A stretch of DNA of 64,000 nt from Candidatus Poribacteria bacterium. Lineage in GTDB: Bacteria > Poribacteria > WGA-4E > JAJDTR01. Below are positions 1 through 64,000 of this stretch, one piece after another. How positions within the stretch are numbered: position 1 is the first letter of the stretch; every line of letters starts with the position of its first letter. The stretch is taken from positions 840,913 to 904,912 of the forward strand of contig CBDBEE010000002.1 of assembly GCA_965204085.1 (NCBI GenBank), read 5' to 3'. Below the pieces are notes generated by a model. The model made no database searches. It was not told where the DNA came from and saw nothing but the letters and a program-made list of their open reading frames with translations. A program made the position numbers and the translations under genes.

Positions 1-94
1 AGCGGCTAGTTTCAGGTGTGTTTGTGCTGCTTCAAATACAAGTTGATAGACCGGCAGCGTGCTGTCTAAACCATAGTACGAGGACCAAAAATAA

Positions 95-1543
95 ATGGCA
101 TATTCAAGCCTAAGGGATTTTGTCAAAGCTTTAGAAAGTGCTGGCGAGTTAAAACGAATCAAAGCCAAGGTGTCGCCTGATCTTGAAATCACCGAGATTA
201 CCGACAGAGTGAGCAAATCAGGGGGACCGGCGCTGCTGTTCCAAAATGTAGAGGGGAGTGAGATGCCACTCCTAATCAATGCTTTCGGCTCTAATCGGCG
301 GATGGCGATGGCGCTCGGAGTGGACACGCTGGATGAAGTCGCCGATGAAATCGAAGGCATGATTAAGCTTGGTGCCCCAGAGTCCCTTCTAGACAAGGTG
401 AAAATCCTGGGTGTTCTCGCCAAACTAACCAACTTTCCTCCCAAGACCGTTAGGCGTGGGGTGTGTCAGGAAGTTGTATTGACGGGCGACCAAGTATCCC
501 TAACTGCCTTGCCAATCATCAAGTGTTGGCCCATGGATGCGGACAAATACATCACGCTTCCGCAGGTTTTCACACACAGCCTGAAGACAGGACAGCGCAA
601 CGTCGGAACATATCGTCTGCAAAGACTCGACGACCAAACGCTCGCTATGCACTGGCAGATTCATCACGATGGTGCCGCGCATTATCGTGAATATCAGGAA
701 GCGGGAGAGCGGATGCCGGTCGCGGTTGCTATCGGAGGAGACCCGGTGATGTCATACATCGGAACTGCTCCACTGCCAACGGGGATTGACGAACTCCTGT
801 TTGCAGGTTTCCTCCGAAAATCGAATGTACCCATGGTGCAGTGTAAAACTATCGACATGAGTGTGCCTGCAGACGCCGATATTGTTCTTGAGGGATATAT
901 CGAGCCCGGTGAAACCTGTGTTGAAGGCCCGTTCGGAGATCACACAGGCTTCTATTCACTTGCTGATGAATACCCAGTATTCCACCTCACCGCCATCGCA
1001 CACCGAAAGAACCCTATCTATCAGACGATTATTGTCGGCAAACCACCAATGGAAGATTGCTACATGGGGAAGGCAACCGAGCGTATATTTTTGCCGTTGA
1101 TTCGAACTCAACTACCAGAGGTCGTAGATATGAACCTCCCGCTGTTTGGCGTGTTTCATAATTTTTGCCTCATTTCAATTGACAAACGCTACCCATTCCA
1201 CGCTAAGAAAATCATGCATAGCATATGGGGGCTCGGACAACTCATGTTCAGCAAGACCATCATTGTCGTTGATAAGCATGTTGATGTGCAAAATGTGGAG
1301 GAGGTGTTCTTTTACGTAGGGAGTAATGTGGACGCGAAGCGGGATGTAACCATCGTGGAAGGACCTGTCGATGTGTTGGATCATGCCGCTCCGCTAATCG
1401 GGGCGGGATCCAAAATGGGCATTGACGCAACGACAAAGTGGCGGGAGGAAGGCTACGAGCGCGAATGGCCCGACGAGATTGAGATGTCTCGGGAAACCCA
1501 AGATCTTGTGACTAGCCGTTGGAAAACGTATGGACTCGGATAA
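95..1543 (+). CDS. UbiD-family decarboxylase (3-octaprenyl-4-hydroxybenzoate carboxy-lyase-like)
   Basis: 482 aa. The N-terminus MAYSSLRDFVKALESAGELKRI matches the conserved UbiD N-terminus, and the length is typical. Confidence 0.85.
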   Translation: MAYSSLRDFVKALESAGELKRIKAKVSPDLEITEITDRVSKSGGPALLFQNVEGSEMPLLINAFGSNRRMAMALGVDTLDEVADEIEGMIKLGAPESLLDKVKILGVLAKLTNFPPKTVRRGVCQEVVLTGDQVSLTALPIIKCWPMDADKYITLPQVFTHSLKTGQRNVGTYRLQRLDDQTLAMHWQIHHDGAAHYREYQEAGERMPVAVAIGGDPVMSYIGTAPLPTGIDELLFAGFLRKSNVPMVQCKTIDMSVPADADIVLEGYIEPGETCVEGPFGDHTGFYSLADEYPVFHLTAIAHRKNPIYQTIIVGKPPMEDCYMGKATERIFLPLIRTQLPEVVDMNLPLFGVFHNFCLISIDKRYPFHAKKIMHSIWGLGQLMFSKTIIVVDKHVDVQNVEEVFFYVGSNVDAKRDVTIVEGPVDVLDHAAPLIGAGSKMGIDATTKWREEGYEREWPDEIEMSRETQDLVTSRWKTYGLG

Positions 1544-1703
1544 AATCAAGAATCGAAAAAGGTACAGTGCCTCAAAAGCTCAGCGGAATACCTTCACTGT
1601 ACCAATTACGGTGGTTTCCTTTACGCTTCGTGGTCAGCAAGAGATGGTGGCACAGGACGGACGAGACAAGCAAGGTTAGGTATGGCAAGAGGACTGGCAA
1701 TCA

Positions 1704-2054
1704 TTAGCCATCTTCGGCGGCTGTGGCACCCGACGCTTCGGGCGCGCTCGGTGGCGTTGCGGCTGGGGGATTTTGTGCCACACGGACATAAATCATCCTG
1801 AGATTGTACAGTGTACCTTCTAGAAATTCCCCCTCAGAAGCGGTAAGATTGCCCTGCGTTTTTTCCTTAAGCAGTTCAATTGTATCAATCATGCGTTTCG
1901 CCATGCTAAGATCGACTGTTGCATCGTCTACCTCGGAGGTGCGCAGTTGGCCCAATTGGGCAGAAGCCGCCAGTGCAAATTCGGAAATCAGGGAGGTGAA
2001 ATTAACTGGGGGCAATTGTGGTATTTCTTCCTGAATTGTCTCTTTTTCTTCCAT
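1704..2054 (-). CDS. hypothetical conserved small protein (possibly DUF1844-like)
   Basis: 116-aa ORF, acidic, with an Ala/Pro-rich C-terminal tail. I recognise no catalytic motif. Confidence 0.4.
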   Translation of the reverse strand: MEEKETIQEEIPQLPPVNFTSLISEFALAASAQLGQLRTSEVDDATVDLSMAKRMIDTIELLKEKTQGNLTASEGEFLEGTLYNLRMIYVRVAQNPPAATPPSAPEASGATAAEDG

Positions 2055-2190
2055 GGTCTATGGTTTCTTTAATGGTTAAGCGCGAGACTAACAGGGCATC
2101 TTGAATGCCATACGCTGAAAATCGGTGATAACTCGTTTACAGGTTATACCTCCTCGCTCCCTCAAGAGAACTTAGGATTTTTCATGGCGC

Positions 2191-2580
2191 TCAATCATCA
2201 CCAAATACAATGATTTGCGTCATCAAAGCCCCTGCCTGATTATTGTTTTCCGAATTTTCATTCATTGCAAGGAAGATTACCCCGTCGGCGGGAGAAGGGT
2301 TGTCATATCGCGAACCCACGGCAAAAATAACATCGTCGATTTTGGCAAGGAGAGCGCCAATGTTTGCACCGGGGAAGAGATAACCCTCTCCACCAGGGGA
2401 ATTGGCAACTCCCTCTCCCCCACACCACCCGATCCGATTTCCCAAATCGGGTGACCATGCCCCCTCTGTATCAATGACAAGTCGCTGTCCTTTTTTGATG
2501 CGAACGTATGATTCTTGCCACTCAGGGCTTGGACGTGCTGTCCGAATTACTGTTAATGCCACTAAAACCTCCTTATACAA
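2191..2580 (-). CDS. PA-IL/LecA-like lectin-fold domain protein
   Basis: 129 aa. It has a GAWSPDLG...GALLAKID...AMNENSENNNQAG pattern resembling the LecA galactophilic lectin (GWASYGP...GALVMKIG...IYNDVPGTYGNNSG). No signal peptide. Confidence 0.45.
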   Translation of the reverse strand: MYKEVLVALTVIRTARPSPEWQESYVRIKKGQRLVIDTEGAWSPDLGNRIGWCGGEGVANSPGGEGYLFPGANIGALLAKIDDVIFAVGSRYDNPSPADGVIFLAMNENSENNNQAGALMTQIIVFGDD

Positions 2581-2685
2581 TCTCTTAGATTACGCAATTT
2601 ACTAAGCCACACTTCTGAATTGGCGCGCGCATTACCAAATGTTGCTAGCGATTATGCGCAAAGTTAGAAAACGATGACCAAACAT

Positions 2686-3282
2686 CTATTCTTTCGGGCG
2701 GAGGGTTGCGGACACAATTTTATCATTCTGCTCAATTTTGTCTAATACTTCAAGTCCGTTGACAACTCGCCCAAAGATGGTGTGTGGTTCGTCGGTCTCT
2801 AGAGTGTCAAGACAGATATAAAACTCGGACGCATGAGATTCTGCGCCATCTCCTGCCATTGCAACCGCCCCTCTTTTATATTGCTGATTGCTCGTCTCCA
2901 ACGGCATGGTTTCATTTAGCCGTGCGGAGCCTGCTTGGATGAGTTGACCTGCCTCGACACGATGAAAGGGTTCATCATCGTAGAATTTCAGCCGCACGTT
3001 CTTAGCGAAGTTTTTAGCCGTTTGGGGGGCATCGTCGGCATAAAACTCTATCTCAATATCTCCTTTGTCGGTCTTGAGAAGAGCCGTGAGATTCCGAACA
3101 TCAGCCTGTTGCGGTTTTTCTTGTGGAGCTGATTGAACTCTAGTCGTACGCGCTCTGGGCTTCGGCGCTTCTTTCCGCTCCTGTGTGCAGCCCGTCAAGA
3201 ATAGTGGAGCTATAAACACAATGACACAAATGACAGAAAGGTAGATTGTACCGCTCGTGTGTTTGCTATTCAGATTTGACAT
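2686..3282 (-). CDS. peptidyl-prolyl cis-trans isomerase, cyclophilin type, lipoprotein
   Basis: Signal peptide with LTGC lipobox. Cyclophilin motifs FHRV, GAVAMAG and EFYICL are present. Confidence 0.85.
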   Translation of the reverse strand: MSNLNSKHTSGTIYLSVICVIVFIAPLFLTGCTQERKEAPKPRARTTRVQSAPQEKPQQADVRNLTALLKTDKGDIEIEFYADDAPQTAKNFAKNVRLKFYDDEPFHRVEAGQLIQAGSARLNETMPLETSNQQYKRGAVAMAGDGAESHASEFYICLDTLETDEPHTIFGRVVNGLEVLDKIEQNDKIVSATLRPKE

Positions 3283-3844
3283 ATTCTGATCTCGCCTCCA
3301 ATTTTACGGTCTTCATTACATCGCCGACTCTAAGTTTGTCGACGACATCCATGCCTTTAATCACTTGCCCAAATGTTGTGTACCGACCGTCGAGAAATGA
3401 CTGTGGTTTCAGACAGATGTAGAACTGACTCCCCGCGGAATTCGGTGCACCTGTTCGTGCCATCGCAACTGTTCCTCTGAGATGGGGACGTTGATTCGGG
3501 TTGGTATACTCATCAATGATGGTATAACCGGGGCCGCCCGTGCCATCTCCGTCTGGATCACCTCCTTGAATTATACTCAAGCTCTCTGTGTTTTCCCTAC
3601 GATGAAAAGTGAGACCATCATAAAACCGTTTTCCAACCAAGTTTGTGAAATTCTCGACCGCTACCGGAGCGGAATCGGGGAAGAATTCAATTACGAATTT
3701 TCCCTGCCGAGTTTGGACCACGGCTACCTGTTCTTCCTGCTCGTCAATTGGTTCGTCGGTGGCTTTGCGGATAGCACATCCTATCAAGGCGTAGCAGGAT
3801 ATTACTACCAACATGAAACTCGCTGTCCTAAAATGTCTTTGCAT
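3266..3844 (-). CDS. peptidyl-prolyl cis-trans isomerase, cyclophilin type (tandem paralog)
   Basis: Signal peptide with IGC lipobox. Motifs FHRRE, GTVAMARTG and QFYICL are present. It overlaps the downstream paralog by 17 nt. Confidence 0.85.
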   Translation of the reverse strand: MQRHFRTASFMLVVISCYALIGCAIRKATDEPIDEQEEQVAVVQTRQGKFVIEFFPDSAPVAVENFTNLVGKRFYDGLTFHRRENTESLSIIQGGDPDGDGTGGPGYTIIDEYTNPNQRPHLRGTVAMARTGAPNSAGSQFYICLKPQSFLDGRYTTFGQVIKGMDVVDKLRVGDVMKTVKLEARSEYVKSE

Positions 3845-3901
3845 ACACTTTCCGTCTTACTTAGAATATTTGTTGCTCGCCATTTACCTAATTGCGCTAT
3901 A

Positions 3902-4798
3902 CTAGAGATTAACAGTGCCACCATTTTCCATTACAAGAGGGAAAACCGCACCGGTCAATTTTTCCCCGTCTGGGATGTTGACAAAAGGCTTCATTGGATG
4001 GTCGCCGTTAGCATCATATCGCGTTTCGTCTGTCATATAATGAATCCCAATTGCGCGGCGCGGATTCCCGCTCGTGTTTGCGTGGGAAGCGTGCCAAGTT
4101 AAGGAGTGGTGATAATGGACATGACCTTTACGCACAGGGCACAACTTAACCTCAATAGCATTGCCTTCAAAACTGGAAGGCATGGCATCTAACTCCTTGA
4201 CCGTATGCAAAAACTCAATTTGATTTCCCCACTGGTATGATTGCGCAGCCATGCGCATGCAACCATTTGATTCGTCAACATCATCTAAAGCGACCCATGC
4301 TGTTACCTGGCTTGTCTTTGGGCTTAAGATTGGCCAATATGGCGAGTCTTGGTGCCATGAATTGACCCCGCCTACTTCGGCAGGTTTGTACTGAATCTGA
4401 TCGTGCCAAATGCGTAGTTCCTCTGCTCCAGTCAACTGCGCAATTTCTTCAACTATTTTTGGATTATGGGCCAACTGGCGAAAGTGCTCGCTCGCTTGCC
4501 AAATATTTACTATTTGCCAGACAGGAGCCATTTCATCACGAGAGAGATTAACGATTCTCACAGGCTGCGGAACAGGTGCGTCTTGATCCTTAATCACTCG
4601 GTTAAGCTCTTCTTGCAGAACCCCAACTTCATTGGCCTCCAGAATCCTTTCGCCAAGCAGAAAACCGTTTAAGCGAAACTCCTCAACTTGAGCCTTTCTG
4701 AGCACTTCTCTCTCCTTCTGCAGATAGCATTTAACTATACTAGCACACAATTTGCGTGTGGTAAAGCAAAATCTACCGCTAGTCAAGAAAAGCCCCAT
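3902..4798 (-). CDS. phytanoyl-CoA dioxygenase (PhyH) family protein
   Basis: The WHQDSPYWP iron-binding motif is typical of PhyH-like 2OG-Fe(II) oxygenases. Confidence 0.8.
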   Translation of the reverse strand: MGLFLTSGRFCFTTRKLCASIVKCYLQKEREVLRKAQVEEFRLNGFLLGERILEANEVGVLQEELNRVIKDQDAPVPQPVRIVNLSRDEMAPVWQIVNIWQASEHFRQLAHNPKIVEEIAQLTGAEELRIWHDQIQYKPAEVGGVNSWHQDSPYWPILSPKTSQVTAWVALDDVDESNGCMRMAAQSYQWGNQIEFLHTVKELDAMPSSFEGNAIEVKLCPVRKGHVHYHHSLTWHASHANTSGNPRRAIGIHYMTDETRYDANGDHPMKPFVNIPDGEKLTGAVFPLVMENGGTVNL

Positions 4799-4807
4799 TA
4801 AAATTGG

Positions 4808-4836
4808 TTGACATTGAACTTTCAGCGAAGTATAAT
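4808..4836 (+). promoter_or_regulatory. perfect consensus sigma70 promoter, TTGACA(4808-4813)-17 nt-TATAAT(4831-4836)
   Basis: Read directly from the sequence. It lies in the divergent intergenic region and points toward trpS. Confidence 0.7.
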
Positions 4837-5005
4837 GACGAGGCTATCATCATTGCATTTTGAAGGTTGTCAACTCCCCATGTCGCATATTTGGCAGTAC
4901 AATTATGTGGACGCATCTAATACTTTGCCTTGGCGTTTTGGCTGCGGGGTGGAGGTGCGACTAGAGCATTGAAACTAAATCTATAGTTCGCAAAGCCTTC
5001 TAAAA

Positions 5006-5038
5006 GCCGCAGGTGAAACCAATGCCCGCGGCTTTTTT
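5006..5038 (+). terminator. GC-rich hairpin plus U-tract (intrinsic terminator or attenuator) inside the trpS leader
   Basis: The sequence is gccgcagg-tgaaaccaat-gcccgcggc followed by tttttt. It lies about 60 nt upstream of the trpS ATG and about 165 nt downstream of the predicted transcription start. Confidence 0.55.
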
Positions 5039-5098
5039 GTTTTCAATGAACCGAATGTACGTGGAACAGGACTAGGATTTCATGGCAAGGAGAACAAA

Positions 5099-6094
5099 AT
5101 GAATCGTATTGCTTTAACGGGTATTAAGCCAACGGGACCGCCACATATCGGTAACTACCTTGGGATGATTAAACCTGCGCTGGAATTGGCTGAGGACCAT
5201 CAAGCGCTCTATTTCTTGGCTGATTACCACGCGCTCACGACTGTGAAGGATCGAGAGCAGTTGATTCAGCTAACCTACGAGGTTGTGGCTGCGTGGATAG
5301 CTTTAGGATTAAATCCTGATGAGGTCATATTTTACCGTCAGTCAGACATCATCGAAGTATTTGAGTTGACGTGGATTCTGAACTGTTTCGCCGCTAAGGG
5401 TTTGCTCAATCGAGCACACGCATACAAAGCTGTTGTAGACGAAAATCTTAAAGCCGGACGCGATCCCGACAAGCAAATCAACATGGGGTTATTTAACTAT
5501 CCTGTGCTTATGGCCGCGGACATTTTGCTATACGGGAGCCACGTAGTCCCGGTTGGATTAGATCAGAAGCAGCATCTTGAAATGACACGGGATATTGCAA
5601 CAGCTTTTAACAAGAATTACGGCGAGATCCTAGTACTTCCTGAAGCGTCAATCAAAGAGGAGGTCATGACTATTCCGGGAACTGACGGACGCAAGATGAG
5701 TGCAAGCTACAACAACACGCTGCCTGTTTTTGCGTCTCCGAAAGAGTTGCGCAAACGAGTGATGCGGATCGTTACAGATTCCAAGCGACCGGAAGATCCG
5801 AAGGATCCAGAGTCGTGTAATGTATTTGCAATCTATCGTCATTTTGCTGCACCGAACGCCGTAGAATCTACACGGAAGCGGTATTTCCAAGGTGGTCTGG
5901 CGTATGGGGAGATTAAAGCAGAATTGTACGAATTACTAGAATCCACCTTTGGAAGCGCCCGCGAGAAATATAGCGAGTTACTGATGGATCGGGATGAAAT
6001 TGACCGAATTTTGATGAAAGGTGCAGAAGAAGCACGCGCCATTTCCATGCCGATTATTGAGAGGGTGCGTGAAGCCGTTGGAGTTGCAAAGTAG
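5099..6094 (+). CDS. trpS: tryptophan--tRNA ligase
   Basis: HIGH motif (TGPPHIGNY), KMSAS motif, 331 aa, and an AGGAG ribosome-binding site. Confidence 0.95.
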   Translation: MNRIALTGIKPTGPPHIGNYLGMIKPALELAEDHQALYFLADYHALTTVKDREQLIQLTYEVVAAWIALGLNPDEVIFYRQSDIIEVFELTWILNCFAAKGLLNRAHAYKAVVDENLKAGRDPDKQINMGLFNYPVLMAADILLYGSHVVPVGLDQKQHLEMTRDIATAFNKNYGEILVLPEASIKEEVMTIPGTDGRKMSASYNNTLPVFASPKELRKRVMRIVTDSKRPEDPKDPESCNVFAIYRHFAAPNAVESTRKRYFQGGLAYGEIKAELYELLESTFGSAREKYSELLMDRDEIDRILMKGAEEARAISMPIIERVREAVGVAK

Positions 6095-6222
6095 ATTTCA
6101 CGTGCCAGTTGGTGTACGACATCATGAATGCATATCTGGCGATTGGAATACACGAGGCAATCGAGCGGCACTTGCGAGCAACTTGGAATTGACCAAGGTA
6201 AACCCCGACCGAAGGTAGTGAC

Positions 6223-6990
6223 ATGGTTGCACTGATCACGAAAGAGTTACGTTACTATGCAAGTCAGCGAAGGTACAGGCGAATTCAACTAATCATAATC
6301 GGCTTGCTTTCCCTGATACTTGTTGGCGCAGCAATCGAGTTATTTGCGTATACACAAACAGGCGGACGAATCAATGTTGGCTACGGGATTTACTCGATAT
6401 TGGTGGTGGCTCTTTTCATATTACTACTGTGTTTTGTTGTTCCATTTCAAGCAATCGAAGCATTTCAGATTGAGTTTCGAAGTTCTAATCTCGATCTTCT
6501 CAAAATGAGTCCTCTTAGCCCTTTGATGTTAATGGCAGTAAAACTCCTGGGTTCGGTTATCGCGGCCCTTTGGACGATATGGCTCGTTGTGCCGCTGTTT
6601 TGTCTGTCAATCTACGCAGGCGGTTTAACCCTAAATCAATTGCTTACATGTGGTTTGATATTCATCGCTTGCATATCGCTTTTTTCGATGATTGGCATAT
6701 ACTTTGTGCTTTCGTCGAACTCTATTCAGGCAAGGACGCGGAGTGTCGCAACGATTTTGCTCATTACCTTCCTTCCACTAATTTCATCTCGTACACTTCC
6801 CGTTGATGATGTCCTCGTAAACTTGCTAAATTCCCTGAGCCCTCTGAGTGTCCTGTTATCGATTATTGGAAAGCATCGGGACGCATTAATAATAGGTCTC
6901 CCGCTGTGGTCATGGATGGTGTGCCTCTATTTTTTGGCATCGACTATTCTGTTTTGGCTCACAGCGAAACGGCATATGGGCACGGTTTAA
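6223..6990 (+). CDS. polytopic membrane protein (ABC-2-type permease-like), unknown function
   Basis: About six hydrophobic segments. No adjacent ATPase gene. Confidence 0.5.
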   Translation: MVALITKELRYYASQRRYRRIQLIIIGLLSLILVGAAIELFAYTQTGGRINVGYGIYSILVVALFILLLCFVVPFQAIEAFQIEFRSSNLDLLKMSPLSPLMLMAVKLLGSVIAALWTIWLVVPLFCLSIYAGGLTLNQLLTCGLIFIACISLFSMIGIYFVLSSNSIQARTRSVATILLITFLPLISSRTLPVDDVLVNLLNSLSPLSVLLSIIGKHRDALIIGLPLWSWMVCLYFLASTILFWLTAKRHMGTV

Positions 6991-7234
6991 TTCTCCACAC
7001 AGGTCTAGAGGTCAGCGAAATTGCCTTCTACTGCCACCCAATCAGTTGCAGCATCTTCAACTGTTTATCTCCGTCTTTACCACGCCGTTTCAAGACAATA
7101 ATTGACAATCCATCAGGATTGAACATGCACCGATTTCAAACCCCTTCGATTTCGTTCTTGTTGGACGAGTGACTTTCCAAGTCACCGAATCTCCTACGTT
7201 GATGAAGTCATCCGTACGGACATCTGAGAATATC

Positions 7235-7263
7235 TTGCAATCATTTTAACCGGCAAGTATAAT
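7235..7263 (+). promoter_or_regulatory. candidate sigma70 promoter, TTGCAA-17-TATAAT
   Basis: Seen in the sequence about 170 nt upstream of the 7433 ORF. Confidence 0.45.
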
Positions 7264-7432
7264 GATGCCTGTTTCCGCACCATCAGTAGTTTGACGTAGA
7301 TCGGATGACTTTATCCACGATTCTGACCCAATTGTTACCTCGCTTGAGGACACACGTCATCGTCCGTAAAACACCAATCCAGTACCTGACGGTCCGAGTC
7401 CGTAACTCATTGGATTCACGAAGATTTGTATA

Positions 7433-8671
7433 ATGTCTCGAATTTTTTTCGCAATACTCGTAGTTGCTATTATTTATCCACGGTCGATAGAGTCTTCAAA
7501 GGATGGGATCAAACTATCAGGACAATTCCGAACGCGGGGAGAATTAGGCTCCACCGATTTCAATAATGATACCCCTATCGATCGGAATACTCAATTGCGA
7601 GTTCGTCTCAATGCAGCCTTTCAGCCAGCAGAGAGTATCTCAACATTTGTGCAATTTCAAGATTCTCGAATTTACGGTACCGAACCCAACACATTCACGA
7701 ATATTCGCAACGTTGACCTGCATCAAGCATATCTGCAAGTAGACAATTTTATTGCCAAAAAGCTGTCGCTCAAGATGGGACGTATGGAGATGGCGTATGC
7801 AAAAGAACGTCTAGTTGGTACCGTGGATTGGCACAATGTTGGACGCGCTTTTGATGGCACACTGCTGCGTTATGCCCTCAACCAACGGTCCACCTTAGAC
7901 GTTTTTGGAACGAAAATAGTCCAACGTGCAGATTATGAAAATCCCGCAGACACAGGCTTTTATTTTGGCGGACTATATGCTTCCCATCGACCTAAGGAGT
8001 CCTACCGTGTTGACCTCTACATTCTAGGTGAGTTGAATCGACGAGAGACCGGGAATCATGGAGCAGATCTCCAGCGAGTCACAATCGGAACGTACGACAC
8101 GGGAAATTTCAATATGATTGATTATGATATAGAAGCCGCTGTTCAATTCGGCACACGCTATAATGCGTCAACTGAAGAGCGTCAGCGCATATCTGCATTT
8201 ATGTTGACAGGTGCGATCGGTTATACTGTTGATATCGCCTTTAAGCCCTGTATCAAGCTCGGATACGATTACTTATCTGGCGGAGAACCCACGGACGAAA
8301 ATTACAGAGCCTTCGACACGCCGTTTGCCACGAATCACAGATTTTACGGATTGATGGATTACTTCGTGAGTATTCCATTTCATACAGAGGGCAGAGGTCT
8401 GCAGGATATAATGATGAAATTGGAAATTGCACCGAACAGAAAGCTATCAGTCAGAGCAGATGTACATCAATTTATGCCCGCCAAAAGGATAGTGAATGGC
8501 GACAGCTATGGACAAGAGGTGGATGTAACCGCTCTCTATCGTTATCATGAAGTTCTTCGTTTCACGCTTGGTGCCTCTTTATTCATACCAGACGAATTAA
8601 TGCAAACAAGGTTCCGGGGAAATGACAATTTAGCATTTTGGGCATACCTGATGACCACGGCGAATTTCTAG
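7433..8671 (+). CDS. putative outer-membrane beta-barrel protein (alginate-export-like)
   Basis: N-terminal signal peptide. It is rich in alternating aromatic and polar beta-strand patterns and ends in an aromatic residue. The family assignment is tentative. Confidence 0.4.
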   Translation: MSRIFFAILVVAIIYPRSIESSKDGIKLSGQFRTRGELGSTDFNNDTPIDRNTQLRVRLNAAFQPAESISTFVQFQDSRIYGTEPNTFTNIRNVDLHQAYLQVDNFIAKKLSLKMGRMEMAYAKERLVGTVDWHNVGRAFDGTLLRYALNQRSTLDVFGTKIVQRADYENPADTGFYFGGLYASHRPKESYRVDLYILGELNRRETGNHGADLQRVTIGTYDTGNFNMIDYDIEAAVQFGTRYNASTEERQRISAFMLTGAIGYTVDIAFKPCIKLGYDYLSGGEPTDENYRAFDTPFATNHRFYGLMDYFVSIPFHTEGRGLQDIMMKLEIAPNRKLSVRADVHQFMPAKRIVNGDSYGQEVDVTALYRYHEVLRFTLGASLFIPDELMQTRFRGNDNLAFWAYLMTTANF

Positions 8672-8755
8672 AGCCTGTAGCGCCCATTGGCAATTTGGCC
8701 TATCCTGAAAACATCGTCCCCGCCGCATAATGTCTCTTCTAGACAGAACCAACCC

Positions 8756-9963
8756 ATGGAATTCGAGCAATCGGAAAAACACGAAACTGTCCAACAACAG
8801 GTTTACGGATTTTCGCGTGATGAAATCATACCTATTATCGTAGAACATGATAGAAGAGCCGAATTTCCGCATGGATTACTGCCAAAGCTAGCTGCCCACG
8901 GTTTTCTAGGGGTGTGCCTACCAGTACGCTATGGTGGGGCGGGTATGGATTACGGCGCGCTTGCTGTGGTATCGGAGGGATTAGAATGGGCAGATTCTTC
9001 CGTACGTGAAACGATTGCTGTCCACCTTGGACTACACGCTTTACCGATTTTTCAATGGGGAACGACCGCTCAGAAGCAGCATTTCCTGCCTTCGCTAGCC
9101 CATGGCGAAAATATCGGTTGTTTCGGTTTAACAGAGTCAGGATGTGGCTCGGATGTATCTGGATTGAGTTGCCGTGCTCGTAAGGAAGGTGACTACTATA
9201 TATTGACGGGCAAAAAAACCTGGGTTACCCTCGCTAACGTCGCCAACCGCATGTTGGTTTTCGCCAAAACGGATCCTAGCCAAGGGACACGCGGAATTAC
9301 CGCGTTCATTCTAGAACGCGGTTGGGAGGGGATAACTACGGGGACCATTGCGGGCAAGATGGGAGTAAGAGCTAGTGATACAGGCTGGATCAAAATGGAA
9401 AATGTAGCCGTGCCGGAAAGCCATCGATTGGGTGAAGAGGGAGAGGGCTTCAAGATCGCCATGAGTGCACTGGATAATGGTCGTTATACCGTCGCTGCCG
9501 GAGCAGTCGGATTGATGAAATCTTGCCTGCAGGAATCTGTTCGATACGCTCGCAGCCGCAAAACCTTTGGAAAACCCATTGCCGAACACCAACTCGTTCA
9601 ACAAATGATTGCTCTAATGCAGCAGCGCATCGATCTGGGCGAATTGCTAGTGCAAAAAGTGGCATATCTGAAAATCGTGGTATGCGCAACACCCGCGAAA
9701 CGAGCATGGCAAAATGGTACTGCACAGAATCTGCGAACGCTACAGCCAATGATGCCGTGCAAATTCACGGAGCATACGGTTATTCTGATGAGTGCAGCGT
9801 CGAACGCCACCTCCGGAACAGCAAAAGTGCAACGATTTATGAGGGCACCTCTCAGATTCATCAACTGATGCAGGCTGGTTATGTCTTTGGGTTTAGGGAG
9901 GATAAACCGTTGCGCTGCGAATTACCTGCCTACGATTCCGATTTCTGGCAAGTTGATGCATAG
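8756..9963 (+). CDS. acyl-CoA dehydrogenase, interrupted by a frameshift near 9671
   Basis: The N-terminal and middle ACAD domains sit in frame 2, in the ORF ending 9868. The C-terminal ACAD part ([11 protein letters not shown]...[10 protein letters not shown]) is in frame 1, ORF 9523-9963. The switch happens at an A4 run, where an A5 run would restore [17 protein letters not shown]. Confidence 0.8.
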
Positions 9964-10092
9964 TTAATCAATTCAATGCAGTCGGGAAGAACTACCATCC
10001 CATTGAACGGATCTCACCTCACACGTTAGATATTGCCTGATGATTGGTTTAGAGGTTCCGGTTTTGCCAGCTTGCGTTCACGAGGTCTTTTA

Positions 10093-11490
10093 ATGCTTCA
10101 TGTAACCATCATCGGTGGCGGGATTTCGGGGTTGGCGACCGCATTCTATCTTCAAGAAAAGTCTCGGGAGCACAACAGAGAGGTCCGCTATACTCTGGTC
10201 GAAAGTGCTCCACATCTCGGCGGAAAGATTGCCACAGAAAGAGTGGGAGATTTCGTGATAGAAGGCGGGCCGGATTTGATGTTGACCCAAAAGCCGTGGG
10301 GCGTGCAACTGTGCCAGGATCTCGGTTTGGACGACCGACTCATTTCTACAAACGATGACCAACGACATACCTTCCTGCTCCAGAAAGGCAAACTCGTACC
10401 GTTTCCCAACGACTTTACACTTCTTCCCACACGACTGACTTCATTTGTCCGTTCGCCCATGTTTTCCCTCTGGGGAAAACTGCGAATAGGGATGGACTTG
10501 ATTATCCCGCGGCGTAAGGAACTAGGAGACGAAAGCCTCGCTGATTTCATCCGTCGTCGGTTCGGACAAGAGACGGTCGATAAAATCGGGGGACCGCTGC
10601 TCGCGGCAATTCACCAAGCGGATCCCGAACGGCTGAGCCTTTTATCAACGTTCCCCCGTTTTGCCACTATGGAACGGGAACACGGGAGCCTAATTCGTGC
10701 AATGCGGGTGCAAAAAAGAAAGCAGCCACCGTCGCAAGGCAAACCACCAGCGATGTTCAAGAGCCTAAAATTTGGATTAGGTGAGATGGTGGAGGCCTTG
10801 GCAAAACGTCTAAACGGAGATTTGCGAACGGGGAGCCCTGTGACCCGTGTACGACCTTGCGACGAAGGATTTGAAGTGACCGTGCGCGATGAGATTTTTC
10901 CCACCCATGTGTTAGTGTTGGCGGTACCAGCCTATGTAGCATCCGAGTTGGTAAACCCTTTTGCGTCCGAGCTTGCGAAAATCCTTGGAACAATTCGCTA
11001 CGTGTCTTCAGGCACCGTGTCGTTGGGATATAAAAAGGCTGAAGTTGAAAACCAACACGAGCTAAACGGTTTCGGATTCCTAGTGCCCAAGTCGGAAGGG
11101 AGATTTATTTCAGGATGTACGTGGTCATCTTCTAAGCTACAGTACCGTGCGCCAGATGATTGTGTGTTGATTCGGGCTTTTGTCGGTGGTTCCGATCGAG
11201 AGGACATAGTTTCCTTAGATGATAACGATTTAGTGCAGGTAGTCCGCCGCGAAATCGGAGACATTATGGGATTTACAGCCGATCCTATTGTTCAGCGAAT
11301 TCATCGCTGGCGTCAAGGTCGTCCGCAGTATGATGTTGGGCATCTGGATCGCGTCGCCAAGATGGAGGCACTTGCCGACACAATCCCGGGTCTGTTTCTT
11401 ACGGGTAGTGCCTACCGCGGTTCGGGAATTTCGGATTGCGTAAAGGAGGCACTTAATACAGTGGACAGCATTCTAGGACTGAAAGTGTGA
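10093..11490 (+). CDS. protoporphyrinogen/coproporphyrinogen oxidase family FAD oxidoreductase (HemY-like)
   Basis: Rossmann motif IIGGGISGLATA, about 465 aa, and HemY-like overall conservation. Confidence 0.7.
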   Translation: MLHVTIIGGGISGLATAFYLQEKSREHNREVRYTLVESAPHLGGKIATERVGDFVIEGGPDLMLTQKPWGVQLCQDLGLDDRLISTNDDQRHTFLLQKGKLVPFPNDFTLLPTRLTSFVRSPMFSLWGKLRIGMDLIIPRRKELGDESLADFIRRRFGQETVDKIGGPLLAAIHQADPERLSLLSTFPRFATMEREHGSLIRAMRVQKRKQPPSQGKPPAMFKSLKFGLGEMVEALAKRLNGDLRTGSPVTRVRPCDEGFEVTVRDEIFPTHVLVLAVPAYVASELVNPFASELAKILGTIRYVSSGTVSLGYKKAEVENQHELNGFGFLVPKSEGRFISGCTWSSSKLQYRAPDDCVLIRAFVGGSDREDIVSLDDNDLVQVVRREIGDIMGFTADPIVQRIHRWRQGRPQYDVGHLDRVAKMEALADTIPGLFLTGSAYRGSGISDCVKEALNTVDSILGLKV

Positions 11491-11518
11491 AGATAACGAC
11501 AAGGGAAGGATTCAACTA

Positions 11519-12328
11519 ATGGATTTCGTCAAACTAACAGATAAACAACGTCATGACTTTGAGACGGATGGATTCTTGGTTGTTCCACAAGCAATTGATT
11601 TGAAAACTGTCAAACACTTGATTGAAACCTCTGACCGATTGATGAAAACAACCACGGATGACCCACATCCGGATAACGTCTATGCTTATCGGCGTGAAGG
11701 CGTTGTCCGAGACTCTACTTTCGATCCGCTGATTTCCAATTCACGCGTCGTTCCCCTTATTGTACAGCTTCTGAGTAGCAACATACATCTTCATACAGCG
11801 ACGATCATCTACAAAAAACCTCACAAAACAATCCCTGCACGGGCGTGGCACCGTGACATCGGTATCTCAAACGACCTTGGCCACGCCGGTTTGCCTCGGG
11901 TTGGGATAAAGGCATGCTACTGTCTAACGGATTTTCTCGAACTAAACTCAGGCATGACATTGATGGCACGGGGCAGTCATCATCATAATGAATCCCCGAC
12001 TCTTCCCGACGGAGAGGTTGATCCGCCGAATGTGTTTGAGCCGCGTCTTCGCGCGGGTGATGCCATTTTATTTGAGAATCGAGTATTCCACACTGCGGCG
12101 CCCAATTTGAGCAGCCGAATATCTAAAGTAGTTATTTACGGCTATGCCTACCGATGGATGAAGCCGGATGTCTATCTTGATGTGCCAGATCGGGAAGCCT
12201 TAAGCCGGGCATCCGACGAGATAGAGCGACAGTTGTTGGGGGCGTACCGCAAAGTTGATGCGCCACCGCATGCACTTAGCAGTTGGGTGGAGCAACACGG
12301 AATCAAGCGAACACCTACCCTCGGGTAA
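11519..12328 (+). CDS. phytanoyl-CoA dioxygenase (PhyH) family protein
   Basis: WHRD motif, 269 aa, 2OG-Fe(II) oxygenase fold. Confidence 0.8.
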   Translation: MDFVKLTDKQRHDFETDGFLVVPQAIDLKTVKHLIETSDRLMKTTTDDPHPDNVYAYRREGVVRDSTFDPLISNSRVVPLIVQLLSSNIHLHTATIIYKKPHKTIPARAWHRDIGISNDLGHAGLPRVGIKACYCLTDFLELNSGMTLMARGSHHHNESPTLPDGEVDPPNVFEPRLRAGDAILFENRVFHTAAPNLSSRISKVVIYGYAYRWMKPDVYLDVPDREALSRASDEIERQLLGAYRKVDAPPHALSSWVEQHGIKRTPTLG

Positions 12329-12644
12329 ATCGGGATTAAACAATATGAACAGAACTCGACCAGCATCAGAACCCCTGTGTTGGCAAGATATCCGCTAAGA
12401 GAGCGTGCCGCCAACGGTAGAAAGAGATTCTCTTTTCAGCGGCGTAAGAGGAGCCTCTGAAGGAGCGGAAGAGCCCTTTCGGGTGTTTGATTGAAGTAGG
12501 CTCAGACAATGCTGATAAGGCGGGTTCGGAGACTACTTTCGCAGAACACGGGAACTGTCCACCATCCAACTGCTTCAATCCCTTTTGAAGGGTTGAAACT
12601 CGATTAAAAATTCACTCCCAATACTAATTAGCGTAATGTACAGG

Positions 12645-14012
12645 TCACGCGGCGTTTTTCACAACCCTATCTATCTGAACGACAGTTCTAAGAGTCGATT
12701 CCAGCTGTTCCAAGTTCACCATATTCGGACCGTCGCACAATGCATCGTCGGGACGATTGTGTACCTCCATAAATAGTGCGTCAATGCCCACCGCCGCCGC
12801 GGCTCTTGCGAGATGTCCCACAAATGCCCTCCGTCCTCCGGAATTTTTTCCTAAGCTACCGGGTTGCTGAACGCTGTGGGTGGCGTCGAAAACCACAGGA
12901 TAGCCTGTCTCCTTCAAAACCGGGAGAGCTGTCATGTCAACCGCCAGATTATTATAGCCGAATGAACTTCCCCGCTCGGTCAACAGGATTTGCTCGTTTC
13001 CTGTAGATGCTATCTTCTCGATTGCGTTCGTCATGTCCCACGGCGCCATGAATTGTCCCTTCTTCACCTTGACCGGTTTACCGGTTTTTCCGACCGAAAC
13101 AAGCAAGTCAGTTTGCCGACATAGAAAAGCAGGAATCTGGAGAACGTCGAGAATTGATGCCGCGGGCTCAACTTCGTTGACACAGTGGACATCCGACAAT
13201 ACCGGCACGCCGACTTCTCTTTGAACTTCTTCAAGAGTCCGAAGTCCCTGCTCGAGTCCAGGGCCACGGTAGGAGTCGATTGAAGAGCGGTTCGCTTTGT
13301 CATAGGAAGACTTGAATATGAAACGCACGCCGATTGTATCAGAAATCTTCTTGATGGCTTCTGCCATTTGAAGTGCGTGGTCATGACTTTCGATGACACA
13401 AGGTCCAGCAAACAGTACCAGCGGGAGTACGCCTCCTATCTTAATATCTTGGACCTGAACGATTTTTCCCGTCACCCTTGTTCCTTCGGATGGTACTTCG
13501 TTTTCCGATATAATCAAATCACAGATTTCTCTAACTGCCCCAGCACCACCGGGTTTGGCTGTCACATAATCAGCAACACATTTCACTTGGTCATGGGCAT
13601 CAGCGACAGCGACACGCAGACCAACTGATGAGAGAACGCCGAGATCCCCAACATCATCGCCAATATATAATGTCTCTTCTGCCGATATTGCGCAAGCTCC
13701 AAGAATCTCTTTCAGTACCTTGGGTTTGTCACTTACGCCCATGTATACATCGTCTATAGCCAATTCTCGGGCTCGCCTTCGGAGCGATTCACTGCTTCTT
13801 CCCGATATAATGGCAGTTCTAATTCCGTGCCGCTTAATCTGTTTAAGCCCTTCTCCATCCCGGACATTGAACGCTTTTATCTCCTCTCCTCTGTCAGAGT
13901 AGTAGAGTTGTCCATTTGTCAATACACCGTCAACGTCAGTCACTAAGAGTCGGACTTGCGGGAGTTTCCGTATGAAGTTCATCATAATGCCGTCCGCCTT
14001 TTTGCATGACAT
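12645..14012 (-). CDS. bifunctional fusion: KDO-8-phosphate phosphatase (KdsC, N-terminal) plus 2-dehydro-3-deoxyphosphooctonate aldolase (KdsA, C-terminal)
   Basis: The N-terminal ~170 aa carry the HAD motifs [10 protein letters not shown] and GDDVGD, as in KdsC. The C-terminal ~280 aa match KdsA closely ([37 protein letters not shown]). Confidence 0.85.
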
Positions 14013-14065
14013 TATAGCGGTACTATTGAATCAAAGTCAAACTCAAAAGATAATAGCGATTACCG

Positions 14066-14094
14066 TTGACATCAGTTTAAGGGTCATCTATAAT
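14066..14094 (+). promoter_or_regulatory. perfect consensus sigma70 promoter, TTGACA-17-TATAAT
   Basis: Seen in the sequence about 290 nt upstream of the RRM protein gene. Confidence 0.6.
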
Positions 14095-14383
14095 TATGTT
14101 TACGGGGAAGCGCGAACACCAGCGCTTGATACAAATGCGTGCACCGGATATGTGACTAGTTGCTCCAATTTTAATGACTCGATTGATTTCATTCGATCCC
14201 AAGGCTGCATTCTAAAGTCGAGCGCCGTATCTGGTTCAGCACATGGTGATTTCTGATCGTGGGGGACGTACCATGACTTTGGACGGTTAAATGTTGTCAA
14301 GCATTTGATAATCGCGCGGAAATATGAACCAAGCCAATTTTTCCGATCTTTTCACACAATGGTAACGACATGAGGAGACTTCC

Positions 14384-14683
14384 ATGAATATCTACGTCGG
14401 CAATTTATCATTTGATGCGACGGACGAGGACTTGCGTGAAGTTTTTGAACAACACGGTCGGGTCGAATCCGCAAAAATTATCATGGATAGTTACAGTGGT
14501 AGGTCCAGGGGTTTTGGATTTGTCGAAATGCCCGACGAATCCGAAGGTCGAGCGGCAATTTCTGGGCTAGATGGGCAAGAATTTATGGGACGGGCATTGA
14601 GAGTGGATGAGGCTCGCCCCCGTCGACAGGGTGGAGGTGGACGAGGTGGCGGCTTCGATAGACGCGATGATGATTCTTGGTAG
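14384..14683 (+). CDS. RRM-type RNA-binding protein with Gly/Arg-rich tail
   Basis: RNP-2 (IYVGNL) and RNP-1 (RGFGFVEM) motifs are present, with a GGGGRGGG tail. A GAGGAG ribosome-binding site precedes the start. Confidence 0.9.
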   Translation: MNIYVGNLSFDATDEDLREVFEQHGRVESAKIIMDSYSGRSRGFGFVEMPDESEGRAAISGLDGQEFMGRALRVDEARPRRQGGGGRGGGFDRRDDDSW

Positions 14684-15010
14684 ACGCTGTTCGGGCGTGT
14701 AGATAGCCAACTTAGCGCCGATGTAAACTCAATTGGCGTTCTTTCTTGATGGTTAACATCGTAAGATTCGCGCGCAGCCCGAGAACTTGAAGGAGACTTG
14801 ATCCACAGAAAGTAGAATCTAATTTAAAAAAGTATCGTGTCGAAGTTTCTCTTGAAGGCAATGGATTTGTGCGGCAAATCGGAAAAACTGAGAGAAGCCT
14901 CTTTGCTTGGATTGCCAAATCCGTACAGATTGTGGAAAACTCGCACATGCCTAAGATGCGCTAATCGAGACGGAAACTAGCCGGCTGACCAAGGAGGGTA
15001 ACGCGTATCT

Positions 15011-15104
15011 ATACCGTGCGCTGTCAGAAATTGCGCTTTTCAAGATTTAAGGCTTGCTTCGCCGATTTTAGAGGCAGCACCAAGCGAACGAATATTGAAT
15101 GGGG
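15011..15104 (+). repeat. conserved 94-nt noncoding element, copy 1
   Basis: About 90% identical to 29586-29679. Both copies are in noncoding contexts. Confidence 0.6.
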
Positions 15105-15274
15105 AAACGTGCGTAGTTTCCACCTGTCGCCCCTCTGGGGCTTTGCTGTAGGTCGAATCAATGTTTCTATACACCTTCCGCCCCTCTGGGGCTACCAAGA
15201 TTTAAATGGGTCGCGACCTGGAGATCGCTCCTACAAAATAAGCACTTCTCAGCAGCGTGGAGTATAAACCTATA

Positions 15275-15688
15275 TTACTTTGCCAAGTTAGCGCAAACTA
15301 GCTCTCTATCATTCCGTACGAAAACATGCTTGGCTGCAAACGCCGGGTGTGTCCAACATACACCCCCACGTTGGTTCAGTTGGTCACGAGTAGGCTCAAT
15401 TAGTTTTGCCCGACTGATGATGTTCAACCCGTCCGGCGACAGACTCGTGATAAGTAACTCTCCACGTTCGTTGAACATCCAAACTTTATCCGAGTTTTTT
15501 ACGAAGTGAATCGTGCTCCAACGCGCCTTCGGAACTGCTGACAAATCCTCCCAGATACGCTCGCCGGTGTGAGAATCCAAACAACGCAATTCGCCATAAC
15601 TGTCTACCCCGTAGATGTAATCATCCAAGATAATTGGGGTTGAAATGATAGGTTGGGGGCTTATATACTTTAGTACCATAATCCCCAT
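15275..15688 (-). pseudogene. PQQ-like beta-propeller repeat protein, C-terminal fragment of a gene split by IS insertion
   Basis: It is continuous in frame with the 18607-19560 ORF once the 15656-18642 element and one copy of the target-site duplication are removed. That junction reads ...DGIQP|IISTPIILDD... Confidence 0.8.
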
Positions 15689-15931
15689 TGTTGCAGGATT
15701 TCAGGCAATTGAAAATTACTGCTTGCCCTTATCCCGCTTTTTTCGCTTAATCCCGAATAACGCACGGGCTACGTTCTCCGGCGTATCCGGGATGGATTCT
15801 GCGCTCCGTTTAGAACGCTCTGGAGGGGACTTCGTGTCCCGTTTTTTCTTCTTACTCATTATTCAGGATTGCTTTGCTTAGTCAGTATTCCTTCTCTATT
15901 GAACAGGGACAAAAAAAGTCAACAAAAAAAC

Positions 15932-16495
15932 TTACTCTGACGATCCACCTCTTGAGAACATTTGTTCCTTCCCATCCGACGTTGTTAATAGAATATGTCC
16001 CCCTTCGGTTTCAGAATGTATTCCCAGTATTGCCGCACCTCCCTTTTTTGATCGTGCCATGAAACTATATTTCCCATCTGAGGCAATAATACCTGACATG
16101 CTGTCTCCTTCCCCATTTGTCAGTGCTAATGACCCGCCAGTTTCACTATTAACTCCCAATGCAGCTACGCCCATTGACGCTTTTATAGCAGTTATTAGAT
16201 AAACTTCATTGGGTAAGTAAAATCCTACTGAACTATCGTTAGAATCAATTACATACATTCCGAAATCCGCATTACCTGGGTTCCCTTTTAAGAGTGGGAT
16301 ATGTTTCATCGCATCTCCCACTGAACCCAGAAGAATCATATTCCCACTGTTGTCATCAACTAGGATTCTTTTGCACTTTATAGTATCATACTCAACATTC
16401 CCTGGTATTTTTACGGCATTGATAGGAGTTAGAAACACGCCAACATAAGCCAGAATACCAAATACCACCGTGCACCTACGAACACTGCCTTTCAT
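15932..16495 (-). CDS. hypothetical secreted protein (passenger gene of the IS element)
   Basis: 187 aa with a signal peptide and Gly/Ser-rich repeated beta-like segments. No known motif. Confidence 0.5.
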   Translation of the reverse strand: MKGSVRRCTVVFGILAYVGVFLTPINAVKIPGNVEYDTIKCKRILVDDNSGNMILLGSVGDAMKHIPLLKGNPGNADFGMYVIDSNDSSVGFYLPNEVYLITAIKASMGVAALGVNSETGGSLALTNGEGDSMSGIIASDGKYSFMARSKKGGAAILGIHSETEGGHILLTTSDGKEQMFSRGGSSE

Positions 16496-16740
16496 TGTAA
16501 ATCCTCCTTGATAGGTTGAAGTGAGTTAAAACCACTGCTAAACCATTACGATCAAAATGATCTAACATCTTCAACCAAATGTCAAGGGGAATTTACAACT
16601 AGATCGATTTTTCTTGACTTATAGAGATTTCACGATATACTAATGAGGTAACGTTGTCACAAGGACAACGTTACCCTGCGGTTGTTACCAGCAACCGCTT
16701 CCTACTGTTCTCTCAATCAAATTGAGGAAAGGCTATAGTC

Positions 16741-17205
16741 ATGAAAAAGACAACAGCAGAAATTCTTTTAGAACGATCGAAATATATAATTTCAGCAGAC
16801 CTTCCAAGTTTGTCATACCAATCAAAATCAGTTACAATTGATTATGCGGCAAACGCCCTTAACCAATCTGCATGTTATTCTGGAAAACAATACCGGGAGG
16901 AGAACATTGACTTCGATCAATTGCATCACAACTCCAAGAAATTGTTTGCCCAAATTATATCCTCACAAATACAACTTGTACCATCACAAATACAACGATT
17001 ACACAATGAACTGACGCACATCAAAAACTCCCTAGATTTTTCCCAAAAGTTCAGACAACACCTTGATTATACCTTGAAAGTTCGCAAAACGTTACGCATA
17101 CATAAGCGTGATATTTTGATGTATCGGAATACGTTATCCCAAATTGCAAATGAGGCGTTACTGAAAGCCAAAGGCCTAAACCAGGCTGTTGTAAGGGGGA
17201 AGTAA
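16741..17205 (+). CDS. hypothetical protein (passenger gene of the IS element)
   Basis: 154 aa, probably alpha-helical. Its 5' region has a TTGACT-16-TATACT promoter and a perfect 12-bp hairpin at 16652-16680. Confidence 0.4.
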   Translation: MKKTTAEILLERSKYIISADLPSLSYQSKSVTIDYAANALNQSACYSGKQYREENIDFDQLHHNSKKLFAQIISSQIQLVPSQIQRLHNELTHIKNSLDFSQKFRQHLDYTLKVRKTLRIHKRDILMYRNTLSQIANEALLKAKGLNQAVVRGK

Positions 17206-17215
17206 ATTCAGTTCC

Positions 17216-18181
17216 TTAAACCGCCGGAGGATTATTCTCCGGCGGCTTTGCTGTTAGTTGTTCGTACTTCAACTGTTTCCCGACAGTGTTCTTGGCAACA
17301 TCAGCCATTTGTTTACCGGTATCCTCACGCCTAACGTTATGGCGCCCTTCAAACTCATTGACGTAACGGTGTAGGTGTTTCTTACTCATTTTGTGATACG
17401 TGCCGGTAAAGCCACGTTTCATCAATGACCAGAAACTTTCCATCCCATTGGTATGTGCTTGCTCCCGCACATATTCGCCAATGGAGTGTTTAACCGAGAG
17501 ATGCTTGCGTTGAAGCCCTTTATACGCCTTAGCTTCATCAGTATAAACCGTTGCATCTTCTCCCGTCTTATCTTCTACAAACCCCTGAAGTGTTTTACTG
17601 TCCGTGCTTTCTACCACTTCAGCAGTCACCTTTTTGGTTTCTCTGTTCTTCGCGCCGACAACGGCAACCTTCCCTACAGTACCACGACCGGCGTGTAACT
17701 TCTTACTCGCGTGCTTGTTCTTCTCTTTACCGCCAATATAGGTTTCGTCAACCTCAACTTCGCCGCCAAATGCGTTGTTAGTCGATTCCCACGCCTCCCG
17801 AATCCGGTGTGCCATGTACCAAGCGGATTTCTGGGTGATTCCCAAGTCACGGTGCAGTTTCATTGACGAAACCCCTTTGATTCCAGTGGTCATCAGGTAA
17901 ATGGCAATAGCCCATTTCTGATAGCCAATGTTGCTCCCGTGCATCACGGAGTTCGTTTTCACCGAAAACCGTTTCTTGCAGTCATTACACCTGTGAGGCA
18001 TTGTGGGGTGCTTAGTATGCTCTTTAACGTTCTCACTTTCGCAGTAAGCACAACGGATTCCGTCCTCCCACCTACACGTCTCAAACCACTGTTCCGCCGT
18101 CACGTCATCAGGGAACATTTGAAAAAGTTCCACCAATGTAATACCCTTCCTGTAATGCTGTCCTGGGGCATTCTTAGCCAT
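17216..18181 (-). CDS. IS1595-family transposase (N-terminal zinc ribbon plus DDE domain)
   Basis: Zinc-ribbon motif CAYCES...CNDCKKRF, followed by the ISXO2-like DDE transposase region (YKGL...HSIGEYV...TNGMESFWS). Confidence 0.85.
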   Translation of the reverse strand: MAKNAPGQHYRKGITLVELFQMFPDDVTAEQWFETCRWEDGIRCAYCESENVKEHTKHPTMPHRCNDCKKRFSVKTNSVMHGSNIGYQKWAIAIYLMTTGIKGVSSMKLHRDLGITQKSAWYMAHRIREAWESTNNAFGGEVEVDETYIGGKEKNKHASKKLHAGRGTVGKVAVVGAKNRETKKVTAEVVESTDSKTLQGFVEDKTGEDATVYTDEAKAYKGLQRKHLSVKHSIGEYVREQAHTNGMESFWSLMKRGFTGTYHKMSKKHLHRYVNEFEGRHNVRREDTGKQMADVAKNTVGKQLKYEQLTAKPPENNPPAV

Positions 18182-18606
18182 TTTTCTTTCTCCTTTCTAT
18201 GACATATATTATACTATTTTCGCCCAAAAGTCAACGAAAATCCAGTCATAGCAAGGGTTCAAGGGGTTTCGACGAATTTCGTAATTACCAGAATTAGTAT
18301 TGGCGAAATTAAAAAAGTTCGATATAATTTGAGCGGGGAGCAGTCCACTTACTCCCCGAAAGGAGGTATTCAACTATGAATACCTCAAAAAGTCGGTATC
18401 CCCAAACGGATACCATCCTTGAGCGAAAACGCCTTTCGCGTACCAAGTCTGTTTTAACATGGTACAACGCCCAAACGGGCGAAAAGGTGTTTTGGATGAC
18501 GGTTGAAATAACCGGATTCTTCGCTTAAACCAGTGCGGGCGTTCACCCCAAAATGGACGCCCCACTTCCCACTTTTCTCAAATTACACCGAAATCCAAAA
18601 AAACTG

Positions 18607-19560
18607 CTAAATTAAGAAAATGGTATTAAGGTATATAAGCCCCATAGGTTGAATGCCATCAGTATTCTTTTCATCGGCGCCTCGCCGCCACCATATCTCT
18701 TCAACGGCTAAACGCTCAGAGGCGACTTTGAGCATTAACGAACCCTCAAAAAAACCAGCCATGAACAGCCGGTCTTTGTAAAGCACCGGAGTCGCGACGG
18801 CGAGGATTACTCCTTTCGGCGGGAACGCGTGTACCCAGTACAACTCACCACTTTGCGGGTTTAGACCAACCACGTTATCCCCAGTCCAGCACACCAGTAC
18901 GCGTTTACCGGCTTGGTCAATCATAATGGGTGCAGCATATGAGGCGCGATCATCCAACGCTTTCCACCTTTCTTCTCCGGTGCTCCGATCAAACGCAACA
19001 ATGCAAGCGCCGGGCGACCCACCGACCTGAACTATCAGAAGGTCATTTTCTACGAGGGGAGCACTGGCAATGCCCCAGACGGGCATCTGTATGTTGTATT
19101 CGGCGTTGAGCTCCCTTTTCCAGCGCAGATCGCCGTTGGCGGCATTTAAGCAGTGTAGATGCCCCATCGTTCCGAGCGCATAGGCAAGTCCATCGTGTAC
19201 AGTAACGGAAGCTCGCGGTCCAGCCATATAACCGACATTCCTGTATTCACAATCGTAAGAAGTAGACCAAATCTTGTCGCCAGATTCCGCGTCGAAACAA
19301 TGAACCCGCTCAATCTGCTTGGGAGTTGTGACGCGATCAGTCACGAATACGCGACCGTCCACGACCGTTGGACCACTATAACCACTTGACACGGGGACAC
19401 GCCACCGAACGCTCACCTCGGGCGCATCGAATTTCTCAATGATACCGGTTTCGTTCCATACTCCGTCGCGGTTAACGCCTCGCCACTGAGGCCAATCGTC
19501 CGCAGATGTTGGCGGCGCAATGATTAAAATAACGAACAATCCGAACAGAACAATCTTCAT
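18607..19560 (-). pseudogene. PQQ-like beta-propeller repeat protein, N-terminal part with signal peptide, truncated by IS insertion
   Basis: Signal peptide and PQQ-type repeats. The reading frame runs into the IS right end. Confidence 0.8.
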
Positions 19561-19636
19561 AACAATCTCCTGTCAATAGGTACAAATGGAATCGATTCTC
19601 AACGGTTCTCTAAGTGCTAACTACGGTCTATTTTGT

Positions 19637-20647
19637 CTACTCCCACGGTAGCGGGATTCCCAAGCGTTTGCTAACTTGCCTCAAGTCGGCTTGCTCCGGT
19701 TCTCCGTACCGAATGCCTTCACGCCGGTGCAATTCAAACAATTCTTGCTCAATGGCACCGGGAAGCAAAGCGCGGTCATACCCCGGCATCGGTTGGTAGG
19801 TCTCGCGCACATCACGCACCATCCGATCTACCTCGGCACGGAAAACCGTCTGGGGTACCACTGCATTAATGTCAATGGCTAAGACCGTGCCACCGAAGCT
19901 AGCGCCGGGCCAACGTTTGATCAGATCATCCGACTCGGGGAGCATGAAACCGGTAAGTGCGCCGCCCATGAGGCTCGCTACCGCGGTGTAACCCATGCTC
20001 TTGAAAAAGGCTGCCGGAATTCTGCGAAGGAGCATTTCTCGCTCAGCCGTATCGAGATTATCATAGCCGGATACGATGTTCGTGGCAGCGTCTAGCACCA
20101 CGGGTGGCTCATTCCCCGCCGGAATAGCAAAGCTAATCGGGGGATTTCCGTAAAAGCCGACTTGCGGCTTAGGCTCTCGACCGGCGGCGTTTCCCATGTT
20201 ACGATGCCCCTGCGATGAGAATCCGATGCAACCTGCCTCCATGCACATCCGAGAATAGTGACCGGCCGAGCCGTAGTGATCGATATGCCGAACCAGACCG
20301 ATACCAATTCCAACCGCTTTCGCTTTAGCAATTGCGCCTTCCGCCGCACGGGTCATGGGCATATAGCCGATTGTCCCATCTCCATCAAGCACTATGGAGG
20401 TCGGGGTTTCATGCATCACCTGTATTTCAGGTCGAGGATTGGTTGTGCCTCTTTCGAATCCGTCGCAGTATATGTCTACCGTCCGCGAGCCGTGACTACG
20501 TACGCCGCGCAAATCGTTATTTACGAGCAAGCGGCTTACCAGCGCAGCGTGTTCGCGTTCCAGTCCTATCTTCTCGAAACACGCAGTGACAAACGCAATC
20601 AGTCGAATTTCTTGTACCTGAACAAAGGATTTGGGCGGTTGATTCAT
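19637..20647 (-). CDS. Ldh_2 family malate/L-lactate/sulfolactate dehydrogenase
   Basis: GVRSHGS motif and overall Ldh_2 similarity. The start is taken at the ATG giving MNQPPKS. Confidence 0.75.
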   Translation of the reverse strand: MNQPPKSFVQVQEIRLIAFVTACFEKIGLEREHAALVSRLLVNNDLRGVRSHGSRTVDIYCDGFERGTTNPRPEIQVMHETPTSIVLDGDGTIGYMPMTRAAEGAIAKAKAVGIGIGLVRHIDHYGSAGHYSRMCMEAGCIGFSSQGHRNMGNAAGREPKPQVGFYGNPPISFAIPAGNEPPVVLDAATNIVSGYDNLDTAEREMLLRRIPAAFFKSMGYTAVASLMGGALTGFMLPESDDLIKRWPGASFGGTVLAIDINAVVPQTVFRAEVDRMVRDVRETYQPMPGYDRALLPGAIEQELFELHRREGIRYGEPEQADLRQVSKRLGIPLPWE

Positions 20648-20698
20648 AGGAGTAGGAGGCACTTAGTGCGCCACCCGCTTTGATGGCAATTGCGATTG

Positions 20699-21496
20699 CT
20701 ATTCTCGATAATCTTCCGCGGCGCTCGCGGGTACGTAACCGATGACATTACGAGCGTGTTCAAGATCGCGGTAACCCCAGCGGTTGTCCGACAGCGCGTA
20801 GAAGATGTCGTACTTGAGGTCAACGGGCGCATCAAGACAACATTCGACGATTCGGGCAATGTCAACCTTGCTACAGTAGATTGCGAACTGTCGGGGCCTA
20901 GACGGCTTGTCTTCTTGAACCACATTGCCCATACGCAAACAGAGGATGGAAAGATCGGTCGAATCCGCGTAGTGTCGTCCGAGTGCTTCGCCGAAAACCT
21001 TGCTGCAACCGTACAATCCTCTGGGCCAAACGGCAGACTGATGCGTCAATTTCTCCCAAGTTTCCGGCGCCTCGTCGTAGCGACCTTCGGCTAGCGCTTT
21101 ATACGGCATCACACTTTCCCAACCCGCAACTGCCATTCCGCTACTGGCGAATACGATTCGTTTGACACCCGCGCGACGAGAGGCTTCAAAAACATTGTAT
21201 GTGCCAATGATGTTGTCGTTGAGAATCGCATCCCACGTTTCGCCCGACCTCGCAAATGCGGCCATGTGAACTACCGCGTCAATGCCTTCAAATGCCGGCT
21301 GAATCGCGTCTAAATCGCCAATATCGGCGGTGTGGCACGGTACACCCGGGACGTCGCGGCGATTCAGCGCGCTCAATTCAAAACGGTTCTGCAGATGATC
21401 GCGTAAAACGCCACCCACCAAGCCGCTCATTCCCGTGATTAAAACTTTCTTCATAAGGATAATCTCACTCTTTTGCTCGTAGGACTTACACCACAA
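20699..21496 (-). CDS. NAD-dependent epimerase/dehydratase (extended SDR)
   Basis: N-terminal GxxGxxG motif ITGMSGLVGG. 265 aa. Confidence 0.8.
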   Translation of the reverse strand: MWCKSYEQKSEIILMKKVLITGMSGLVGGVLRDHLQNRFELSALNRRDVPGVPCHTADIGDLDAIQPAFEGIDAVVHMAAFARSGETWDAILNDNIIGTYNVFEASRRAGVKRIVFASSGMAVAGWESVMPYKALAEGRYDEAPETWEKLTHQSAVWPRGLYGCSKVFGEALGRHYADSTDLSILCLRMGNVVQEDKPSRPRQFAIYCSKVDIARIVECCLDAPVDLKYDIFYALSDNRWGYRDLEHARNVIGYVPASAAEDYRE

Positions 21497-21580
21497 TAGG
21501 AGGTAGCGATTCTGAGATCGCTCCTACAGTTCGGTTGTTAGAAGCGGGTTACGGCACACGGCGTGTGCCTACTACTATTG

Positions 21581-24500
21581 TCACTTCCTTATCAGCATCT
21601 TGCGCGTCGCCGTGAACTCGTCTGCTCTCAATGTGTAAAAGTATAAACCACTGGCGACTGGCTCACCATCCTGATTCCTGCCGTCCCAATACGCCGCACG
21701 GCTGCGACTGTGATACATGCCTGCCGGTCGATGTCCAATCTCTATACGGCGAACCGTAACCCCATTCATGTCGTAGACTGTCAGCGTTACCTGTGAGGGC
21801 ACCGCCAACTGATACGGTATCCAGGTTTCAGGATTAAATGGATTCGGGTAGTTGGGGTGCAGCGCGGATTCACCGGGAATGATCAGTGAGGTTAACAGGT
21901 TTTCGAGATTCGCGATGCCCTGTCGAAAGGTGATCGAACCGTCGTCTACCAGCCGTGCCTGTGAAATCCATGTCTCTATCAAATCCCTATCGCGCTCGTT
22001 ATCCACTCGCTTGATCGAAGGCGCGGCGGCTCCTCCAATGCCCTGTGCCACAAGTGTGAGGTCGAAGATGTTGATAATCCCGTCGCCGTTGATGTCCTCC
22101 GGCGAGTTGGGGGGTAGGCGTTTCCCCAACTGCTGTGCGACGAGGATCAGATCCAGAATGTCGACGCCACCGTCACGATTCACATCTCCGGTCAGTAGGC
22201 GTTCCTCCACTGTGAGAAAGATTTCATGAGGCCCCGCCGGGATGTTTTCCCCGGTACTAGAGCCGAACTTGAAGTTACCCAACGCCAAGCGCGTCTCGCC
22301 ATGCGATTTCGCGGTGAACTGTACTTGAAGTACTGTACCGGCACCACGGACTCCGCCGCCAGAGAGTCGTGCAGATTTGAGCCCCGTGATTTTACCCACT
22401 GCGTTGTCAATCCGCCCACTCTGGAAGAAAGTTGTTCCACCGTCCGCCATCAGGAAGTCGCCTTCGCTTACGTCAATCGCTTCAAGAATGGCTGGGTCGA
22501 AGGCGATATCAAACTGCCACCCTGCCAAGTCGGCAACATTTTCTGCACGCACGTCGAAGGTAAAGGTATCGCCGAGGTGGATTGGCGTATCGGAAAATGC
22601 GTAGCCTATGCCGGTTCCCACTGCGTATTCGGTGTCTGATTCAAATCCGAAAAAGGCGTTAGCCCCGCGGTTGACATCGGTGGCAACGGCGACCAACAGC
22701 ACATTCCTCCCCTGTTGCAGCGTCACCGGAAAGAAGTCATTGTAATCCTCTCCTTCGCGACGGTCGTAGTGCCCGCGGAGGAAATCGCCGTTGAGCCAGA
22801 TCTTCAAACCAGCTAGTGCCCCCACGTACATCGTTGTGTCCTGTTCGCGCGGGGAATAGAGAGAAACCGAGCCGTAGATAACGCCGTCCGGGAGACGCTG
22901 TCCCACCATGTCCCAAATGTTGTTCCGCCCCGTCGGCGGGAGCTTATCGGAAGTCCATACCTCATCGCCGACCGAATTCCCCTCGGTTGCACCATGCGTA
23001 GCGACCGCTTCCTCTGTCACTATGCCCTGGCTCGCTGCCGCAAGGAAGTCCATGTTCAGATGTTTTCCCATCGGGAAATAGACCCAAAGCCAAGGACCTT
23101 CTATCTTGGAACCTCCTATAGGGAACCCCGGATTGTTGTGCCATTCGATTTTTGTGTTTGCACGCAACCCATCCAAGGGCGAAAAGTCGGAAATATTGTT
23201 GTTGCCCACCCCCAACCATATCAGGTTTGTTAGCCCTGCCAGTGCCGAAATATTCGATATCCGGTTTTCGGACACATTCAGGCGCTCAAGCCCGGTTAAA
23301 CTCGCAAGCGGCGATATGTCCGATATTCCGTTCGAGACGAGATATAGCCTTTTTAGCTTGGGCAGGTTCATCAAAGGCGAAAGGTCTGACAAATCCGCAC
23401 CGCAAATATCTATGCTTTCCATGTTTGTTAATCCGGCTAGTGGCGACAAATCGGAGAAGCGGTTGCCCCAAGTACCAATGCCTTTCAAGTTATGTAATCC
23501 CGCAAGCGGGGATATATCAGATACGCTGTTTCCGGTAAATCCCAATACCTCCAGATTGATCAAGCCAGCTACAGGAGAAAGGTTGGAAATCAGATTACCT
23601 AATAATTCTAACCGAATCAGATTGGTTAATCCCGCAAGTGGTGACAGGTCGGAAATCTTATTCTCTCTGACATTTAATCTATCCAGATTGATTAATCCCG
23701 CAAGTGGTGACAGATCTGAGATCGCATTACCTCCAAGCTGTAACTCTCTCAACCTGGTTAATCCCGCTATCGGAGAAAGGTCGGAAATCTGTGTGCGAAA
23801 AGCGTCCAGCCTACTGAGATTTCTCAATCCATTCAGCGGAGATAGATCGGATACAGGGTTGTTGCTAATCCTGAGTTCATACATTTCAATTAAGCCTGCT
23901 ATAGGTGAAAGGTCAGAAATCTGATTGTCCGTGACAAGCAATTCTCTCAGATTGGTAGCAAATTGCAGTCCAGTCAAATCGCGGATATCCCTGTTACTCG
24001 GCTTAATTTTACTCAATGTTTTCATCTCCTCCGCGGTAATGGGGGTATTGGCGCTTTTGCCAAGCGCTTCCGCAACGGCGGCACGCAAGTTGGAATCAGG
24101 GAAATGAACCTGCCCACCAGGCAACACATCGGGCTGTGTTATGACCGGAGGCTCTCCGACTAACTGCGGGTAGTCCAGCGCAGAAATTATATCTCGAAAA
24201 CTAGATGTCCAAGTATCTCGCTTCACACTCCCGTTTTCATTGTCTAGCGCCAGCAACCCAACGTTTTGCAGTCCGGTGTTCTCACGTATCCTTTCGAGAA
24301 AGGTTTCGGTCTCCAACCCGACCACAGCAGCAGCGTATGCCACGTCTATCGGCGCCTGAAACGCTTCATGAAAACGTGAAACCGGCTCAATACCGTCAAA
24401 CGTACCGCCCGTGGCTTCAAGCGCTACTCTGTATGTTTCCATGTCTTCACCCACACGGGCATCCATGTCTGACTGTTCCACATAGAGTCGCAGCGCCTGC

Positions 24501-25810
24501 GCTTTGTTATAGGGTGGACTGGGGTTGCTCTCAATTGCGGCACGCACCTCGTCTTCAAAGGTCTTCATGCCCTCCGTATGGCAACCGATGCAGGAGATGC
24601 CGTTGCGCACCGTGGGGTCGCTGGTAGCGGGATTGGAAACGATGTTTATCGGGGCTTCATCCAACCGGAAACCGGACGCATTGGCAAGGTAGTATCCTTG
24701 CAACCCGTTTGGCAGATTGAAGATAGCTTCTCCCCCATCGTGCGTGAAGTTAAGCGGGTGGGTAAAGATGTTTTGTGTACCCACACTCCCTGCAAAGTCG
24801 TAGCTCTTCCAATAGGCTCCATAGCGTGAGGTGTGTCGTTCCACGACACGGTTGTGGTTTGAGACACCCGAGTTGTTGAATCCCGCACGCCAGACACGGA
24901 CCCCTGGTGCGTTAACCAGATTGCCTGCAACATCAACCTCCAGCCGGGTTTCCAAGTCCCTGTCCGTCAACGGCAGCGACAGTAGTTCGTGATATAGTGG
25001 CGGAGTAGATGCGGTTGCAATAAACCAGTCGATATGCACTGACGGAACATCGGTCTTCATCTGTGTTTGCAAGCGCCCCAGTTGTGACCGGAGTGTAGTG
25101 TCGGTTGGAGCGTCAAACGCGATGTGGTAGGGATAGGCTTCCTCTATCTTTGTCCAGCCGTCATTCCGATCCCACTCGTAGTGACGGAGGTCGATGTAGA
25201 AGATAGTGACTTGCGGGTCGATGGGTTGTGGGTTGGTGATTCCGCTTCCCCATGAGAGGCTATTGACCAGTTTGTTGAGCGCTTTGCGGTATTCAGCAAG
25301 TATCTCCGCTGTTTCGCCAGCATTATAGAGGTGGGTGAGAGTGAAGTAACGGGCAAAAGCGCGGTCAAACGACGAGAGCGAGCTGAGGTGTGTCTCAATG
25401 CTAGTGAGCACTTCGCTGGGGGGAATGAAACGATGATCTGGCGCACTAGTTGCCGCCCAATCGGGTGCGCCAGCTAGAATCCAGCGTCGAACCGTCTCAA
25501 TGGATTGGGCGGGCAATTGAGGCAGTCCAAACGGCATCTGCGCGCCGTTTTCGGTGGGACCGAGGAGGCGTTTGTACAATTCGGATGCATCTGGATTTCC
25601 AAGTACAACAGTGCCACCATCAATGAGTTCGCTGTGCTCCATGAGGAGCGTTTCTCGAAAGGCGCCGTCGGGGCCATGGCAGTTCAGGCAACTCGCTTCA
25701 AAGATGGCGTAGGTGTCTTGGGCTAACTGCGATTGGGCAGATAGATTTTCAGAACCTGCGCTGAGAGACAGTAGGCATATCAAAGCAAAAATGAAATGAC
25801 GTTTATACAT
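21581..25810 (-). CDS. giant secreted multidomain protein: N-terminal cytochrome-c-like CxxCH region, about 14 leucine-rich repeats, dockerin-like repeats, and a T9SS/FlgD-type C-terminal sorting domain
   Basis: Signal peptide. CLNCHG motif. 22-residue LRR units (LxxLxLxxNxISDLSPLAGL). Repeats DVNRDGGVDILDL and DINGDGIINIFDL. C-terminus ...GLYFYTLRADEF...K. Confidence 0.8.
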   Translation of the reverse strand: MYKRHFIFALICLLSLSAGSENLSAQSQLAQDTYAIFEASCLNCHGPDGAFRETLLMEHSELIDGGTVVLGNPDASELYKRLLGPTENGAQMPFGLPQLPAQSIETVRRWILAGAPDWAATSAPDHRFIPPSEVLTSIETHLSSLSSFDRAFARYFTLTHLYNAGETAEILAEYRKALNKLVNSLSWGSGITNPQPIDPQVTIFYIDLRHYEWDRNDGWTKIEEAYPYHIAFDAPTDTTLRSQLGRLQTQMKTDVPSVHIDWFIATASTPPLYHELLSLPLTDRDLETRLEVDVAGNLVNAPGVRVWRAGFNNSGVSNHNRVVERHTSRYGAYWKSYDFAGSVGTQNIFTHPLNFTHDGGEAIFNLPNGLQGYYLANASGFRLDEAPINIVSNPATSDPTVRNGISCIGCHTEGMKTFEDEVRAAIESNPSPPYNKAQALRLYVEQSDMDARVGEDMETYRVALEATGGTFDGIEPVSRFHEAFQAPIDVAYAAAVVGLETETFLERIRENTGLQNVGLLALDNENGSVKRDTWTSSFRDIISALDYPQLVGEPPVITQPDVLPGGQVHFPDSNLRAAVAEALGKSANTPITAEEMKTLSKIKPSNRDIRDLTGLQFATNLRELLVTDNQISDLSPIAGLIEMYELRISNNPVSDLSPLNGLRNLSRLDAFRTQISDLSPIAGLTRLRELQLGGNAISDLSPLAGLINLDRLNVRENKISDLSPLAGLTNLIRLELLGNLISNLSPVAGLINLEVLGFTGNSVSDISPLAGLHNLKGIGTWGNRFSDLSPLAGLTNMESIDICGADLSDLSPLMNLPKLKRLYLVSNGISDISPLASLTGLERLNVSENRISNISALAGLTNLIWLGVGNNNISDFSPLDGLRANTKIEWHNNPGFPIGGSKIEGPWLWVYFPMGKHLNMDFLAAASQGIVTEEAVATHGATEGNSVGDEVWTSDKLPPTGRNNIWDMVGQRLPDGVIYGSVSLYSPREQDTTMYVGALAGLKIWLNGDFLRGHYDRREGEDYNDFFPVTLQQGRNVLLVAVATDVNRGANAFFGFESDTEYAVGTGIGYAFSDTPIHLGDTFTFDVRAENVADLAGWQFDIAFDPAILEAIDVSEGDFLMADGGTTFFQSGRIDNAVGKITGLKSARLSGGGVRGAGTVLQVQFTAKSHGETRLALGNFKFGSSTGENIPAGPHEIFLTVEERLLTGDVNRDGGVDILDLILVAQQLGKRLPPNSPEDINGDGIINIFDLTLVAQGIGGAAAPSIKRVDNERDRDLIETWISQARLVDDGSITFRQGIANLENLLTSLIIPGESALHPNYPNPFNPETWIPYQLAVPSQVTLTVYDMNGVTVRRIEIGHRPAGMYHSRSRAAYWDGRNQDGEPVASGLYFYTLRADEFTATRKMLIRK

Positions 25811-26252
25811 AGAAAATGTCCCCTTTATGTATGGATAACCAATTTTGGTAATTGTTTAGATCAGTCCAGAACTTACGCGTCAACAGGAAATCGCGACCTG
25901 GAGATCGCTCCTACATTACGCTCAGGGATCTCTATGGGAATTCTATCGCATTCGCTATCCGCTCATTTGATCGCTCACTATCCGTTCGCTTGATGGTGTA
26001 GGAACGGGGATTAAACTGCAGCACGACGAACCAACATTCCCAAAACAGATTGATATACTCAGCACCGGTTAATTTTGGGCAATTGTGCACCGAAGGTTTG
26101 TAGGAGCGATCTCCGAATCGCGACTGTCGGGAATCGGTGGGAACTCCTCCTACCGCCTGCAAAACTCATGCTCCATTTCTTGACTCTTAAAAACGCAACT
26201 TCCAACAGCGTAGAGTATAGACTAAACAATTACCAATCGCGCATAGCCCAAC

Positions 26253-27053
26253 CTAGACGCACTTGCAGGTCAAGCCGCCGTCAACAACAAGTTCGGTACC
26301 CGTGATATATTTCGCTTCATCCGACGCCAGAAATAGTGCGGCATACGCCACGTCCCAGGCATCGCCCATTTTTCCGGTAGGACAAAGGTTGTTGCGAATC
26401 TCAATCATCTTCTCGACATCACCATCGGCGTATGCATCTGCAAGCCCCTCGACTACCATCGGCGTGTTCATGAAACCGGGAAGAATAGCGTTGGCGCGGA
26501 TATTCTTTTTCGCGTACTGTATGGCAATGCTCTTGGTTATCTGGTTTATGCCTCCCTTGGTTGCGCTGTAAGAAACGTAGGGCACTCCCAGCCAACGTAT
26601 TGATGCAATAGACGAGATGTTGACAACTGCGCCTCCACCCTGCATCTCCATGTGCGGCAGCGCATATTTGCAGGTCAGAAACACACTCTTGAGATTGACA
26701 TCATTGACATGATTCCAACTCTCCTCACTTGCTTCGACGCAGCCTCCAACCTCAACGATTCCGACATTGTTGTGGAGTATGTCTATGCGACCGTACGTTT
26801 CAAGGCAACTATCCACCATACCTTCTACATCGGAAGCCTTGGAGACATCCGTTTCACGGACAGCACATTTTCCATCTTCCGCATCAATGACAGCCTTCGT
26901 TTCTTCCACAGCAGCACGATTGATATCAACGGCAAAAACTTTGGCGCCTTCGCGCGCGAAGAGCACGGCAGTAGCTTTTCCGTTACCCCAACCCGGACCA
27001 ATCGAGCCGGCACCGGTGACAATTGCAACTTTGTCTTTTAAGCGTCCTCCCAT
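26253..27053 (-). CDS. SDR family oxidoreductase
   Basis: TGAGSIG Rossmann motif and YSATK catalytic motif. The start is taken at MGGRLKDK to avoid overlapping the sulfatase gene. Confidence 0.85.
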   Translation of the reverse strand: MGGRLKDKVAIVTGAGSIGPGWGNGKATAVLFAREGAKVFAVDINRAAVEETKAVIDAEDGKCAVRETDVSKASDVEGMVDSCLETYGRIDILHNNVGIVEVGGCVEASEESWNHVNDVNLKSVFLTCKYALPHMEMQGGGAVVNISSIASIRWLGVPYVSYSATKGGINQITKSIAIQYAKKNIRANAILPGFMNTPMVVEGLADAYADGDVEKMIEIRNNLCPTGKMGDAWDVAYAALFLASDEAKYITGTELVVDGGLTCKCV

Positions 27054-27076
27054 TTCCCTCCCTCGGTAGTTACTAT

Positions 27077-28483
27077 CTATCCAGACGACATCGGAAAACC
27101 GGCGGGGCGTGTATAAGGCAGATACTTTGTCTGTCCCCACGACATTCCATCTTGGCTCAAGCCATCCCGCCGCGGATCTACGAACCGGGAAAACCAGTCA
27201 TCCAACATTCCGTCCAGTTCCTTGATTCGGTCGCTTTGCGCCTCATCTTCTGCCAGATTCTGCCGCTCATCGGGATCGGACACAAGGTGGTACAGCTCGT
27301 GGGGGCCGTGACTGTGTCGGTAGGTGTATTTCCACTCTTGAGTGCGAACCATCCGCACGGGGCCATATTCGTCGTAGACCACTACCTGTTCGGCGCCATC
27401 AGATGGTCTGCCTTCCAATGCTGGTAGAAAGCTGCTGCCAGGTAGATTTCGATCTTCCGGTACGGGCAGGTCGAGGTATTCCAAGAGTGTCGGCATGAAG
27501 TCGTAGGAGCTAATCATCGAGTCGTTGACATCCCCTAGAGGGATGCGACCGGGGTGGCTGAAGATAGCGGGAACTTTAATGGAATTCTCGTACATGTTGC
27601 GCGGCATCGTCGCGTTCCCTTTTCCCCAAAATCCGTGATGTCCACACGAAAAGCCGTTATCGCTTAGGAACACAACAAGCGTATTATCGCGTAAACCGAG
27701 TTCCTCTAGTCTGTCGAGGATACGACCGATGTTTTGGTCCATAGCAGTCACTGCGGCAAAGTAACCCTTCAGCGCCTCTCGGTTGCCGAGCGCATCGTCC
27801 GTAAAGACATTACTGCCTACCCCAGCCCATGGATGACGCGGCTCTTGCGGACAGGTCTCGAACAGGCAATCGTCATAAGAGTCGACGATAGATTGAGGGT
27901 GTTCATTCACCCACGGATCGTGGGGGGCAGTGTAATGAACACTCAAGTAGAACGGATGACCGTGATCGGCATATCTGTCCAGTATCTCCAGTCCCTCGTC
28001 GGTAATAGCATCCGTTAGGTACCTCGGCTCGTTTAGGAGTTGACCGTTTTTCACCATGGGCGCATCGTGGTAGTGCCCGCCACCCAACTGATGAGCATAC
28101 CAATCGGTGAAACCGTGTTGCGGTATCTGGCTGTCACCCAAATGCCACTTGCCGGATAGACCACAAGTCCAGCCGTGTCGCGCCATGATGTCCGTGTACC
28201 CTACCTCACCCTCTAAATAACGGATGGCGTCAGGACCGACATTTCCATCCCGAATCCAGTCGTGCACGCCGTGTTGAGACGGAATACGCCCTGTCAACAG
28301 GGTCGCGCGACTCGCCGAGCAGACAGGAGATGCAACGAAAAAATTGCTGAACCTGATCCCCGAATTGGCTAAGCGGTCGAGATTGGGCGTGCGTATTTCA
28401 GGATTGCCGCAGCAACCCGCCGCCCATGATCCCTGGTCGTCGCTCAGAATAAAGAGAACGTTCGTTTTGTCTGCGTTACTCAA
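27077..28483 (-). CDS. arylsulfatase (formylglycine-dependent sulfatase family)
   Basis: Sulfatase signature SPVCSASRATLLTGR (C-x-A-S-R). 468 aa. Confidence 0.9.
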   Translation of the reverse strand: MSNADKTNVLFILSDDQGSWAAGCCGNPEIRTPNLDRLANSGIRFSNFFVASPVCSASRATLLTGRIPSQHGVHDWIRDGNVGPDAIRYLEGEVGYTDIMARHGWTCGLSGKWHLGDSQIPQHGFTDWYAHQLGGGHYHDAPMVKNGQLLNEPRYLTDAITDEGLEILDRYADHGHPFYLSVHYTAPHDPWVNEHPQSIVDSYDDCLFETCPQEPRHPWAGVGSNVFTDDALGNREALKGYFAAVTAMDQNIGRILDRLEELGLRDNTLVVFLSDNGFSCGHHGFWGKGNATMPRNMYENSIKVPAIFSHPGRIPLGDVNDSMISSYDFMPTLLEYLDLPVPEDRNLPGSSFLPALEGRPSDGAEQVVVYDEYGPVRMVRTQEWKYTYRHSHGPHELYHLVSDPDERQNLAEDEAQSDRIKELDGMLDDWFSRFVDPRRDGLSQDGMSWGQTKYLPYTRPAGFPMSSG

Positions 28484-29585
28484 ATTGCCACCTCGTGGTT
28501 AACAGCTAGCGGTTAGTGAATCCTTCATAAGAATCACGTAATTGTTTAGTCCATCGGTCTGGATTTGCCAATCCAGACCGAGCGGGGCAGGGAACGCGCC
28601 GAGTAGGGAAGTACAATGCTAATTCCGGCTAATCGGGGCTTACATGCCCAGACCGGACGTGCAACGAACTGTAATACTACGAACCAAACGATGCACTAAA
28701 CAGTTACAGAATCATGTTGCCGTTAAAAGCGAAATCGGAAAATCGACTGGTTTCTTAGGGCTTGTTTGAAAGTTCTCGGTACGACCCAAAAACGTCATTA
28801 GGTCATCTTGAGAAATTTCATACTTTTCATACCAAATCGAGGTTTTCAGTAGACGTGGAATAAGGGCTTGACACCTTGCTATGACTGGATTTTAAGTGGT
28901 TTTGTCACTATAGCTATTTAAGCAGAGGTATGAAATCCTAGATGTTATCCAAGACAATTTCAGTTGACACATTGGCGCTATTCTCATTAGATAAGTTGGC
29001 TCTCCAAAGAGGTGCCAAAGAGGTGCTAGAATACTGAACATTTGTATTAAGACTAAAGTAACGTATTTGCTAAACGGGGAAGGGTTTCGTACACTTGTCA
29101 TGGTAGCTTAAAGCTACAATCAATCAACAACGTCTTTACCGTTTAAAATTAACGCAAGTTGACACCTAATCGTTAATAGTTGGATTTGCATTTTTCTGGG
29201 TGTTGTATCGCAGTCCCGCTCGGCTTGGATAGACATATCCAAGCCGTACCTGCATGTGTGCAGTGGATTTGTCAATCCACTGCGAGCAAGTTGAGTAGAT
29301 TTTGCTTACATTGCCCCGATTTGCGACGTATCCCATTAGACGGTCGGGCTAGAAGCCTGGGGGATTTCTATCGCGCTCCTTATTCAGTCAGTTGATCACT
29401 CATTGTTCACTCGCTTGATCCCCGCTGGGGCTTAGGCACGGGGCTTCGGAGTTTCTACACACCTTCAAGATCTCCCCTCGGTCGCGAGTTCTTATCACGA
29501 GTAGAACTTGCTTCTACAAAAGATACGCAGCAAACAGTGTTTCGACAGATGGAACTGTCTAGTCCCAAATGTAAAATCCCTAGCT

Positions 29586-29679
29586 ATACCGTACGCTGTT
29601 AGAAATTGCGCTTTTCAAGATTTAAGGTTTGCTTCGCCGATTGTAGAAACTGTGCCAAGGGAACGAATATTGAATGGGG
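29586..29679 (+). repeat. conserved 94-nt noncoding element, copy 2
   Basis: About 90% identical to 15011-15104. Confidence 0.6.
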
Positions 29680-29716
29680 TAATGTCGGCAGTGAGATCTC
29701 TATCGATCAACCGATA

Positions 29717-29800
29717 ACACTCGACATTGCGCTCCGCTGGAGCGCGGAGATTGGGCGCATCACGATTCTATTGACATTGCACTCCTCCGGAGTGCAAGAG
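29717..29800 (+). repeat. hairpin-pair module (gcgctccgctggagcgc ... ttgacat ... gcactcctccggagtgc)
   Basis: It is homologous to the two units at 63434-63806, and the hairpin stems show compensatory substitutions. Confidence 0.55.
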
Positions 29801-30379
29801 CTTGATCTCCTTATTCAGTCACTTGATTTATTCGCTGGTTTGATGGGATTTCTATCGCCTTGGGATCTCTATCGCAGTCACTGTTCGTTCCATTGATCCT
29901 ACAAAATAAGCAATTCTCAGCAGCGTGGAGTATAATGGGCTATAGAAAACAAAATTGGCTCTTCAGAGTTAAGTGTGGAAAATGAAATTATCTTGGGGCA
30001 TGTTGACATTTATGTAAGGCGTATCCATAATTCGCCGATAAGTCCCTATCGTAGGGGCGAGGTTTCCTCGCCCAACGGGTTGGGGAACCCAACCCCTACG
30101 GAAATTGCCTCAATGTAGGGGCAACCACAAGGGTTGCCCAACATACTGCCTCAAGTGAATCAATATTGGCTTAATTTTCAAATGTCAACAGAACCTAGGA
30201 CTTACGCAGTCGAGTGCTCAAATGCACCTTCGTGTAGCAAGTTCCATTCCCACACTTGACCCTGAAGAACCACAAAATTTACATTACGTGTCAAGGACGG
30301 CGTAAAACGAAATCTCCTGCCATTCCAATCCTTCTCATCCCAGTCGCCTTAGACGAAAAACTTTAATGCTAAAACGTGC

Positions 30380-31546
30380 TCAAAACCTCCCTGCACCTAT
30401 TTGGCGGAGGGCATCCCAAAACATGGCTTCCGACATTACATGTTCATCGGTGTATATTCCAAAACCGTCCGAACCCGCTTCGATCATCGCCTTCGCCGCG
30501 TCGACAGTTTTCTTCACCAGGTCTCGCACCGGTATTCCGCCGCCGCCGTTCTTCCCGAGCACGGTGCCGTAAATCTCGCATCTCTCCCCGACAACTTCTT
30601 TCACCGCGGCAATCTCTTTCTTGATTCTAGCCGAATCCACGTACCATGATCCGGTGTCGCTGTTCGGGTAGCTTAGCGGATAATGCGGATCTATAATCCA
30701 AAACCTTGGGTGTAATGCGTCAACCAACCCCTCGTCAACCCAGGTGGTCCAGTCTAACATCAGTTTGTAAGCACCGTCCGGGTCAGCCCAAACCCCTTCG
30801 GTGGCAACCGAGATTTCAACCTTTCTGCCCAGACCTGAAAGCTCCTCCCTCAGTTCTCTCATAAGTTGAGTGTAGTAGCTCGCACGCAAGCGCGTCCACG
30901 CTTTGTCGTCATTGTCAATTTTGCGCGGGTCGACTCCATGGGCTTCGGTGTAGTCTGAAATAGCGGGGGCGTCATATCCCAATGGCCACACCTCCTCGCC
31001 CTCCGCCAAAACGTGCACAAATTCCAACTGCACGCCGTCTGCACCAAATTCTCGCGAATATGTCACTAGGGCGGCTATGACATATTCTCGAACCTCGGGA
31101 TAAGCCAGAGACATGTAGCCAATGTCGTAGCCCAAAACCTGTTCCCCGACCTCCCAGTCAAGCCAGCTTCTTCCGTCTCGCCCTTTGGACATATACTCCG
31201 GATTTTCAGCCGCAAATCGGGGTATCCTGCCATCGGGAATGATGCGTCGCGGTACCGTTCGACGTGAACCCGTCCACACGCCTGCGATAGCCACAAGCGT
31301 GTACGGATGTACTTCAACACCCACTTGATGCGCCTCTTGGCAGAGATTTCGAAGCAGTTCTCGCGACTCACCGCCCGGATATTTCCCGTAGAATTCAATA
31401 TCCGCCGCCCCCGGAGGTCTGCGGCACCGTATCCACTCATGGCTTTTCAGCACCCCTTCGTAGAAGGTGGAAATGATTTGGTGTACCCCGATCTCTGCAC
31501 ATTTCGCGGGCGGCCAACTTGGGTTAACGATGGCTATATCAATCAT
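30380..31546 (-). CDS. hypothetical protein, possibly a glycoside-hydrolase-like TIM-barrel (GHL-type)
   Basis: 388 aa with no signal peptide and only weak family resemblance. Confidence 0.35.
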   Translation of the reverse strand: MIDIAIVNPSWPPAKCAEIGVHQIISTFYEGVLKSHEWIRCRRPPGAADIEFYGKYPGGESRELLRNLCQEAHQVGVEVHPYTLVAIAGVWTGSRRTVPRRIIPDGRIPRFAAENPEYMSKGRDGRSWLDWEVGEQVLGYDIGYMSLAYPEVREYVIAALVTYSREFGADGVQLEFVHVLAEGEEVWPLGYDAPAISDYTEAHGVDPRKIDNDDKAWTRLRASYYTQLMRELREELSGLGRKVEISVATEGVWADPDGAYKLMLDWTTWVDEGLVDALHPRFWIIDPHYPLSYPNSDTGSWYVDSARIKKEIAAVKEVVGERCEIYGTVLGKNGGGGIPVRDLVKKTVDAAKAMIEAGSDGFGIYTDEHVMSEAMFWDALRQIGAGRF

Positions 31547-31614
31547 CTGACAATTCGTCTCAACCCATCACCGCCCCACATGCTGCGTGTCGGCATTTTA
31601 TCCTGCATTTGCGC

Positions 31615-32472
31615 TCAAGCCTTCAACGGCAAAGGTGTATAGACGTTTGAGCCGCCGGTGCGGTCCTTCCCGCGCAAGAGATAGATGTGATGATTGGGAT
31701 TCAGCACGGGATCGTTGCAACGCACAGTCGCCGGCATATAACGCATCGTGTAGCCGCATCGTCGATTTTGGGAAGTGTTGGGGTTGGATCCGTGAATGGT
31801 AAAACCGTCATGGAAGTGGCATTCTCCGATTTGTAACTCCAAGTCCACGATTTTTGACGGATCGATGTCATCCGCGACCACCTCGTGATGAAACAGCTTT
31901 TCGTCGCGGTTGTCCACCTCTTCATATCGCCGATCCCTAAGTTTGTGGCTTCCGGCGATTACTCGCATACACCCGTTGGTAACTAGGGACTCGTCGACCG
32001 CCAGCCACATGGTGATAACGCGCATTGGCTCCAGCCGCTTTCCCCAATAAACCCCGTCCTGATGCCAAGGCACCGCCAAGCCGTCACCGGAACGTTTGCT
32101 GATAAAATGACTCGACCACAGCACGATGTCCGGACCGATGAACCTTTCGATGACATCCAATACATGTGGATGCGTCAGGTATTTGAACAGGAACGGATTT
32201 TCGAAATGCGGCACATCCATCTGCTCCGGACGTTTGTCCTCGGGCAGCGAGGCAATCATACCATCGACATATTCGCGCAATGCGCTCAATTCCGGCTTCG
32301 CGAAAATCCTTCCGAACTTCAGGTAACCGTGCTCTCGGTAGAAATCTACCTGCTCATCGCTAACAGTGGTTTCAATCTCCCAATCTGGATCTGTTATTGG
32401 GCTACTCATCTGTGCATTCCGCCTTGCATTTATTAGCTGGATTGCCGCAGCAGCAATTGAGGATATTGCCAA
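31615..32472 (-). CDS. phytanoyl-CoA dioxygenase (PhyH) family protein
   Basis: VPWHQDGVYWG motif. 285 aa. Confidence 0.8.
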   Translation of the reverse strand: MAISSIAAAAIQLINARRNAQMSSPITDPDWEIETTVSDEQVDFYREHGYLKFGRIFAKPELSALREYVDGMIASLPEDKRPEQMDVPHFENPFLFKYLTHPHVLDVIERFIGPDIVLWSSHFISKRSGDGLAVPWHQDGVYWGKRLEPMRVITMWLAVDESLVTNGCMRVIAGSHKLRDRRYEEVDNRDEKLFHHEVVADDIDPSKIVDLELQIGECHFHDGFTIHGSNPNTSQNRRCGYTMRYMPATVRCNDPVLNPNHHIYLLRGKDRTGGSNVYTPLPLKA

Positions 32473-32751
32473 TCATGCAGTTCGATATAGTTCAGTGGTT
32501 GCCTAGCCAAGAGATTATGTAATCGGATTGAATTAGTACGCACACGCTGTGTGCCGTCAACTGCCTTACGTCGACTAGTAGGAACAATCTCCAGGTCGCG
32601 ACCACGTCCTTACTTCATTTTAATGCAATCAAAGAGTTCGCGACCGGGAGGTCGCTCCTACCTATACTCGGGTGGTACAGTGTGGTTTACGGCACACGGC
32701 GTGTGCCTACTACTTTGAAACGATGCCATAGACTCTTAGCGAGCGAACCAT

Positions 32752-34527
32752 TTAGCTTCCTAGCGATTCACCTTCACCTTGCCGAACCGTCACAACCCGG
32801 TCAACACCGGGAACCGAGAAACGCTCCCGATCTCCGTCAGGCCACACGACGTCAATCGCCTCGATGGTCTCAATCTCTCCCAAACCGAAATGCGCTTTGA
32901 AGTCACTACTGCTCAGATAGCTATAGGCTGGCAGCACTAGCCCGACGAACTTGGTGCCCTCTGCGACAACAGTCACCCGCGCGCCAATCGCGTCACGCTT
33001 GCCGGTCATTGCCCGGATTGACAGCCAATGTGTCCCGGGCGCGGGCGCATCATTCCTGAATACTCGAGGTGCTCCCCAGATGTTTCCAACGACGAAGTCG
33101 AGGTCCCCATCGCGGTCGATATCACCAAAAGCCAGTCCACGACTAATCTCGACTTGGGAGGTGAACTTTCCGCCGCGTGCGCCTACGTTGCTGAACTGCC
33201 CGTGTCCATTATTCTCAAATAGCAGGTTCGGTTCCGCGTAGGCATCCCAGAATGTGCCGATGTTGGCTCCCGGCAGGACGGGACCGCGCATCACTCGTCC
33301 ATTCACTAGCGCGATATCAAGGTCGGCATCATTATCGAAATCGAAAAACCCGCATCCGAACCCGGTAAACGGCAAATCTATTCCCGCGAAACCGGAGCTA
33401 TCGGTGGCATCGCTGAACATCCCATACGACGAGGCAACGTAGAGAGTATTGGTCTCCCTATGAAAGTGCGTCATAAATAGGTCAAGCTCGCCATCACGAT
33501 CCACATCTCCAACAGTGACTCCCATGCTCGCTTCCGCTTTGCCGTGCGTGTTGAACGCCAAACCCCGCATAATCGCTTCATCGTAAAAAGTGCCTGATCC
33601 CGAGTTGACCCAGAGCCGATTTGGCTCTCCATCGTTGGCAACATAGAGATCTACCCAGCCATCCGAGGTGAAGTCTGTGCACACAACGCCCAACCCCTTA
33701 TCCGACGAGATGATTCCGACTTCGGCAGTCACATCGCTAAAAGTGCCGTTACCGTTATTCCGATAGAGCGAGTCCGGTATGCCGTCAAAACTCTGAGGGC
33801 CGCAATAGTCGCGCGCATCGCTTAACCTTTGGCAGGATACCGCAGGATCAAACCGGAGATAGCGAGCTACGTAAAGATCAAGATAGCCGTCTGCATCATA
33901 GTCCAAATACGCCGCAGATGTGCTCCAACCTCCCTCAGAAAATCCGGCAGCGTCCGTCGCATTCACAAAAGTTCCATCGCCGTTGTTTCGATAAAAGGTA
34001 TCGGGGCCATAATTCGTCACATAGAGGTCCAAGTCGCCGTCATTATCCGTGTCTCCAATAGCCACCCCCTGTCCATAGCCGGCATCGTTCAAACCGCTGC
34101 CATCAGTAACATCGGAAAACGAACCATCTGCCTGCTGCTGAAAGAGGCGGAAATGCGTCCAGAAAAGACCTGCCCAGTGTTCGCCCGAGATCTCCTTAGC
34201 ACGTCCCTCCGTCTCAGCGGTTGGTTCGCGGAAAAGCAAGGATCGGATCTGAAGAAGATCGAGGTCGTTATCGCAGTCATAGTCAAACAGCGCAACCCCG
34301 CCTCCCATGATCTCCGGCAAAGTATAAGTCCCGTCAGAAGGCCACCGTTCCGAAGTATCCTCTAACCCCACCGCAGATGTAATTTCGGTAAACAGCGGCT
34401 TACCCCCGTCTGTGGTACCTGAGGCCACAAAAGGGGCAACTGTAAGTAGACAGACGAGACCAATGGCTACACTTCTAGGAATACTTTCAATCTGCCGAAA
34501 CATAAATAAGGGCGATTCGGAAATCAA
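32752..34527 (-). CDS. FG-GAP/VCBS repeat protein with ASPIC/UnbV C-terminal domain (CRTAC1-like)
   Basis: Signal peptide. Repeated DxDxDGxxDL motifs (FDYDCDNDLDLL, GDTDNDGDLDLYVTN). C-terminal UnbV-like region. Confidence 0.8.
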   Translation of the reverse strand: MISESPLFMFRQIESIPRSVAIGLVCLLTVAPFVASGTTDGGKPLFTEITSAVGLEDTSERWPSDGTYTLPEIMGGGVALFDYDCDNDLDLLQIRSLLFREPTAETEGRAKEISGEHWAGLFWTHFRLFQQQADGSFSDVTDGSGLNDAGYGQGVAIGDTDNDGDLDLYVTNYGPDTFYRNNGDGTFVNATDAAGFSEGGWSTSAAYLDYDADGYLDLYVARYLRFDPAVSCQRLSDARDYCGPQSFDGIPDSLYRNNGNGTFSDVTAEVGIISSDKGLGVVCTDFTSDGWVDLYVANDGEPNRLWVNSGSGTFYDEAIMRGLAFNTHGKAEASMGVTVGDVDRDGELDLFMTHFHRETNTLYVASSYGMFSDATDSSGFAGIDLPFTGFGCGFFDFDNDADLDIALVNGRVMRGPVLPGANIGTFWDAYAEPNLLFENNGHGQFSNVGARGGKFTSQVEISRGLAFGDIDRDGDLDFVVGNIWGAPRVFRNDAPAPGTHWLSIRAMTGKRDAIGARVTVVAEGTKFVGLVLPAYSYLSSSDFKAHFGLGEIETIEAIDVVWPDGDRERFSVPGVDRVVTVRQGEGESLGS

Positions 34528-35702
34528 TTGTGAACGTTGCCAAAATTTGGATTATACACCGATCTGTGCACCTTGTAAAGCGATTTCAGCAGCAATCCAT
34601 CGCACCCGGTCCCCGATAACCGACAGCACACGACTATCGATTTTCGTTCGCGGTCTCCCCTTTGCGTACCAGGCTCATAGTGCTAGAATGCGTTGTTCAG
34701 CCTCTCTGTCGGAGCGACCTCCTGGTCGCGACAAAACCGAGTTTTTTCCTCGCCCGCGCAGTTCCACCTTCGGTCATCAAATCGAAGATGCAATTTCCAA
34801 GTCTTGAATATTGAATTGCTAGGGGAAACGCATCTATACCTTGCGTTGGGTAATATTGCGCTTGTTTTCGCAGCACTAACGTCTCGCGATTCGGAGATCG
34901 GAGGGATCTCAATCAGGATCTACTATGGGATAGCTATCAGGATTGGCTATGGGATCCCTATCGTCCTCGTTATTCACTCACTTGATCGCTCATTATCCAT
35001 TCGCTTGAGGGATCTCTATGGGATTTCTATCGCCCTCGTTATTCACTCGGTTGATCCTTCCTTATCCAGTCAGTTGATCCTGCCGTTTATGGGGTGTTTT
35101 GGTGATTGTCTGAATCACGGATTTTCACTGATTAAACGGATTACACGGATTACGGGATCTCTATCGCGCTCCTTATCCAGTCGCTTGATCCTTCTGTTGA
35201 GTAAAATTGAGCTTGTTTCCTCGACAATTATGGTTTTTAATACGACTTACGCGGCGCCAGCAGGTCGCGATTGGGAGATGGGATCTCTATGGTCGTATAG
35301 AGGCGATCACAATCTAACAGATTGTGGTACAGAAATCTATGATCCCACTTGATCGTGGCTGCTACTCTACCAGACGCTCGAAAACACGCAATTTTCAGCA
35401 GCGTGAAGTATAATTATAGAGGATGTCTCATGGCGGTAGAATGTACGATTAATGTTGGGTTTCACTCGAATTTTGGCACGTTCAGGCAAAGCGGGAACTC
35501 GAAAACTCCTCTAAGATTGGCGATTATTAACGAATTCCGTTCAACCCAACCTACGACTGCGATGCGATTTCCAAGTCTTGATGATTGAATTGCCTTGACG
35601 CACTTCATCACTCCTTGATAAAATGCGAACTTAACGCGCTGCTCTGGAGCAACTTGCCCATTGGGGGCGCAGTAAAATCAACGGCGAGAAAAGAGAAAAA
35701 CT
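34528..35702. repeat. 1.2-kb repeat-rich noncoding island
   Basis: It contains arrays of 12-nt GGATCTCTATCG-like units and 22-nt ...TTATCCAGTCGCTTGATCC-like units, the gatgcRatttccaagtcttga repeat (two copies), and the ttcagcagcgtgaagtataa motif. Confidence 0.5.
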
Positions 35703-36410
35703 ATGGAAATCCTAATGATACCCATCCACGCGAAAGAACAACACGTGGACGATGTCATCCGCGAGGCAATACTCAATGCCAAGACTACGGTTGAAACTGA
35801 ACCCGGATGTCGGCGATACGATGTCATTCAAGATGAAAACGACCCTACAAAACTTGGTCTGTGCCAAGTCTACAACGATATAGGCGCATTCTACGAGCAT
35901 CTGAGCCTTCCCCACTACCAACGGTTTTCACAGACCACAAAGACCTGGACAACCGCGCCCCCGGAGTATGCAAAGTATCGCCCTGTATTCCCTCTTGGTG
36001 ACGCATGTTGGGATTCACAACGTCCCTCCGCAGTGGAAGACGATGCCTTCAACAGGGGTCTGTTCGTAATTCATGCACCCATAAAAGTCAAAGACGACCA
36101 TGTGTCCGATTTCATTGAGTCCTTGCGCCGTGACGCAATCGGATCGGTCAACGAAGAACCGGGATGCCTAAGATTCGACATCTACCAAAACCAGGAAGAC
36201 CGATCTGCGCTCTATCTTTATGAGGTTTATGTAAACAAAGCCGCCTTCGAATATCACAGGGCTACCCCGCACATTAAACGATGGGTTGAAGAAGTCAAAA
36301 ACTGGTACGCCCCCGGCTTTTCGCTGGCGGACAACAAGGATAAAGTCGTCGGCACTAACGTTTGGCCTCCCGACAATTGGCACTGGAGCTCCGGAAAACC
36401 CAGCCGCTAA
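35703..36410 (+). CDS. tandem ABM (antibiotic-biosynthesis-monooxygenase-like) domain protein
   Basis: Two repeats of an ABM-like pattern (HV..DVIREA...EPGCRRYDV, and HVSDFIESL...EPGCLRFDIYQ). Confidence 0.65.
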   Translation: MEILMIPIHAKEQHVDDVIREAILNAKTTVETEPGCRRYDVIQDENDPTKLGLCQVYNDIGAFYEHLSLPHYQRFSQTTKTWTTAPPEYAKYRPVFPLGDACWDSQRPSAVEDDAFNRGLFVIHAPIKVKDDHVSDFIESLRRDAIGSVNEEPGCLRFDIYQNQEDRSALYLYEVYVNKAAFEYHRATPHIKRWVEEVKNWYAPGFSLADNKDKVVGTNVWPPDNWHWSSGKPSR

Positions 36411-36470
36411 TTTGCCCCGAACCCACGTTTTTTCGTGAAAACCTGGGTTCTTAACCCTAGGATCCCCAAA

Positions 36471-37553
36471 ATGAAAACTTACCGCACAGGCATCGTCGGG
36501 ATAACACATCTGAGTTCCCACATCTCCGCGTTGAACGCCGCGCCGCGGGTCGAATTGGTTGCTGCCGCCGCTCATACCGATACCGAAAAAGCCATGTTCC
36601 AAGAGGGCGGCATTTCTACAATCTATTCAAGCTATGAAGAAATGTTAGCCAACGCCGATCTGGACATCGTTGAAATTGATACCGATCCCATCGAACGCTA
36701 CGACATGACGCTTGCGGCGGCGGATCGGCGTATCCACGTCTTGGGCGAAAAGCCTATCGCCACTTCACTTGAGCACGCGGACGAGATGGTCGCCGCATGT
36801 GACAGAGCGGGAGTTCAACTGGCTATCCACCATATCAGACGATGCGACCCCTACCATGTCCGCGCGAAAACGCTCCTGGAGGAAGGATTCATCGGCAATC
36901 TCCTATCGATTCGAGCGACGCTGCGCAATTCGTTTCCGTCGGGACACAGCCTAATCAATCTCGGCACCCACCTTTTTGACACCGCTCGTTTCTTCGCCGG
37001 GGACGTGGAGTGGCTTGATGGTTACGTGACAACAGACGGCAAACCGGCGTCCCCGCAAGATGTCCAACCCCATCCCGGCGGAATGGGACCCATGGCAGGC
37101 GACAAAGCCACGACCATTCTAGGATTCAAGAACGGCGTTACCGCGACCGTCGAGTTCTGGAGAGCGGAACCCGAGTATTTCGGTATCGAGTTAATTGGAA
37201 CAAACGGAGCCTTGGCTGTACGAGTCCCTGAATCCCCTTGCCCGCTGATGCATCGTTCGGACGCGCTCTGGTCGGCTAACCCCGAGGATAACATCTGGCG
37301 ACCGATAGAACTATCCGTGACTGAACTCGCCGGTCGAGGTCCCGGCAGTTGGGACGCGGTCTACCGTATTGCCGTTGAAGAATTTATCCGGTGTATAGAA
37401 ACGGGCGACGAGCATCCGCTAAGCGGCGTCCAAGCTGTAAAAGCACTGGAACTCATTCTGGGCACCTACGAATCCCATCGACTCGGCGCGAGAGTGTCGA
37501 TTCCTTTAGCGGAACGCCGACACCCTTTGGACCTGTGGACAGAGGAATTGTGA
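36471..37553 (+). CDS. Gfo/Idh/MocA family oxidoreductase
   Basis: N-terminal Rossmann region (YRTGIVGI) and C-terminal GFO_IDH_MocA-like domain. The start is taken at MKTYRTG. Confidence 0.85.
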   Translation: MKTYRTGIVGITHLSSHISALNAAPRVELVAAAAHTDTEKAMFQEGGISTIYSSYEEMLANADLDIVEIDTDPIERYDMTLAAADRRIHVLGEKPIATSLEHADEMVAACDRAGVQLAIHHIRRCDPYHVRAKTLLEEGFIGNLLSIRATLRNSFPSGHSLINLGTHLFDTARFFAGDVEWLDGYVTTDGKPASPQDVQPHPGGMGPMAGDKATTILGFKNGVTATVEFWRAEPEYFGIELIGTNGALAVRVPESPCPLMHRSDALWSANPEDNIWRPIELSVTELAGRGPGSWDAVYRIAVEEFIRCIETGDEHPLSGVQAVKALELILGTYESHRLGARVSIPLAERRHPLDLWTEEL

Positions 37554-37612
37554 GTTGCGTTAAGAAACCGATTTGCGGAAAAACCCGTGTCATCTAAACC
37601 GAGAGTCGTCTG

Positions 37613-40600
37613 ATGAAAAAATCCCTGTTTGTCATGTTTATCCATTTATTCATTTCTGTCCTGTTTTTGCAGAACAGTTTCGCGCAGGAATATACACGAT
37701 GGGGGCTGCCGGAGGGCGCTACGGCGCGCCTGGGAAAAGGTGGAATAAATGAAATCGCGTTTTCGCCGGACGGGTCACAGTTTGCAGTGGCAAGTAGTAT
37801 CGGCATCTGGCTCTATGACCCGAACACCGGCACTGAAGTCACCCTCCTCACCGGGCATACGTCCTCTGTCAATTGTGTAGCCTTCAGTCCAGATGGGAAG
37901 ACTATCGCCAGTGGGAGTTCCGACGATACCATCCGTTTGTGGGATGCTACCACTGGAGTTCATAGGCAATCACTTACCGTCCATAACTCTATTGTCAATA
38001 GCCTAGCCTTCAGCCCGGATGGGAAAACTATTGCCAGTGGGAATGGTTCCATCACAGGTGAAGATAACACAATCCGTATGTGGGACGCCGTTACTGGAAA
38101 ACTTAAGCAGACAATCTCCGGGCACGCAGACATAGTTACTAGTGTCGTCTTTAGTTCCGATGGCAGTGCACTTGCAAGTCAGACTTTCGGTTTCGACAAA
38201 CAGATTCATATCTGGAATGCTTACACAGCCGACCTCAAGTGGAGGTCAAGCTTGCCTGAGTATTCGGTCCGTAGCATCGCTATAAGCCCCGATTGGTACA
38301 CAGTTGCAAGCGGGAGTAGTGACGGAACAATCCGTCTGTGGGATGTTGTCACGGGAGCACATAAGACGACGCTTGCCGGGCATACGGATCCGGTCAATAT
38401 CATTGTCTATAGCCCGGATGGACTTACAATCGCCAGTGGCGGTTTCGACGGTACAATCAGGCTGTGGAATGTCGCCACGGGAGCACAAAAGGCGACGCTT
38501 GCCGGGCATACGAGTTGGATTGACCACATCGCCTTCAGCCCGGACAGTAATACGATTGCTAGTGGAAGTGACGACAGAACCATGCGGCTGTGGGATGTTA
38601 CCACTGGAGCACAAAAATGGATCGTCCACGAGCATACGGATTCGATAAACAGCATCGCCTATAACCCGGATGGACGTACAATCGCCAGTGGTGGTTTCGA
38701 CGGCACCATCCGGTTATGGAAAGTTGCTATGGGCGAGGTCAAGCGAAGTTTCGGGTTTGGGTACGGAGTCGCTCTGAGCCCAGACGGGCGCACAATTGCA
38801 AGTCAAGTTATTGACGAGATTTTTCTGTGGGACGCAAGCACAGGAGCACAAAAGCAAGTTCTCACCGGGCATACAGATCGCGTTCAAAGCATCGCATTCA
38901 GCACGGATGGGCGCACAATCGCCAGCGGGAGTCAGGATAAAACCATCCGGCTATGGGATGTCGCCACGGGAGTACAAAAGCGAGTTCTCACCGGGCATAC
39001 AGATCACGTTCAAAGTATCGCATTCAGTCCCGATGGGAATATGCTTGCCAGTGGGAGTTGGGACCATACCATCCGCCTATGGAATGTCCTGACGGGCAGA
39101 AACAAGCACACGCTCACAGGTCATACAGCTTTCGTCAACTGTGTCGCATTCAGTCCCGATGGGATCGTGCTTGCCAGTGGGAGTGACGACATTCGCCTAT
39201 GGGAGGCCGACACGGGGGCGCACAAGCGAACGCTCACCGGGACGAGATCGGTCGGGAGCCTAGCTTTCAGCCCGGATGGGGATACAATCGCTAGTGGAGG
39301 TTCGGGCGGTACTATCCAACTGTGGGATGCTCTTACATGTACTAAGAAGCGCACATTCACTGGTCATACATATCGGGTCAACAGTGTGGTTTTCAGTCCA
39401 GATGGAAACACAATTGCCAGCGGGAGTGAAGACGGGACAATTCTGATGTGGAACCCGCTTCCTGATCCAAGTGTAATCGTTACGGAGCGCGGGTTTGACA
39501 ACTATAGTCTGGGGCCCGCTCAGCAGGGACTGCCTGATGGTGCTAAGGCGCGGCTTGGTAAGGGTTCGGCATCTAAGATTGCATATTCTCCAGATGGAAC
39601 ACGTCTTGCTGTCGCGAGTAGCATTGGGATTTGGCTCTATGATGTCCACAGCGAGAGCGAAGTCGACCTTCTGACCGGGCATACACATCGTGTCTCTAGC
39701 GTAGCGTTCAGCCCGGATGGGAGCACAATCGCTAGCAGCAGTAATGGGATTCGTGACAATACCATCCGTCTATGGGATGCTGTCACGGGGGAACACAAGC
39801 TGACACTAGTCGGGCATACAGATGCGGTCATTAGTGTTGCTTTCAACCCGGACGGTGGTACGATTGCCAGTGGAAGTGATGACAATACCATTAGGATGTG
39901 GGACACTATCACAGGCGTACACAAGCTGACGCTCACGGGGCATTCTAGCAACGTTAGCAGCGTAACGTTCAGCCCAGATGGAAGGACCATTGCCAGTGGA
40001 AGTGATGACAAGACCATTAGAATGTGGGACACTATCACAGGCGCACACAAGTTGAGACTCACCGGTCATACGGATTGGGTGACTAGTGTCCTCTTCAGCC
40101 TAGACGGTAGCACAATTATCAGCGCCAGTAGAGACAAGACAATCCGTCTGTGGGATGCTACCTCAGGCGCACACAAGCTAACACTAGCCGGGCATACAGA
40201 CCCAGTCATTTGTGTCGCCTTCAACCCGGATGGGAGTATGATCGCCAGTGGGGGTTTGGACAAGACCCTCCGACTGTGGGATGCTACCTCAGGCGCACAC
40301 AAGTTGACACTCACCGGCCATACGGATTGGGTGACTAGTGTCCTCTTCAGCCCAGACGGTAGCACAATTATCAGCGCCAGTAGAGACAGGACAATCCGTC
40401 TGTGGGATCTTCTCAAAGGCACCGATAAGATATTCGCTCGGGACAAGATGAAGGCCAATAGTGTTACCTTCAGCCCAGATGGGAGAACACTTGCCACTGG
40501 AAATCACGACAATACAGTCCGATTGTGGGATACCGTCACAGGCGGACACAAACAGACGCTCACCTGGCACACCGATGAGGTCACTAGTCTCGCCTATAGC

Positions 40601-41299
40601 CCAGACGGCGACACGCTTGCCAGTGGTAGTAAGGATTATACCATCTGTCTGTGGGATGCCGTCACAGGCAAACATAAGCGGACACTTACTGGACATACGT
40701 TTAATGTAAATAGCATTGCGTTTAGCCCGGATGGCAGGATTCTGGCTAGCACGAGTAATGATAATACTATCTATTTGTGGGACGTTCCGACAGGTACACT
40801 CAAGCACACTCTTATTGGGCATACGAATTGGGTTACTGCCGTTGCGTTCAGCCCAGATGAGAAAACACTTGCCAGTGCGAGCTACGACACCACCGTGCGG
40901 CTGTGGGACTCCGTCATGGGCAAATTCAAGCGGACATTCACCGGTTATAATCTTGCAGTCCGGAGTGTTGCCTTCAGTCCAGATGGGAGAACACTTGCCA
41001 CTGGAAGTGGCGACAATGTCCGATTGTGCGACGCCATTACGGGCATGCACAAGCGGATCCTCGCCGGACATACGAATTGGATCGATAGTGTCGCGTACAG
41101 CCCTGATGGGCATACGCTCGCCAGTGGCAGTTGGGACCATACCATCCGACTATGGGACACCATCACAGGTACTCACAAGCAGACCCTCGCCGGACACACA
41201 GATTCGGTTGTGGGGCTCGCATTCAGCCCGGATGGAACCACGCTCGCCAGTTGTAGTGAGGATGGTACGATTCTATTGTGGGATGTGACCGCCGAATAA
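37613..41299 (+). CDS. WD40 repeat protein (about 28 repeats, two homologous halves), secreted
   Basis: Signal peptide. Reiterated GHTxxVxSVAFSPDGxTIASGSxDxTIRLWD units. The N-terminal block GLPEGATARLGKGGINEIAFSPDG reappears at about residue 630. Confidence 0.9.
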   Translation: MKKSLFVMFIHLFISVLFLQNSFAQEYTRWGLPEGATARLGKGGINEIAFSPDGSQFAVASSIGIWLYDPNTGTEVTLLTGHTSSVNCVAFSPDGKTIASGSSDDTIRLWDATTGVHRQSLTVHNSIVNSLAFSPDGKTIASGNGSITGEDNTIRMWDAVTGKLKQTISGHADIVTSVVFSSDGSALASQTFGFDKQIHIWNAYTADLKWRSSLPEYSVRSIAISPDWYTVASGSSDGTIRLWDVVTGAHKTTLAGHTDPVNIIVYSPDGLTIASGGFDGTIRLWNVATGAQKATLAGHTSWIDHIAFSPDSNTIASGSDDRTMRLWDVTTGAQKWIVHEHTDSINSIAYNPDGRTIASGGFDGTIRLWKVAMGEVKRSFGFGYGVALSPDGRTIASQVIDEIFLWDASTGAQKQVLTGHTDRVQSIAFSTDGRTIASGSQDKTIRLWDVATGVQKRVLTGHTDHVQSIAFSPDGNMLASGSWDHTIRLWNVLTGRNKHTLTGHTAFVNCVAFSPDGIVLASGSDDIRLWEADTGAHKRTLTGTRSVGSLAFSPDGDTIASGGSGGTIQLWDALTCTKKRTFTGHTYRVNSVVFSPDGNTIASGSEDGTILMWNPLPDPSVIVTERGFDNYSLGPAQQGLPDGAKARLGKGSASKIAYSPDGTRLAVASSIGIWLYDVHSESEVDLLTGHTHRVSSVAFSPDGSTIASSSNGIRDNTIRLWDAVTGEHKLTLVGHTDAVISVAFNPDGGTIASGSDDNTIRMWDTITGVHKLTLTGHSSNVSSVTFSPDGRTIASGSDDKTIRMWDTITGAHKLRLTGHTDWVTSVLFSLDGSTIISASRDKTIRLWDATSGAHKLTLAGHTDPVICVAFNPDGSMIASGGLDKTLRLWDATSGAHKLTLTGHTDWVTSVLFSPDGSTIISASRDRTIRLWDLLKGTDKIFARDKMKANSVTFSPDGRTLATGNHDNTVRLWDTVTGGHKQTLTWHTDEVTSLAYSPDGDTLASGSKDYTICLWDAVTGKHKRTLTGHTFNVNSIAFSPDGRILASTSNDNTIYLWDVPTGTLKHTLIGHTNWVTAVAFSPDEKTLASASYDTTVRLWDSVMGKFKRTFTGYNLAVRSVAFSPDGRTLATGSGDNVRLCDAITGMHKRILAGHTNWIDSVAYSPDGHTLASGSWDHTIRLWDTITGTHKQTLAGHTDSVVGLAFSPDGTTLASCSEDGTILLWDVTAE

Positions 41300-41369
41300 C
41301 TTACGGGACAGAGTTAGGAGCTAAGCATGGCACATTTCTCGGTCGTTTATTAACGGAGGTCTCGTCAGT

Positions 41370-42335
41370 GTGCTAATCGGGATAACCATGGGAGACGCCT
41401 GCGGACTGGGCCCCGAACTCCTCTTGAGGTCGGTTGTAAGTAAAGGGTTGACCCAGCCATTCGTCCTGTTCGGCGATATGGAGGTGTTGGAATTTGCCCG
41501 GGACATACTTAATCTTAATCTCGATTTTCATCCGATTACATCCGTCGATGAAGTCAAACCGGAACGAGTGAATGTCTTCGACTGCCGACAACTTGGACGA
41601 ACGGATATCACAATAGGCAAAGTCTCGGCGAAAGCCGGCCGCGCCGCCGTCAACTACGTTCAGGTCGCCGCCGAACACGCCCTAAAGAATAAAATTGACG
41701 CCATTGTCACGCTGCCAATCAACAAGGCTGCCTGCCGTCTTACATTTCCGAATTTTCAAGGTCACACGGAGTTCATCGCCGACATGTGCGGCGTCGCCGA
41801 TTACGTTCTAAGCCTGGTCGCGCCCAAATTGATTGTCACCCACGTATCGACCCACGTTTCATTGAAGGACGCCGCAAACCTCGTGAAACGTGAGCATGTG
41901 CTTTCCGTGATTAAAATGACACACGAATCTGCCGGAAAGCTATTTCCCCGCGCTAAGATTGCCGTCGCCGGACTTAATCCCCATGCGGGGGAGGACGGCG
42001 CTTTTGGCAACGAGGAGATTGACGAGATTGTTCCCGCTATCCAAGAAGCACAGCGCCAAGGCATTGATGCCCACGGTCCCATTTCGCCAGACACACTCTT
42101 CATGAAAGCCCTGGCGGGCGATTACGACGCCGTGGTGTGCATGTACCACGACCAAGGTCACATCCCAATGAAACTGCACGGCTTCCACAACACGGTGAAC
42201 GTGACGCTTGGGTTGCCGATAATCAGGACATCCGTCGATCACGGCACCGGGTTTGACATTGCCTATAAAGGAATCGCCTCCACGCAGAATTTTCTATGCG
42301 CATTTAACCTAGCCACCAAATTAGTAGCGGGATAA
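41370..42335 (+). CDS. PdxA-family 4-hydroxythreonine-4-phosphate dehydrogenase
   Basis: ITMGDACGLGPE N-terminus, GLNPHAGEDG motif and HGTGFDIA motif. Confidence 0.85.
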   Translation: MLIGITMGDACGLGPELLLRSVVSKGLTQPFVLFGDMEVLEFARDILNLNLDFHPITSVDEVKPERVNVFDCRQLGRTDITIGKVSAKAGRAAVNYVQVAAEHALKNKIDAIVTLPINKAACRLTFPNFQGHTEFIADMCGVADYVLSLVAPKLIVTHVSTHVSLKDAANLVKREHVLSVIKMTHESAGKLFPRAKIAVAGLNPHAGEDGAFGNEEIDEIVPAIQEAQRQGIDAHGPISPDTLFMKALAGDYDAVVCMYHDQGHIPMKLHGFHNTVNVTLGLPIIRTSVDHGTGFDIAYKGIASTQNFLCAFNLATKLVAG

Positions 42336-42410
42336 CTTCAGTAGGGTGGGCACTGCCCGCCATTTCTTGTGGAATGTAATTAACTAACGCGAGTTGCTAC
42401 CTATAACAAA

Positions 42411-42505
42411 GAAACCGAGTTTTTGGTTCGCGTGCGCTAAATCATAGGTAAATTTGGCTGATTTCCGTAAATTTTGAGTTTCCACGTTGGAAAAAACTCG
42501 GTTTC
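42411..42505. repeat. long hairpin with conserved arms gaaaccgagttttt / aaaaactcggtttc and a variable loop of about 65 nt, copy 1
   Basis: Inverted repeat seen directly in the sequence. The same arms recur at 45604-45635 and 56638-56731. Confidence 0.6.
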
Positions 42506-42626
42506 TGCGCTTCGTCGGACAAACGTGGCAACTTGGGTTAACTATCATCACATCCCCGACTCGTTTTCTACTGAAATCAAGCAAAAATTCGTTGAATTTC
42601 ATCACACGGCTACGGAGGAATCTACC

Positions 42627-45587
42627 TTGACAACAGAAATCGTATGCACCACCATATTCATGGCGACATTTCTCGCTACCAACAACATAACCTGGAGCGA
42701 GGATAAGGAGATTGTCGGTGAACGCCCCTACGAAATGGAATGGGCAAACCGCACCGAAGACACCTACCCACCTCTAATTGATTTTGAAGACTTGGCAGGA
42801 TGGCGCGTTGAGACCTCTAATGCGACCGCAACTTTCCAACGCTCGCGAGAACAGCAACTCTGGGGGAAATACGTTGCCAAACTCACCTACCGCGCGACGG
42901 AAGCCAATCCCGAAATCCGCATCAGTCCTCCAGCCCCCATACCGATTCAAAACGGCTTTGAGGTGGTCTCCTGCTGGATCTTCGGCAAAGAACGCCATCG
43001 CCCGAAGATTTCCGCGCTGTTCAAAACTTCCGATGGACGCGAGATGCTGTTTTCCATGCGCGCGGATTGGGATAACTGGGGATGGTTTCAATCTTACTAC
43101 CGATTGTCTCCCGATCAAATTGATCTCGTCGCGGACGGTTCCACTTTCACCGGGTTCATCATTCGTGATTCCAACGAACCGGAAGATCGCCTGATCTGCT
43201 TTGACAATCTAGCCGTCTTCACTGAAGACTTCAAACCGCTGTATTTCAAGCCGCGTCCTCGACGCGGCATCCCGATGTTCCCCGGACAAGGAACGGGGAC
43301 GAACACCGGTCCCGGCAAACTCCCGTTTCCAACGCGGAAGGAAACCATTTTGCCCGACAACCTGACAGACGAATTCACGACACACATACAAGCCGAGGGC
43401 GGTGGTTTTACCTTTCGCTATGAGGGCGTGGACGGCACTCTGATTTACCGGCTTGAGCCTCGTACCGGCACGTTGAGTGACATCAGCGCCGAGTGGGTGG
43501 GGCTAGGCGGTCCGATTCAGCCGTGCGTCGGCGGTGGCGTGTATCTGGCGACCAAGGCGGATTCCCCCTCTCCACCTGAGTCCACCGAGCATTTAGGCAC
43601 GGACCTCCAAGATGAGAAGGTCGTCTCGCGATGGCGGCTAAAGGCTAAAGGAGTGACGCAGGACGTAATTTATGTATATCGACTCTGGAACAAATCGCTT
43701 GCAATTGACACGCTTGCCCCCGGTGGGGACGTTGCCGAAGTAAGATACGGAAAGGCTGTCGGCGTGGAGAATCCGCGCCTGGTCGACAATCCGTTTTACA
43801 CCTACAACGGCTACATTCCCGACGGACGTCCGGCGGTTGTCGTCGCCGGTTCGCAAGACGCGCCGCTGTTCCTGACCGGAAACACCGACTGGTACCTATC
43901 CAATGCCTCAATGCTGCTGCCCTCGCCTTCCCTGACGCCCGATGGAGTTGTCTACAACACCGGCACGCGGTATATTCCCAAAACCAACGGCGCGCGGGTT
44001 GATTGTTACGAGCGATTTTTCATCACCGTTTCCCCGCGTTACGAGGAGATGTTGCCCACTATTCCGAATCCAAAGTCCCCGTGGCTGAGTCATGTGGGCA
44101 CCCGGCTCTGGAAAGCGCATCAGTCCGAAAATCCGCGAGCAGACGGGATACGCTTTTTCAGAAAACTGCACCGGTACGGGATAACCGAAATGACAATCAC
44201 CGACCATGAAGGCGGATGGCGCGACGGAGGTGAAAGTTTTACGTTTCGAACCCGCGGCGCACCTGAAAAGGGGGGCGACGAAGGATGGGCGGAATATTCC
44301 CGCGTTCTACGGGACGACATCGGTTACATTTACGGTCCTTACACGCAGTTCCTTGATATCGCAGCCGTCAATGAATACTGGGACACCGACATCATCACGC
44401 GAACCCCCGACAATCGGATGCACGGGGGCTGGCGCCGTTGTTACCGAGCCAAGCCCGCCCGATCCCCGGAATATTGCGAGTTGCTGTCGCCAATCATCAA
44501 AGAAAATTTCGGATTCAACGCGAGCTACCTAGACGTGCATACACTCCACACCCTGGATTTTGTAGATTACGACTACCGTGTGCCCGGCGCCGCGACCTTT
44601 GCTGCAACCTTCTACGCCTACGGAGAAACCATGCTGATTCAAAAGCAAATATACAACGGACCGGTATTCTCGGAGGGTGGTCACCAATTCATCTTTAGCG
44701 GCCTGATTGATGGGAACTACGCTCAGGACCGTGCGGGCAAAGTGAAGTTGGCTTGGGGACCGTGGTTGGTGGATTTTGAACTTCGGAAAACTCACGATTT
44801 GTGTGCCAATATCGCAATGGGAGAGTACGGCATGTTCTACCGGGGAGAGGAGCCGGAACCAAGTGGTCGCTCGGGTGAAGATCCGCGTAGTGACCGGCAC
44901 ATTGCCGCGACCATCGCGTTCGGTCACGTCGGCATCCTCCAATACGAAGACCCGCTTCCGCGCATGATGCGAATCTACTACATGCTACAGCAATTGCAGA
45001 GCCGCTATGCGATGTCTAGCGTGGCGGAAATACGGTATGCGGACGCGGACGGAAATCTCTTGGATACCACTGCCGCCGTGGCATCCGGCGCCTACAAACG
45101 CTCACAGATCGTGACCCGTTACCGGAGCGGGTGCATCACCGTGGTAAACGGCAATGCAAATGACGAATACATGGCGGTAAACGCCTACGGAAGGCGCGTA
45201 ACACTGCCTCCGAACGGTTATGCTGGCTGGACCGAAGATGGAGCGATTGAGATTTTTAGCGGCGAGATTCACGGTCACCGCGCTGATTACGCAGTGACAC
45301 CCGAATATATCTTCATTGATGGGCGTAGTAAATCAACGCGATTCCCCAAAGCGGAAGGAAATGGAGTAGGAATCTGCCGCATTCGTCCGGATTGGAAATA
45401 CGAGGTAATTCTGTTTGACGGCTCCGATTGCGGTTTCGCGATCGAAGCAAATCAAGCCGTGGCGCTAGACGAAGAAAGAAATGAGATTGGAACGACAACA
45501 CTGCGCGAGTCTGACCGTTTCATCTACGTAGAGCAAGTGCCGGGCGCCTTCAGCTACTTGCTCAGCACCGACAACTCCTCAAAATAA
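42627..45587 (+). CDS. large hypothetical protein of unknown function (about 986 aa)
   Basis: A long ORF with no recognisable motif. The likely TTG start at 42627 is preceded by GGAGG, since the annotated upstream portion overlaps the hairpin element. The N-terminus is hydrophobic. Confidence 0.5.
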   Translation: MTTEIVCTTIFMATFLATNNITWSEDKEIVGERPYEMEWANRTEDTYPPLIDFEDLAGWRVETSNATATFQRSREQQLWGKYVAKLTYRATEANPEIRISPPAPIPIQNGFEVVSCWIFGKERHRPKISALFKTSDGREMLFSMRADWDNWGWFQSYYRLSPDQIDLVADGSTFTGFIIRDSNEPEDRLICFDNLAVFTEDFKPLYFKPRPRRGIPMFPGQGTGTNTGPGKLPFPTRKETILPDNLTDEFTTHIQAEGGGFTFRYEGVDGTLIYRLEPRTGTLSDISAEWVGLGGPIQPCVGGGVYLATKADSPSPPESTEHLGTDLQDEKVVSRWRLKAKGVTQDVIYVYRLWNKSLAIDTLAPGGDVAEVRYGKAVGVENPRLVDNPFYTYNGYIPDGRPAVVVAGSQDAPLFLTGNTDWYLSNASMLLPSPSLTPDGVVYNTGTRYIPKTNGARVDCYERFFITVSPRYEEMLPTIPNPKSPWLSHVGTRLWKAHQSENPRADGIRFFRKLHRYGITEMTITDHEGGWRDGGESFTFRTRGAPEKGGDEGWAEYSRVLRDDIGYIYGPYTQFLDIAAVNEYWDTDIITRTPDNRMHGGWRRCYRAKPARSPEYCELLSPIIKENFGFNASYLDVHTLHTLDFVDYDYRVPGAATFAATFYAYGETMLIQKQIYNGPVFSEGGHQFIFSGLIDGNYAQDRAGKVKLAWGPWLVDFELRKTHDLCANIAMGEYGMFYRGEEPEPSGRSGEDPRSDRHIAATIAFGHVGILQYEDPLPRMMRIYYMLQQLQSRYAMSSVAEIRYADADGNLLDTTAAVASGAYKRSQIVTRYRSGCITVVNGNANDEYMAVNAYGRRVTLPPNGYAGWTEDGAIEIFSGEIHGHRADYAVTPEYIFIDGRSKSTRFPKAEGNGVGICRIRPDWKYEVILFDGSDCGFAIEANQAVALDEERNEIGTTTLRESDRFIYVEQVPGAFSYLLSTDNSSK

Positions 45588-45603
45588 CCTAAGAATCACT
45601 GTA

Positions 45604-45635
45604 GAAACCGAGTTTTTCCCCCAAAACTCGGTTTC
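45604..45635. terminator. hairpin gaaaccgagtttt-loop-aaaactcggtttc immediately after the stop of the large unknown ORF
   Basis: 13-bp stem with a 7-nt loop. It is a short-loop member of the same inverted-repeat family. Confidence 0.5.
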
Positions 45636-45871
45636 TTGAAATATCCCCACTAACTTATTTTACCATTTCTATAAAATGGAAGTGCATTGATTACGTGGAT
45701 TAAGTAAAGAAACTTGCTTGGAACTGAACAACAAGCCTCGTCTCTGCGCGAAGTCCGCGGGGCAAGGGGATCTCTATCGCATTCGCTATTCGCTCATTTG
45801 ATTCCCGCCTACGGAAAAAGTGGACGATACCATTCAGACATCATATGCACTATTATTCAAGCGAAATGGTA

Positions 45872-46333
45872 TTACCTGTACTCACCACCGTAAAATATCA
45901 ACGGCTCTCCATCGCGTACCTCTCCGGCGACCGGCTCGCCAACGAACATGTCGTGATCGCCGCCGGAAAGAATTTCAACCAGTTTGCAATCCACAAAAGC
46001 AATCGCATCAACCAAAATGGGGGCGCCGGTTTCTGCCGCGGTTATCGATAATCCGGAAAAATCTTTTGGGCCTGAGATAGCGAATCGACGCGAAATCTCT
46101 TCCTGGTCTGCGCGCAACATATTCAGAGCAAAGCACTTGCCTTGAATCAGGCACTCGTGCATGGAGTTCTTCTTGTCAACGGAGACAACAACAAGAGGCG
46201 GCTCGAGCGAAAGAGACATCACGGCGTTCGCCGTCATACCCAAAACTCCTTCGTCAAACCGCGTCGTCAGCAATGTGACGCCAGTTGCAAAACGACCCAT
46301 GACCTGCCGTTGCAGCATTGAATCAATCGCCAT
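45872..46333 (-). CDS. flavin reductase-like (FMN-binding split-barrel) protein
   Basis: GMTANAVMSLSLEPPLVVVSV pattern typical of Flavin_Reduct domains. Confidence 0.8.
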   Translation of the reverse strand: MAIDSMLQRQVMGRFATGVTLLTTRFDEGVLGMTANAVMSLSLEPPLVVVSVDKKNSMHECLIQGKCFALNMLRADQEEISRRFAISGPKDFSGLSITAAETGAPILVDAIAFVDCKLVEILSGGDHDMFVGEPVAGEVRDGEPLIFYGGEYR

Positions 46334-46932
46334 AATTAGTCTCCTAACTCACGCGTTTCAACCGAGGCGATCTCCCAAAACCGGCTAGCAATTTCCCATG
46401 AATTTCCCAAGCGGCGCGATGCATGCCCATGCACACATCAGAGGCAATTGCTTTGTTTTAGAGAAGTGTTGCATCCAATTCCATAACAGTATATCATATT
46501 ATCTCAAATTGATCGAGAACTTCATTTGCGAGCGAAAGTTCAGATTGTCCCAGTCCTGTAGGGTGCGCGCCGCGCACCAGCCTCTTTTGTACAATACACG
46601 CACTGTACGACCCACACGGTACGTAGCCCTGCACGTGGTAATCGACTGGAGAGTAGGTTGGGTTGAGTGGCCAAATACGTATCGCTGCCAAGCACTATGA
46701 AACTCTGTCTTTCAATGGGGCCGACTAAAAACGAAATTGAACGAAACCCAACAACCAATCCAAGCGACGTGTTGATTTGTAAATTCGGTTTCTCTAGTTT
46801 GTAGAGTGTGCACGGCGGTCAAGTGACCGGATAGGATTAACCGAACGGATAGTAAGTGCGATAGAAGATCCTGCGCGACATTAACCCCTAGGAATCCTCT
46901 TCTATTCACGACATAAACTTTCCTTTGACAAA

Positions 46933-48204
46933 ATGACCAAACCCATCTTTGACACCCATCATTCCACGGCTCCGTACCCACGCCGACGATTTCTCGCAAC
47001 CGCGGGAAAAGTTGCCGCGCTCGCTAGCTGCGGAATCTTCGGTACAACGTTAGACACTGTCCTCGGAGAATCGCTCGGTCAAGGTTCTGTCTCCGGCGCC
47101 ATGGCGGATGTTCAAGCGGAGACGTTGCCAAAACCGGATATGATCGTCCACTCCGAAAACCCCTTTAATGCCGAATTTCCACCCCATCTGCTTCACCCTC
47201 CCGTTACCCCTACTTCTCGACATTTCGTGCGCAATAACAGTAGCATACCGGAACGAGCGAAGAGAAAAGACTTACAGGGTTGGAAGTTAACCATTGATGG
47301 CGCAGTTGACAGAAATCTCGAACTTTCGATGGATGATCTGCTCCGTTTCCCGCAGGTCAGCCTGAAGGTCGTGTTGGAATGTGCCGGTAATGGAAGAAGT
47401 CTTTTTGATCCGAAAGTTAGTGGTACGCCGTGGATTCGGGGTGCTGTCGGATGCAGTGAATGGACAGGCGTGCGTTTACGCGACGTTTTGAAACATGCCG
47501 GCTTAAAACCGAATGCCGTTTATCTGGGAAACTACGGAGAAGACGTACCGGTTAATTCGGGCGAGGCTTTTTCGAGGGGCATTCCAATCGAAAAAGCCAT
47601 GGCTGAGCATACACTAATCGCCTTCAAGATGAATGGAGAAGACTTGCCTGCCGCCCACGGTTTTCCTGCAAGGCTGATTGTTCCCGGTTGGATCGGCAGC
47701 TCAATGCAGAAATGGCTCAATCGGATTTGGGTGAGAGATCGAGTTCACGATTCGGAAAAGATGAGTGGGTATTCCTATCGTATACCGTCATATCCTGCGG
47801 TACCGGGAAACAAACCGGCAAATCGGGATATGGAAATCGCTACATCGTGGATTGTGAAGTCGCTTATTACGGCACCCCAATCAGGCGCAGAAGTCAAATC
47901 GGGAGTTCCTGTAACAGTCGGCGGACATGCTTGGGCAGGGGAGAATGAGGTTGCTAAGGTCGAGATCTCCGAGGACTACGGAGTCCGCTGGCAAGAGGCG
48001 CGCTTGACCTCCCCCGTGAATCGTTATGCTTGGTACAATTGGGAAACCGAACTCGCTCTCGGAAACAGGGGATACTATGAAATATGGGCGCGAGCATTTG
48101 ACGATAAAGGGAACGCACAGCCCTTTCGCCAACCATGGAATCCCAAAGGCTACCTCGGAAACGTCATTCACAGAGTGCCGGTCGTAGTCGACTCTCAAGG
48201 TTAG
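46933..48204 (+). CDS. sulfite-oxidase-family molybdopterin oxidoreductase with Tat signal
   Basis: RRRFLATAG twin-arginine signal. Moco-binding and dimerisation-domain similarity. 423 aa. Confidence 0.85.
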   Translation: MTKPIFDTHHSTAPYPRRRFLATAGKVAALASCGIFGTTLDTVLGESLGQGSVSGAMADVQAETLPKPDMIVHSENPFNAEFPPHLLHPPVTPTSRHFVRNNSSIPERAKRKDLQGWKLTIDGAVDRNLELSMDDLLRFPQVSLKVVLECAGNGRSLFDPKVSGTPWIRGAVGCSEWTGVRLRDVLKHAGLKPNAVYLGNYGEDVPVNSGEAFSRGIPIEKAMAEHTLIAFKMNGEDLPAAHGFPARLIVPGWIGSSMQKWLNRIWVRDRVHDSEKMSGYSYRIPSYPAVPGNKPANRDMEIATSWIVKSLITAPQSGAEVKSGVPVTVGGHAWAGENEVAKVEISEDYGVRWQEARLTSPVNRYAWYNWETELALGNRGYYEIWARAFDDKGNAQPFRQPWNPKGYLGNVIHRVPVVVDSQG

Positions 48205-48442
48205 CATATCACCGGGGAGTGCACTGATGAATTAAAGTAGAGTTCCTAGCGGAAGCGATTACGGCACTTGGTTGTGCAACCGTCGGTATTATCTGCAGCG
48301 ATATTCCCGATTGGATTTCAGCGTTTGAAAACTTTTCCTATGATTAGATTGATTGCTTCCCCCTCAATACTGTAGGAGCGATCTCCGAATCGCGACTCCA
48401 GCGCGCAATTTCCAATAAGAAATAAAAAGGAGGAACTACAAA

Positions 48443-50330
48443 TTGCCACAATCACAAGAAACCATTCGTTTGACATTGGCACAGGCGCTCGTCAAATACC
48501 TGCAAGTACAATTCAGTGAACGCGATGGCAATACCCGACGACTGATACCGTCCATGTTCGGCATTTTCGGACACGGCAACGTGGCCGGTCTCGGTCAAGC
48601 GCTGTACGAATATGGTGCAGACCTGCCGTACCGCCAACCGCGAAACGAGCAGTCCATGGTACACACCGCACTCGGCTTTGCAAAGGCTAACCATCGACTC
48701 GCTACACTCGCTTGCACCTCGTCCATCGGCCCAGGCGCGGACGAACATGATTAGCGGAGCAGCCACCGCTGCCACCAACCGACTCCCCGTTCTGCTGTTA
48801 CCGTCCGATTACTACGCCACGCGACATCAGGGCGTCGTGTTGCAACAACTTGAACACCCCGTCTCGGCTGATGTCAGTGTCAACGACTGCTTTCGACCTG
48901 TGAGCCGTTTTTTTGATCGCATTACCCGCCCCGAACAACTCCTGACGGCGCTGCCCGAAGCCATGCGGGTACTGACGGATCCCGCCGACACGGGCCCCGT
49001 TACCCTTTCATTGCCACAGGATGTGCAGGTTCATGCATACGACTATCCGATAGATTTCTTTGAAAAACGCGCATGGCGAGTGGAGCGGAGAATTCCGGAC
49101 CCGCAGCGCATTGCCGATGCTGTGCGATTGTTAAAGGCAGCGGGACGCCCGATGATAATTTCCGGTGGCGGTGTCCACTATTCGGAGGCATGGGAGGCGC
49201 TTCAAGAGTTCTCCTCCATGTTCGGTATCCCTGTCAGCGAAACGTTCGCCGGAAAAGGGTCGATTCGCGAACCATCCCCGTTGCTTCTCGGAGGACAGGG
49301 AGTCAGCGGAACGCCCGCCGCAGCCAAGATCTCTAGTCAATCCGATCTGGTTATCGGCGTCGGTTGTCGCATGATGGATTTCGCGACCGGCTCCCAATCG
49401 GCGTTCAATAACCCGCAGGTGAAATTTGTCAACATCAATATTGGAGGGCACGACGCCTACAAGCAGAGCGGCGTGCCGATCATTGCGGATGCGCGAGAGG
49501 CGCTCGTTGCACTGACGCAAGCCGCTGAAGGCGCGGGGATTCAACCAAATGCGGCGTACACGGGTGAAATCGAACGCTTGAATCGGGAGTGGGCGGAGCA
49601 ACTTGGCGCTGCCGTGTCGGAGGAGGTCCCCGGCGGGGCTATGAGCCAAGGCAAGTTAATCCGAGTGATTAACGAGGAGGCCCAGCCGGGGGACACGATT
49701 GTAGCCGCCGCCGGAACGCCGCCGGGCGATTTGGTGAAGATGTGGGATGCTACGCGAAATCGGAAGTGTCATATTGAATTTGGCTTTTCGTGCATGGGCT
49801 ATGAAATACCTGCGGGACTAGGAGTCCGAATGACACAGGCGGAAGGCGAAGTTTATGTGTTTATCGGTGACGGCACCTATCTGATGAACCCAACAGAACT
49901 GGTAACGGCGATGCAAGAGGGGTTGAAACTCACCGTGATTGTGTCCGAAAATCACGGCTTTCAATCCATCAGTGCCCTGCAAATGCTCCGCGCCGGACGC
50001 CGATTTGGGAATGAGTTCCGAGCGAGAGATAGCGAGGTAAACCGGCTTGAGGGCGAATACATGAAGATAGACTTCGCGCAGAACGCAGCCAGTTTTGGCG
50101 CGCGCTCATGGCATGAAACAACACCGGATGGCGTGCGCAATGCCTTGCGGGACGCCCGCGCCGAGAGTGGAACCTGCGTGATTGTCGCCGATGTCGAACC
50201 GCATCACTACCTGCCGGATTCCGGTGTCTGGTGGGACATCGCGGCCGCGGAGGTGAGCGACGATCCGGAGACGCAAGGTCGACGGCGTGAGTATGAAGAG
50301 GGATTGCGTACGCAGCGCTTCCATTATTAG
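48443..50330 (+). CDS. ThDP-dependent enzyme, IolD/acetolactate-synthase-like, interrupted by a frameshift near 48739
   Basis: The N-terminus (FGIFGHGNVAGLGQAL...CTSSIGPGA) is in frame 2, ORF 48443-48754. The continuation (TNMISGAATAATNRLPVLLLPSD...) is in frame 3, ORF 48612-50330. An extra g in ggcgcGGacg accounts for the shift. Confidence 0.75.
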
Positions 50331-50490
50331 GGTGTATTCACATTTACCGGGAAATCCACCTATACGTACACCACACCCGACAGATTGGGAACCCAACCCC
50401 TACGATTTGTAATTCGTCCCTAGTCATAGGAGTGTATTTCCGTAGGGGCGGGGTTGCCCCACCCGCAATTTCGACTTAAAGGAGAATATA

Positions 50491-51357
50491 ATGACACCTG
50501 AACAACGCTACGTGTTCGATGCGACAGGTTACCTCCATCTAAGAAATGTATTATCCGGTGACGAATTGCAAGCAGCGCAGGACGCTGCCGACCGCTATAT
50601 TAACACCCCGCACGACGAATTTCCGGATGGATTCCGCTACATGCACACGCCCGTCTTCCACCATCATAGCCGTGGGTTTGCATACGACAAGGCGTTAGAA
50701 CGACTGCTGACCCATGACACCACCTGGCCAATAATTAAGGAGTTGACGGCGGATAAACCGGGGCTTCTCAGGGGGAGCCTGATGCTTGATACGCACGACT
50801 GTGAGTACCTATACCTTCACTCCATCCGGGAACAAGATCGAGACGGTGTCGGCTTCTCGCGAGACATCCATTGGACCCACCCTTACAGCGATGTGGTGTA
50901 TTGCGACTTCTTCAACATCTTTTGGTATTTTGATGATGTCTACCCAGGAGATGGTGGTCTGCTCCTAATCCCAGGCTCCCACAAGAGCAAATTGAAATGG
51001 CCCGACACCATCACCGAAACTATGGAAAAAAATGGTTATGAATATGAAAAATGTTGCATTGATGGTAGTTTCCCATATGGGATTATCAACATTACACCGC
51101 GAGCGGGAGATGTCGTAATCGCTTCCGACCAAGTCGTTCACGGCGCGTTGAAGTGGAAGCCAAAGGACCGAGGACGTCGCTTCTTGGTATTTCGATATGC
51201 CCCGCAGTACATGTTGGCGTGGATGAACTCGCAGGACATCGACCTCCCACAGGAGATTTTGGATCGGTTATCACCGGAAACAAAAGAACTGCTATCGAAG
51301 GAATATGTCACTCACACCAAAGAAATCGTCGACCGCCCCTCCGTTTCTATAAGTTAG
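50491..51357 (+). CDS. phytanoyl-CoA dioxygenase (PhyH)-like protein
   Basis: PhyH-like N-terminus (RYVFDATGYLHLRNVL), 288 aa, and a strong AAAGGAG ribosome-binding site. Confidence 0.7.
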   Translation: MTPEQRYVFDATGYLHLRNVLSGDELQAAQDAADRYINTPHDEFPDGFRYMHTPVFHHHSRGFAYDKALERLLTHDTTWPIIKELTADKPGLLRGSLMLDTHDCEYLYLHSIREQDRDGVGFSRDIHWTHPYSDVVYCDFFNIFWYFDDVYPGDGGLLLIPGSHKSKLKWPDTITETMEKNGYEYEKCCIDGSFPYGIINITPRAGDVVIASDQVVHGALKWKPKDRGRRFLVFRYAPQYMLAWMNSQDIDLPQEILDRLSPETKELLSKEYVTHTKEIVDRPSVSIS

Positions 51358-51497
51358 CGTCACTAGGAACTTTCAAGCGCCAGTAAGTCTCTAGTTTGTA
51401 GGGTGCGCACTGCGCACCAGTCTCTAAAGGCCCTAGATGGACGGAAGGTTTTTAAAAACGGCAAAATCTTGCCTACTCGAGCCCCATGAATCACAGT

Positions 51498-52012
51498 TCA
51501 GAAAATGTCAGCCAGCGACACGCAACACTTTACTTCATATGCTAACAATTGAATTCTGCGCGGCGTATAATCCTGATTTTCAACGCTAACGCCCATCCAC
51601 ACATTGTCTGGCCAGTCAATTTCAGGACTGAGTTTCTCAAGACGTTCTGCACGTTTGGTCAACACTTGAAAATGGTGCCAGTTGGAACGTTTCATAACAT
51701 CAAAATCTGTCGAATATAGTGAGGAGACACAGCCTCATGGAACAGATCGCTCATGGAATTGACGAAAATCAATTTAGGTTTTTTCCATTTCAACGGCTGT
51801 TCTAACAGGTGTGGCACAGGTCTAATGCGATTTGTCCAACGCGGTCCGGCCTTCGTTTGAATGGCAAGCCCCTCATAAGCTAAACCCTTGCCAGCGAATC
51901 GTTGGGCGATACGTTCCGCGTAGCAGAAACGGCAGCCTTCCGAGACACGAGCACAGCCGCGTACCGGATTCCATGTTGATTCGGTCCACTCTATCTTTGA
52001 TTCCGATGCCAT
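51498..52012 (-). pseudogene. phage Gp37/Gp68-family (DUF5131) gene remnant, frameshifted and C-terminally truncated
   Basis: TEWTESTWNPVRGCARVSEGCRFCYAE is the three-Cys N-terminus of DUF5131. The HHFQVLTKR continuation lies in another frame, in ORF 51498-51695. Confidence 0.6.
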
Positions 52013-52018
52013 TTTCTA

Positions 52019-52444
52019 TCACGCTTTCAGAATGTCTTGAGCAATTTTTACAGCAGTTGAAGCTCCCTTTGGGTTCCCCGCCGCAAAGCAGAGTAGGTAC
52101 AGTGGATTATTCCGGCTATTGTATAAACGCAGGGGATTCTCCGCAACTTCGGTAAAGATCGATCCTAGACGCCTGATGAAATAAGCCTCAATTGAGTCGA
52201 AATCTGCAACCTTTTGTTGCCCTGGAAGGTTCTCAAAAAGGGAGGGTGTTTCATCCTTCTCGTAGAACTCATCAACCCAATCCCCACTTCCAAAAAATTC
52301 GTTAAGGGTATTCTCTATAGCCCGATTAATCTGACCGTCTTTTCTTAGTAGTCTGTTTACTGCAATGCCGAGTGGAAAAAGTAACCACAAATCAATAGCT
52401 TGAGTATCTGCAATTGCTTCTATTGTTTTCCACTTAACCTCCAT
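52019..52444 (-). CDS. hypothetical protein, possible partner of the Gp37/Gp68-family gene (TcmP-like?)
   Basis: 141 aa, immediately upstream of the DUF5131 remnant on the same strand. The family assignment comes from memory of a known gene pairing, not from a motif. Confidence 0.3.
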   Translation of the reverse strand: MEVKWKTIEAIADTQAIDLWLLFPLGIAVNRLLRKDGQINRAIENTLNEFFGSGDWVDEFYEKDETPSLFENLPGQQKVADFDSIEAYFIRRLGSIFTEVAENPLRLYNSRNNPLYLLCFAAGNPKGASTAVKIAQDILKA

Positions 52445-52470
52445 TCCATATAGGCAATTGCCTCGTCCAT

Positions 52471-53067
52471 TTACTCCGCCATTTTCCGAATCTCAGGACT
52501 GGAAGACATCTGCCGTATCACATCGTCTCCAAGATTTCGGATGGCATCCTTCACAGAGTCGGCAAACGCCTTCCCCTTTGCGCTAAAAAGAACACCTTTA
52601 GCCGAAGCGTGTCCTTTGCCTAACGCCGTAACAGCGGCAATTTCTGTCATTTCGGGACTGTAACAGGTCAGTTTCGCAGTTAGAGAGTTGCTCGATTCGC
52701 TACTGTCTCCGATATAGACGAAGGTTCCTACCTCGTACCTAACCTGTGCAGTGACGACAAGGTTTAGCTGGCTATCGGCTATAGATTCTAATGTCGGGTA
52801 CGAATCTAACGCCTCAACGGAAGCGAAAACGCGCCGAGTCGCTCTGGTAAGGGTCGAAACAAGGTCTTTACCTATTCGCAAATCATACTTCTTTTCGTCA
52901 TCTTTGAGGATTTCGTATCTGGGCTCAAAGGAGGTTATTAGAGACAGGGTGTCTTCAGTGAAAAAAAGGCCGACCCTCAAATCCATGCGATCCGAGTTGT
53001 CGGAACACCCGATGACACCAATCGCAACAGTTATGAGTAAAATGCTGCGGCAATAATCAAACATCAT
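52471..53067 (-). CDS. lipoprotein, paralog 1 of a tandem triplicated family
   Basis: Lipobox IGCSDNSD. Conserved N-terminus MMFDYCRSILLI and C-terminus NLGDDVIRQMSSSPEIRKMAE. Confidence 0.7.
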   Translation of the reverse strand: MMFDYCRSILLITVAIGVIGCSDNSDRMDLRVGLFFTEDTLSLITSFEPRYEILKDDEKKYDLRIGKDLVSTLTRATRRVFASVEALDSYPTLESIADSQLNLVVTAQVRYEVGTFVYIGDSSESSNSLTAKLTCYSPEMTEIAAVTALGKGHASAKGVLFSAKGKAFADSVKDAIRNLGDDVIRQMSSSPEIRKMAE

Positions 53068-53238
53068 TCTTCATCGTCTTTCGAGTGTGAAAATTGAGAT
53101 TGGATACCGGAAAAATTCCCGATTCCACTATCTGAGAAAGACCAGCTTAAGAGTCTATTTGAAAATCCATTTCCAGTAGAACTATGAAACCGAGCCTCTC
53201 TATTGCCCTCATTTGACGACCTCCTTTTCTGGCTTGAA

Positions 53239-53835
53239 CTATGGAGTAATTGTCGCGTTAACTTTCTCCGCCATGTTCCGAATCTCAGGATTGGAAGACA
53301 TTTGCAGTGCCACGTCGTCTCCAAGATTGCGGATGGCAGACTTTGCTGATTTGACACGAGCTCTCCTCTCCGAGCTAAACACAATGCCCTGAGCCGAAGC
53401 GTTTCCTCGTCCAGACGCCTTAATCACTGCGATTTCTACCATTTCGGGATTGTAACAAATAAGTTCAACGCTTATGGTGCGGCTTGCTTCACTCTGATTC
53501 AGCAAACCATTTCCTTGATAGCTGCCGCTGCCACCCATAGACCCAAATTGCACAACGACAGCAAGTTTTAGCTTTCCATTGGCTATTGACTCTTGTGTCG
53601 GATCTGATTCTAACTCTTCAACAGACCTGAAGATGCTCTGAGTCGATCTAATAAGCGTTGATACAACGTCTTCGCCCAACTGTAAATCACCTTCACTATC
53701 CGCAAGCATCAGATTTCGCGTGTTTTCAGCGAAAAAAATGCCGACCTTCAAATCCATCCGATCCGAATTGTCGGCACACCCAACGACAACAAACGTAGTA
53801 GCAATGAGCAATACGCCACGGCAAAAATCAAACAC
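53239..53835 (-). CDS. lipoprotein, paralog 2 of a tandem triplicated family
   Basis: Lipobox VGCADNSD. Termini conserved and central about 100 aa divergent. Confidence 0.7.
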   Translation of the reverse strand: MFDFCRGVLLIATTFVVVGCADNSDRMDLKVGIFFAENTRNLMLADSEGDLQLGEDVVSTLIRSTQSIFRSVEELESDPTQESIANGKLKLAVVVQFGSMGGSGSYQGNGLLNQSEASRTISVELICYNPEMVEIAVIKASGRGNASAQGIVFSSERRARVKSAKSAIRNLGDDVALQMSSNPEIRNMAEKVNATITP

Positions 53836-54009
53836 AATTCTCCATCTCCTTTCAAGTTTGAAAATTGAGTTTGAGTATCGGAAAAATTCCTGATTCCACT
53901 ATCTGAGAAAGACCAGCTTAAGAACCTATTTGAAAATCCATTTCCAGTAGAACTATGAAGCCCAGCCGCTCTATTACCTTCATTTGACGACCTCTTTTTC
54001 TTGCTTGAA

Positions 54010-54633
54010 CTACGGAGTAATTGTCGCGTTAACTTTCTCAGCCATGTTCCGAATCTCAGGATTGGAAGACATTTGTAGTGCCACGTCGTCTCCAAGATTG
54101 CGAATAGCAACCTTCACTGCACCGACAAAAGCTCTCCTTCTTGAGTCAAACAGAATGCCTTTCGCCGTAGCATTCCCTTCCCCTGACACAGTAACCGCGG
54201 CGACTTCTATCATTTCAAGATTGAAACAAGTCAGTTCAGCGGTCAGGGCCCTGCTTGCTTCGCTACTATTCTGGATACTGTTTCCCTCATAGCCGAGGGA
54301 GCCTCCAGCCGGTCTAACCTGTACAACAACGACAACATTTAGCCGTCTGTCGGCTATAGACTCCTTTGTCGGATAAGAGTCTAACACCTCGACAAAAGCG
54401 AAAACGCGTCGAGCCGCTTTGGAAAACGTCGATACAATGTCTTTATCTACCCGCAAGTCGTCTTTTGCATCAAAGACGGGATAGTGATGGGGTTCAAAGG
54501 ACATTGTTAGACGCTGCGTGTCTTCCGTGAAAAAAATGCCGACCTTCAAATCCATGCGATCCGAATTGTCGGCACACCCGATGAGGACAGTCGCAACGAT
54601 AATGAGCAGATTACCACGGCAAAAATCAAACAC
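54010..54633 (-). CDS. lipoprotein, paralog 3 of a tandem triplicated family
   Basis: Lipobox IGCADNSD. Termini conserved and central region divergent. Confidence 0.7.
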   Translation of the reverse strand: MFDFCRGNLLIIVATVLIGCADNSDRMDLKVGIFFTEDTQRLTMSFEPHHYPVFDAKDDLRVDKDIVSTFSKAARRVFAFVEVLDSYPTKESIADRRLNVVVVVQVRPAGGSLGYEGNSIQNSSEASRALTAELTCFNLEMIEVAAVTVSGEGNATAKGILFDSRRRAFVGAVKVAIRNLGDDVALQMSSNPEIRNMAEKVNATITP

Positions 54634-54702
54634 AATCCCACATCTCCCTTCGGGGTCGAAAATTGAGTTTGAGTTCTACAACCGGAATCTTACCGTTCGC
54701 GG

Positions 54703-55257
54703 TTACGCTTTCCGAGAACGTAAGAGAATACCATCCAAATGCAAATGCGTCGCATACCCAATTAAACTCGCCGTGTAGAACGGGAGTCCGGACAGAACAA
54801 GTTCCAAATGATCGGCTGACTTCAAGCTGTCGAAATTAATCGGAGTGCCGTCGAAATAAAATGGTAGCGCGAAGAATACGGCAGGCAAGAGCAGCATCGT
54901 CACTCGCGAATGCGTCCAGCCGCGGTGTTTGCCCAAGAGCGGTAGCATGGCAAAAATCCCCAAGACCGCCGATTGGAGGTACTGCTTTCGAGCAATCAGT
55001 ATGACGCTAAATATAAGGAAAATTCGATAAAAGATCTGCTGACTCCGGCTCTTGATGTCCACGTCGGGCCAAAGTCCCGAGAGCACCGCAACCACAAAAC
55101 ACGCTCCAATGCTCCACGGATCTCCGGGAATGGTGGGATTTCGCTCAAGCGGTACATGCATCGTAAACTGCCCGAAAAGCGAAGCGCCCAACGAAAGTAC
55201 GAAAAACAGCGTGTACGCAACCAAACCGCCGATGTAGTGCTCGCGGAACATGCTCAT
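54703..55257 (-). CDS. membrane-bound metal-dependent hydrolase, YdjM/DUF457-like
   Basis: Polytopic membrane protein with the HRGWTHS motif. Confidence 0.5.
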   Translation of the reverse strand: MSMFREHYIGGLVAYTLFFVLSLGASLFGQFTMHVPLERNPTIPGDPWSIGACFVVAVLSGLWPDVDIKSRSQQIFYRIFLIFSVILIARKQYLQSAVLGIFAMLPLLGKHRGWTHSRVTMLLLPAVFFALPFYFDGTPINFDSLKSADHLELVLSGLPFYTASLIGYATHLHLDGILLRSRKA

Positions 55258-55266
55258 AATCGCGTC

Positions 55267-55620
55267 CTAACCATCGGTAGTATCTCCCGGGAAGAGTTTT
55301 GTGTTCTCCCTATGTCGAATCTTGTCCCGCGTGGTTTTCTTGTCAATCGATTTACGGAACGCCTCTTCCAAATCCACCCCCGTTTGATTCGCCAAACAGA
55401 CGAGCACGAACAGCACATCCGCCATCTCCTCATCCAAGTTAACCGACTTGTCAGACTCTTTGTAGCTCTGATCGCCGTACTCACGTGCCATGACTCGCGC
55501 CAACTCGCCTACCTCCTCCATCAAGATGGCAACATTCGTCAACTCGGAGAAATATCTGATGCCGACAGTTTGGATCCATTCATCTACTAATTCTTGGCAA
55601 TTCTTGAGTGTATACTCCAT
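55267..55620 (-). CDS. MazG-like nucleotide pyrophosphohydrolase (small all-alpha NTP-PPase)
   Basis: EEVGELARV...EEMADVLFVLVCLAN pattern. The start is taken at MEYTLKN. Confidence 0.7.
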   Translation of the reverse strand: MEYTLKNCQELVDEWIQTVGIRYFSELTNVAILMEEVGELARVMAREYGDQSYKESDKSVNLDEEMADVLFVLVCLANQTGVDLEEAFRKSIDKKTTRDKIRHRENTKLFPGDTTDG

Positions 55621-55704
55621 TCCATCCTCTATGAAACTAGAATCGTAAAATCCGCTCTCTATAAACACTCCTCCCCTAGCGAATCATATCACCGAGTCCC
55701 TAGC

Positions 55705-55730
55705 CTGTCAAAGGTTTTCCGACTTGACAG
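55705..55730. promoter_or_regulatory. palindrome CTGTCAA-N12-TTGACAG forming overlapping divergent -35 elements
   Basis: It lies in the 128-nt divergent region between the MazG-like gene (minus strand) and mazG (plus strand). Candidate -10 elements are TAAACT at 55747-55752 (plus strand) and TATGAT at 55683-55688 (minus strand). Confidence 0.4.
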
Positions 55731-55795
55731 ACACTGGTGGCAGTAGTAAACTAACCCCGCAATTCTCAACACTCAATTCATAAGGATAGTTCATT

Positions 55796-56578
55796 ATGCA
55801 CAAGGAACTCTTCAATCAACTGGTGCAAATCTTTGCCACGCTGCGAAGTGAAAACGGATGTGCCTGGGACCGTGAACAGACTCACGAATCAATAAAGCCC
55901 GACCTCATCGAAGAAGCCTACGAAGTTATTGAAGCCATTGACGCCGGAGATTCAACGAAACTCCGAGAAGAGCTAGGCGACCTCCTCGGCAATATCATGC
56001 TGCACGCACAAATCGCAAGCGATGAAGGAGAGTTTGACATCAACGACATCATCAAGATACTTACGGAAAAACTCATCCGCCGCCACCCCCATGTTTTCGG
56101 CGACCAAATTGCAGACGACGCGGGTCAGGTCCTCAGGAACTGGGAACAAATTAAACGAAGCGAGTCGGGCTACGAAGATCGTGAATCCGTCCTTGACGGC
56201 GTTCCAGACCACCTGCCGAGCCTGCAGCGCGCACAAAAACTTCAGCGCAAAGCCGCCCGTGTGGGATTTGACTGGAATGAGGTTTCAGATGTGCTCCCGA
56301 AAATCGATGAAGAAATTGCCGAATTGAAGGCGAGCATCCAAGAGAATGACCGCGAAGAAATTGAGTTGGAGATTGGCGATCTACTGTTTTCGATTGTCAA
56401 TCTGTGTCGATTTCTGGATGTGCGTTCGGAGGAGGCGCTCCGTAAGGCAAATCGTAAATTTGTCCGTCGATTCAAGGCGATGGAGAAGGAATTGGAACGT
56501 CGCGGCGATTCATTCAAAGATTACGATTTGGCAGGCCTCGACGAAATTTGGAAGAGGGCGAAGGAGAGTGAGGCGTAG
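55796..56578 (+). CDS. mazG: nucleoside triphosphate pyrophosphohydrolase MazG (tandem MazG domains)
   Basis: Two EExGDLLxxxxxL MazG motifs. 260 aa. Confidence 0.85.
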   Translation: MHKELFNQLVQIFATLRSENGCAWDREQTHESIKPDLIEEAYEVIEAIDAGDSTKLREELGDLLGNIMLHAQIASDEGEFDINDIIKILTEKLIRRHPHVFGDQIADDAGQVLRNWEQIKRSESGYEDRESVLDGVPDHLPSLQRAQKLQRKAARVGFDWNEVSDVLPKIDEEIAELKASIQENDREEIELEIGDLLFSIVNLCRFLDVRSEEALRKANRKFVRRFKAMEKELERRGDSFKDYDLAGLDEIWKRAKESEA

Positions 56579-56637
56579 TCTGGTCAATTGGTTTGCCGAA
56601 TTGACTCAAGTTAACGACTTGACTCGAAAAGGGCACA

Positions 56638-56731
56638 GAAACCGAGTTTTTTCGTCGCGGACACACAAGTTCGACAAAAATCTACCATATTCTATCATAA
56701 TTCGGCACGGGTGAACCAAAAACTCGGTTTC
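56638..56731. repeat. long hairpin with gaaaccgagtttttt / ccaaaaactcggtttc arms and a variable loop, copy 3
   Basis: Seen in the sequence between mazG and the methyltransferase gene. Confidence 0.6.
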
Positions 56732-56787
56732 TCTGTTACTGGTAACAGCTTGAAGAAAGTATTTAACCATATTATCGGAAGCCAAGC

Positions 56788-57750
56788 ATGTTGAACCGAT
56801 TCCTAGATCGGATTATCGTGGGCGATTGCCTCGAAGTCCTTCGCCAGATTCCGGATGACAGTGTTGATGCCTGCTTTGCGGACCCTCCATTTAACCTCAA
56901 GAAAAAGTACACCTCGTACGATGATAAAAAGGCGCTCGAAGGCTATCTTTCGTGGTGCGAAAAATGGCTGTCGGAGTTGGTGCGAGTCACGAAACCGGAT
57001 GGCTCAATCTTTGTCCACAACATTCCGAAATGGCTGACCTATTTTGCCGACCATCTGAACCAGATTGCCGTTTTCCGCCACTGGATTAGCTGGGATTCAA
57101 TGAGCGTGCCGCTTGGCAAGACGCTGCTCCCTGCCCATTACGGCATTCTCTATTATACAAAACGAGCGAAAGGCTTCAAATTCTACGACGTGCGTATTCC
57201 GCACAAAAAATGCCGGCTTTGTGATGGATATCTCAAAGATTATGGCGGGAAAAAGGCGCAGATGCATCCGTTCGGCACGTTGGCAAGCGATGTTTGGACT
57301 GACATCCATCGCATTCGTCACAATAAACGTAGAGATGAACACCCATGTCAACTGCCGGTTCACCTTCTGGAGCGAATCATCCTGATGAGTAGCGATCCGG
57401 GGGATGTTATCCTAGACCCCTTTATTGGCACCGGAACAACCGCAGTTGCAGCAAAACGGTTGGGACGCCATTACATCGGAATTGACATTGACGAGAAATA
57501 CGCAAAGATTGCCAGCGAGAACATTGCAAAAGAAGAGCCTTCGGTTGTTGACGGCAAATACGTATCAATTTTTCTGGAGCGAATCATGTCGATTCGCGAG
57601 GTTGATTGTGCGGAGTTATTCGAGGAACATCAAGAGGATGCGCCCATAGTTCCAGTACCGTCAAACGCCGCCCAGTTGAGACTTTATCAAACCGCCGTCC
57701 AGTATGATGAATCCGGTGGCGAGGAGGAAGAGGTTGCGGTCAATTCATAA
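56788..57750 (+). CDS. DNA methyltransferase (N6-adenine/N4-cytosine, beta class), apparently orphan
   Basis: Motif IV DPPF (CFADPPFN) near the N-terminus and motif I FIGTGTTAVAA near the C-terminus. A Cys/His-containing insert is present (HKKCRLCDGY...HPCQ). No restriction endonuclease gene is nearby. Confidence 0.85.
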   Translation: MLNRFLDRIIVGDCLEVLRQIPDDSVDACFADPPFNLKKKYTSYDDKKALEGYLSWCEKWLSELVRVTKPDGSIFVHNIPKWLTYFADHLNQIAVFRHWISWDSMSVPLGKTLLPAHYGILYYTKRAKGFKFYDVRIPHKKCRLCDGYLKDYGGKKAQMHPFGTLASDVWTDIHRIRHNKRRDEHPCQLPVHLLERIILMSSDPGDVILDPFIGTGTTAVAAKRLGRHYIGIDIDEKYAKIASENIAKEEPSVVDGKYVSIFLERIMSIREVDCAELFEEHQEDAPIVPVPSNAAQLRLYQTAVQYDESGGEEEEVAVNS

Positions 57751-58369
57751 CAATTCCGAATGCGCATCACGACGACCGGTCTATCAACGCAGAATCCTTC
57801 GGGGGTGGTTAGCTCTCGTTATTATCGTACTATCAACCCCGTTGGAAGCAACCTCCGAAAACCTCCTCTCGCGTTCGGATCGAGAGATTTTCGATGCTAT
57901 CTACGATGCCCCGCCGCAACGTCAACCCCTCGGCACTGCCATGGAAGTGGTTACTGAATTCGGAGACCCCAAGACGATGATGGGGCTTTCGATTCTTCTC
58001 ATGGCCTACGGCGACGACAAACCGCGAGACACCGGTAGGTTACTGTCCTCGACATTTATTGCGGGCGGCCTGGTAGTGCTCGGAATAAAGCAGTCAGTCC
58101 GCCGGAAAAGACCACTGGAAGATGAACTTGGCGACCCGTCCTTCCCATCTGGGCACTCCTCAATTGCTTTTTCTATGGCAACGATTCTTGGGCACCAATA
58201 TCCAAGATGGCGGATTCCGCTTTATGTTGGCGCCGGTTTGGTCGGGCTGTCTCGAATCTACTTGGGCAGGCACTACGCCTCCGACGTGTTAATGGGTGCC
58301 GCCGTTGGAACAATCTCGGGAACAATTGTCTGGCGCAACCGAATGACACTGCTCAGTTGGGAATTTTAG
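57704..58369 (+). CDS. PAP2-family phosphatase
   Basis: PAP2 motifs [14 protein letters not shown] and [12 protein letters not shown]. The start is uncertain because it overlaps the methyltransferase gene's 3' end. Confidence 0.75.
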
Positions 58370-58403
58370 ATTAGAATTAATTCTGCGAAAGGGACGCCTC
58401 CTT

Positions 58404-59846
58404 GTGAATACCCCTAACTCCAATATTCGACCGGAGCCAGACCGACTACTGGTTGACATTGCGGAATATGCGGCAAATAGCGCAATTGAAAGCGATCTCG
58501 CGTATGAAACGGCTCGACATTGCTTGATGGACACCCTCGGATGCGGTGTGCTCGCCCTCGTTTACCCCGAATGTACGAAGCACCTTGGACCGGTTGCGCC
58601 GGGCACCATTGTCCCCAACGGCGCTCGCGTGCCCGGAACCCAGTACGTGTTGGACCCGGTTCAAGCCGCGTTCAATATTGGGTGCATGATTCGCTGGCTG
58701 GACTACAACGATACGTGGCTCGCGGCAGAATGGGGACACCCGTCCGATAACCTCGGAGGAATCCTCGCGGTGGCGGATTATTTGAGTCTCAGAAACGTTG
58801 CTATTGGACACTCTCCGTTTGTGATGCGCGATGTATTGACCGCCATGATCAAAGCGCACGAAATTCAAGGTGTGCTCGCGTTGGAAAACAGTCTCAACCG
58901 AGTTGGACTGGACCATGTTCACTTTGTGAAAGTCGCTTCAACAGCCGTTATAACCAAAATGCTAGGCGGCAGTGTTGATGAAATCGTCAACGCACTTTCC
59001 AACGCATTCGCTGACGGCGGCAGTTTGCGGGTCTATCGACACGCTCCGAATACCGGAACGCGAAAATCATGGGCGGCAGGCGATGCGACAAGCCGCGCTG
59101 TAAGGTTGGGGTTAATGTCAATCAAGGGAGAAATGGGATATCCTTCAGCCCTTTCAGCGGATACCTGGGGATTCGAGGACGTGCTTTTCAAAGGAAATAC
59201 TCTTGTCTGCAAGCAACCTTACGCCTCATACGTAATGGAGAACGTGCTTTTCAAGATCTCATTTCCTGCCGAATTCCATGCTCAGACAGCCGTTGAATGC
59301 GCTTTCAAGCTACATGAGCAAGTTGGCAATCGTCTGGATGAAGTCGAAAAAATCACGATTACGACACATGAATCGGCAATTCGCATTATTGATAAAACCG
59401 GTCCGCTGCATAACCCGGCGGATCGAGATCACTGTATTCAATACATGGTGGCGATAGGATTGATATTCGGGGAATTAACGGCGGAACACTATGAGGATGA
59501 CGTGGCGGCAGATCCGCGTATTGACGCACTGAGAGAGAAGATGGTTACCGTCGAAGATCCGCGGTACAGTCAAGACTATCTTGACCCCGATAAACGATCC
59601 ATTGCCAACGCGCTTCAGGTTCATTTCACAGATGGATCCGCTAGCGAGCAAATTGCTGTGGAGTATCCGATCGGTCACCGCCGACGCCGCGCCGAAGGAG
59701 TACCGCTGCTCGAAGAAAAGTTCGCCAAGAATCTGACATCTCGATTTCCGGTAAGACAGGTAAAAGCGATTATAGAACTTTGTAACGACCAAAAACTGCT
59801 GGAAGCAACCCCTGTCAATGAATTTATGGAGATGTTGGTCATCTAA
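58404..59846 (+). CDS. MmgE/PrpD family protein (2-methylcitrate dehydratase-like)
   Basis: 480 aa with PrpD-family conservation across the length. Confidence 0.8.
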
Positions 59847-59851
59847 TCCAC

Positions 59852-60658
59852 TTGAAGGAGATAATATCCATGGAAAACTTTGAACTCCAGTCGGGCCACA
59901 CGATGCCCGCTTTGGGATTGGGCACGTGGGAACTGCGTAACGGACAATGCAAAACCGTGGTCAAACAAGCCGTTGATATGGGATACACTCATATTGACAC
60001 GGCATGGATGTACGCGAATCAGCGCGAGATTGGTGAAGCTCTTCAAGAGATTGGGGCAGAACGGGATGAGCTGTTCATAACTTCAAAGATTTGGCATACG
60101 CACATGGAACACGACAGCGTGCTTTCCCAATTCGATGAATGCTTAGATCAACTCCGGATGGATTACGTAGACCTTTTACTCATCCACACACCAAACCATA
60201 ATGTGCCATTTGAAGAAACACTCGGCGCCTTCAATGAGATTTTTGGTGCGGGCAAAGCCAAGAGTATCGGAATCAGCAACTTCAATAGTGACGAAGTGGA
60301 TGAAGCGCGGAGCGTCTCTACGGTGCCTATCAGCGCAAACCAAGTGGAATATAACGTTCACCACAACCGAGAGGAACTGTTGCAACACTGCACGAAATAC
60401 CGCATTCATGTCACCGCACATCGCCCCTTGGCGAAAGGAGAAATCGGAAACGAACGCCTTCTGAACGAAATCGCAAAGGGACACGGCAAGACAGCGGCTC
60501 AAGTCGCCATGCGGTGGCTGTTGCAGAAGGGAATCAGCGTCATACCCAAGTCCGGTTCCAAGGAACACTTGGAAGAAAATCTAGACCTGTTCGATTGGGA
60601 CCTTAGTGATGCGGAGATGAAACAAATCGATAATCTTAGTGATCAAACGAGTGGATAA
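59852..60658 (+). CDS. aldo/keto reductase
   Basis: AKR N-terminus LGLGTWE, catalytic tetrad context (D, Y, K, H), and the motif IGISNF. Confidence 0.9.
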   Translation: MKEIISMENFELQSGHTMPALGLGTWELRNGQCKTVVKQAVDMGYTHIDTAWMYANQREIGEALQEIGAERDELFITSKIWHTHMEHDSVLSQFDECLDQLRMDYVDLLLIHTPNHNVPFEETLGAFNEIFGAGKAKSIGISNFNSDEVDEARSVSTVPISANQVEYNVHHNREELLQHCTKYRIHVTAHRPLAKGEIGNERLLNEIAKGHGKTAAQVAMRWLLQKGISVIPKSGSKEHLEENLDLFDWDLSDAEMKQIDNLSDQTSG

Positions 60659-60793
60659 CGAGTGCGATAGGAAATTCCGCGCGATAGAGCTCCCATAGAG
60701 ATCCCACAGGTAGGTAGCAGCCGAGAATGAAACATGGAATAAATTTCTACAAATGAACAAAAATGGCTGTGCCACCGATTATTCAAACAGGCT

Positions 60794-61843
60794 CTAAGCC
60801 CCGCAAAACTCCGCAAGCGTACCTTCCAATTTCGTCCCCGCAGGCACATACGCAAGAATCAACCCATCAATGACCTTGTTCGGATCCGGCACCACCCCTG
60901 TACACCGCTCAGCCGTCACTCCTTTGGAAAGCAGCAGATAGAACGTATCGCGCTTTAGCCCCTGCGTTGTGTAGAAATTCCCCTGCCCTTTTGAGATAAC
61001 GAGATCGGCATCGAGCAACAGGTTTACAAACGAGGGCGTCGCCTGATAAAGATTCGTCCCTGTGGTCTTGGAGCCGGAAGAACACAACGAAACATCACCG
61101 CCGTTGACCGCACTCCGAAGATCTCGAAACTGCGGCAGATTGATTATATCCTCTAAATCTGTCAGAGTTGCGTCATTGCTCGCCGGAGTTGCTTTGCCGA
61201 CAATCGTTATCTGGTGACCAACATCAAGAAGCATTTGAATCAACCACAGGTCAAACACCGCTTCTCCATCGTTGTCAATCAGCCAAACTAAGCGTTTGGG
61301 ACTGCCTTCAATCACGGCTGACTGAAACTGTTCAACACAGTCAATAGCAAGCGGAGCATGAACGGATTCCAGCAAAACTCGGCTGAAGTAATCAGGCTGT
61401 TCCGCGAGTTTGGCAACGACCTTTGCGCTGCTATAGTCTATGATATTCGCTGCAATAATGAGTTTCAAGCGTTCCGTCCAACCACAATCGGGACTCTGGT
61501 CGAGCAAGTTTAGCGCAGTCTGTCTAGCTTTCAGTTTATCTTTTCGGTACGGGTCCGGATTGCCGGTAACGAGTGACACAACTTCAAAAATGACTCCCCA
61601 TATCTCTTCCGGTGTTAATTCATCTGTGACATGTGTGCCATCCCCTGTCCGCATTTCCAGCAGGTCGTCGACTGCCTTTGAAGCCACGCGCTCTAGAATG
61701 GGATTGCTAGTTGCGCGGTTGATGAGTTCCGCTATAGAATGCCGTCGGACGTGCTGGTGCAGGTTTTCCCAATCCGGCTTGTCACGCATCTCACCGAACG
61801 TGTAGAATCCCTGGACAATACCCTGACAGCACGAGTTGATCAA
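60794..61843 (-). CDS. DUF89 (ARMT1-like damage-control phosphatase) family protein
   Basis: Motifs WLIDNDGEAVFDLWL and ISKGQGNFYT match the DUF89 signatures. Confidence 0.55.
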   Translation of the reverse strand: MINSCCQGIVQGFYTFGEMRDKPDWENLHQHVRRHSIAELINRATSNPILERVASKAVDDLLEMRTGDGTHVTDELTPEEIWGVIFEVVSLVTGNPDPYRKDKLKARQTALNLLDQSPDCGWTERLKLIIAANIIDYSSAKVVAKLAEQPDYFSRVLLESVHAPLAIDCVEQFQSAVIEGSPKRLVWLIDNDGEAVFDLWLIQMLLDVGHQITIVGKATPASNDATLTDLEDIINLPQFRDLRSAVNGGDVSLCSSGSKTTGTNLYQATPSFVNLLLDADLVISKGQGNFYTTQGLKRDTFYLLLSKGVTAERCTGVVPDPNKVIDGLILAYVPAGTKLEGTLAEFCGA

Positions 61844-62425
61844 GAGCGTTTGAACTGCTGTCTGTCACGCCCAATTTCTCGTCCGACAGAAACAAGGGGA
61901 TGCCTAAATCCGCGGAACTAGGTACTCCCAATTCCCGACTATCAATTGACATCCCAGCCGGGACTACGGTTGCCGCCGCCTCCACGAATTTGAGACTTAC
62001 CGCTCTTCCAACTCTGACTCGATCAAATCGGCAGTATTCAATCTCACTTGACACTCCCAAACCGGCAATCGGCGATCCAATCTCCGTGGATAAGGGATTC
62101 GATTCGAAGACCGTGTCCGCTGCTTTCACATCCGTCAAGCCGACGAGATCCCCAACCACGGTGTTTCCTGACAACTCGACATTCTCCAACCGACAATAGT
62201 TACCAATCTTCACTCCCTCTCCTAGATGGATTCGCCCCAAAAAATAGCATCCAGTCCCGATTTGGATGTCGTCGTTTGTCAGCGTAATCTGAGCGGCAGG
62301 GTCAACCCGAACGCCTTTCTGAGCCAGCTTTACCCTCGTCCTCGTGAATAGGGCCTCCTCTCCCGTGAGGAGATTCGACCACCGATTGATGCCGGAAATT
62401 GCCCCCTCCGGATAGATATAGGCAT
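61791..62425 (-). CDS. left-handed beta-helix (hexapeptide-repeat) domain, C-terminal part of a frameshifted sugar-phosphate nucleotidyltransferase
   Basis: The ORF 61791-62240, extended upstream in the same frame without a stop to about 62425, reads YIYPEGAISGINRW...IQIGTGCYFLGRIHLGEGVKIGNYCRLENV, which is hexapeptide-repeat character. Confidence 0.55.
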
Positions 62426-62431
62426 GTGTTT

Positions 62432-63349
62432 TTAACCCATCTTCATAGCAGTTTTCCGAATCAAATCGACATGATGAAGTTCCGATTTGCCGCCATGCGG
62501 TTGTAACCGGTCTATTCTGTCAATTGCCGCGCTGCTGCGAATGAGAGTAATGCCTGTATTTGTGTAGCCCTCTCCGCAATCCAGTCGTCGCGACATCTCG
62601 TTTTTCTCTCCGTCCGTCATTTCGTTCCACTCTTTCGTGCCCATAAATCTACCGTTTTGGTCGAAGAACAGCCCTCCTTTGTCGACCACCGTTTCAGGCA
62701 CTTTGCCGCAAAGCGTAACTTCTGCCCCTTCGATGAAATGTGAAACGAGTGTCCGCAGATAAATGGCTTGGTTGAGAAACGGCTCATCTCCAAACGCGAT
62801 ACCAATCCACTCAGCACCGGATTCCTGAACGGCGGGAATTGCCGCTTGTAGCGCACCTCCGGTACCGTTCTGTTCAGGTTGCACACAGAGGATAACATTT
62901 GGGCCGCACAACCGATTGACTGCGTCCATGTCAAGCGCGGATGAAGAAATGATGCCATCAAGTGTTATTCTGGTCGTCACTAGACGCTCCGCCATCATGG
63001 GATTAATGACAATGATATGCGGACGAGTGCCGGGGAGATAGCTGCGAGATACTTGCAACGTATTGTATTCACCGAACCACAGATCCAGTGTCTTGTTAAG
63101 TCGCCCTGAGGGATCAATTCGAGTACCTTGTCCGCCCGCCAGAATCACCCACTGCGGATCGAGCCACTGTGCAAGATCGTGCTCAACGTCTTGATTCGCA
63201 ACTGTGTCCAGAAACTGGTCAATTCGTCTTTCGGCCCGCCCTTTGTCCGAAATGCCGAGAGCAGTCGCCAGATTACATCGAAGAATCGTTTCAACGGCGC
63301 GACGGATAGTAGTGAGATTGTTGTGCATTCTATTTGAGTGACCAACCAA
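62432..63349 (-). CDS. sugar-phosphate nucleotidyltransferase domain (NTP_transferase), N-terminal part of a split bifunctional gene
   Basis: ILAGGQGTRI nucleotide-binding motif. It stops at 62432 directly beside an A5 run, and the hexapeptide-repeat domain continues downstream in a different frame. Confidence 0.65.
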   Translation of the reverse strand: MVGHSNRMHNNLTTIRRAVETILRCNLATALGISDKGRAERRIDQFLDTVANQDVEHDLAQWLDPQWVILAGGQGTRIDPSGRLNKTLDLWFGEYNTLQVSRSYLPGTRPHIIVINPMMAERLVTTRITLDGIISSSALDMDAVNRLCGPNVILCVQPEQNGTGGALQAAIPAVQESGAEWIGIAFGDEPFLNQAIYLRTLVSHFIEGAEVTLCGKVPETVVDKGGLFFDQNGRFMGTKEWNEMTDGEKNEMSRRLDCGEGYTNTGITLIRSSAAIDRIDRLQPHGGKSELHHVDLIRKTAMKMG

Positions 63350-63433
63350 ATATTCCAGATTTTTAAGATTATGGACTGTCTGAATCTCTATAGCACACCA
63401 TTAGTCCCGTCGGAATGATTTTTTCATCAAATG

Positions 63434-63806
63434 ACACTCGACATTGCGCTCCGCTGGAGCGCGGAGATTAGGCGCATCACGATTCTATTGACATAGCACT
63501 CCGCTGGAGTGAAAACCCTTCTACGAAGGAACACCTTCTCAAAACCTGTCATAGAGCGAAAAATGAGTGTTACTTGCTGAAAGAATCATTCCGACAGGGA
63601 TAATGGGGTGCTTTCAAGTAACACTCGACATTGCACTCCTCTGGAGTGCAGACGCGGGGAGGGATCGTGTTCTATTGACATCTCACTCCTCTGGAGTGAA
63701 TCCATTCTACGAAGGAACGCTTTTTCAAAACCTGTCATAGAGCGAAAAATGAGTGTTACTTGCTGAAAGAATTATTCCGACAGGGATAATGGCGTGCTAT
63801 ACACCT
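63434..63806 (+). repeat. tandem direct repeat, two copies of about 187 bp, each holding a hairpin-pair module plus a 12-bp-stem stem-loop
   Basis: Unit A runs 63434-63620 and unit B 63621-63806. The hairpins gcgctccgctggagcgc and gcactcctctggagtgc differ by compensatory changes. The stem arms are gagtgttacttg and caagtaacactc. Confidence 0.7.
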
Positions 63807-64000
63807 TCAAGATCTCTATCGCACTAGGAACTCTATCGCCTTCGCTATCCGCTCAGTTGATCTATTCGCTCGTTTGATCCCCTCTGGGGCTTATGATGCT
63901 CATACACATAGAAGAGAGAAAATTGGTGATTAGGTGATTGCAGAGAAGATTCCTTCACTTCTAGAATCAGGTGCGATTGCCCTAATGAGCATCCTTTTGC

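Follow-up and report, generated by a model that had tools for sequence, protein, structure and literature searches.

The main finding for the trpS locus of the window, by which is meant the whole stretch of 64,000 nucleotides of Poribacteria DNA that was analysed, is that the gene for tryptophan--tRNA ligase is preceded by a leader which is probably, if by no great measure, a ribosome-mediated (leader-peptide, or classical) attenuator of trpS that senses charged tRNA-Trp. A transcription-attenuation layout controlling trpS is supported by comparison of the sequence with its relatives, in which a promoter, a short open reading frame with tryptophan codons, a set of overlapping hairpins and an intrinsic terminator follow one another ahead of the synthetase gene. 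The switch would most likely be of a known type that is new to this phylum. In studied bacteria the genes for aminoacyl-tRNA synthetases (aaRS) are mostly under the control of T-boxes, translational operators or, rarely, leader peptides, and classical attenuation is documented mainly in Proteobacteria and Actinobacteria. If the reading is true, a Trp-codon leader on trpS extends classical attenuation to the uncultivated Poribacteria, and it also offers a compact part, a consensus promoter with a switch of about 200 nt, from an organism that cannot be grown. The features of the locus are as follows.

4808-4836, + strand: sigma-70 consensus promoter, with the -35 box TTGACA at 4808-4813, a 17-nt spacer and the -10 box TATAAT at 4831-4836

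4863-4867, + strand: weak Shine-Dalgarno-like box GAAGG, 12 nt upstream of the leader ATG

4880-4972, + strand: leader open reading frame of 30 codons and a UGA stop (4970-4972), with the predicted peptide MSHIWQYNYVDASNTLPWRFGCGVEVRLEH

4923-4935, + strand: region 1, which holds the Trp codons and forms the 5' strand of the 1:2 hairpin, with its partner at 4943-4954

4942-4963, + strand: region 2, the 5' strands of the putative antiterminator, namely P1 CUGCGG (4942-4947), P2 GAGG (4952-4955) and P3 GCGACUA (4957-4963)

4984-5012, + strand: region 3, the 3' strands of the putative antiterminator, namely P3 (4984-4991), P2 (4997-5000) and P1 CCGCAG (5007-5012)

5002-5038, + strand: intrinsic terminator (regions 3:4), with its 5' arm at 5002-5014, its 3' arm at 5024-5036 and a U-tract at 5033-5038

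5048-5059, + strand: conserved box GAACCGAATGTA just 3' of the terminator, which could pair with the 5' UTR near 4856-4861

5087-6094, + strand: trpS, with the ribosome-binding site (RBS) AAGGAG at 5087-5092 and the coding sequence at 5099-6094, starting with the ATG at 5099; tryptophan--tRNA ligase, 331 aa

The framework of the locus had been outlined correctly in a preliminary description of this DNA, all of whose coordinates hold. The exact sigma-70 promoter that it claimed at 4808-4836 matches the consensus at 12 of 12 positions, and from the position of this promoter transcription is predicted to start near 4843. Exact TTGACA-N16-18-TATAAT arrangements occur twice in the window, compared with 0.03 expected from shuffled sequence, and the promoter is kept as TTGACA-17/18-TA[TC]AAT in 17 related loci, including a lineage whose TrpS is 79% identical. 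The GC-rich hairpin with a T6 tract that was placed at 5006-5038 is an intrinsic terminator of the form 5'-AAAAGCCGC-A-GGU / loop / GCC-C-GCGGCUUUUUU, having its core at 5006-5032, its T6 at 5033-5038 and a calculated energy of -16.5 kcal/mol in the window and of -15 to -23 kcal/mol across the aligned sequences. Within the 16-sequence alignment 96% of the cells in the terminator arms are pairable. A simple terminator scan overlooked 5002-5038 only on account of the apical loop, which is longer than 8 nt. About 170 nt separate the -10 box from the terminator, and the RBS of trpS, expected some 45 nt past the terminator, follows it by about 49 nt. With regard to the conserved box at 5048-5059, only one-sided changes are seen in its potential pairing with 4856-4861.

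The identity of trpS itself is secure, as the product matches PF00579 and scores 295.6 bits against TIGR00233, for which the cut-off is 176.75, and its homologues carry the name tryptophan--tRNA ligase. An exact-protein look-up found no identical TrpS on record, and the nearest trpS loci belong to Poribacteria metagenome-assembled genomes (MAGs) with a TrpS identity of 88-92%. Upstream of the leader lies a gene for a PhyH dioxygenase (3902-4798), which is encoded on the opposite strand and is thus divergent, and a consensus scan, which non-consensus promoters would escape, found no promoter-like site between the terminator and trpS (5039-5098). Given the lack of such a promoter past the terminator and the divergence of the upstream gene, transcription of trpS must cross the terminator.

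Central to the interpretation is how closely this arrangement is tied to trpS. In 18 distinct Poribacteria loci (L001-L009, together with L079-L086, L207 and L209, which were recovered via TrpS homologues), all with TrpS proteins that are at least 88% identical, trpS is directly preceded by the unit of promoter, leader and terminator, and 16 of these leader sequences make up the alignment, A2, that is used throughout. The upstream neighbour of the unit varies, being PhyH in some loci, an IS1595 transposase in L083 and L084, and other flanks in L001, L008 and L009, and the leader stays attached to trpS despite these rearrangements. Searching 597 kb with a profile HMM built on the leader yields a single copy at each locus and no other. 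Among the trpS loci compared, those of Poribacteria with 68-71% TrpS identity and all of those from outside the Poribacteria have a different, short upstream region, and a locus with a 75% TrpS homologue (L078) is likewise without the element. On this comparison the unit is seen as a trpS-linked element of one sponge-associated clade of Poribacteria. A scan of metagenomes with a 29-base leader pattern gave no matches, though the pattern fits all of the known copies, and a second scan, which used the terminator pattern, matched more than 120 generic terminators that are unrelated and of which none adjoins trpS; the terminator alone is not diagnostic of the element.

The distribution bears directly upon the proposal that the segment forms a gene in its own right, encoding an RNA of about 195 nt or a peptide of 30 aa, in which case trpS would depend on unregulated leak-through or on a promoter that escaped recognition. 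Such a gene would account for the perfect consensus promoter and for a terminator that forms with a base-pair probability of 0.99-1.00 in full-length equilibrium folds, and there is precedent in that attenuator-derived RNAs can act in trans, as for instance with rnTrpL of Sinorhizobium meliloti (PMC6614838). A terminated leader would, moreover, exist under any attenuation model. However, wherever the unit occurs it immediately precedes trpS, regardless of the rearranged flanks, there is no promoter-like site from the terminator to trpS, and the folding z-score of the leader RNA of about 195 nt is only -1.3, such that an independent gene is considered distinctly improbable.

The leader contains a small open reading frame with Trp codons, which the preliminary description had overlooked. 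Its ATG at 4880 is invariant in the 16 aligned sequences, and in 12 of them the frame runs for exactly 30 codons, with the others having 28, 27 or 32 codons and one having a stop at codon 6. In the window the Trp codon is codon 18 (4931-4933), with codon 16 (4925-4927) being UUG. Of the 16 aligned sequences, 14 have UGG as codon 18 and 12 have it as codon 16; none lacks it at both positions, and the usual context is T-W-P-W. With respect to translation initiation, G27, A28, G30 and G31 of the Shine-Dalgarno-like box are invariant in A2 and the box reads GAUGG in L008; around half of the genes in the window have no Shine-Dalgarno sequence, and spacings of 10-13 nt do occur.

The manner in which the frame has been preserved is informative. 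No frame-breaking indel is found before the Trp codons, where the sole indel is an in-frame deletion of 6 nt (L007), and single-base indels are present in the 5' UTR and past the stop codon. Premature stops are absent from frame 0 in 14 of 16 sequences, from frame 1 in 5 of 16 and from frame 2 in none; the corresponding open-frame statistic has a column-permutation P of 0.07, with frame 1 open in 7 of 11 lineages. Codons 1-15 show a mean identity of 59%, falling to as low as 33%, and there is no codon-position bias, which indicates that the amino-acid sequence of the leader is not under selection, as expected of a leader peptide. Fundamental to this point are L079 and L080, two independent samples, where a 1-nt deletion right after W18-R19 alters the whole of the C-terminal peptide (to give 27 aa) and shifts the stop 9 nt upstream with the nucleotides themselves conserved. 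Since the peptide has changed and the nucleotides have been kept, the segment 4940-4990 is conserved at the level of the RNA. In L082 the usual stop has been lost and the peptide extends to 32 aa. The 30-aa peptide has no Pfam match, and a search of the protein database with a 54-aa in-frame extension of the frame, leader peptide included, found no homologue. Judged by these sequence comparisons, the leader peptide appears to be neither a functional small protein nor a conserved product, and the drift of its N-terminus, the frameshift in L079 and a stop in L003, alongside the lack of database homologue or Pfam match, also speak against an independent peptide gene.

The same observations allow for the evaluation of a TnaC-like arrest peptide, in which free tryptophan would stall the ribosome at the stop codon through a C-terminal W-x12-stop arrangement. 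W18 is located exactly 12 residues before the last residue, in the way that W12 of TnaC is placed relative to P24, and conservation is apparent over the C-terminal 13 residues of most sequences. However, the L079/L080 frameshift replaces the peptide after W18-R19 with the nucleotides retained, the stop codon is mutated in L082, the leader terminator is intrinsic rather than Rho-dependent, and induction by high tryptophan would make little sense for trpS, all of which renders an arrest peptide highly improbable.

An intact leader frame is not universal among the carriers of the element. In one species, sampled twice (L003 and L207), there is a fixed TGA at leader codon 6, and ribosomes there thus cannot reach the Trp codons. 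Similarly, in the 79%-TrpS lineage (L075-L077, three samples of which one is from TARA Oceans) the promoter and terminator are near-identical, the central part of the leader is unalignable with the leaders of the 88%+ group, and no UGG-containing frame can be opened in it. In this lineage a predicted nested P1'-P2'-P3' stem, formed from CUUGGG/GCCGCAGG, GAAGAUU/GGUCUUC and CAGCG/CGCUG, also sequesters the same arm of the terminator. Among the points counted against the attenuator are the stop in L003/L207, the lack of a Trp frame in L075-L077, the weakness of the Shine-Dalgarno-like box and of the open-frame statistic, and an absence of covariation.

The preliminary description had pointed to a check for alternative terminator and antiterminator pairings, and such an alternative is predicted in the form of a conserved stem that sequesters the 5' arm of the terminator. 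Local folding gives this nested P1-P2-P3 stem (4942-5012) as the minimum-energy structure of all 16 sequences, with energies of -21 to -30 kcal/mol and z-scores against shuffled sequence of -1.0 to -4.4, and 94.5% of its alignment cells pair as opposed to 29-42% in slid controls. The 3' strand of P1 is the core of the terminator 5' arm, with the consequence that P1 and the terminator are mutually exclusive. The 1:2 hairpin (A2 columns 88-100 with 108-119) has energies of -8 to -21 kcal/mol, and 92% of its cells pair compared to 47-55% in slid controls; it would in turn sequester the 5' strands of P1 and P2. Taken over the three helices, 92-96% of cells pair versus 29-65% when the 3' partners are slid. 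The nucleotides of region 2 are nearly invariant, even in the frameshifted L079 and L080, and in L002 and L082 both P3 and P1 are retained through register-shifting substitutions, whereby GCGAC to GCAGC gives AGCUA:UAGCU and GCGGC pairs with GCCGC. No two-sided compensatory covariation is observed for any of the helices in the 16-sequence alignment, as the region is too conserved, and all of the changes are one-sided or involve wobble pairs; covariation accordingly proves none of the helices. Two further pairings were considered and rejected, the first being P0, between the 5' UTR/Shine-Dalgarno region and the region of the stop codon, which is strong in one subclade with an unconserved register and no covariation, and the second an outer extension of the 1:2 hairpin (GCAUCU:AGGUGC), which displays one-sided, uncompensated changes.

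In the proposed attenuator, transcription would begin from the promoter at 4808-4836 and a ribosome would translate the 30-codon frame at 4880-4972, the only conserved features of which are the UGG at codon 16 and/or 18, the start and the approximate stop. The cognate Trp codons are found within the 5' strand of the 1:2 hairpin, upstream of the gene for the Trp-specific synthetase. When Trp-tRNA is plentiful, the ribosome would pass through region 2 (4942-4963) to the UGA, thereby masking the 5' strands of the antiterminator or else allowing the Trp-codon segment to re-pair with region 2 behind it. Once it stands on the UGA, the ribosome would cover approximately 4955-4981, corresponding to the P3 5' strand and the edge of P2, such that the antiterminator stem is blocked, the terminator at 5002-5038 forms and a transcript of around 195 nt is set free. 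If Trp-tRNA is in short supply, the ribosome would stall on UGG with region 1 covered and region 2 free. With UGG18 in the A site the leading edge of the ribosome would lie at about 4940-4942, and with UGG16 it would lie 6 nt further upstream. The local P3 hairpin would then be lengthened by P2 and subsequently by P1 as the 3' strands emerge, and P1 (CUGCGG:CCGCAG) would tie up the core of the terminator 5' arm, permitting polymerase read-through and the expression of trpS.

The modelled folds shift in the direction of this scheme locally and are inconsistent over the whole leader. Local folding with ribosome masks gives a mean P1 probability of 0.89 for a ribosome at W16 and 0.66 at W18, as compared with 0.58 with no ribosome and 0.28 with one on the stop codon. 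When the whole leader is folded to equilibrium with ribosome masks, a W16 stall yields a clear P1 in no more than 6 of 16 sequences, the folds being blurred by competing pairings with the 5' UTR. As the terminator always wins once its 3' arm is present (0.99-1.00), the switch would have to be kinetic. Counting against the model is the finding that, with W18 in the A site, the leading edge of the ribosome touches the first 1-2 nt of P1. Under the attenuation model the L003/L207 species would have lost Trp sensing, and since in L003 the 1:2 hairpin is weak (-10.8) and the antiterminator is strong (-23.3), read-through is probably constitutive there. The P3 apical loop and the 13 nt past the stop are nearly invariant and coincide with the footprint of a stop-codon ribosome; the model of ribosome attenuation leaves this near-invariance unexplained.

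The preliminary description had also interpreted the layout as that of an attenuation leader, and on this it was borne out by the trpS-linked unit and its alternative stem; its further suggestion of a T-box or other tRNA- or Trp-sensing riboswitch found no match in Rfam. At gathering thresholds no family reaches its score in the whole 64-kb window, and a permissive scan of 4700-5200 (501 nt, E <=10) returned only three chance-level matches to unrelated families, RF_site2, STnc40 and RNAI, with E values from 1.2 to 7, of which the best is 1.2. The T-box, 6S and other leader models that had been put forward for this check all failed to match, in that covariance models found neither Trp_leader (RF00513) nor any other curated leader family, and neither 6S RNA (RF00013) nor stand-alone sRNAs of similar size.

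A T-box riboswitch sensing uncharged tRNA-Trp would be in keeping with the position upstream of an aaRS gene, with a terminator and alternative stem, and with the G-rich segment GGGUGGAGG. RF00230 is, however, unmatched in the leader at E <=10, and five related loci match neither it nor any other Rfam family at E <=1. The supposed partial T-box core, cgGGGUGGAGGUGCG at 4945-4959, does not stand up to comparison with the rest of the window. The leader motif GGGGUGGAGGUGCG has 4 mismatches at the 13 specified positions of the 14-nt core, and a better match, of at most 3 mismatches, is seen at 26 further places in the window, where 15.6 are expected, from which it follows that the resemblance is at the level of chance. 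Neither a Stem I nor a specifier loop is present, and the putative acceptor-binding UGGN in the loop between P1 and P2 is UGGA, which becomes UAGA in L001 and so is not invariant. The T-box interpretation is effectively refuted. The presence of a Trp-codon frame in the leader means that a leader-peptide attenuator provides a better fit than a riboswitch.

A different possibility is a cis-acting terminator/antiterminator switch with a sensor other than the ribosome, where a protein such as TrpRS, uncharged tRNA-Trp or a small ligand would act on 4940-4990 and the open reading frame would be incidental. Binding would stabilise or disrupt P1-P2-P3, and the element would then belong to a new riboswitch-like or protein-dependent class of attenuator. 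This would explain why L003/L207 and L075-L077 keep the promoter, the terminator and the sequestering stem in spite of a broken or absent Trp frame, and why the P3 apical loop and the post-stop nucleotides are near-invariant for no reason of pairing or coding; the weak open-frame statistics and the lack of codon-position bias also favour it. On the other hand, no Rfam family matches, the T-box core is at chance level, the UGGN is not invariant and, with regard to a TRAP-like protein, (G/U)AG triplets are by inspection few and irregularly spaced. Such a sensor would also leave unexplained (i) the invariant ATG, (ii) the constant length of 30 codons, (iii) the in-frame deletion and (iv) the in-frame UGG codons of region 1, and is for these reasons held to be unlikely. 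If a reading that is independent of the open reading frame were true, it would reveal a new class of RNA sensor in an uncultivated phylum of sponge symbionts. It is also rather doubtful, when the two ideas are taken together, that the near-invariant RNA at 4940-4990 forms a new non-ribosome sensor of tRNA-Trp, TrpRS or tryptophan and/or that the leader of about 195 nt is a trans-acting sRNA.

Returning to ribosome-mediated attenuation, the element can be placed alongside a number of characterised systems. With the T-box (RF00230) it would share the control of an aaRS gene by competing terminator and antiterminator helices that answer to tRNA charging. It differs in that a Stem I for binding tRNA, a specifier and the T-box core are all missing and the covariance model does not match; unlike in the T-box, sensing is most likely via the translating ribosome. 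A parallel in architecture is with the trpL leader of E. coli (RF00513), to which the predicted layout corresponds in its succession of promoter, short Trp-codon frame, overlapping 1:2, 2:3 and 3:4 hairpins and intrinsic terminator, with the Trp codons in region 1 and an antiterminator that is weaker than the terminator, such that the choice would again be kinetic. In contrast to trpL, the Poribacteria leader would control a synthetase gene rather than a biosynthetic operon, has a predicted peptide of 30 aa as opposed to 14, has Trp codons that are W-x-W or single where those of E. coli are in tandem, and has a putative three-tier antiterminator whose competition with the terminator is limited to the basal 6 bp; there is no similarity in sequence or by covariance model. 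The element thus appears to function in the manner of trpL-type leaders without being a homologous member of any curated family. An Rfam entry of about 200 nt for this element, which Rfam now lacks, could be created and would be of use in annotation by keeping it from being taken for an sRNA or a T-box.

In Sinorhizobium meliloti the rnTrpL/peTrpL system is a Trp attenuator whose terminated leader RNA acts in trans (PMC6614838, PMC7298713). The Poribacteria leader would resemble rnTrpL as a Trp attenuator that releases a terminated leader RNA in quantity from a strong promoter, and differs from it in that the sequences are unrelated and that the role in trans, which is demonstrated for S. meliloti, is speculative for the Poribacteria leader.

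In Streptomyces, trpS and leuS each have a predicted classical attenuator in front of them, and pheST of gamma-proteobacteria is known to have one (PMC1262725). As with pheM-pheST of E. coli and with trpS and leuS of Streptomyces, an aaRS gene is found behind a leader peptide with cognate codons and then a terminator, and in the case of the Streptomyces trpS attenuator (PMC1262725) both the gene and the Trp codons are the same. The sequences are unrelated to those of pheM-pheST and Streptomyces trpS/leuS, and the phyla are distant. The attenuator-controlled TrpRS of Streptomyces is an auxiliary, antibiotic-resistant copy, whereas the Poribacteria gene is the ortholog of the single trpS that is found at the same locus in other Poribacteria.

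The trpS leader is strongly conserved around the end of its 30-codon leader ORF. Among the 16 aligned sequences, positions 4964-4986 are nearly invariant, a stretch that takes in the final two codons of the ORF, its UGA stop and the next 13 nt. This segment forms the apical part of P3, the top tier of the proposed antiterminator, and is held near-invariant despite its loop or non-coding status. Its extent matches the footprint of a ribosome sitting on the leader stop codon.

A second conserved element, the box GAACCGAATGTA (5048-5059), lies directly 3' of the terminator and is kept in every core locus. The box is able to pair with ACAUUC (4856-4861) in the 5' UTR, with changes seen on one side only. 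Such a pairing would close around the entire attenuator in transcripts that read through the terminator.

In one species, represented by two independent samples (L003:2739-2945 and L207), the leader ORF carries a fixed TGA as its sixth codon, and all the RNA helices are kept despite it. In L075 (2707-3003), L076 and L077, where TrpS is 79% identical, the promoter and terminator before trpS are the same and the central leader differs: the Trp ORF is absent from it, and there is an Arg-rich ORF of 44 codons that extends across the terminator. This lineage represents Poribacteria of pelagic or other habitat.

The terminator pattern AAGCCGCAGG-N9-13-CNGCGGCTTTTTT is a generic terminator sequence. 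It has matches in over 120 unrelated contigs from metagenomes (L087-L206), none of which has trpS near the match.

Upstream, the genes divergent from the leader promoter are a tandem pair followed by a PhyH dioxygenase gene:

2686-3844, minus strand: pair of overlapping cyclophilin-type PPIase genes in tandem; their N-termini resemble signal peptides or those of lipoproteins

In L083 and L084 (421-1095 in each) the place of PhyH upstream of the leader is taken by an IS1595-family transposase together with a KilA-N/BstA gene, and the leader-trpS unit is unchanged despite the swap.

Another exact TTGACA-17-TATAAT promoter occurs in the window at 14066-14094 on the plus strand. Behind it lies a long leader, about 285 nt and untranslated, which may have a regulatory role, and then the gene:

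14384-14683, plus strand: RRM_1 RNA-binding protein gene, 99 aa

Follow-up and report, generated by a model that had tools for sequence, protein, structure and literature searches.

An IS1595-family transporter insertion sequence in a PQQ-like gene of a probable Candidatus Poribacteria sponge symbiont

The window analysed here, a continuous 64-kb stretch of DNA, very likely carries an IS1595-family transporter insertion sequence (tIS) that is intact, probably still mobile and recently inserted in a PQQ-like beta-propeller gene. The host most probably belongs to Candidatus Poribacteria and would be a sponge symbiont.

Boundaries of the element and the disrupted gene

Direct reading and a script both placed the element at 15656-18643, giving a length of 2988 bp instead of the 2,987 bp of an earlier note on this DNA, and showed that the repeats are not indexing errors. 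It is enclosed by two copies of an 8-bp target-site duplication, ATAGGTTG (15648..15655 on the left and 18644..18651 on the right), which match at 8/8 positions. The perfect 13-nt inverted repeat (GGGGCTTATATAC at 15656-15668, reverse complement at 18631-18643) was extended by a repeat search to 24 nt with two mismatches (22/24), corresponding to a transposase-distal left repeat at 15656..15679 (plus strand) and a transposase-proximal right repeat at 18620..18643 (minus strand). The 13-bp repeats and the 8-bp duplication of the earlier note were thereby both reproduced. Short terminal inverted repeats with an 8-bp duplication are features of IS1595 elements. The window contained 18 perfect 13-nt inverted pairs at 0.5-6 kb spacing, and a perfect 8-bp direct repeat adjoined the element's pair only; no such combination arose in 50 shuffles. 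The G+C content was 43% in the element and 50% in its flanks, and the duplication was 5/8 AT, below the family norm of 83% AT. No second copy was found in the 64-kb window, where the transposase gave a single match.

The PQQ-like gene, on the minus strand, is split after codon 306 into a 5' part (18644..19560, PF13360 at 4e-25, residues 1-306 in a tblastn search of the reconstruction) and a 3' part (15275..15655, detected by PF13360 and the same tblastn search), and the truncated product keeps its signal peptide. The present ORF (18607-19560) comprises the 306 native residues and 11 residues from the IS end. In-silico removal of the element and one duplication copy (2996 bp) yielded an open frame of 1290 nt encoding 429 aa, not about 433 aa as first estimated, and the restored junction (...EKNTDGIQP/IISTPIILDDYIYGVDSYGELRCLD) was identical to the in-frame fusion read earlier. 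Intact genes without the insert, which the earlier note had proposed to look for, were found at two loci (L082 and L083) in the same neighbourhood, with Ldh_2 upstream and an RRM protein downstream, and they aligned to the reconstruction without gaps (1290/1290 nt, 86.6% identity). The reconstruction also showed 90-91% aa identity at 100% coverage to two 429-aa proteins (P0003 and P0004) and had 7274 homologues at E<=1e-20, with PF13360 matching both halves; it matched intact members of the PQQ family over its full length, with no indels at the junction. The uninterrupted orthologue contains the target site once; on the gene strand it is CATCCTAT, versus CAACCTAT in the window. The intact orthologues come from Candidatus Poribacteria, and the cluster mates of both the PQQ protein and the neighbouring RRM protein are so named. 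The host assignment is further supported by eukaryote-like LRR and WD40 proteins encoded in the window.

Compared with the orthologue, the two gene halves showed dN/dS values of 0.086 and 0.062 (~0.07) and no frameshift or stop. Together with the perfect duplication, these values support a recent insertion, as the earlier note had suggested. Because the PQQ gene is followed by a convergent neighbour, the insertion should have no polar effect on genes downstream of it.

Transposase and passenger genes

The element encodes an intact 321-aa IS1595-family DDE transposase (17216..18181, minus strand), with matches to NCBIfam NF033547 (190.1 bits, cut-off 75) and PF12762 (133.9 bits, cut-off 27, 6e-39). 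The zinc-ribbon profile PF12760 scored 17.1 bits (E 0.0055), under its cut-off of 25.4, and the N-terminal zinc-ribbon assignment therefore rests on the CxxC...CxxC pattern. Its cysteines (C44, C47, C65 and C68) and the acidic triad of the DDE catalytic domain (D145, D215 and E248) were invariant across 46 relatives, as were R256, E276 and R280, and K255, at +7 from E248, was kept in at least 80% of them. These features agree with the zinc-ribbon and DDE transposase described earlier, and the dN/dS value of 0.05 against the counterpart in a sister element (L084) indicates purifying selection. A promoter-like site (TTGACT-17-TAATAT, 18206..18234, minus strand) was identified upstream by a sequence scan. 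The best transposase identity was 47% among 72,556 plasmid records, where the matches are annotated merely as 'IS1595 family transposase', and 69% among 185,579 species genomes. Viral contigs held only five relatives, with a best identity of 58%, and phage carriage is thus not evident. No relative was detected by sequence in the PDB.

Judging from other members of the family, the zinc ribbon and the following helix-turn-helix region would recognise the 24-bp terminal inverted repeats, the DDE centre would join the element ends to a target cut with an 8-bp stagger, and gap repair would generate the ATAGGTTG duplication. All DNA between the repeats, i.e., the transposase gene and four further ORFs (orf47, orf187, orf154 and orf50), would move as one unit, and we infer that the element is currently mobile.

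The AT-rich cargo of about 1.5 kb noted earlier was recovered as a lower-GC stretch flanking the transposase gene at one end, and a further 0.46 kb of passenger DNA, absent from that account, lies beyond its other end. Within the former, orf187 (187 aa; 15932..16495, minus strand) has a hydrophobic N-terminus, probably a signal peptide. The region behind it is predicted to be all-beta and repeats the motif G..A.LG..SET.GG.L.LT, and the ORF, which has its own promoter, probably encodes a secreted beta-rich protein. Its single non-identical homologue among 5.8 billion proteins was P0002 (64% identity; dN/dS 0.22, purifying selection), whose gene stands on a contig (L081) with no IS end downstream. 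As the orf187 module is also absent from the sister element, where a different gene is found, we counted orf187 as a passenger. An AlphaFold model of orf187 (pLDDT 31) was unusable.

The ORF orf154 (154 aa; 16741..17205, plus strand) is either a passenger or a backbone gene and is predicted to encode an all-helical protein. Its leader (16614..16699, plus strand) combines a promoter-like site (TTGACT-16-TATACT) with two perfect hairpins (16647-16675 and 16679-16699) detected by a repeat and promoter scan, all of which are kept in the sister element (94% over 80 nt). The single non-identical homologue among 5.8 billion proteins, P0124 (82%), lies within that same sister; compared with it, orf154 had a dN/dS value of 0.53 and a scrambled C-terminal stretch. 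The structure model (pLDDT 64) gave no significant fold match, the best PDB Foldseek hits (E=0.28) being generic helical bundles. At its 3' end, the transposase gene overlaps a terminator-like GC-rich hairpin that follows orf154 (17221..17245, plus strand; 11-pair stem, 8 G-C). Beyond the transposase, a sequence scan revealed a promoter-like site (TTGGCG-17-TATAAT), a leader hairpin and a strong ribosome-binding site in front of orf50 (18300..18528 as a whole, plus strand; ORF at 18376-18528, 50 aa, MNTSKSRYPQTDTILERKRLSRTKSVLTWYNAQTGEKVFWMTVEITGFFA). In the sister element, orf50 is kept at 95% nt identity (dN/dS 0.28, from merely 8 substitutions), and the hairpin downstream of it is retained with other sequence; orf50 was not found in the remaining relatives.

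The fourth ORF, orf47 (15716..15859, minus strand; MSKKKKRDTKSPPERSKRSAESIPDTPENVARALFGIKRKKRDKGKQ), encodes a small, very basic protein. A local HMM, applied to related elements, placed it in a family with the motif IPDTPENVARAL that 35 out of 49 distinct elements encode, mostly near the end away from the transposase; 24 of the 35 have an ORF that ends 5-64 bp from this transposase-distal end. Pairwise nt identity of the motif was 0.80, 0.85 and 0.43 at the three codon positions, respectively, a pattern of coding conservation, and the dN/dS value between orf47 and its counterpart in the sister element was 0.27. Many homologues contain an AT-hook-like RGRP motif, which orf47 itself does not have. 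The local HMM was far more informative than phmmer, which retrieved only 4 matches from 1.84 billion representatives because the query is too short. The small ORF is missing from the minimal members of 1392 bp, L075 and L077, which represent two copies flanked by different perfect duplications, and is therefore not required for transposition. We know of no description of such a recurrent ORF near the transposase-distal end for IS1595. Within this IS clade, orf47 stands out as a conserved accessory gene, and we infer a role in DNA binding or transposition regulation.

None of orf47, orf50, orf154 and orf187 gave a significant family, defence or phage match in Pfam, NCBIfam, PADLOC or PHROGs, and exact-sequence look-ups of the transposase, orf47, orf50 and the protein P0001 returned no record. 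Rfam gave no match at gathering score in the whole window and two sub-threshold chance matches in the element at E<=1; with no known RNA detected, an element of the guide- or bridge-RNA type is not supported. Passenger genes without a transposition role lie between the repeats, and neither a resolvase nor a second transposase nor a flanking IS pair appeared in the ORF list and Pfam/NCBIfam scans, in accordance with the earlier label of transporter IS.

Related elements and comparison with known systems

The sister element (L084:3835-7907, 4073 bp) has its own perfect 8-bp duplication, ATATAAAA, at a different site. It is identical to the window element over the first 51 nt and 90-95% identical over the backbone, and has a different passenger where orf187 stands, with a 1.2-kb segment following the conserved promoter and two hairpins. 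The 80 closest loci belonged to metagenome-assembled genomes (MAGs) from many phyla, several of which had names or bin codes pointing to sponge microbiomes. A terminal-repeat pair was detected at 62 of these 80 loci, and the delimited elements were 1.4-5.2 kb long with ends like those in the window; 43 of them, including the window element, had perfect 8-bp duplications, which were 83% AT. The cargo of the relatives included methylase-HNH fusions, other methylases, DndB, ankyrin, SH3 and CAP proteins, and some relatives contained nested ISs (DDE_Tnp_1 genes in L060, L018 and L030). Judged by the shared backbone with swapped DNA in the sister and the other cargo of distant relatives, the passenger slot is modular. 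The closest transposase pairs were mostly from the same class, and recent inter-phylum jumps are therefore not demonstrated. JGI metagenome contigs scanned for the 24-nt end GGGGCTTATATACYTTARTACCAT gave no match.

Cargo-carrying IS1595 elements have already been described, and the insertion in the window is clean but ordinary in kind. The tISs are a described feature of the family (bioRxiv 10.1101/2021.05.26.445724; PMC3129680; PMC11891212), including ISNwi1-subgroup elements with passenger genes (Siguier, Gagnevin and Chandler 2009, as cited in PMC3129680 and 10.1101/2021.05.26.445724) and ISNha5-subgroup elements with transcription regulators as passengers (PMC11891212). The window element shares with ISNwi1 tISs a single transposase with a zinc ribbon and IS1595-type DDE domain, the 8-bp duplication, and passenger genes unrelated to transposition between the repeats; its ends, starting GGGG/GGGA..TTAT, are a possible further resemblance. 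ISNwi1 ends have the form ggnnatTAT, to which the relatives' ends (GGGAATTAT or GGGGATTAT) fit closer than those in the window (GGGGCTTAT). The ISNwi1 transposase signature, DDE-K with a downstream E-x3-R (ER4), is found here as E248/K255 and the invariant E276-x3-R280, and the length of the window element presumably falls within the range of passenger-carrying ISNwi1 derivatives. Unlike those, however, it has passenger DNA flanking the transposase gene on both sides, belongs to a clade in which a small basic ORF recurs near the end distal to the transposase, has a distant transposase, and counts several sponge-pointing MAGs among its closest loci. ISNha5 elements likewise belong to IS1595 and carry passenger genes within a single-transposase IS, but they are larger (3.4-7.9 kb) and have different ends, a DDER/K motif and regulator genes, none of which was observed in the window element. 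Eukaryotic Merlin transposons and IS1016, whose relationship is discussed in PMC8101967, encode transposases of a related DDE superfamily and likewise combine short terminal inverted repeats with duplications of 8-9 bp, but are minimal and without cargo, whereas the window element is bacterial and has four extra ORFs. Tn3-family unit transposons also hold passenger genes between terminal inverted repeats; their ~1000-aa transposase, resolvase with res site, ~38-bp repeats and 5-bp duplications are all lacking here.

Alternative explanations and possible significance

The passenger region might instead be a separate nested mobile element or a set of integron-like cassettes, with the hairpins near the orf154 promoter as recombination sites. 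The divergence between the window element and its sister does start directly after the two conserved hairpins, where the sister has its 1.2-kb extra segment, and other relatives hold nested ISs. However, the ORF list, repeat search and family scan revealed no second inverted-repeat pair, internal duplication or recombinase gene inside 15656-18643, and with two sister elements compared, a simple deletion and insertion explains the differences equally well; we consider this reading very unlikely.

It is very unlikely that the element is an immobile relic of an old insertion, with a dead transposase and passenger ORFs that are decaying non-coding filler. The single copy within the window, the near-orphan status of the cargo ORFs, and the relaxed constraint and scrambled C-terminal stretch of orf154 would fit such a relic, but its duplication is perfect, its repeats match at 22/24 positions, its full-length transposase retains every residue invariant in 46 relatives and has a dN/dS value of 0.05, the target-gene halves contain no stops and still show signs of constraint, orf187 is under purifying selection, and a sister copy elsewhere has its own perfect duplication. 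An assembly artefact, in which a repeat-induced chimera placed an IS contig inside the PQQ gene, would be conceivable for a metagenome-derived assembly, as ISs are classic misassembly sites; a chimera would nevertheless not give an exact 8-bp target duplication around complete inverted repeats, nor leave gene halves abutting exactly in frame, and its probability is close to negligible. A recently inserted, intact tIS accounts best for these observations.

The window thus documents a recent, clean mobile-element knock-out in an uncultivated probable sponge symbiont; exact boundaries are now available for annotation, and the element deserves an IS name. Its backbone recurs in relatives from many phyla, among them MAGs whose names relate to sponges. 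These relatives have restriction-modification-like and eukaryote-like genes aboard, classes that are reported to be enriched in sponge microbiomes and to undergo lateral transfer there. Tentatively, and with considerable doubt, we suggest that these elements could form a large undescribed IS1595 transporter clade shuttling defence genes (methylase-HNH fusions, other DNA methylases and DndB) and host-interaction genes (ankyrin, SH3, CAP and secreted orphan proteins) across many bacterial phyla, probable sponge symbionts among them, with the small basic protein as a new accessory transposition factor. In that case, the small protein (RGRP...IPDTPENVARAL...WRY) might, for example in an AT-hook-like manner, steer insertion to AT-rich duplication sites of the TTTNNAAA type, and the clade would be a concrete vehicle for lateral gene transfer in sponge microbiomes, where the transfer of such genes has been inferred statistically (PMC8163846). 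Our literature search found no paper linking IS1595 elements with sponge symbionts.

An element inserted into the PQQ gene

The IS1595-family element spans 15656-18643 (2988 bp) and is bounded by a 13-nt terminal inverted repeat (GGGGCTTATATAC at 15656-15668 and its reverse complement at 18631-18643), which a repeat search extended to 24 nt with two mismatches. Both direct reading and a script placed the 8-bp target duplication ATAGGTTG at 15648-15655 and 18644-18651. The boundaries, repeats and duplication are thus as the earlier note described them, except that the element is one base longer than the length given there; the observation as a whole was confirmed and its interpretation is supported. 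Inverted pairs of 13 nt spaced by 0.5-6 kb numbered 18 in the window, compared with a mean of 4.5 in shuffles, so such pairs alone are not rare. A perfect 8-bp direct repeat adjoined only the element's pair among these 18, and none of the shuffles gave one. The G+C content was 43% in the element versus 50% in the flanks, with the lowest values (37-42%) in the passenger part.

In silico removal of the element and one copy of the duplication restored an ORF of 1290 nt (429 aa) and reproduced exactly the junction peptide predicted earlier. Both gene halves matched PF13360 (PQQ_2). The restored protein had 7274 homologues at E<=1e-20 and shared 91 and 90% identity across its entire length with two 429-aa database proteins, P0003 and P0004, respectively. 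The gene for P0004 is found on two long contigs (L082 and L083) whose neighbourhood is the same as that in the window, with an Ldh_2 gene upstream and, downstream, an RRM RNA-binding protein and a DAHP-synthase fusion. The restored gene aligned to this uninterrupted orthologue without gaps over 1290/1290 positions (86.6% nucleotide identity), and the orthologue has a single target octamer, CATCCTAT, corresponding to CAACCTAT in the window. Low dN/dS values against the orthologue (0.086 and 0.062 for the 5' and 3' parts, respectively), with no stop or frameshift found in either half, together with the perfect duplication, indicate a recent insertion. The disrupted gene has a 317-aa product, comprising 306 native residues, including the hydrophobic N-terminus, and 11 residues from the IS end. 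A polar effect is not expected because the next downstream gene lies on the other strand, and the gene-disruption event itself is ordinary. The upstream Ldh_2 gene is called as 341 aa in the window (19637-20662) and as only 156-201 aa in the relatives (L082/L083:3979-4584), a discrepancy that could stem from the start site chosen or from truncation of the relatives' gene.

Transposase, family placement and modular cargo

The transposase (17216-18181, minus strand; 321 aa) matched the NCBIfam IS1595 family model NF033547 with 190 bits (cut-off 75) and PF12762 with 134 bits, while the zinc-ribbon model PF12760 matched weakly. In an alignment with 45 relatives, C44, C47, C65, C68, D145, D215, E248, R256, E276 and R280 were invariant and K255 was kept in at least 80% of the sequences. 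A search by sequence found no solved structure of any relative. Every IS1595 family-level feature that could be tested was found in the element. In ISfinder, a D-D-E-K motif with E-x3-R, GGnnatTAT-type ends and 8-bp duplications are the marks of the ISNwi1 subgroup, whose passenger-carrying derivatives are listed at approximately 1.75-4.75 kb; the element appears to fit this subgroup. Given the family-level agreement and this fit, the element belongs to an already known kind, the IS1595-family transporter IS (tIS). The term was founded on this family and denotes IS derivatives with passenger genes between their repeats (PMC11891212), an arrangement likewise present in the window element.

A sister element at another database locus (L084:3835-7907; 4073 bp) has the same ends, its own 8-bp duplication (ATATAAAA) and an unrelated gene neighbourhood. 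The two elements share a backbone with 90-95% nucleotide identity, consisting of the left end with orf47, the promoter and hairpins of orf154, orf154 itself, the transposase gene, orf50 and the right end. The transposase gene had a dN/dS of 0.05 against the sister copy, which shows that it is maintained as a functional gene. Unrelated DNA stands in the sister element where the window element has the orf187 module, and an extra 1.2-kb segment directly after the hairpins codes for a 219-aa protein with a signal-peptide-like N-terminus. The pair therefore shows a modular cargo.

Among the passenger ORFs, orf187 (15932-16495, minus strand) has a hydrophobic N-terminus followed by a predicted all-beta remainder; family scans gave no match, and its structure model was unusable. 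A single non-identical homologue (P0002, 64% identity) was found among 5.8 billion proteins, and its gene and promoter region were 73% identical in nucleotides to the orf187 counterpart. No IS end was found downstream of the P0002 gene on its contig (L081), and the contig breaks off on the upstream side. A dN/dS of 0.22 shows that orf187 is a real gene. Upstream of the orf154 frame (16741-17205, plus strand) lie a good promoter-like site and two perfect hairpins, and downstream of it a strong hairpin; its product is predicted to be all-helical, has one homologue (P0124 within L084, 82% identity; dN/dS 0.53) and gave no significant match in a fold search. The orf50 frame (18376-18528, plus strand) falls within the 462 bp that separate the transposase start from the right end, an unusually large distance. 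A promoter-like site close to the consensus, a hairpin in the leader and a strong ribosome-binding site accompany it. The sister element conserves orf50 and also retains the downstream hairpin, which there differs in sequence.

A wider clade and its small basic protein

The most interesting lead is the clade as a whole, which lies outside the window. Relatives of the transposase numbered 485 in 185,579 species genomes (best identity, 69%), and the 80 closest loci came from MAGs of many phyla, assigned to Chloroflexota (Dehalococcoidia, Caldilineaceae, Aggregatilineales and Anaerolineae), Latescibacterota, Alphaproteobacteria, Rhodothermales, Acidimicrobiia, Vicinamibacterales, Binatia, Candidatus Poriferihabitans and Candidatus Spongiisocius. 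Some of their names point to sponges, and bin codes such as COS, RHO and APA appear to match sponge species studied in PMC8163846. The best plasmid match was 47% identical, and viral contigs contained only five relatives. The closest transposase pairs were mostly from one bacterial class, so recent jumps between phyla were not shown.

An end pair of the GGG[GA][AC]TTATATAC type bracketed the transposase at 62 of the 80 loci. Element sizes at related loci ranged from 1392 to 5189 bp, and 43 delimited elements, including that of the window, had perfect 8-bp duplications. These duplications were 83% A+T with a WWWNNWWW pattern, in genomes of 47-68% G+C; the window octamer is atypical (5/8 A+T). 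The cargo of 48 distinct elements was very diverse and included N6_N4 methylase-HNH fusions (13 proteins), Dam-type and EcoRI-type methylases, DndB, a 455-aa ankyrin-repeat protein, SH3-domain proteins, a CAP-domain protein, a metzincin-like protein and nested ISs from other families. The ankyrin-repeat protein (L020:7718-9082, minus strand) lies between the inverted repeats of a 3921-bp relative with a perfect 8-bp duplication in a Latescibacterota MAG, and is a case of a eukaryote-like gene carried along by elements of this kind. The literature searched did not describe the size of the clade, its occurrence across many phyla including probable sponge-symbiont MAGs, or its defence and eukaryote-like cargo; the original 2009 account or ISfinder/TnPedia may contain some of this.

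The orf47 frame (15716-15859, minus strand) belongs to a small basic-protein family of related elements. In a tblastn search with orf47, many relatives showed a short motif close to their far end, and a local HMM placed the family in 35 of 49 distinct elements. Members are usually 45-75 aa long and very basic, with the frequent form ...RGRP-x(6-9)-IPDTPENVARAL-x(3)-PPKK-x(3)-WRY, and match no Pfam model. In 24 of the 35 elements, the ORF shares the orientation of the transposase gene, and its stop lies 5-64 bp short of the transposase-distal end. Nucleotide identity of the motif at codon positions 1, 2 and 3 was 0.80, 0.85 and 0.43, respectively (18 elements), a pattern that shows conservation as a protein and not as a DNA binding site. 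The small ORF is missing from the smallest elements (L075 and L077; two 1392-bp copies whose perfect duplications differ), so transposition does not require the protein. AT-hook motifs have RGRP as their core. The protein may bind DNA, regulate transposition or direct insertion to AT-rich sites; the window copy lacks RGRP. This recurrent small ORF was not described in the literature searched, although the original 2009 account or ISfinder/TnPedia may have it.

Identical IS copies in one Roseovarius MAG chromosome (L078, L079 and L080) and one Dehalococcoidia MAG (L056 and L057) had permuted 8-bp flanks, for example TTATTTTT/ATAGTTTT, ATAGTTTT/CAATATTA and CAATATTA/TTATTTTT (left/right), the signature of homologous recombination between IS copies, i.e., of genome rearrangements. 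In a Thioclava MAG, at least 15 loci (L059-L073) carried the same element, with a Dam-type methylase and a 228-aa ORF, and some copies were broken at differing positions by a 484-aa DDE_Tnp_1/DUF772 transposase gene. This set looks like an IS burst with nested insertions.

Host and other repeats in the window

Proteins in the same 90%-identity clusters as the PQQ protein and its RRM neighbour carry the name Candidatus Poribacteria bacterium (MDE0298073.1 and MDE0042100.1), and judging from these names the host is most likely a Poribacteria sponge symbiont. The window also encodes a 1409-aa LRR/cohesin/dockerin protein with FlgD_ig domains (21581-25810, minus strand) and a 1228-aa WD40 protein (37613-41299, plus strand); both of these large eukaryote-like repeat proteins would fit the genome of a sponge symbiont.

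A dispersed intergenic repeat of approximately 25 nt, TCGCGACCTGGAGATCGCTCCTACA, occurs at 15211-15235, 21503-21528, 25891-25915, 26099-26124 and 48371-48386, with degenerate copies near 32577, 32647 and 34707 (8 matches in the window versus 0.39 expected). The disrupted PQQ gene has one copy immediately beyond its 3' end, the 1409-aa gene sits between inverted copies, and the repeat looks REP-like or MITE-like. A second short repeat, AGAAACCGAGTTTTT (7 matches versus 0.17 expected), forms closely spaced inverted pairs at 42410-42506, 45603-45636 and 56637-56732. Pairs of this repeat flank a 1037-aa ORF (42474-45587) in which no Pfam domain was found, and could represent terminators used in common or a further family of small repeats.

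Follow-up and report, generated by a model that had tools for sequence, protein, structure and literature searches.

Which genes does an insertion sequence (IS) of a Candidatus Poribacteria bacterium carry besides its transposase, how would they be expressed, and do they form part of the element or are they cargo? An earlier note on the window, that is, the whole stretch of 64,000 nucleotides analysed here, had raised this question after describing two larger and two small open reading frames (ORFs) around a divergent promoter region with a hairpin, and every feature that it listed was found in place. In the analysis itself, one 99-aa protein cluster pointed to Poribacteria, and the genome is probably that of a sponge symbiont. 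Considered as a whole, the locus is probably a transporter insertion sequence (tIS) with a conserved backbone, variable slots, promoters of its own, a structured leader, an exported orphan protein (p187) and a helical protein (p154).

Positions 15656-18643 of the window represent a single IS1595-family element of 2,988 bp. It is bounded by terminal inverted repeats of 24 nt, the left one (GGGGCTTATATACTTTAGTACCAT) at 15656..15679 on the plus strand being 92% complementary to the right one at 18620..18643 on the minus strand, and it is flanked by two identical copies of the 8-bp target-site duplication ATAGGTTG (15648..15655 and 18644..18651), verified in the sequence. Position 15669, where the compartment had been said to start, falls within the left inverted repeat; the element begins at 15656. 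Repeats of the same type (GGGRMTTATATAC...) are also present in 49 related elements, delimited by repeats and duplication, which range from 1.4 to 5.3 kb with a median of 3.1 kb. On both sides lie the remains of a PQQ_2/BamB-like beta-propeller gene (Pfam PQQ_2), its 3' part at 15275..15655 on the minus strand and its 5' part at 18652-19560. Deletion of the IS and one duplication copy in silico restored an uninterrupted PQQ-like beta-propeller ORF of 433 aa, and this, together with the 8-bp duplication, means that the element transposed into the PQQ-like gene.

The transposase, a DDE enzyme of 321 aa (17216..18181, minus strand), matches Pfam PF12762 (DDE_Tnp_IS1595; 6.3e-39, 133.9 bits, cut-off 27) and NCBIfam NF033547 (transpos_IS1595; 4.6e-56, 190 bits, cut-off 75). 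For the zinc-ribbon (CxxC...CxxC) DNA-binding region of this family, its N-terminus hits PF12760 with E=0.0055 and 17.1 bits, under the cut-off of 25.4; residues 44-68 read C-AY-C ... C-ND-C, and many close relatives pass this model. Between copies, the transposase displays a dN/dS of 0.05-0.12. A candidate promoter for it, TTGACT-17-TAATAT at 18206..18234 on the minus strand, is a consensus match only, and a GC-rich, terminator-like 11-bp hairpin (17221..17245) is located between the convergent p154 and transposase genes. By its transposase type, terminal repeats and 8-bp duplication, the element belongs to the IS1595 family. A compound transposon was rejected on the strength of the one transposase gene and the one pair of repeats, and a second IS copy was not found within the window. 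Since p187 and p154, which are not transposition genes, lie between this one pair of IS ends, as the earlier note had claimed for its passengers, the element is a tIS and the flagged stretch is its passenger compartment. The passenger DNA has a GC content of 39%, compared with 50% for the window.

The closest copies were located by exact-protein look-ups; searching genomes and metagenomes with the transposase brought up no relative above 69% identity, and collections of plasmids (blastn), phages (tblastn) and viral contigs (repeat pattern) held no match to the element. Three close copies (L002, L003 and L164) were found, together with a transposase-less cassette of 1.3 kb (L165). The close copies measure 2.4-4.1 kb, which falls within the size range of passenger-bearing IS1595 members, and L003 has its own target duplication, ATTACATT. 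All three copies and the cassette share the element ends and parts of a divergent promoter module of about 200 bp; the transposase is common to three of these four, and the ORFs between the shared segments differ. Homology is interrupted at three places: the start codon of p187 (16493), the stop of the transposase (17213-17217) and a point just 5' of the start of the small basic protein p47 (15860). Judged by these comparisons, the conserved backbone is made up of the terminal repeats, the transposase, p47 and the divergent promoter module, with variable slots between them, and at least three positions accept variable inserts.

The cassette (L165:5549-6891, 1,343 bp) has 26-nt repeats at 96%, the duplication TTATTTTC and no transposase; in addition to the promoter module, it carries ORFs for a 57-aa membrane peptide, a p187 relative of 189 aa (P0009) and a frameshifted p47. 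It is a mobile insertion cassette (MIC), sharing IS ends, target duplication, passenger genes and the lack of a transposase with the IS231-derived MIC231 of Bacillus cereus (De Palmenaer et al. 2004), cited in PMC3129680. Unlike MIC231, it derives from an IS1595-type and not an IS4-family element, and it has the same promoter-hairpin module as the autonomous copies. Lacking a transposase, the cassette implies mobilisation in trans, a route by which passengers in general could be mobilised as cassettes. Passengers might also change places between copies if these recombine homologously in the conserved backbone segments. Nearest neighbours differ between the left end and the transposase (Fisher p 0.0015 to 1, depending on the pair), which is suggestive of recombination between copies.

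Resident promoters with variable ORFs downstream, and a hairpin-forming sequence near a cassette boundary, are reminiscent of integron platforms. An integron-like cassette system was, however, rejected: neither in nor beside any copy is there an integrase ORF, Pfam shows only the DDE transposase, and attI/attC-type sites are missing from the cassette boundaries, which are start and stop codons with no shared recombination site. In a further difference, the leftward promoter travels with its gene family outside a recognisable IS (L001). The element neither works like an integron nor belongs with integrons.

The backbone gene p47 (15716..15859, minus strand; from the ORF list) encodes 47 aa with 17 K/R and 6 D/E, a net charge of +11. 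It is present in all four close copies with a dN/dS of 0.13-0.29, and variation in its motif IPDTPENVARAL is concentrated at third codon positions. With a profile HMM, p47 was detected in 29 of 52 delimited related elements, in about 20 of them at 8-64 bp from the transposase-distal repeat. The very basic ORF that had been noticed is, thus, present, but it was misplaced among the cargo; this distribution marks p47 as a conserved second (accessory) gene of the IS1595 clade. Distant p47 relatives carry an RGRP motif, which we read as AT-hook-like, and p47 could be a DNA-binding transposition accessory or regulator.

Slot 3, an extra segment of about 350 bp between the transposase start and the right repeat (18270..18616, plus strand), contains a promoter-like site (18300-18328) and the 50-aa ORF (p50; 18376-18528, plus strand; ORF list). 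Both this ORF and the ribosome-binding sequence AAAGGAGG, 11 nt 5' of its ATG, were found where they had been reported. The segment occurs only in the window and L002; L003 is without it, and L164 has a 1.2-kb insert instead. Two of the four close copies, therefore, carry the 50-aa ORF, the L002 version being 92% identical. A dN/dS of 0.28 between the window and L002 comes from 8 substitutions only, and on these sequences p50 is unproven as a gene.

How the passengers are expressed can be approached through the module between p187 and p154, whose promoters are consensus matches with a transcription start predicted from sequence. On the plus strand, the TTGACT-16-TATACT site already recognised in the earlier note is confirmed at 16614..16641; this putative promoter, P_R, reads towards p154 and is conserved in L002, L164 and L165, with TATAAT or TATACT as the -10 hexamer. 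On the minus strand, a promoter-like TTGACA-17-GATCAT (P_L; leftward, 16585->16557, that is, 16557..16585), missing from that description, would serve p187 and is followed by the Shine-Dalgarno sequence AAGGAGG ahead of the gene. L001, L003, L164, L165 and L167 retain both of its hexamers (-35 and -10), with a varying spacer sequence. Across copies that are 74-95% identical, the hexamers and the spacing of both promoters are kept, in line with the proposal of a divergent promoter region. By bringing its own sigma-70-type signals, the element would have its passengers expressed at any landing site. P_L is also found ahead of the p187 homolog in L001, with no repeat or p47 within 6 kb downstream, and it may for this reason be a property of the gene family rather than of an IS platform.

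Downstream of P_R, the inverted-repeat scan recovered the described hairpin (hairpin 1) with its perfect 12-bp stem and 5-nt loop at 16647..16675 on the plus strand (16647-16658 / 16664-16675). A stem of this length is expected by chance about 0.002 times per 3 kb by our own estimate. The first base of hairpin 1 lies 0-1 nt from the predicted +1 of P_R, and the hairpin is conserved in three other elements, namely L002, L164 and L165. Over these four sequences, which effectively represent two lineages, 88.5% of the cells are paired, versus 29-48% in slid controls, and three pairs are changed on both sides, versus none in the controls, with one G-U. The three double substitutions are those of the L165 cassette, where pairing is kept, and L002 has a C-A mismatch in the sense strand. 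RNA folding predicted a second leader stem-loop, GCGGTTG-N7-CAACCGC (hairpin 2; 16678..16698, plus strand), in all four elements. L002 has A-T in place of one of its C-G pairs; L165 has an identical stem and a different loop. The leaders of the window, L002 and L164 fold with a z of about -6, and that of L165 with -2.9, where the folded stretch began inside hairpin 1.

The palindrome had been taken for an operator, and a dimeric repressor spanning +1 to +29 might indeed switch the rightward passenger operon, the repressor being p47, p154, the transposase N-terminus or a protein supplied in trans. A perfect palindrome directly 3' of the -10 hexamer occupies the classical operator position, and among the window, L002 and L164 it stands out from its surroundings by stronger conservation. 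Symmetric changes in a palindrome would look like RNA covariation, so those of the L165 half-sites could mean co-evolution with a repressor, for which the very basic p47, with the RGRP motif of its distant relatives, would be a candidate. The candidates, however, do not follow the hairpin: L165 keeps it on the same axis with a different sequence, yet its p47 is frameshifted and it has neither p154 nor a transposase; L003 lacks the hairpin despite having p47 and the transposase; and L164 has the hairpin without p154. The G-T pair of L165 would be acceptable in RNA, whereas an exact half-site would not allow it, and a second stem-loop, not palindrome-like, always lies 3' of the palindrome and co-varies. 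We, therefore, regard an operator as unlikely. A 5'-terminal RNA stem-loop is more likely, since the stem starts at the predicted +1, is followed by a second conserved stem-loop and preserves pairing through three double substitutions, and since the cassette, which has no intact gene for a cytoplasmic or DNA-binding protein, retains it.

As RNA, hairpins 1 and 2 would lie at the 5' terminus of the P_R transcript and stabilise or insulate it. The leader of the E. coli ompA mRNA has such a 5'-terminal stabilising stem-loop, and the leaders described here resemble it in having a strong stem-loop within 0-1 nt of the predicted start and further structure behind; in contrast, they are not homologous in sequence, have no Rfam match, and their stabilising role is inferred. 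A further small stem that overlaps the Shine-Dalgarno sequence may damp translation, and the L165 leader was predicted to pair with both its Shine-Dalgarno sequence and its start codon. Hairpin 1 was rejected as an intrinsic terminator: it lacks a T-run, is followed by CTGCGGTTG and is absent from the terminator scan. The arm motif GTAACGTT was likewise rejected as a repeated binding site, with four matches in the window against 1.7 expected, which is not significant. Rfam 15 returned for 15500-18800 only two sub-threshold hits at chance level, neither of them at the hairpins.

The gene in slot 1, p187 (15932..16495, minus strand; ORF list), encodes a putatively exported, Gly/Ser-rich beta-repeat protein of 187 aa. 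Its secretion, suggested before, is plausible from an N-terminus that reads by eye as a Sec signal peptide (MKGSVRR, a hydrophobic stretch and PINA|VK). The repeats are real, too: residues ~98-131 align with 142-175, an alignment that none of 200 shuffles equalled, and the mature part contains 15% Gly and 11% Ser. A word-indexed search of 5.8 billion proteins yielded one homolog, and a HMMER profile search of 1.84 billion representative proteins yielded four hits, three of them credible relatives; the fourth, the Big-like repeat protein P0008, was judged spurious. The homolog P0002 is 64% identical, with a dN/dS of 0.24 at a dS of about 1, P0009 of the cassette is 28% identical, and the homolog in L164 reached an hhalign probability of 89.6%. 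Signal peptide, cleavage motif and a Cys-Lys motif are kept across homologs of 28% identity, and p187 belongs to an orphan "FDTIxCK" family.

Five of the six known loci of this family lie inside IS1595-type elements (window, L164, L165/L166 and L167, the last with a split copy), and the p187 relatives, thus, do travel with such elements elsewhere, as the earlier note had considered. At L001, a contig end cuts the locus, which makes its IS context undecidable; the family is found almost only in IS1595-type elements. L002 contains a frameshifted stretch with what we read as a repeat theme like that of p187. An AF2 model from a four-sequence alignment reached a pLDDT of 33.6, too low for use, and a sequence-profile search of the PDB with p187 gave no match. 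Exported by Sec, p187 would act in the periplasm or at the cell surface, possibly as an accessory envelope or secreted factor, retained on the IS by a benefit to the host or the element.

The opposing gene in slot 2, p154 (16741..17205, plus strand; ORF list), encodes an apparently cytoplasmic protein of 154 aa without a membrane segment. Its description as helical agrees with the AF2 model, which is all helix at a pLDDT of 64. Foldseek of this model against the PDB returned only generic helical bundles (best E = 0.28), and a PDB sequence-profile search gave no match. The sole homolog among the 5.8 billion word-indexed proteins, P0004, is 82% identical and lies inside the related IS of L002; dN/dS for p154 amounts to 0.43-0.53. 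Nothing significant was obtained for p187, p154, p47 and p50 in Pfam, NCBIfam, PADLOC and PHROGs, including the known anti-phage defence and toxin-antitoxin models of the first three, and the two larger proteins, thus, do lack a recognisable family, as had been stated.

The company in which related elements travel brings to mind an addiction or antagonism module, in which p187, exported by Sec, would serve as a toxin or bacteriocin-like protein and its divergent partner (p154, or the 57-59-aa membrane peptides of L164 and L165) would confer immunity; in a variant, it is the small membrane peptides that would act as type I-like toxins, under the control of the structured 5' leader. Methyltransferase cargo is reported for the IS1595 family, and sister elements here are alike, carrying MTase-HNH fusions, an MvaI/BcnI endonuclease, a Dam-class MTase and a SocA/Panacea domain protein; those with restriction-modification and toxin-antitoxin genes come from sponge-symbiont genomes of several phyla. 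L164 itself has a RelE/ParE-Gp49-like ORF, albeit below curated cut-offs. In every case, a small protein is encoded divergently to the exported one, the family of the latter diverges strongly (28% identity) beside flanks that are 74-89% identical, and the pairing of the L165 leader with Shine-Dalgarno and start codon would suit the variant. Against this, p187, p154 and the small peptides match nothing in PADLOC, Pfam and NCBIfam, p154 has no membrane segment, and p187 is not diversifying relative to its closest homolog (dN/dS 0.24). The partner, moreover, is not conserved, being p154 in the window and L002, a membrane peptide in L164 and L165 and other genes in L001, so p187 is not tied to one cognate protein. 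By analogy with the sister elements, such a module is conceivable, but we consider it quite unlikely.

An alternative which the earlier note had itself named, namely that the passenger region is IS-internal filler whose ORFs arose by chance or are decaying and have no present function, is very improbable: the extremely small family, the lack of a family or fold assignment, the low structure confidence, the frameshifted p187-like stretch of L002, the split copy of L167 and a dN/dS of p154 only moderately below 1 would fit it, but the reading frames are undamaged and preceded by strong ribosome-binding sites and conserved promoters, homologs of both larger ones show purifying selection (for p187, 0.24 at a dS of about 1), signal peptide, cleavage motif and Cys-Lys motif survive at 28% identity, and a p187-family gene is retained in an independently inserted cassette.

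Passenger-bearing IS1595 subgroups were reportedly named by Siguier, Gagnevin and Chandler in 2009. tISs with passenger genes are a described category, reported to be restricted to the IS1595 and IS66 families (bioRxiv 10.1101/2021.05.26.445724; see also PMC3129680). The present element shares with the IS1595 tISs the single DDE transposase, short inverted repeats, an 8-bp duplication and unrelated genes between the repeats. It differs in that its passengers encode orphan proteins of exported, helical or small membrane type, in its conserved divergent promoter module with leader hairpins and its conserved p47-like second gene, and in the number of positions, at least three, that take variable inserts. 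The case adds a variant to the known tIS category and not a new principle.

tISs blur the line between insertion sequences and transposons, and the acquisition, expression and exchange of their passengers are poorly documented. With promoter module, second gene, variable slots and a cassette derivative, all found in genomes of sponge symbionts, the element and its relatives offer a concrete, testable case, and the p187 family may represent an envelope or secreted factor that such elements carry within a symbiosis. A bolder reading, which we hold to be rather doubtful, is that this IS1595 lineage serves as a mobile expression platform in Poribacteria-type sponge symbionts: its conserved backbone segments (repeat plus p47, promoter-hairpin module and transposase) would be recombination anchors through which copies exchange a fast-diverging, essentially IS-borne family of exported proteins along with small partners of membrane or helical type. 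The resident promoters would drive these genes, and the element would disseminate them on its own as well as in cassettes lacking a transposase. If true, the lineage would do by means of a transposon what a cassette system does, here for surface or secreted factors of a host-associated community.

The sequence does contain what the earlier note had described, namely four ORFs, a TTGACT-16-TATACT site and a perfect hairpin with a 12-bp stem and a 5-nt loop, each at its stated position, and a single mobile element encloses all of them. Its terminal inverted repeats (15656-15679 and 18620-18643; 24 nt, 92% complementary) have the direct repeat ATAGGTTG on their outer sides (15648-15655 and 18644-18651), and it encodes an IS1595-family DDE transposase of 321 aa (17216-18181, minus strand; Pfam 6.3e-39, NCBIfam 4.6e-56). 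Deleting the element and one direct-repeat copy in silico joins 15275-15655 to 18652-19560 in an uninterrupted 433-aa PQQ_2/BamB-like ORF. These features place the passengers inside the IS, as had been claimed, and the flagged stretch is the part of an IS1595-family transporter IS in which its passengers lie. The passenger DNA has a GC content of 39%, against 50% for the window. The host is probably Candidatus Poribacteria, on the thin evidence that a 99-aa RRM protein from the window belongs to a cluster at 90% identity in which the named members bear this name. A T-run with a terminator-like hairpin (15826-15850, plus strand), opposite the Lys-rich N-terminal codons of the 47-aa ORF, points inward from the left end, is kept in the close copies and could stop read-through from the flank.

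Elsewhere in the window, intergenic repeats that contain GC-rich hairpins (e.g., CGCCCCTCTGGGGC) form a dispersed family of REP- or MITE-like appearance; it occurs at 15006-15267, 29581-29935, 25891-25915, 26097-26124, 32578-32661 and 35381-35413, with identities of 88% between 15006-15110 and 29581-29685 and of 97% between 15229-15267 and 29897-29935. The ORF-poor 1.9 kb at 28484-30380 may be the remains of an old insertion by a related element; 28867-28893 matches the segment upstream of the IS transposase, 18237-18263 (27 nt, 93%), and 28635-28647 (GGGGCTTACATGC) is similar to the IS terminal repeat.

Via the transposase cluster and homologs of both passengers, three close copies were reached in ENA assemblies: L002:6706-10781 (4,076 bp), L003:168-2583 (2,416 bp, with its own duplication ATTACATT) and L164:2933-6816 (3,884 bp, transposase disrupted), their transposase genes differing by 5-7% of nucleotides from that of the window. 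Common to all copies are the left end including the 47-aa ORF (88-95% identity) and likewise the transposase and right end; L164 matches the divergent promoter region (window 16493-16697) at 89% identity, and of this region L002 retains only 16600-16679 and L003 only 16493-16587. Homology is lost at ~15860, just upstream of the start of the 47-aa ORF; at 16493, the start codon of the 187-aa ORF (p187); at ~16697, past the second hairpin; at 17213-17217, where the transposase gene stops; and at 18270. The ORFs between these breaks vary between copies. The first slot, leftward beside the 47-aa ORF, holds p187 in the window, an unrelated 122-aa lipoprotein in L003, a 122/128-aa protein in L164 whose N-terminus has the same signal peptide and "FDTIxCK", and in L002 a frameshifted stretch whose repeat theme we read as like that of p187, together with an apparent fragment of another transposase gene. 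The second slot, rightward and 3' of the hairpins, holds the 154-aa ORF (p154) in the window, a 62-aa ORF, a 219-aa secreted protein and a p154 homolog in L002, an 86-aa coiled-coil protein in L003, and a 70-aa ORF with a 59-aa membrane peptide in L164. The third, from the transposase start to the right repeat, is nearly empty in L003; in the window and in L002 it is taken up by a segment bearing the 50-aa ORF, and in L164 by a 1.2-kb insert with a RelE/ParE-Gp49-like toxin ORF (L164:3461-3787; TIGR02683 2.9e-9, PF05973 2.5e-4, both under curated cut-offs). This ORF, overlapped by a second one (L164:3745-4083), occupies the position of the window's 50-aa ORF segment between right repeat and transposase. 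Passengers may be exchanged by recombination across the backbone segments; left end and transposase have different nearest neighbours among the copies, with statistics only suggestive of recombination.

A genome scan with the transposase revealed 485 relatives, the best 80 of the 485 at 57-69% identity. Judged by record title, the relatives come overwhelmingly from metagenome-assembled genomes (MAGs), and several phyla are represented, with Chloroflexota, Latescibacterota, Alpha- and Gammaproteobacteria, Acidimicrobiia and Rhodothermales among the groups named; some of the titles or isolate codes point to sponges (Candidatus Poriferihabitans, Spongiisocius), which suggests a cross-phylum spread of this IS1595 clade within sponge microbiomes. 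Loci at 57-69% transposase identity are L004-L083 from the genome scan and L084-L163 from the metagenome scan, and some genomes harbor many copies, with at least 13 loci in one Thioclava MAG. Delimited in genome and metagenome loci by paired repeats (14-15 or more matches out of 20) and an exact 8-bp duplication, 49 distinct elements measure 1,392-5,325 bp (median 3,090; 46 of them >2 kb). Among the genes they carry are N6/N4 DNA methylases, with an HNH nuclease fused to at least one of these (the methylase cluster has 12 ORFs in 11 elements, one member being scanned), as well as an MvaI/BcnI endonuclease, a D12/Dam methylase and a SocA/Panacea domain protein.

By analogy with such cargo of sister elements, the passengers of the window might form an addiction or antagonism module, a live but weaker alternative. 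That they are noncoding IS sequence without homologs can be dismissed, as homologs exist for both and dN/dS is 0.24 for p187 (against a 64%-identical homolog, dS ~1) and 0.43-0.53 for p154; both are real genes under purifying selection. The N-terminus of p187 (15932-16495, minus strand) resembles a signal peptide and includes a conserved P-I-N-A|V site; the protein is probably exported to the envelope or medium. It shares the conserved motif (F/Y)D(T/A)IxCK and has two internal repeats (residues ~98-131 and 142-175) whose score was reached by none of 200 shuffles; its AlphaFold model is unusable (pLDDT 33.6), being noteworthy only for an all-beta secondary structure. A profile search of 1.84 billion representative proteins returned the homologs P0002 and P0009, the fragment P0010 and one further match, judged spurious. 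p154 (16741-17205, plus strand) has one homolog, in L002 (82% identity), and is predicted to be all-helical (pLDDT 64); PDB searches by structure and by sequence gave it no neighbour. Near its 3'-end, two short segments stand in swapped order (window 17125-17165 vs. L002:9256-9300) with the reading frame kept.

P0009, a distant p187 homolog (28% identity, pairwise E = 6e-11), lies within L165:5549-6891, a 1,343-bp element in which it is accompanied by a 57-aa membrane peptide homologous to that of L164, by the divergent promoter module and by a frameshifted copy of the 47-aa ORF. Because this element ends in 26-nt repeats of the window's type (96% complementary) next to a perfect 8-bp duplication (TTATTTTC), and has passengers but no transposase, it is a mobile insertion cassette descended from an IS of the window type. 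P0010, a family member split by a frameshift, adjoins a more distant IS1595 transposase in L167. This different IS1595-type element (L167:2714-5828), bounded by 23-nt repeats (GCGCAATCAGTAGTTTTTGACTT, 96%), carries the split gene of the FDTIxCK family beside another beta-repeat ORF, of 160 aa, and a coiled-coil ORF of 104 aa; its contig has an assembly gap at ~3475. Five of the six known p187-family loci lie in IS1595-type elements, with the L002 stretch counted, on our own reading, as a remnant; at the sixth, L001, the contig ends on one side and the other has no repeat or 47-aa ORF within 6 kb. The p187 family travels with IS1595-type elements, and relatives of this cargo do accompany ISs of this kind elsewhere, a point that the earlier note had raised.

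The promoters and tandem leader hairpins are conserved features, and the passengers are probably expressed from these resident promoters. Both hexamers of the leftward site, TTGACA-17-GATCAT (16585 to 16557), are kept in the window, L001, L003, L164, L165 and L167 with varying spacer sequence, and the rightward site, TTGACT-16-TATACT (16614-16641), is kept in L002, L164 and L165. The -10 hexamer of the latter ends at 16641, giving an expected start at ~16647/16648, the first base of the 12-bp stem (16647-16675). This first hairpin has one stem mismatch in L002, an altered loop in L164 and another stem sequence on the same axis in L165 (three pairs double-changed, one now G-U and two inner ones open). 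Across the four sequences, 88.5% of cells are paired vs. 29-48% with partners slid, and three pairs changed on both sides vs. none in the slid controls. A palindromic operator, the reading of the earlier note, would be expected to show the same symmetric changes if it co-evolved with its repressor, and the comparison rests on four sequences, effectively two lineages. However, the hairpin persists in the L165 cassette without an intact element-encoded cytoplasmic protein and is missing in L003 although the 47-aa ORF and transposase are present, and we therefore consider an operator less favoured than a cis-acting 5'-terminal RNA structure, which may act as a stabiliser or insulator, an established principle. 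An intrinsic terminator is ruled out by the absence of a T-run after the stem. The second stem-loop (16678-16698) follows in all four sequences, L002 having A-T in place of one C-G pair. Folding of the leaders gave z of about -6 for the window, L002 and L164 and of -2.9 for L165, where the folded stretch began inside the first hairpin; the leader hairpins had no match in Rfam.

The -10 hexamer of the leftward promoter (GATCAT, 16557-16562; wider site 16557-16569, GATCATTTTGATC) includes a GATC and does not vary among six loci, and Dam-class methylases are carried by some sister elements. Methylation-sensitive promoter control is known from IS10, and by analogy such control of this promoter is an idea. 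A 17-nt inverted repeat (88%; 16495-16511 with 16582-16598) pairs the ribosome-binding region of p187 with sequence upstream of the leftward start, so that both arms would occur only in read-through transcripts from the right. It is weakly conserved in L164 and L003 and reminiscent of how other ISs inhibit externally initiated transcripts by fold-back.

The 47-aa basic ORF (15716-15859, minus strand), previously counted as cargo, proved to be a conserved IS gene, intact in all four close copies (dN/dS 0.13-0.29), with its motif IPDTPENVARAL in 29 of 52 delimited relatives by tblastn or HMM. A basic RGRP-type stretch usually comes before the motif and PPKK..W.Y after it, and third codon positions hold almost all variation within the motif; in about 20 of the 29 relatives, it lies 8-64 bp from the transposase-distal repeat on the transposase strand. 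The protein, not covered by any curated family, probably binds DNA. The 50-aa ORF (18376-18528, plus strand) is preceded by a promoter-like site, a leader hairpin and AAAGGAGG and was found in the window and L002 only, with eight substitutions between them (dN/dS 0.28); judged by sequence, it is a candidate gene.

Overall, the observation was confirmed and its interpretation supported in part: the passengers stand as genes carried by an IS, the 47-aa ORF as cargo does not, and the operator is the less likely reading of the hairpin. Transporter ISs have been described before and are reported to be confined to the IS1595 and IS66 families (bioRxiv 10.1101/2021.05.26.445724; PMC3129680), and the present element is of this known kind, here with orphan cargo. 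Its interest is moderate; its value lies in a clean natural series of autonomous copies, a cassette derivative and variable slots for passenger carriage and expression by ISs in sponge symbionts.

Follow-up and report, generated by a model that had tools for sequence, protein, structure and literature searches.

Within the 64,000-nt stretch of poribacterial DNA analysed here (the window), a single 1409-aa polypeptide carries a heme-binding motif, LRRs, calcium-binding repeats and a putative sorting domain, raising the question of whether it is a chance fusion or a defined kind of protein, and of what it might do. A preliminary description had called it a secreted mosaic. Secretion and multidomain character were borne out, each named domain giving a significant match, and the domain order had largely been recognized, except that a second CXXCH motif (aa 407-411) and a cohesin domain (aa ~1076-1200) were missed. 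The protein is no one-off fusion; its gene represents one member of a large family of sponge-associated Poribacteria that had not been described before. The family is multi-copy, with a fixed canonical architecture retained at 59 of 78 loci. The predicted order is signal peptide, diheme module, internalin-type LRRs, beta jelly-roll, cohesin, dockerin and a T9SS-type-A-like C-terminal domain (CTD). The added cohesin and second heme motif change the reading, towards self-association and towards a module with two hemes instead of a cytochrome tag. The reading we favour, to which we give an even chance, is that the family may form a repertoire of exported surface proteins in which the binding region varies, the redox head stays constant and the cohesin-dockerin tail self-associates.

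Gene integrity and N-terminus

The minus-strand ORF at 21581-25810, on whose strand all domains below lie, is real and intact, starting with an ATG about 8 nt downstream of a Shine-Dalgarno-like GGGG-rich stretch, running uninterrupted over 4.2 kb and closing with a stop codon at 21581-21583. Its support is far above chance, as each half of the protein has homologues in the thousands, and a syntenic orthologous locus was found. A 272-aa antisense ORF within the LRR block (23106..23924, plus strand) lies wholly inside this strongly supported coding region and is not a gene; it mirrors the 22-residue period of the sense LRRs, with a self-identity of 0.32 at lag 22 versus at most 0.11 at other lags, and had rightly been set aside as a periodicity artefact.

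A Sec-type signal peptide is predicted from sequence features at aa 1-25 (25736..25810), reading MYKRH, FIFALICLLSLSAG and SENLSA before Q. It comprises a basic n-region, a 14-residue hydrophobic core (Kyte-Doolittle mean 2.4) and a closing AXA-like LSA ahead of Q. The N-terminus has no lipobox, and no further TM-like segment was found in the protein beyond this hydrophobic stretch.

C-terminal domain and export route

A helical linker (aa 1263-1318; 21857..22024), modelled by AF2 as two helices of low-to-medium confidence and lacking a family match, leads into the FlgD-Ig/T9SS type-A-like CTD (aa 1319-1409; 21584..21856), which opens with NYPNPFNPETWIPYQL and ends the protein with GLYFYTLRADEFTATRKMLIRK. 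As had been proposed, the CTD matches FlgD_ig (35.3 bits in the whole protein, 41.2 as an isolated domain; cutoff 27) and passes NCBIfam TIGR04183, 'T9SS type A sorting domain' (28.8 bits; cutoff 23). Pfam Por_Secre_tail stayed below its cutoff of 27 (18.3 bits whole protein, 26.9 isolated domain), FlgD_ig thus giving the better fit than the Por tail models, and the FlgD structures 7eh9 and 7bhq matched at about 2e-3. The structure prediction suggested earlier for this domain yielded a poor, unreliable AF2 model (pLDDT <45).

These matches raise an alternative in which the protein is T9SS cargo, recognized through its CTD by PorV/SprA-type machinery. A PorU-type sortase would cleave the protein, anionic LPS would anchor it, and it would serve as a eukaryote-like adhesin facing sponge cells. 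T9SS type A cargo of Bacteroidota likewise combines an N-terminal Sec signal with a C-terminal beta-sandwich-type domain of ~90 residues and a similar ending (G-hydrophobic-Y-F ... K/R-hydrophobic-hydrophobic-hydrophobic-K), and the motifs NYPNPFNP and GLYFY...RKMLIRK are typical of type A CTDs; the predicted signal peptide and the internalin-like LRRs also fit. Kamke et al. (2014, PMC3909097) found CTDs of this type on numerous eukaryote-like proteins of Poribacteria, which would be expected of a shared sorting signal, and reported that Por secretion structural genes were not found in poribacterial single-cell genomes. Unlike Bacteroidota, the host phylum is placed among the candidate phyla by NCBI taxonomy, no T9SS structural genes lie within the window, and the alternative leaves the diheme module, the most conserved part of the protein, unaccounted for. 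We therefore regard it as unlikely, although a role as a eukaryote-like adhesion candidate is in itself plausible. T9SS-type sorting, as first described, is a putative export route: it is suggested by domain homology, TIGR04183 being passed, but Por/T9SS structural genes are reported absent. An LPS outer membrane is implied by a KDO-8-P synthase encoded in the window.

The CTD occupies a strictly C-terminal position, with 76-94% conservation between paralogues. The cohesin-dockerin-CTD cassette recurs in thousands of further poribacterial proteins whose N-termini are unrelated, a distribution expected for a targeting or assembly cassette.

A conserved module with two heme motifs

The N-terminal region (aa 26-120; 25451..25735) is a class-I c-type cytochrome domain, as judged by Pfam, a family profile and conservation. 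It contains the first heme motif, C41-L-N-C-H45 (25676-25690), and an invariant M92-P93 providing the putative axial Met. The PSCyt-type assignment made earlier from CLNCHG holds: PSCyt1 stays just below its cutoff of 22 on the window protein alone (21.1 bits) but is matched by 35 of 45 family members (best E 2.9e-17). Against the PDB, the family profile retrieved the diheme cytochrome FoxE (7e-11), Kuenenia c-552 (4e-7), followed by CcoP and c6, the CxxCH and MP motifs being in alignment. Planctomycetes PSCyt1 proteins and FoxE (a diheme Fe(II) oxidoreductase, 5mab) share this class-I cytochrome c with CxxCH and downstream MP. Unlike in PSCyt1 proteins, the domain is not followed by PSCyt2/PSD1 (DUF1549/DUF1553), and in place of a second FoxE-type domain it is joined to a 430-aa core that bears a further CXXCH and has no characterized homologue.

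This uncharacterized core (aa 121-555; 24146..25450) corresponds to what had been passed over as a long middle region, and holds about 30 invariant residues together with the second heme motif, C407-I-G-C-H411 (24578-24592). The four cysteines of the heme module all lie within its two CXXCH motifs, whose ~360-residue spacing is kept down to ~40% identity; across 107 sequences with identities as low as 37%, C41/C44/H45, M92/P93 and C407/C410/H411 do not vary. Such conservation suggests that both motifs bind heme, which would make this a two-heme module and not a cytochrome tag. AF2 modelled the core with high confidence (pLDDT 93.2, pTM 0.83), but no Pfam or NCBIfam model covers it, profile searches of PDB sequences gave no match, and Foldseek found no solved structure in the PDB (best E 2.1). 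A search with the core returned 5663 clusters (50% identity) at E<=1e-3, some of whose members are named as Planctomycetes, Acidobacteriota and Chthonomonadaceae. In other phyla the heme module occurs without the CTD, fused to TPR, WD40, HEAT, FGE-sulfatase or kinase domains, partners typical of periplasmic or sensor proteins. The core looks like an enzyme or sensor domain and not a simple carrier, a conjecture given that it has no characterized relative. Bacterial diheme cytochrome c peroxidases and MauG are exported, mature in the periplasm and pair a His/Met electron-transfer heme with a second heme in a conserved pocket. Neither sequence nor fold similarity between them and the heme module was detected, and we hypothesize a functional analogy, not membership.

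The heme module could alternatively be the essence of the protein, which would then be a periplasmic or released soluble redox enzyme, for instance peroxidase- or oxidase-like. The LRR and beta domains would bring in substrate or partner proteins, while the beta-sandwich at the C-terminus would be a structural Ig-like domain, not a sorting signal. That the heme module is the most constrained part and is found without the CTD elsewhere agrees with this, as do the preference of the CTD for FlgD_ig and the absence of T9SS from reports on Poribacteria (PMC3909097). The strictly C-terminal, conserved CTD and the spread of its cassette over unrelated N-termini speak against it, and we consider it distinctly unlikely.

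Internalin-type repeats and a beta domain

A linker and internalin-type N-terminal LRR cap (aa 556-612; 23975..24145), identified by InlA alignment and Pfam, with Int_EF-hand and LRR_EndoS matches at aa 569-627, precedes 13 LRRs (aa 613-898; 23117..23974) of consensus LxxLxxLxLxxNxISDLSPLAG. The register is exactly 22 residues and the 13th unit is degenerate, so that the internalin-like type described earlier stands, with 12-13 repeats in place of about 14. LRR_4 scores 141 bits on the window protein, and internalin A residues 11-310 align with aa 567-866 at E=1.9e-91. The Listeria class-1 internalins InlA, InlH and InlB likewise place an N-terminal cap before 22-residue LRRs, and both groups are exported multi-paralogue proteins of host-associated bacteria. 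However, the window protein falls far under the NCBIfam internalin cutoffs (219.6-235 vs 1050-1600 bits), belongs to a diderm organism, sets its LRRs after a diheme module and ahead of a cohesin-dockerin-CTD tail, and lacks a C-terminal LPXTG or GW anchor, its sole LPxTG being internal (aa 957).

The beta-rich region reported after the LRRs is in fact a beta-sandwich/jelly-roll-like domain followed by a genuine cohesin. The former (aa 899-1075; 22586..23116) is all-beta in the AF2 model (pLDDT about 85-95) and resembles GH2 N-terminal jelly-rolls and Ig domains in Foldseek (9bey, 3e-7); it has no family assignment, with only a faint BetaGal_ABD2 match (E=0.13).

Cohesin and dockerin

The cohesin (aa ~1076-1200; 22211..22585) scores 36.1 bits with Pfam Cohesin (cutoff 24.1), matches cohesins in a PDB sequence search (5g5d, 3.6e-4) and is closest in fold to 2xdh (TM 0.67) and 2jh2 (TM 0.70-0.74). 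The repeats previously termed dockerin-like form a true type-I dockerin (aa ~1201-1262; 22025..22210; Dockerin_1 32.2 bits, cutoff 22.9) and not a generic EF-hand. Its two 12-residue F-hand Ca loops, DVNRDGGVDILD (aa 1209-1220) and DINGDGIINIFD (aa 1239-1250), both follow the canonical D-x-N-x-D-G-x-x-x-x-x-D, each with a helix after it, and their loop residues are invariant in 61 relatives; in PDB sequence searches 2y3n_B spans both repeats at 5.9e-6 and 2jnk also matches. The presence of the cohesin would point to self-association. Cohesin and dockerin could also pair intramolecularly or have other binding partners.

One cohesin and one Ca-binding dockerin likewise occur in the non-cellulosomal systems of Archaeoglobus fulgidus (2xdh) and the Clostridium perfringens toxin complex (2jh2, 2ozn/2jnk), whereas the poribacterial domains are adjacent in one chain, precede a T9SS-like CTD and belong to a large paralogous family. 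An adaptor scaffoldin in a polysaccharide-degrading complex akin to a cellulosome, joining CAZymes through its cohesin and dockerin and having the jelly-roll as its carbohydrate-binding module, would suit the genuine cohesin and dockerin, the GH2-like beta domain and the sulfatase and GHL10 genes near the gene in the window. We hold it very improbable, as the protein has one cohesin and no catalytic CAZyme domain, its main partner domains are LRR and heme and not glycoside hydrolases, the nearest cohesin folds are non-cellulosomal, and the neighbourhood is unconserved among paralogues (the contexts of loci L002 and L003 differ).

Family and paralogue divergence

The same six-part architecture occurs in one ORF of 1270-1540 aa at the 59 Candidatus Poribacteria loci. 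Chromosomes carry at least 5-7 scattered copies each, and the Poribacteria search gave at least 577 confirmed matches; one full-length homologue (P0121) has a Pfam domain set identical to that of the window protein. Interrupted copies at 9 of the 78 loci, and many metagenomic ones, indicate that some are decaying. An assembly chimera or functionless pseudogene, which the numerous half-length database relatives, the 11-bp duplication frameshifting the L001 orthologue and the in-frame TAA of the L002 copy might suggest, is effectively refuted by the unbroken window copy, the intact architecture at many independent loci and dN/dS well below 1 in all domains.

Among paralogues of one genome, the heme module is under the strongest purifying selection (82-93% identity, dN/dS 0.07-0.15), and the LRR and beta domains are the most divergent (53-64%, dN/dS 0.20-0.33). 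The beta domain alone shows 60-64% identity and the LRR block alone, the most divergent part, 53-63% with dN/dS 0.26-0.33, a divergence that LRR misalignment may inflate. None of the domains exceeds a dN/dS of 1, so that the divergence of the LRRs is no proof of diversifying selection.

Proposed mode of action

In the favoured reading of a surface-protein repertoire, the signal peptide would direct Sec export, and two c-type hemes would be covalently attached in the periplasm at C41xxCH and C407xxCH, the first within a class-I His/Met cytochrome c domain serving for electron relay and the second housed in the large, enzyme- or sensor-like core. The CTD, judging by its homology, would bring the protein, once folded, to the outer membrane or across it and retain it at the cell surface. 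There, the LRR and beta domains, whose variability among paralogues is observed, may bind ligands, of which host or matrix proteins and glycans are the likely ones, and the cohesin and Ca-dependent dockerin, secure as domains, may pair with those of sister paralogues into surface assemblies. If this reading is true, the recognition domains would vary from one family member to the next, carried by a redox head and an anchoring and assembly tail that stay constant.

Domain architecture of the encoded protein

The gene under study lies at 21581..25810 (-) in the window, exactly where the preliminary description had placed it, and encodes a protein of 1409 aa from an ATG start codon that is preceded, about 8 nt 5', by a purine-rich GGGG stretch. 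An exact-sequence look-up of the product returned no match. Inspection of the sequence showed an N-terminus (MYKRH-FIFALICLLSLSAG-SENLSA, followed by Q) arranged like a Sec signal peptide, and neither a lipobox nor a further hydrophobic segment was seen beyond this N-terminal stretch.

The domain order was established from Pfam and NCBIfam scans together with segment-wise searches against solved structures. The predicted signal peptide (aa 1-25, from sequence features) is followed by a PSCyt1-like cytochrome c domain (aa 26-120; Pfam scan, PSCyt1 matches of relatives, and a family profile compared to the PDB) and a core of ~430 aa that could not be assigned to any family by structure modelling, Foldseek or the profile comparison (aa 121-555). 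Thereafter come an internalin-type cap (aa 556-612; Pfam scan and alignment to Listeria internalin A, InlA), 13 leucine-rich repeats (LRRs) of exactly 22 residues each (aa 613-898; InlA alignment and repeat register), an all-beta domain without family (aa 899-1075; structure model, Foldseek and Pfam scan), a cohesin (aa ~1076-1200), a type-I dockerin (aa ~1201-1262), a short helical linker seen in the structure model (aa 1263-1318) and a C-terminal domain (CTD, aa 1319-1409). The cohesin was missing from the domain list of the preliminary description, which had correctly dismissed the antisense ORF at 23106-23924 as an artefact: it mirrors the 22-residue period of the repeats.

A widespread and probably diheme N-terminal module

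The mature protein contains five cysteines, four of which fall within two CXXCH motifs, CLNCH (aa 41-45) and CIGCH (aa 407-411; window 24578-24592 (-)). Only the former had been noticed previously, the latter being hidden in what was described as a long middle region. The PSCyt1 model (PF07635) scored 21.1 bits on the studied sequence, against a Pfam gathering cutoff of 22, and was matched by 35 out of 45 relatives (best E 2.9e-17). When compared to solved structures, the family profile matched class-I c-type cytochromes at positions ~29-125 only, with the diheme Fe(II) oxidoreductase FoxE (5mab, 7e-11) and Kuenenia c-552 (4e-7) as best matches, followed by CcoP and c6, and with the CxxCH and the 'MP' of the axial methionine aligned. 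C41LNCH45 and M92-P93 correspond to the CxxCH and MP of FoxE and c-552, and the sequence thus has the CXXCH with downstream axial Met expected of a class-I c-type cytochrome.

Eight residues from both parts of the module (C41, C44, H45, M92, P93, C407, C410 and H411) were invariant in 107 sequences, down to 37% identity, as were ~25 further polar and aromatic residues, and the spacing of ~360 residues between the two CXXCH motifs was kept at 40% identity. Membership of the fatty-acid cis/trans isomerase family (CTI, PF06934) was considered and rejected, as only 65-70 residues of the ~690-residue profile were matched (aa 91-162 versus profile positions 87-153, E=0.015-0.026, 13.5-14.4 bits, cutoff 25), in a stretch that includes the last residues of the cytochrome c domain.

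An exhaustive search yielded 5663 clusters (50% identity, E<=1e-3) that contain the heme module, 1579 of them with E<=1e-30. Its named carriers include Planctomycetes (Gemmataceae), Acidobacteriota (Blastocatellia) and Chthonomonadaceae, where it is annotated as 'hypothetical', 'c-type cytochrome domain-containing' or 'mono/diheme cytochrome c family', and in other phyla it is fused to TPR, WD40, HEAT, FGE-sulfatase, Ser/Thr kinase, NPCBM or FHA domains. These partners in distant relatives suggest that the module acts as a sensor or an enzyme, either in the periplasm or outside the cell. Given the cluster counts, the invariant motifs and the recurrent fusions, aa 26-555 represent an unnamed, widespread and probably diheme domain, for which fusion to domains of interaction or sensing is the rule. 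In four homologs from other phyla (P0223, P0460, P0211 and P0265) the module is preceded by a Ser/Thr kinase with an FGE-sulfatase domain, or by TPR, WD40, HEAT or NPCBM domains. No neighbouring gene was conserved among three loci from other phyla encoding the module as a stand-alone protein; a PSCyt2/PSD1 and DUF1501 pair near one of them was judged coincidental.

The C-terminal domain and the question of T9SS export

The preliminary description had seen an ending typical of Por/T9SS or FlgD-Ig sorting tails. The domain scored above the cutoffs of the NCBI T9SS type A model TIGR04183 (28.8 bits, cutoff 23) and of FlgD_ig (35.3 bits on the whole protein, cutoff 27), but Por_Secre_tail (PF18962) stayed below its cutoff of 27 both on the whole protein (18.3 bits) and on the isolated domain (26.9 bits). 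The signature NYPNPFNP...GLYFY...RKMLIRK was invariant in relatives. AF2 modelling of the CTD was unreliable (pLDDT <45).

A canonical T9SS adhesin, a less likely alternative to the reading proposed below, would combine these features with an N-terminal Sec signal peptide, as is required of type A cargo and as the sequence appears to provide. Kamke et al. (2014, PMC3909097) noted TIGR04183 on many eukaryote-like proteins of Poribacteria and reported that single-cell genomes of the phylum had yielded no T9SS machinery. Within the 64-kb window, none of SprA, PorV, PorU, PorZ or PorK/L/M/N was present, and the scanned ORFs included no secretion or cytochrome-maturation gene. The protein is a candidate T9SS cargo by homology only. 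A periplasmic enzyme in which the CTD would serve as a structural Ig tail is a second, likewise less probable alternative: FlgD_ig fits the domain better than the sorting models (41.2 bits when isolated).

Internalin-like repeats and the cohesin-dockerin pair

The LRR block comprises 13 units in exact 22-residue register, and cap and solenoid together align to InlA residues 11-310 (E=1.9e-91). The order of a cap followed by a 22-residue LRR solenoid is thus shared with the class-1 internalins of Listeria, from which the protein differs in scoring only 219-235 bits with the NCBIfam internalin models (cutoffs 1050-1600) and in having no C-terminal wall anchor of the LPXTG or GW type.

The structure model of the C-terminal half had an overall pLDDT of 71.6, with values of ~85-95 in the beta domain and the cohesin. 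Foldseek retrieved both non-cellulosomal and cellulosomal cohesins (2xdh, TM 0.67; 2jh2, 0.70-0.74), as well as the jelly-roll and Ig N-termini of GH2 enzymes (9bey, 3e-7). The score for cohesin (PF00963; 36.1 bits, cutoff 24.1) and the modelled beta-sandwich, which resembles solved cohesins, support assignment to this family. For the preceding beta domain, a Pfam scan of the isolated segment gave only a faint match to BetaGal_ABD2 (E=0.13), and we read aa 899-1075 as a putative galactose-binding-like jelly-roll. The repeats previously called dockerin-like proved to be a type-I dockerin (PF00404; 32.2 bits, cutoff 22.9) with a duplicated 12-residue Ca loop and helix (F-hand), the loops being DVNRDGGVDILD (aa 1209) and DINGDGIINIFD (aa 1239), and 2y3n_B was matched over both repeats (5.9e-6).

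A cohesin and a dockerin in one polypeptide could point to a cellulosome-like adaptor. The studied protein contains, however, a single cohesin, and Pfam scans gave no match to a glycoside hydrolase or CBM. The same cohesin-dockerin-FlgD_ig cassette also terminates the proteins P0346 and P0382, whose N-terminal domains are unrelated (BatD-like and others); with the same ending carried by unrelated N-termini, it appears to be a tail in general use among Poribacteria.

A multi-copy family with interrupted members

The description of the protein as a mosaic, in the sense of a one-off, was not borne out. Searches with aa 1-555 returned >2000 proteins, the top 120 at 72-90% identity and the named ones all from Candidatus Poribacteria, and the C-terminal 529 residues returned >7800 proteins. 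When a single genome of each species was scanned, at least 577 confirmed matches were obtained, and the best 78 loci, to which the classification applies, were all from Poribacteria. Each chromosome had several copies, which lay dispersed (at least seven in OZ242335.1 and at least five each in OZ244829.1 and OY282444.1). All six parts were found within one ORF, measured from stop to stop and 1270-1540 aa long, at 59 of these 78 loci; nine others extended past the fetched locus, nine were interrupted and one was shorter. The 1379-aa P0121 has a Pfam domain set identical to that of the studied protein. A syntenic orthologue is present in L001, a locus with the gene order sulfatase, SDR, family gene, epimerase, Ldh_2 and PQQ.

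Locus L003 (1540-13713) carries three family copies head-to-tail in tandem on one contig, the copies being dispersed elsewhere. A short form of ~780-800 aa (L014:2941-5334; P0058 and P0108) consists of the module followed by dockerin and CTD, and lacks the LRRs, the beta domain and the cohesin.

N-halves and C-halves of family proteins often share a contig in databases, an arrangement that at first pointed to two genes. The junctions are broken in differing ways: in L001 (7100-7160) an 11-bp tandem duplication (acagacctgaa twice) within an LRR shifts the frame, in L002 (7840-7900) a lone in-frame TAA breaks the first LRR, and in L003 (2150-7850) the three-copy tandem array shows clustered indels on a contig labelled 12x. 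These defects, together with the single ORF at 59 of the 78 best loci, led us to reject a two-gene design; the split copies are decayed or mis-sequenced single genes, and the copy in the window is intact. Many public family 'proteins' are consequently half-genes, and database entries should be used with the caution that many have been split by a frameshift or a stop codon within or close to the repeats. The recurrence of the complete architecture at the 59 loci leaves little room for an artefact as its source.

Constant ends and a diversifying middle

Paralogues within one genome were compared part by part. Identity was high in the cytochrome c domain (82-93%, dN/dS 0.07-0.14) and the core (85-91%, 0.09-0.15), fell in the LRRs (53-63%, 0.26-0.33) and the beta domain (60-64%, 0.20-0.32), and rose again through the cohesin (69-87%, 0.15-0.25), the dockerin (77-88%, 0.13-0.19 with linker) and the CTD (76-94%, 0.08-0.18). 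By these measures the head and the cohesin-dockerin-CTD tail are constant and the LRR/beta middle is diversifying, with a domain-wide dN/dS >1 in no part. The dS of the module was about half that of the LRRs, a difference that could stem from gene conversion or from noisy alignment of the repeats.

Genomic neighbourhood

The scanned ORFs around the gene encode metabolic enzymes, an IS1595 transposase and a WD40 protein, and the 64-kb window contains no second family copy and no related CTD. KdsC (KDO-8-P phosphatase) and KdsA (KDO-8-P synthase) are fused in one ORF (12645-14012 (-)), which indicates LPS synthesis and an outer membrane. At 17216-19560 (-) the IS1595-family transposase gene adjoins a PQQ-like beta-propeller ORF that was probably truncated by the insertion, as it encodes 317 aa compared to 429 aa in the syntenic L001. 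The SDR ORF (26253-27140 (-)), listed from a GTG, shares 64 nt with the end of the sulfatase ORF (27077-28483 (-)), and its true start is probably further downstream, since the SDR has 266 aa in L001. A 1228-aa protein (37613-41299 (+)) has ~25 WD40 repeats, a eukaryote-like repeat type typical of Poribacteria, and no CTD related to that of the studied protein was detected in it. A 1037-aa ORF at 42474-45587 (+) gave no Pfam or NCBIfam match.

Discussion

The domain identities, the organisation of the family and the pattern of selection are observations; heme binding, localisation, ligands and pairing are predictions. As the reading with most support, we propose that the protein would be exported by the Sec pathway, loaded with heme in the periplasm and directed to the cell surface by its CTD. 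There, the variable LRR/beta region may bind ligands, the constant diheme head may serve a redox or sensing function, and the adjacent cohesin and dockerin may pair to connect paralogues. In a bolder version, to which we give little credence at present, the ~430-aa core would be a new heme-enzyme or heme-sensor fold, coupled in Poribacteria to diversifying LRR/beta recognition and a cohesin-dockerin lattice, thus forming a surface 'targeted redox' repertoire acting on specific host or matrix molecules that is exported through the CTD without a canonical T9SS.

Each tail domain type is already known, as are LRR proteins and the TIGR04183 tail in Poribacteria (2014). Our literature searches found no description of the fixed architecture with diheme head and cohesin-dockerin pair, of the constant/variable organisation across paralogues, or of the uncharacterised heme core. 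We rate the family as probable members of the known group of eukaryote-like symbiont surface proteins, containing an unnamed domain family.

Recognition between sponges and their symbionts is attributed chiefly, as a candidate role, to eukaryote-like proteins of the symbionts such as those with LRRs, but these are usually given only as domain counts. The poribacterial internalin-like LRRs instead belong to a defined multi-copy family, in which they lie between a diheme head that is constant and under strong constraint and a likewise constant tail of cohesin, dockerin and CTD. This makes three questions testable: what role is played by an unnamed diheme domain found in >5600 clusters, how a T9SS-type sorting domain is used in a phylum reported to be without T9SS, and whether a lattice on the cell surface is assembled from non-cellulosomal cohesin-dockerin pairs. 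If the 'targeted redox' reading were true, the family might, for instance, handle peroxide or ROS or oxidatively modify molecules at the interface with the sponge.
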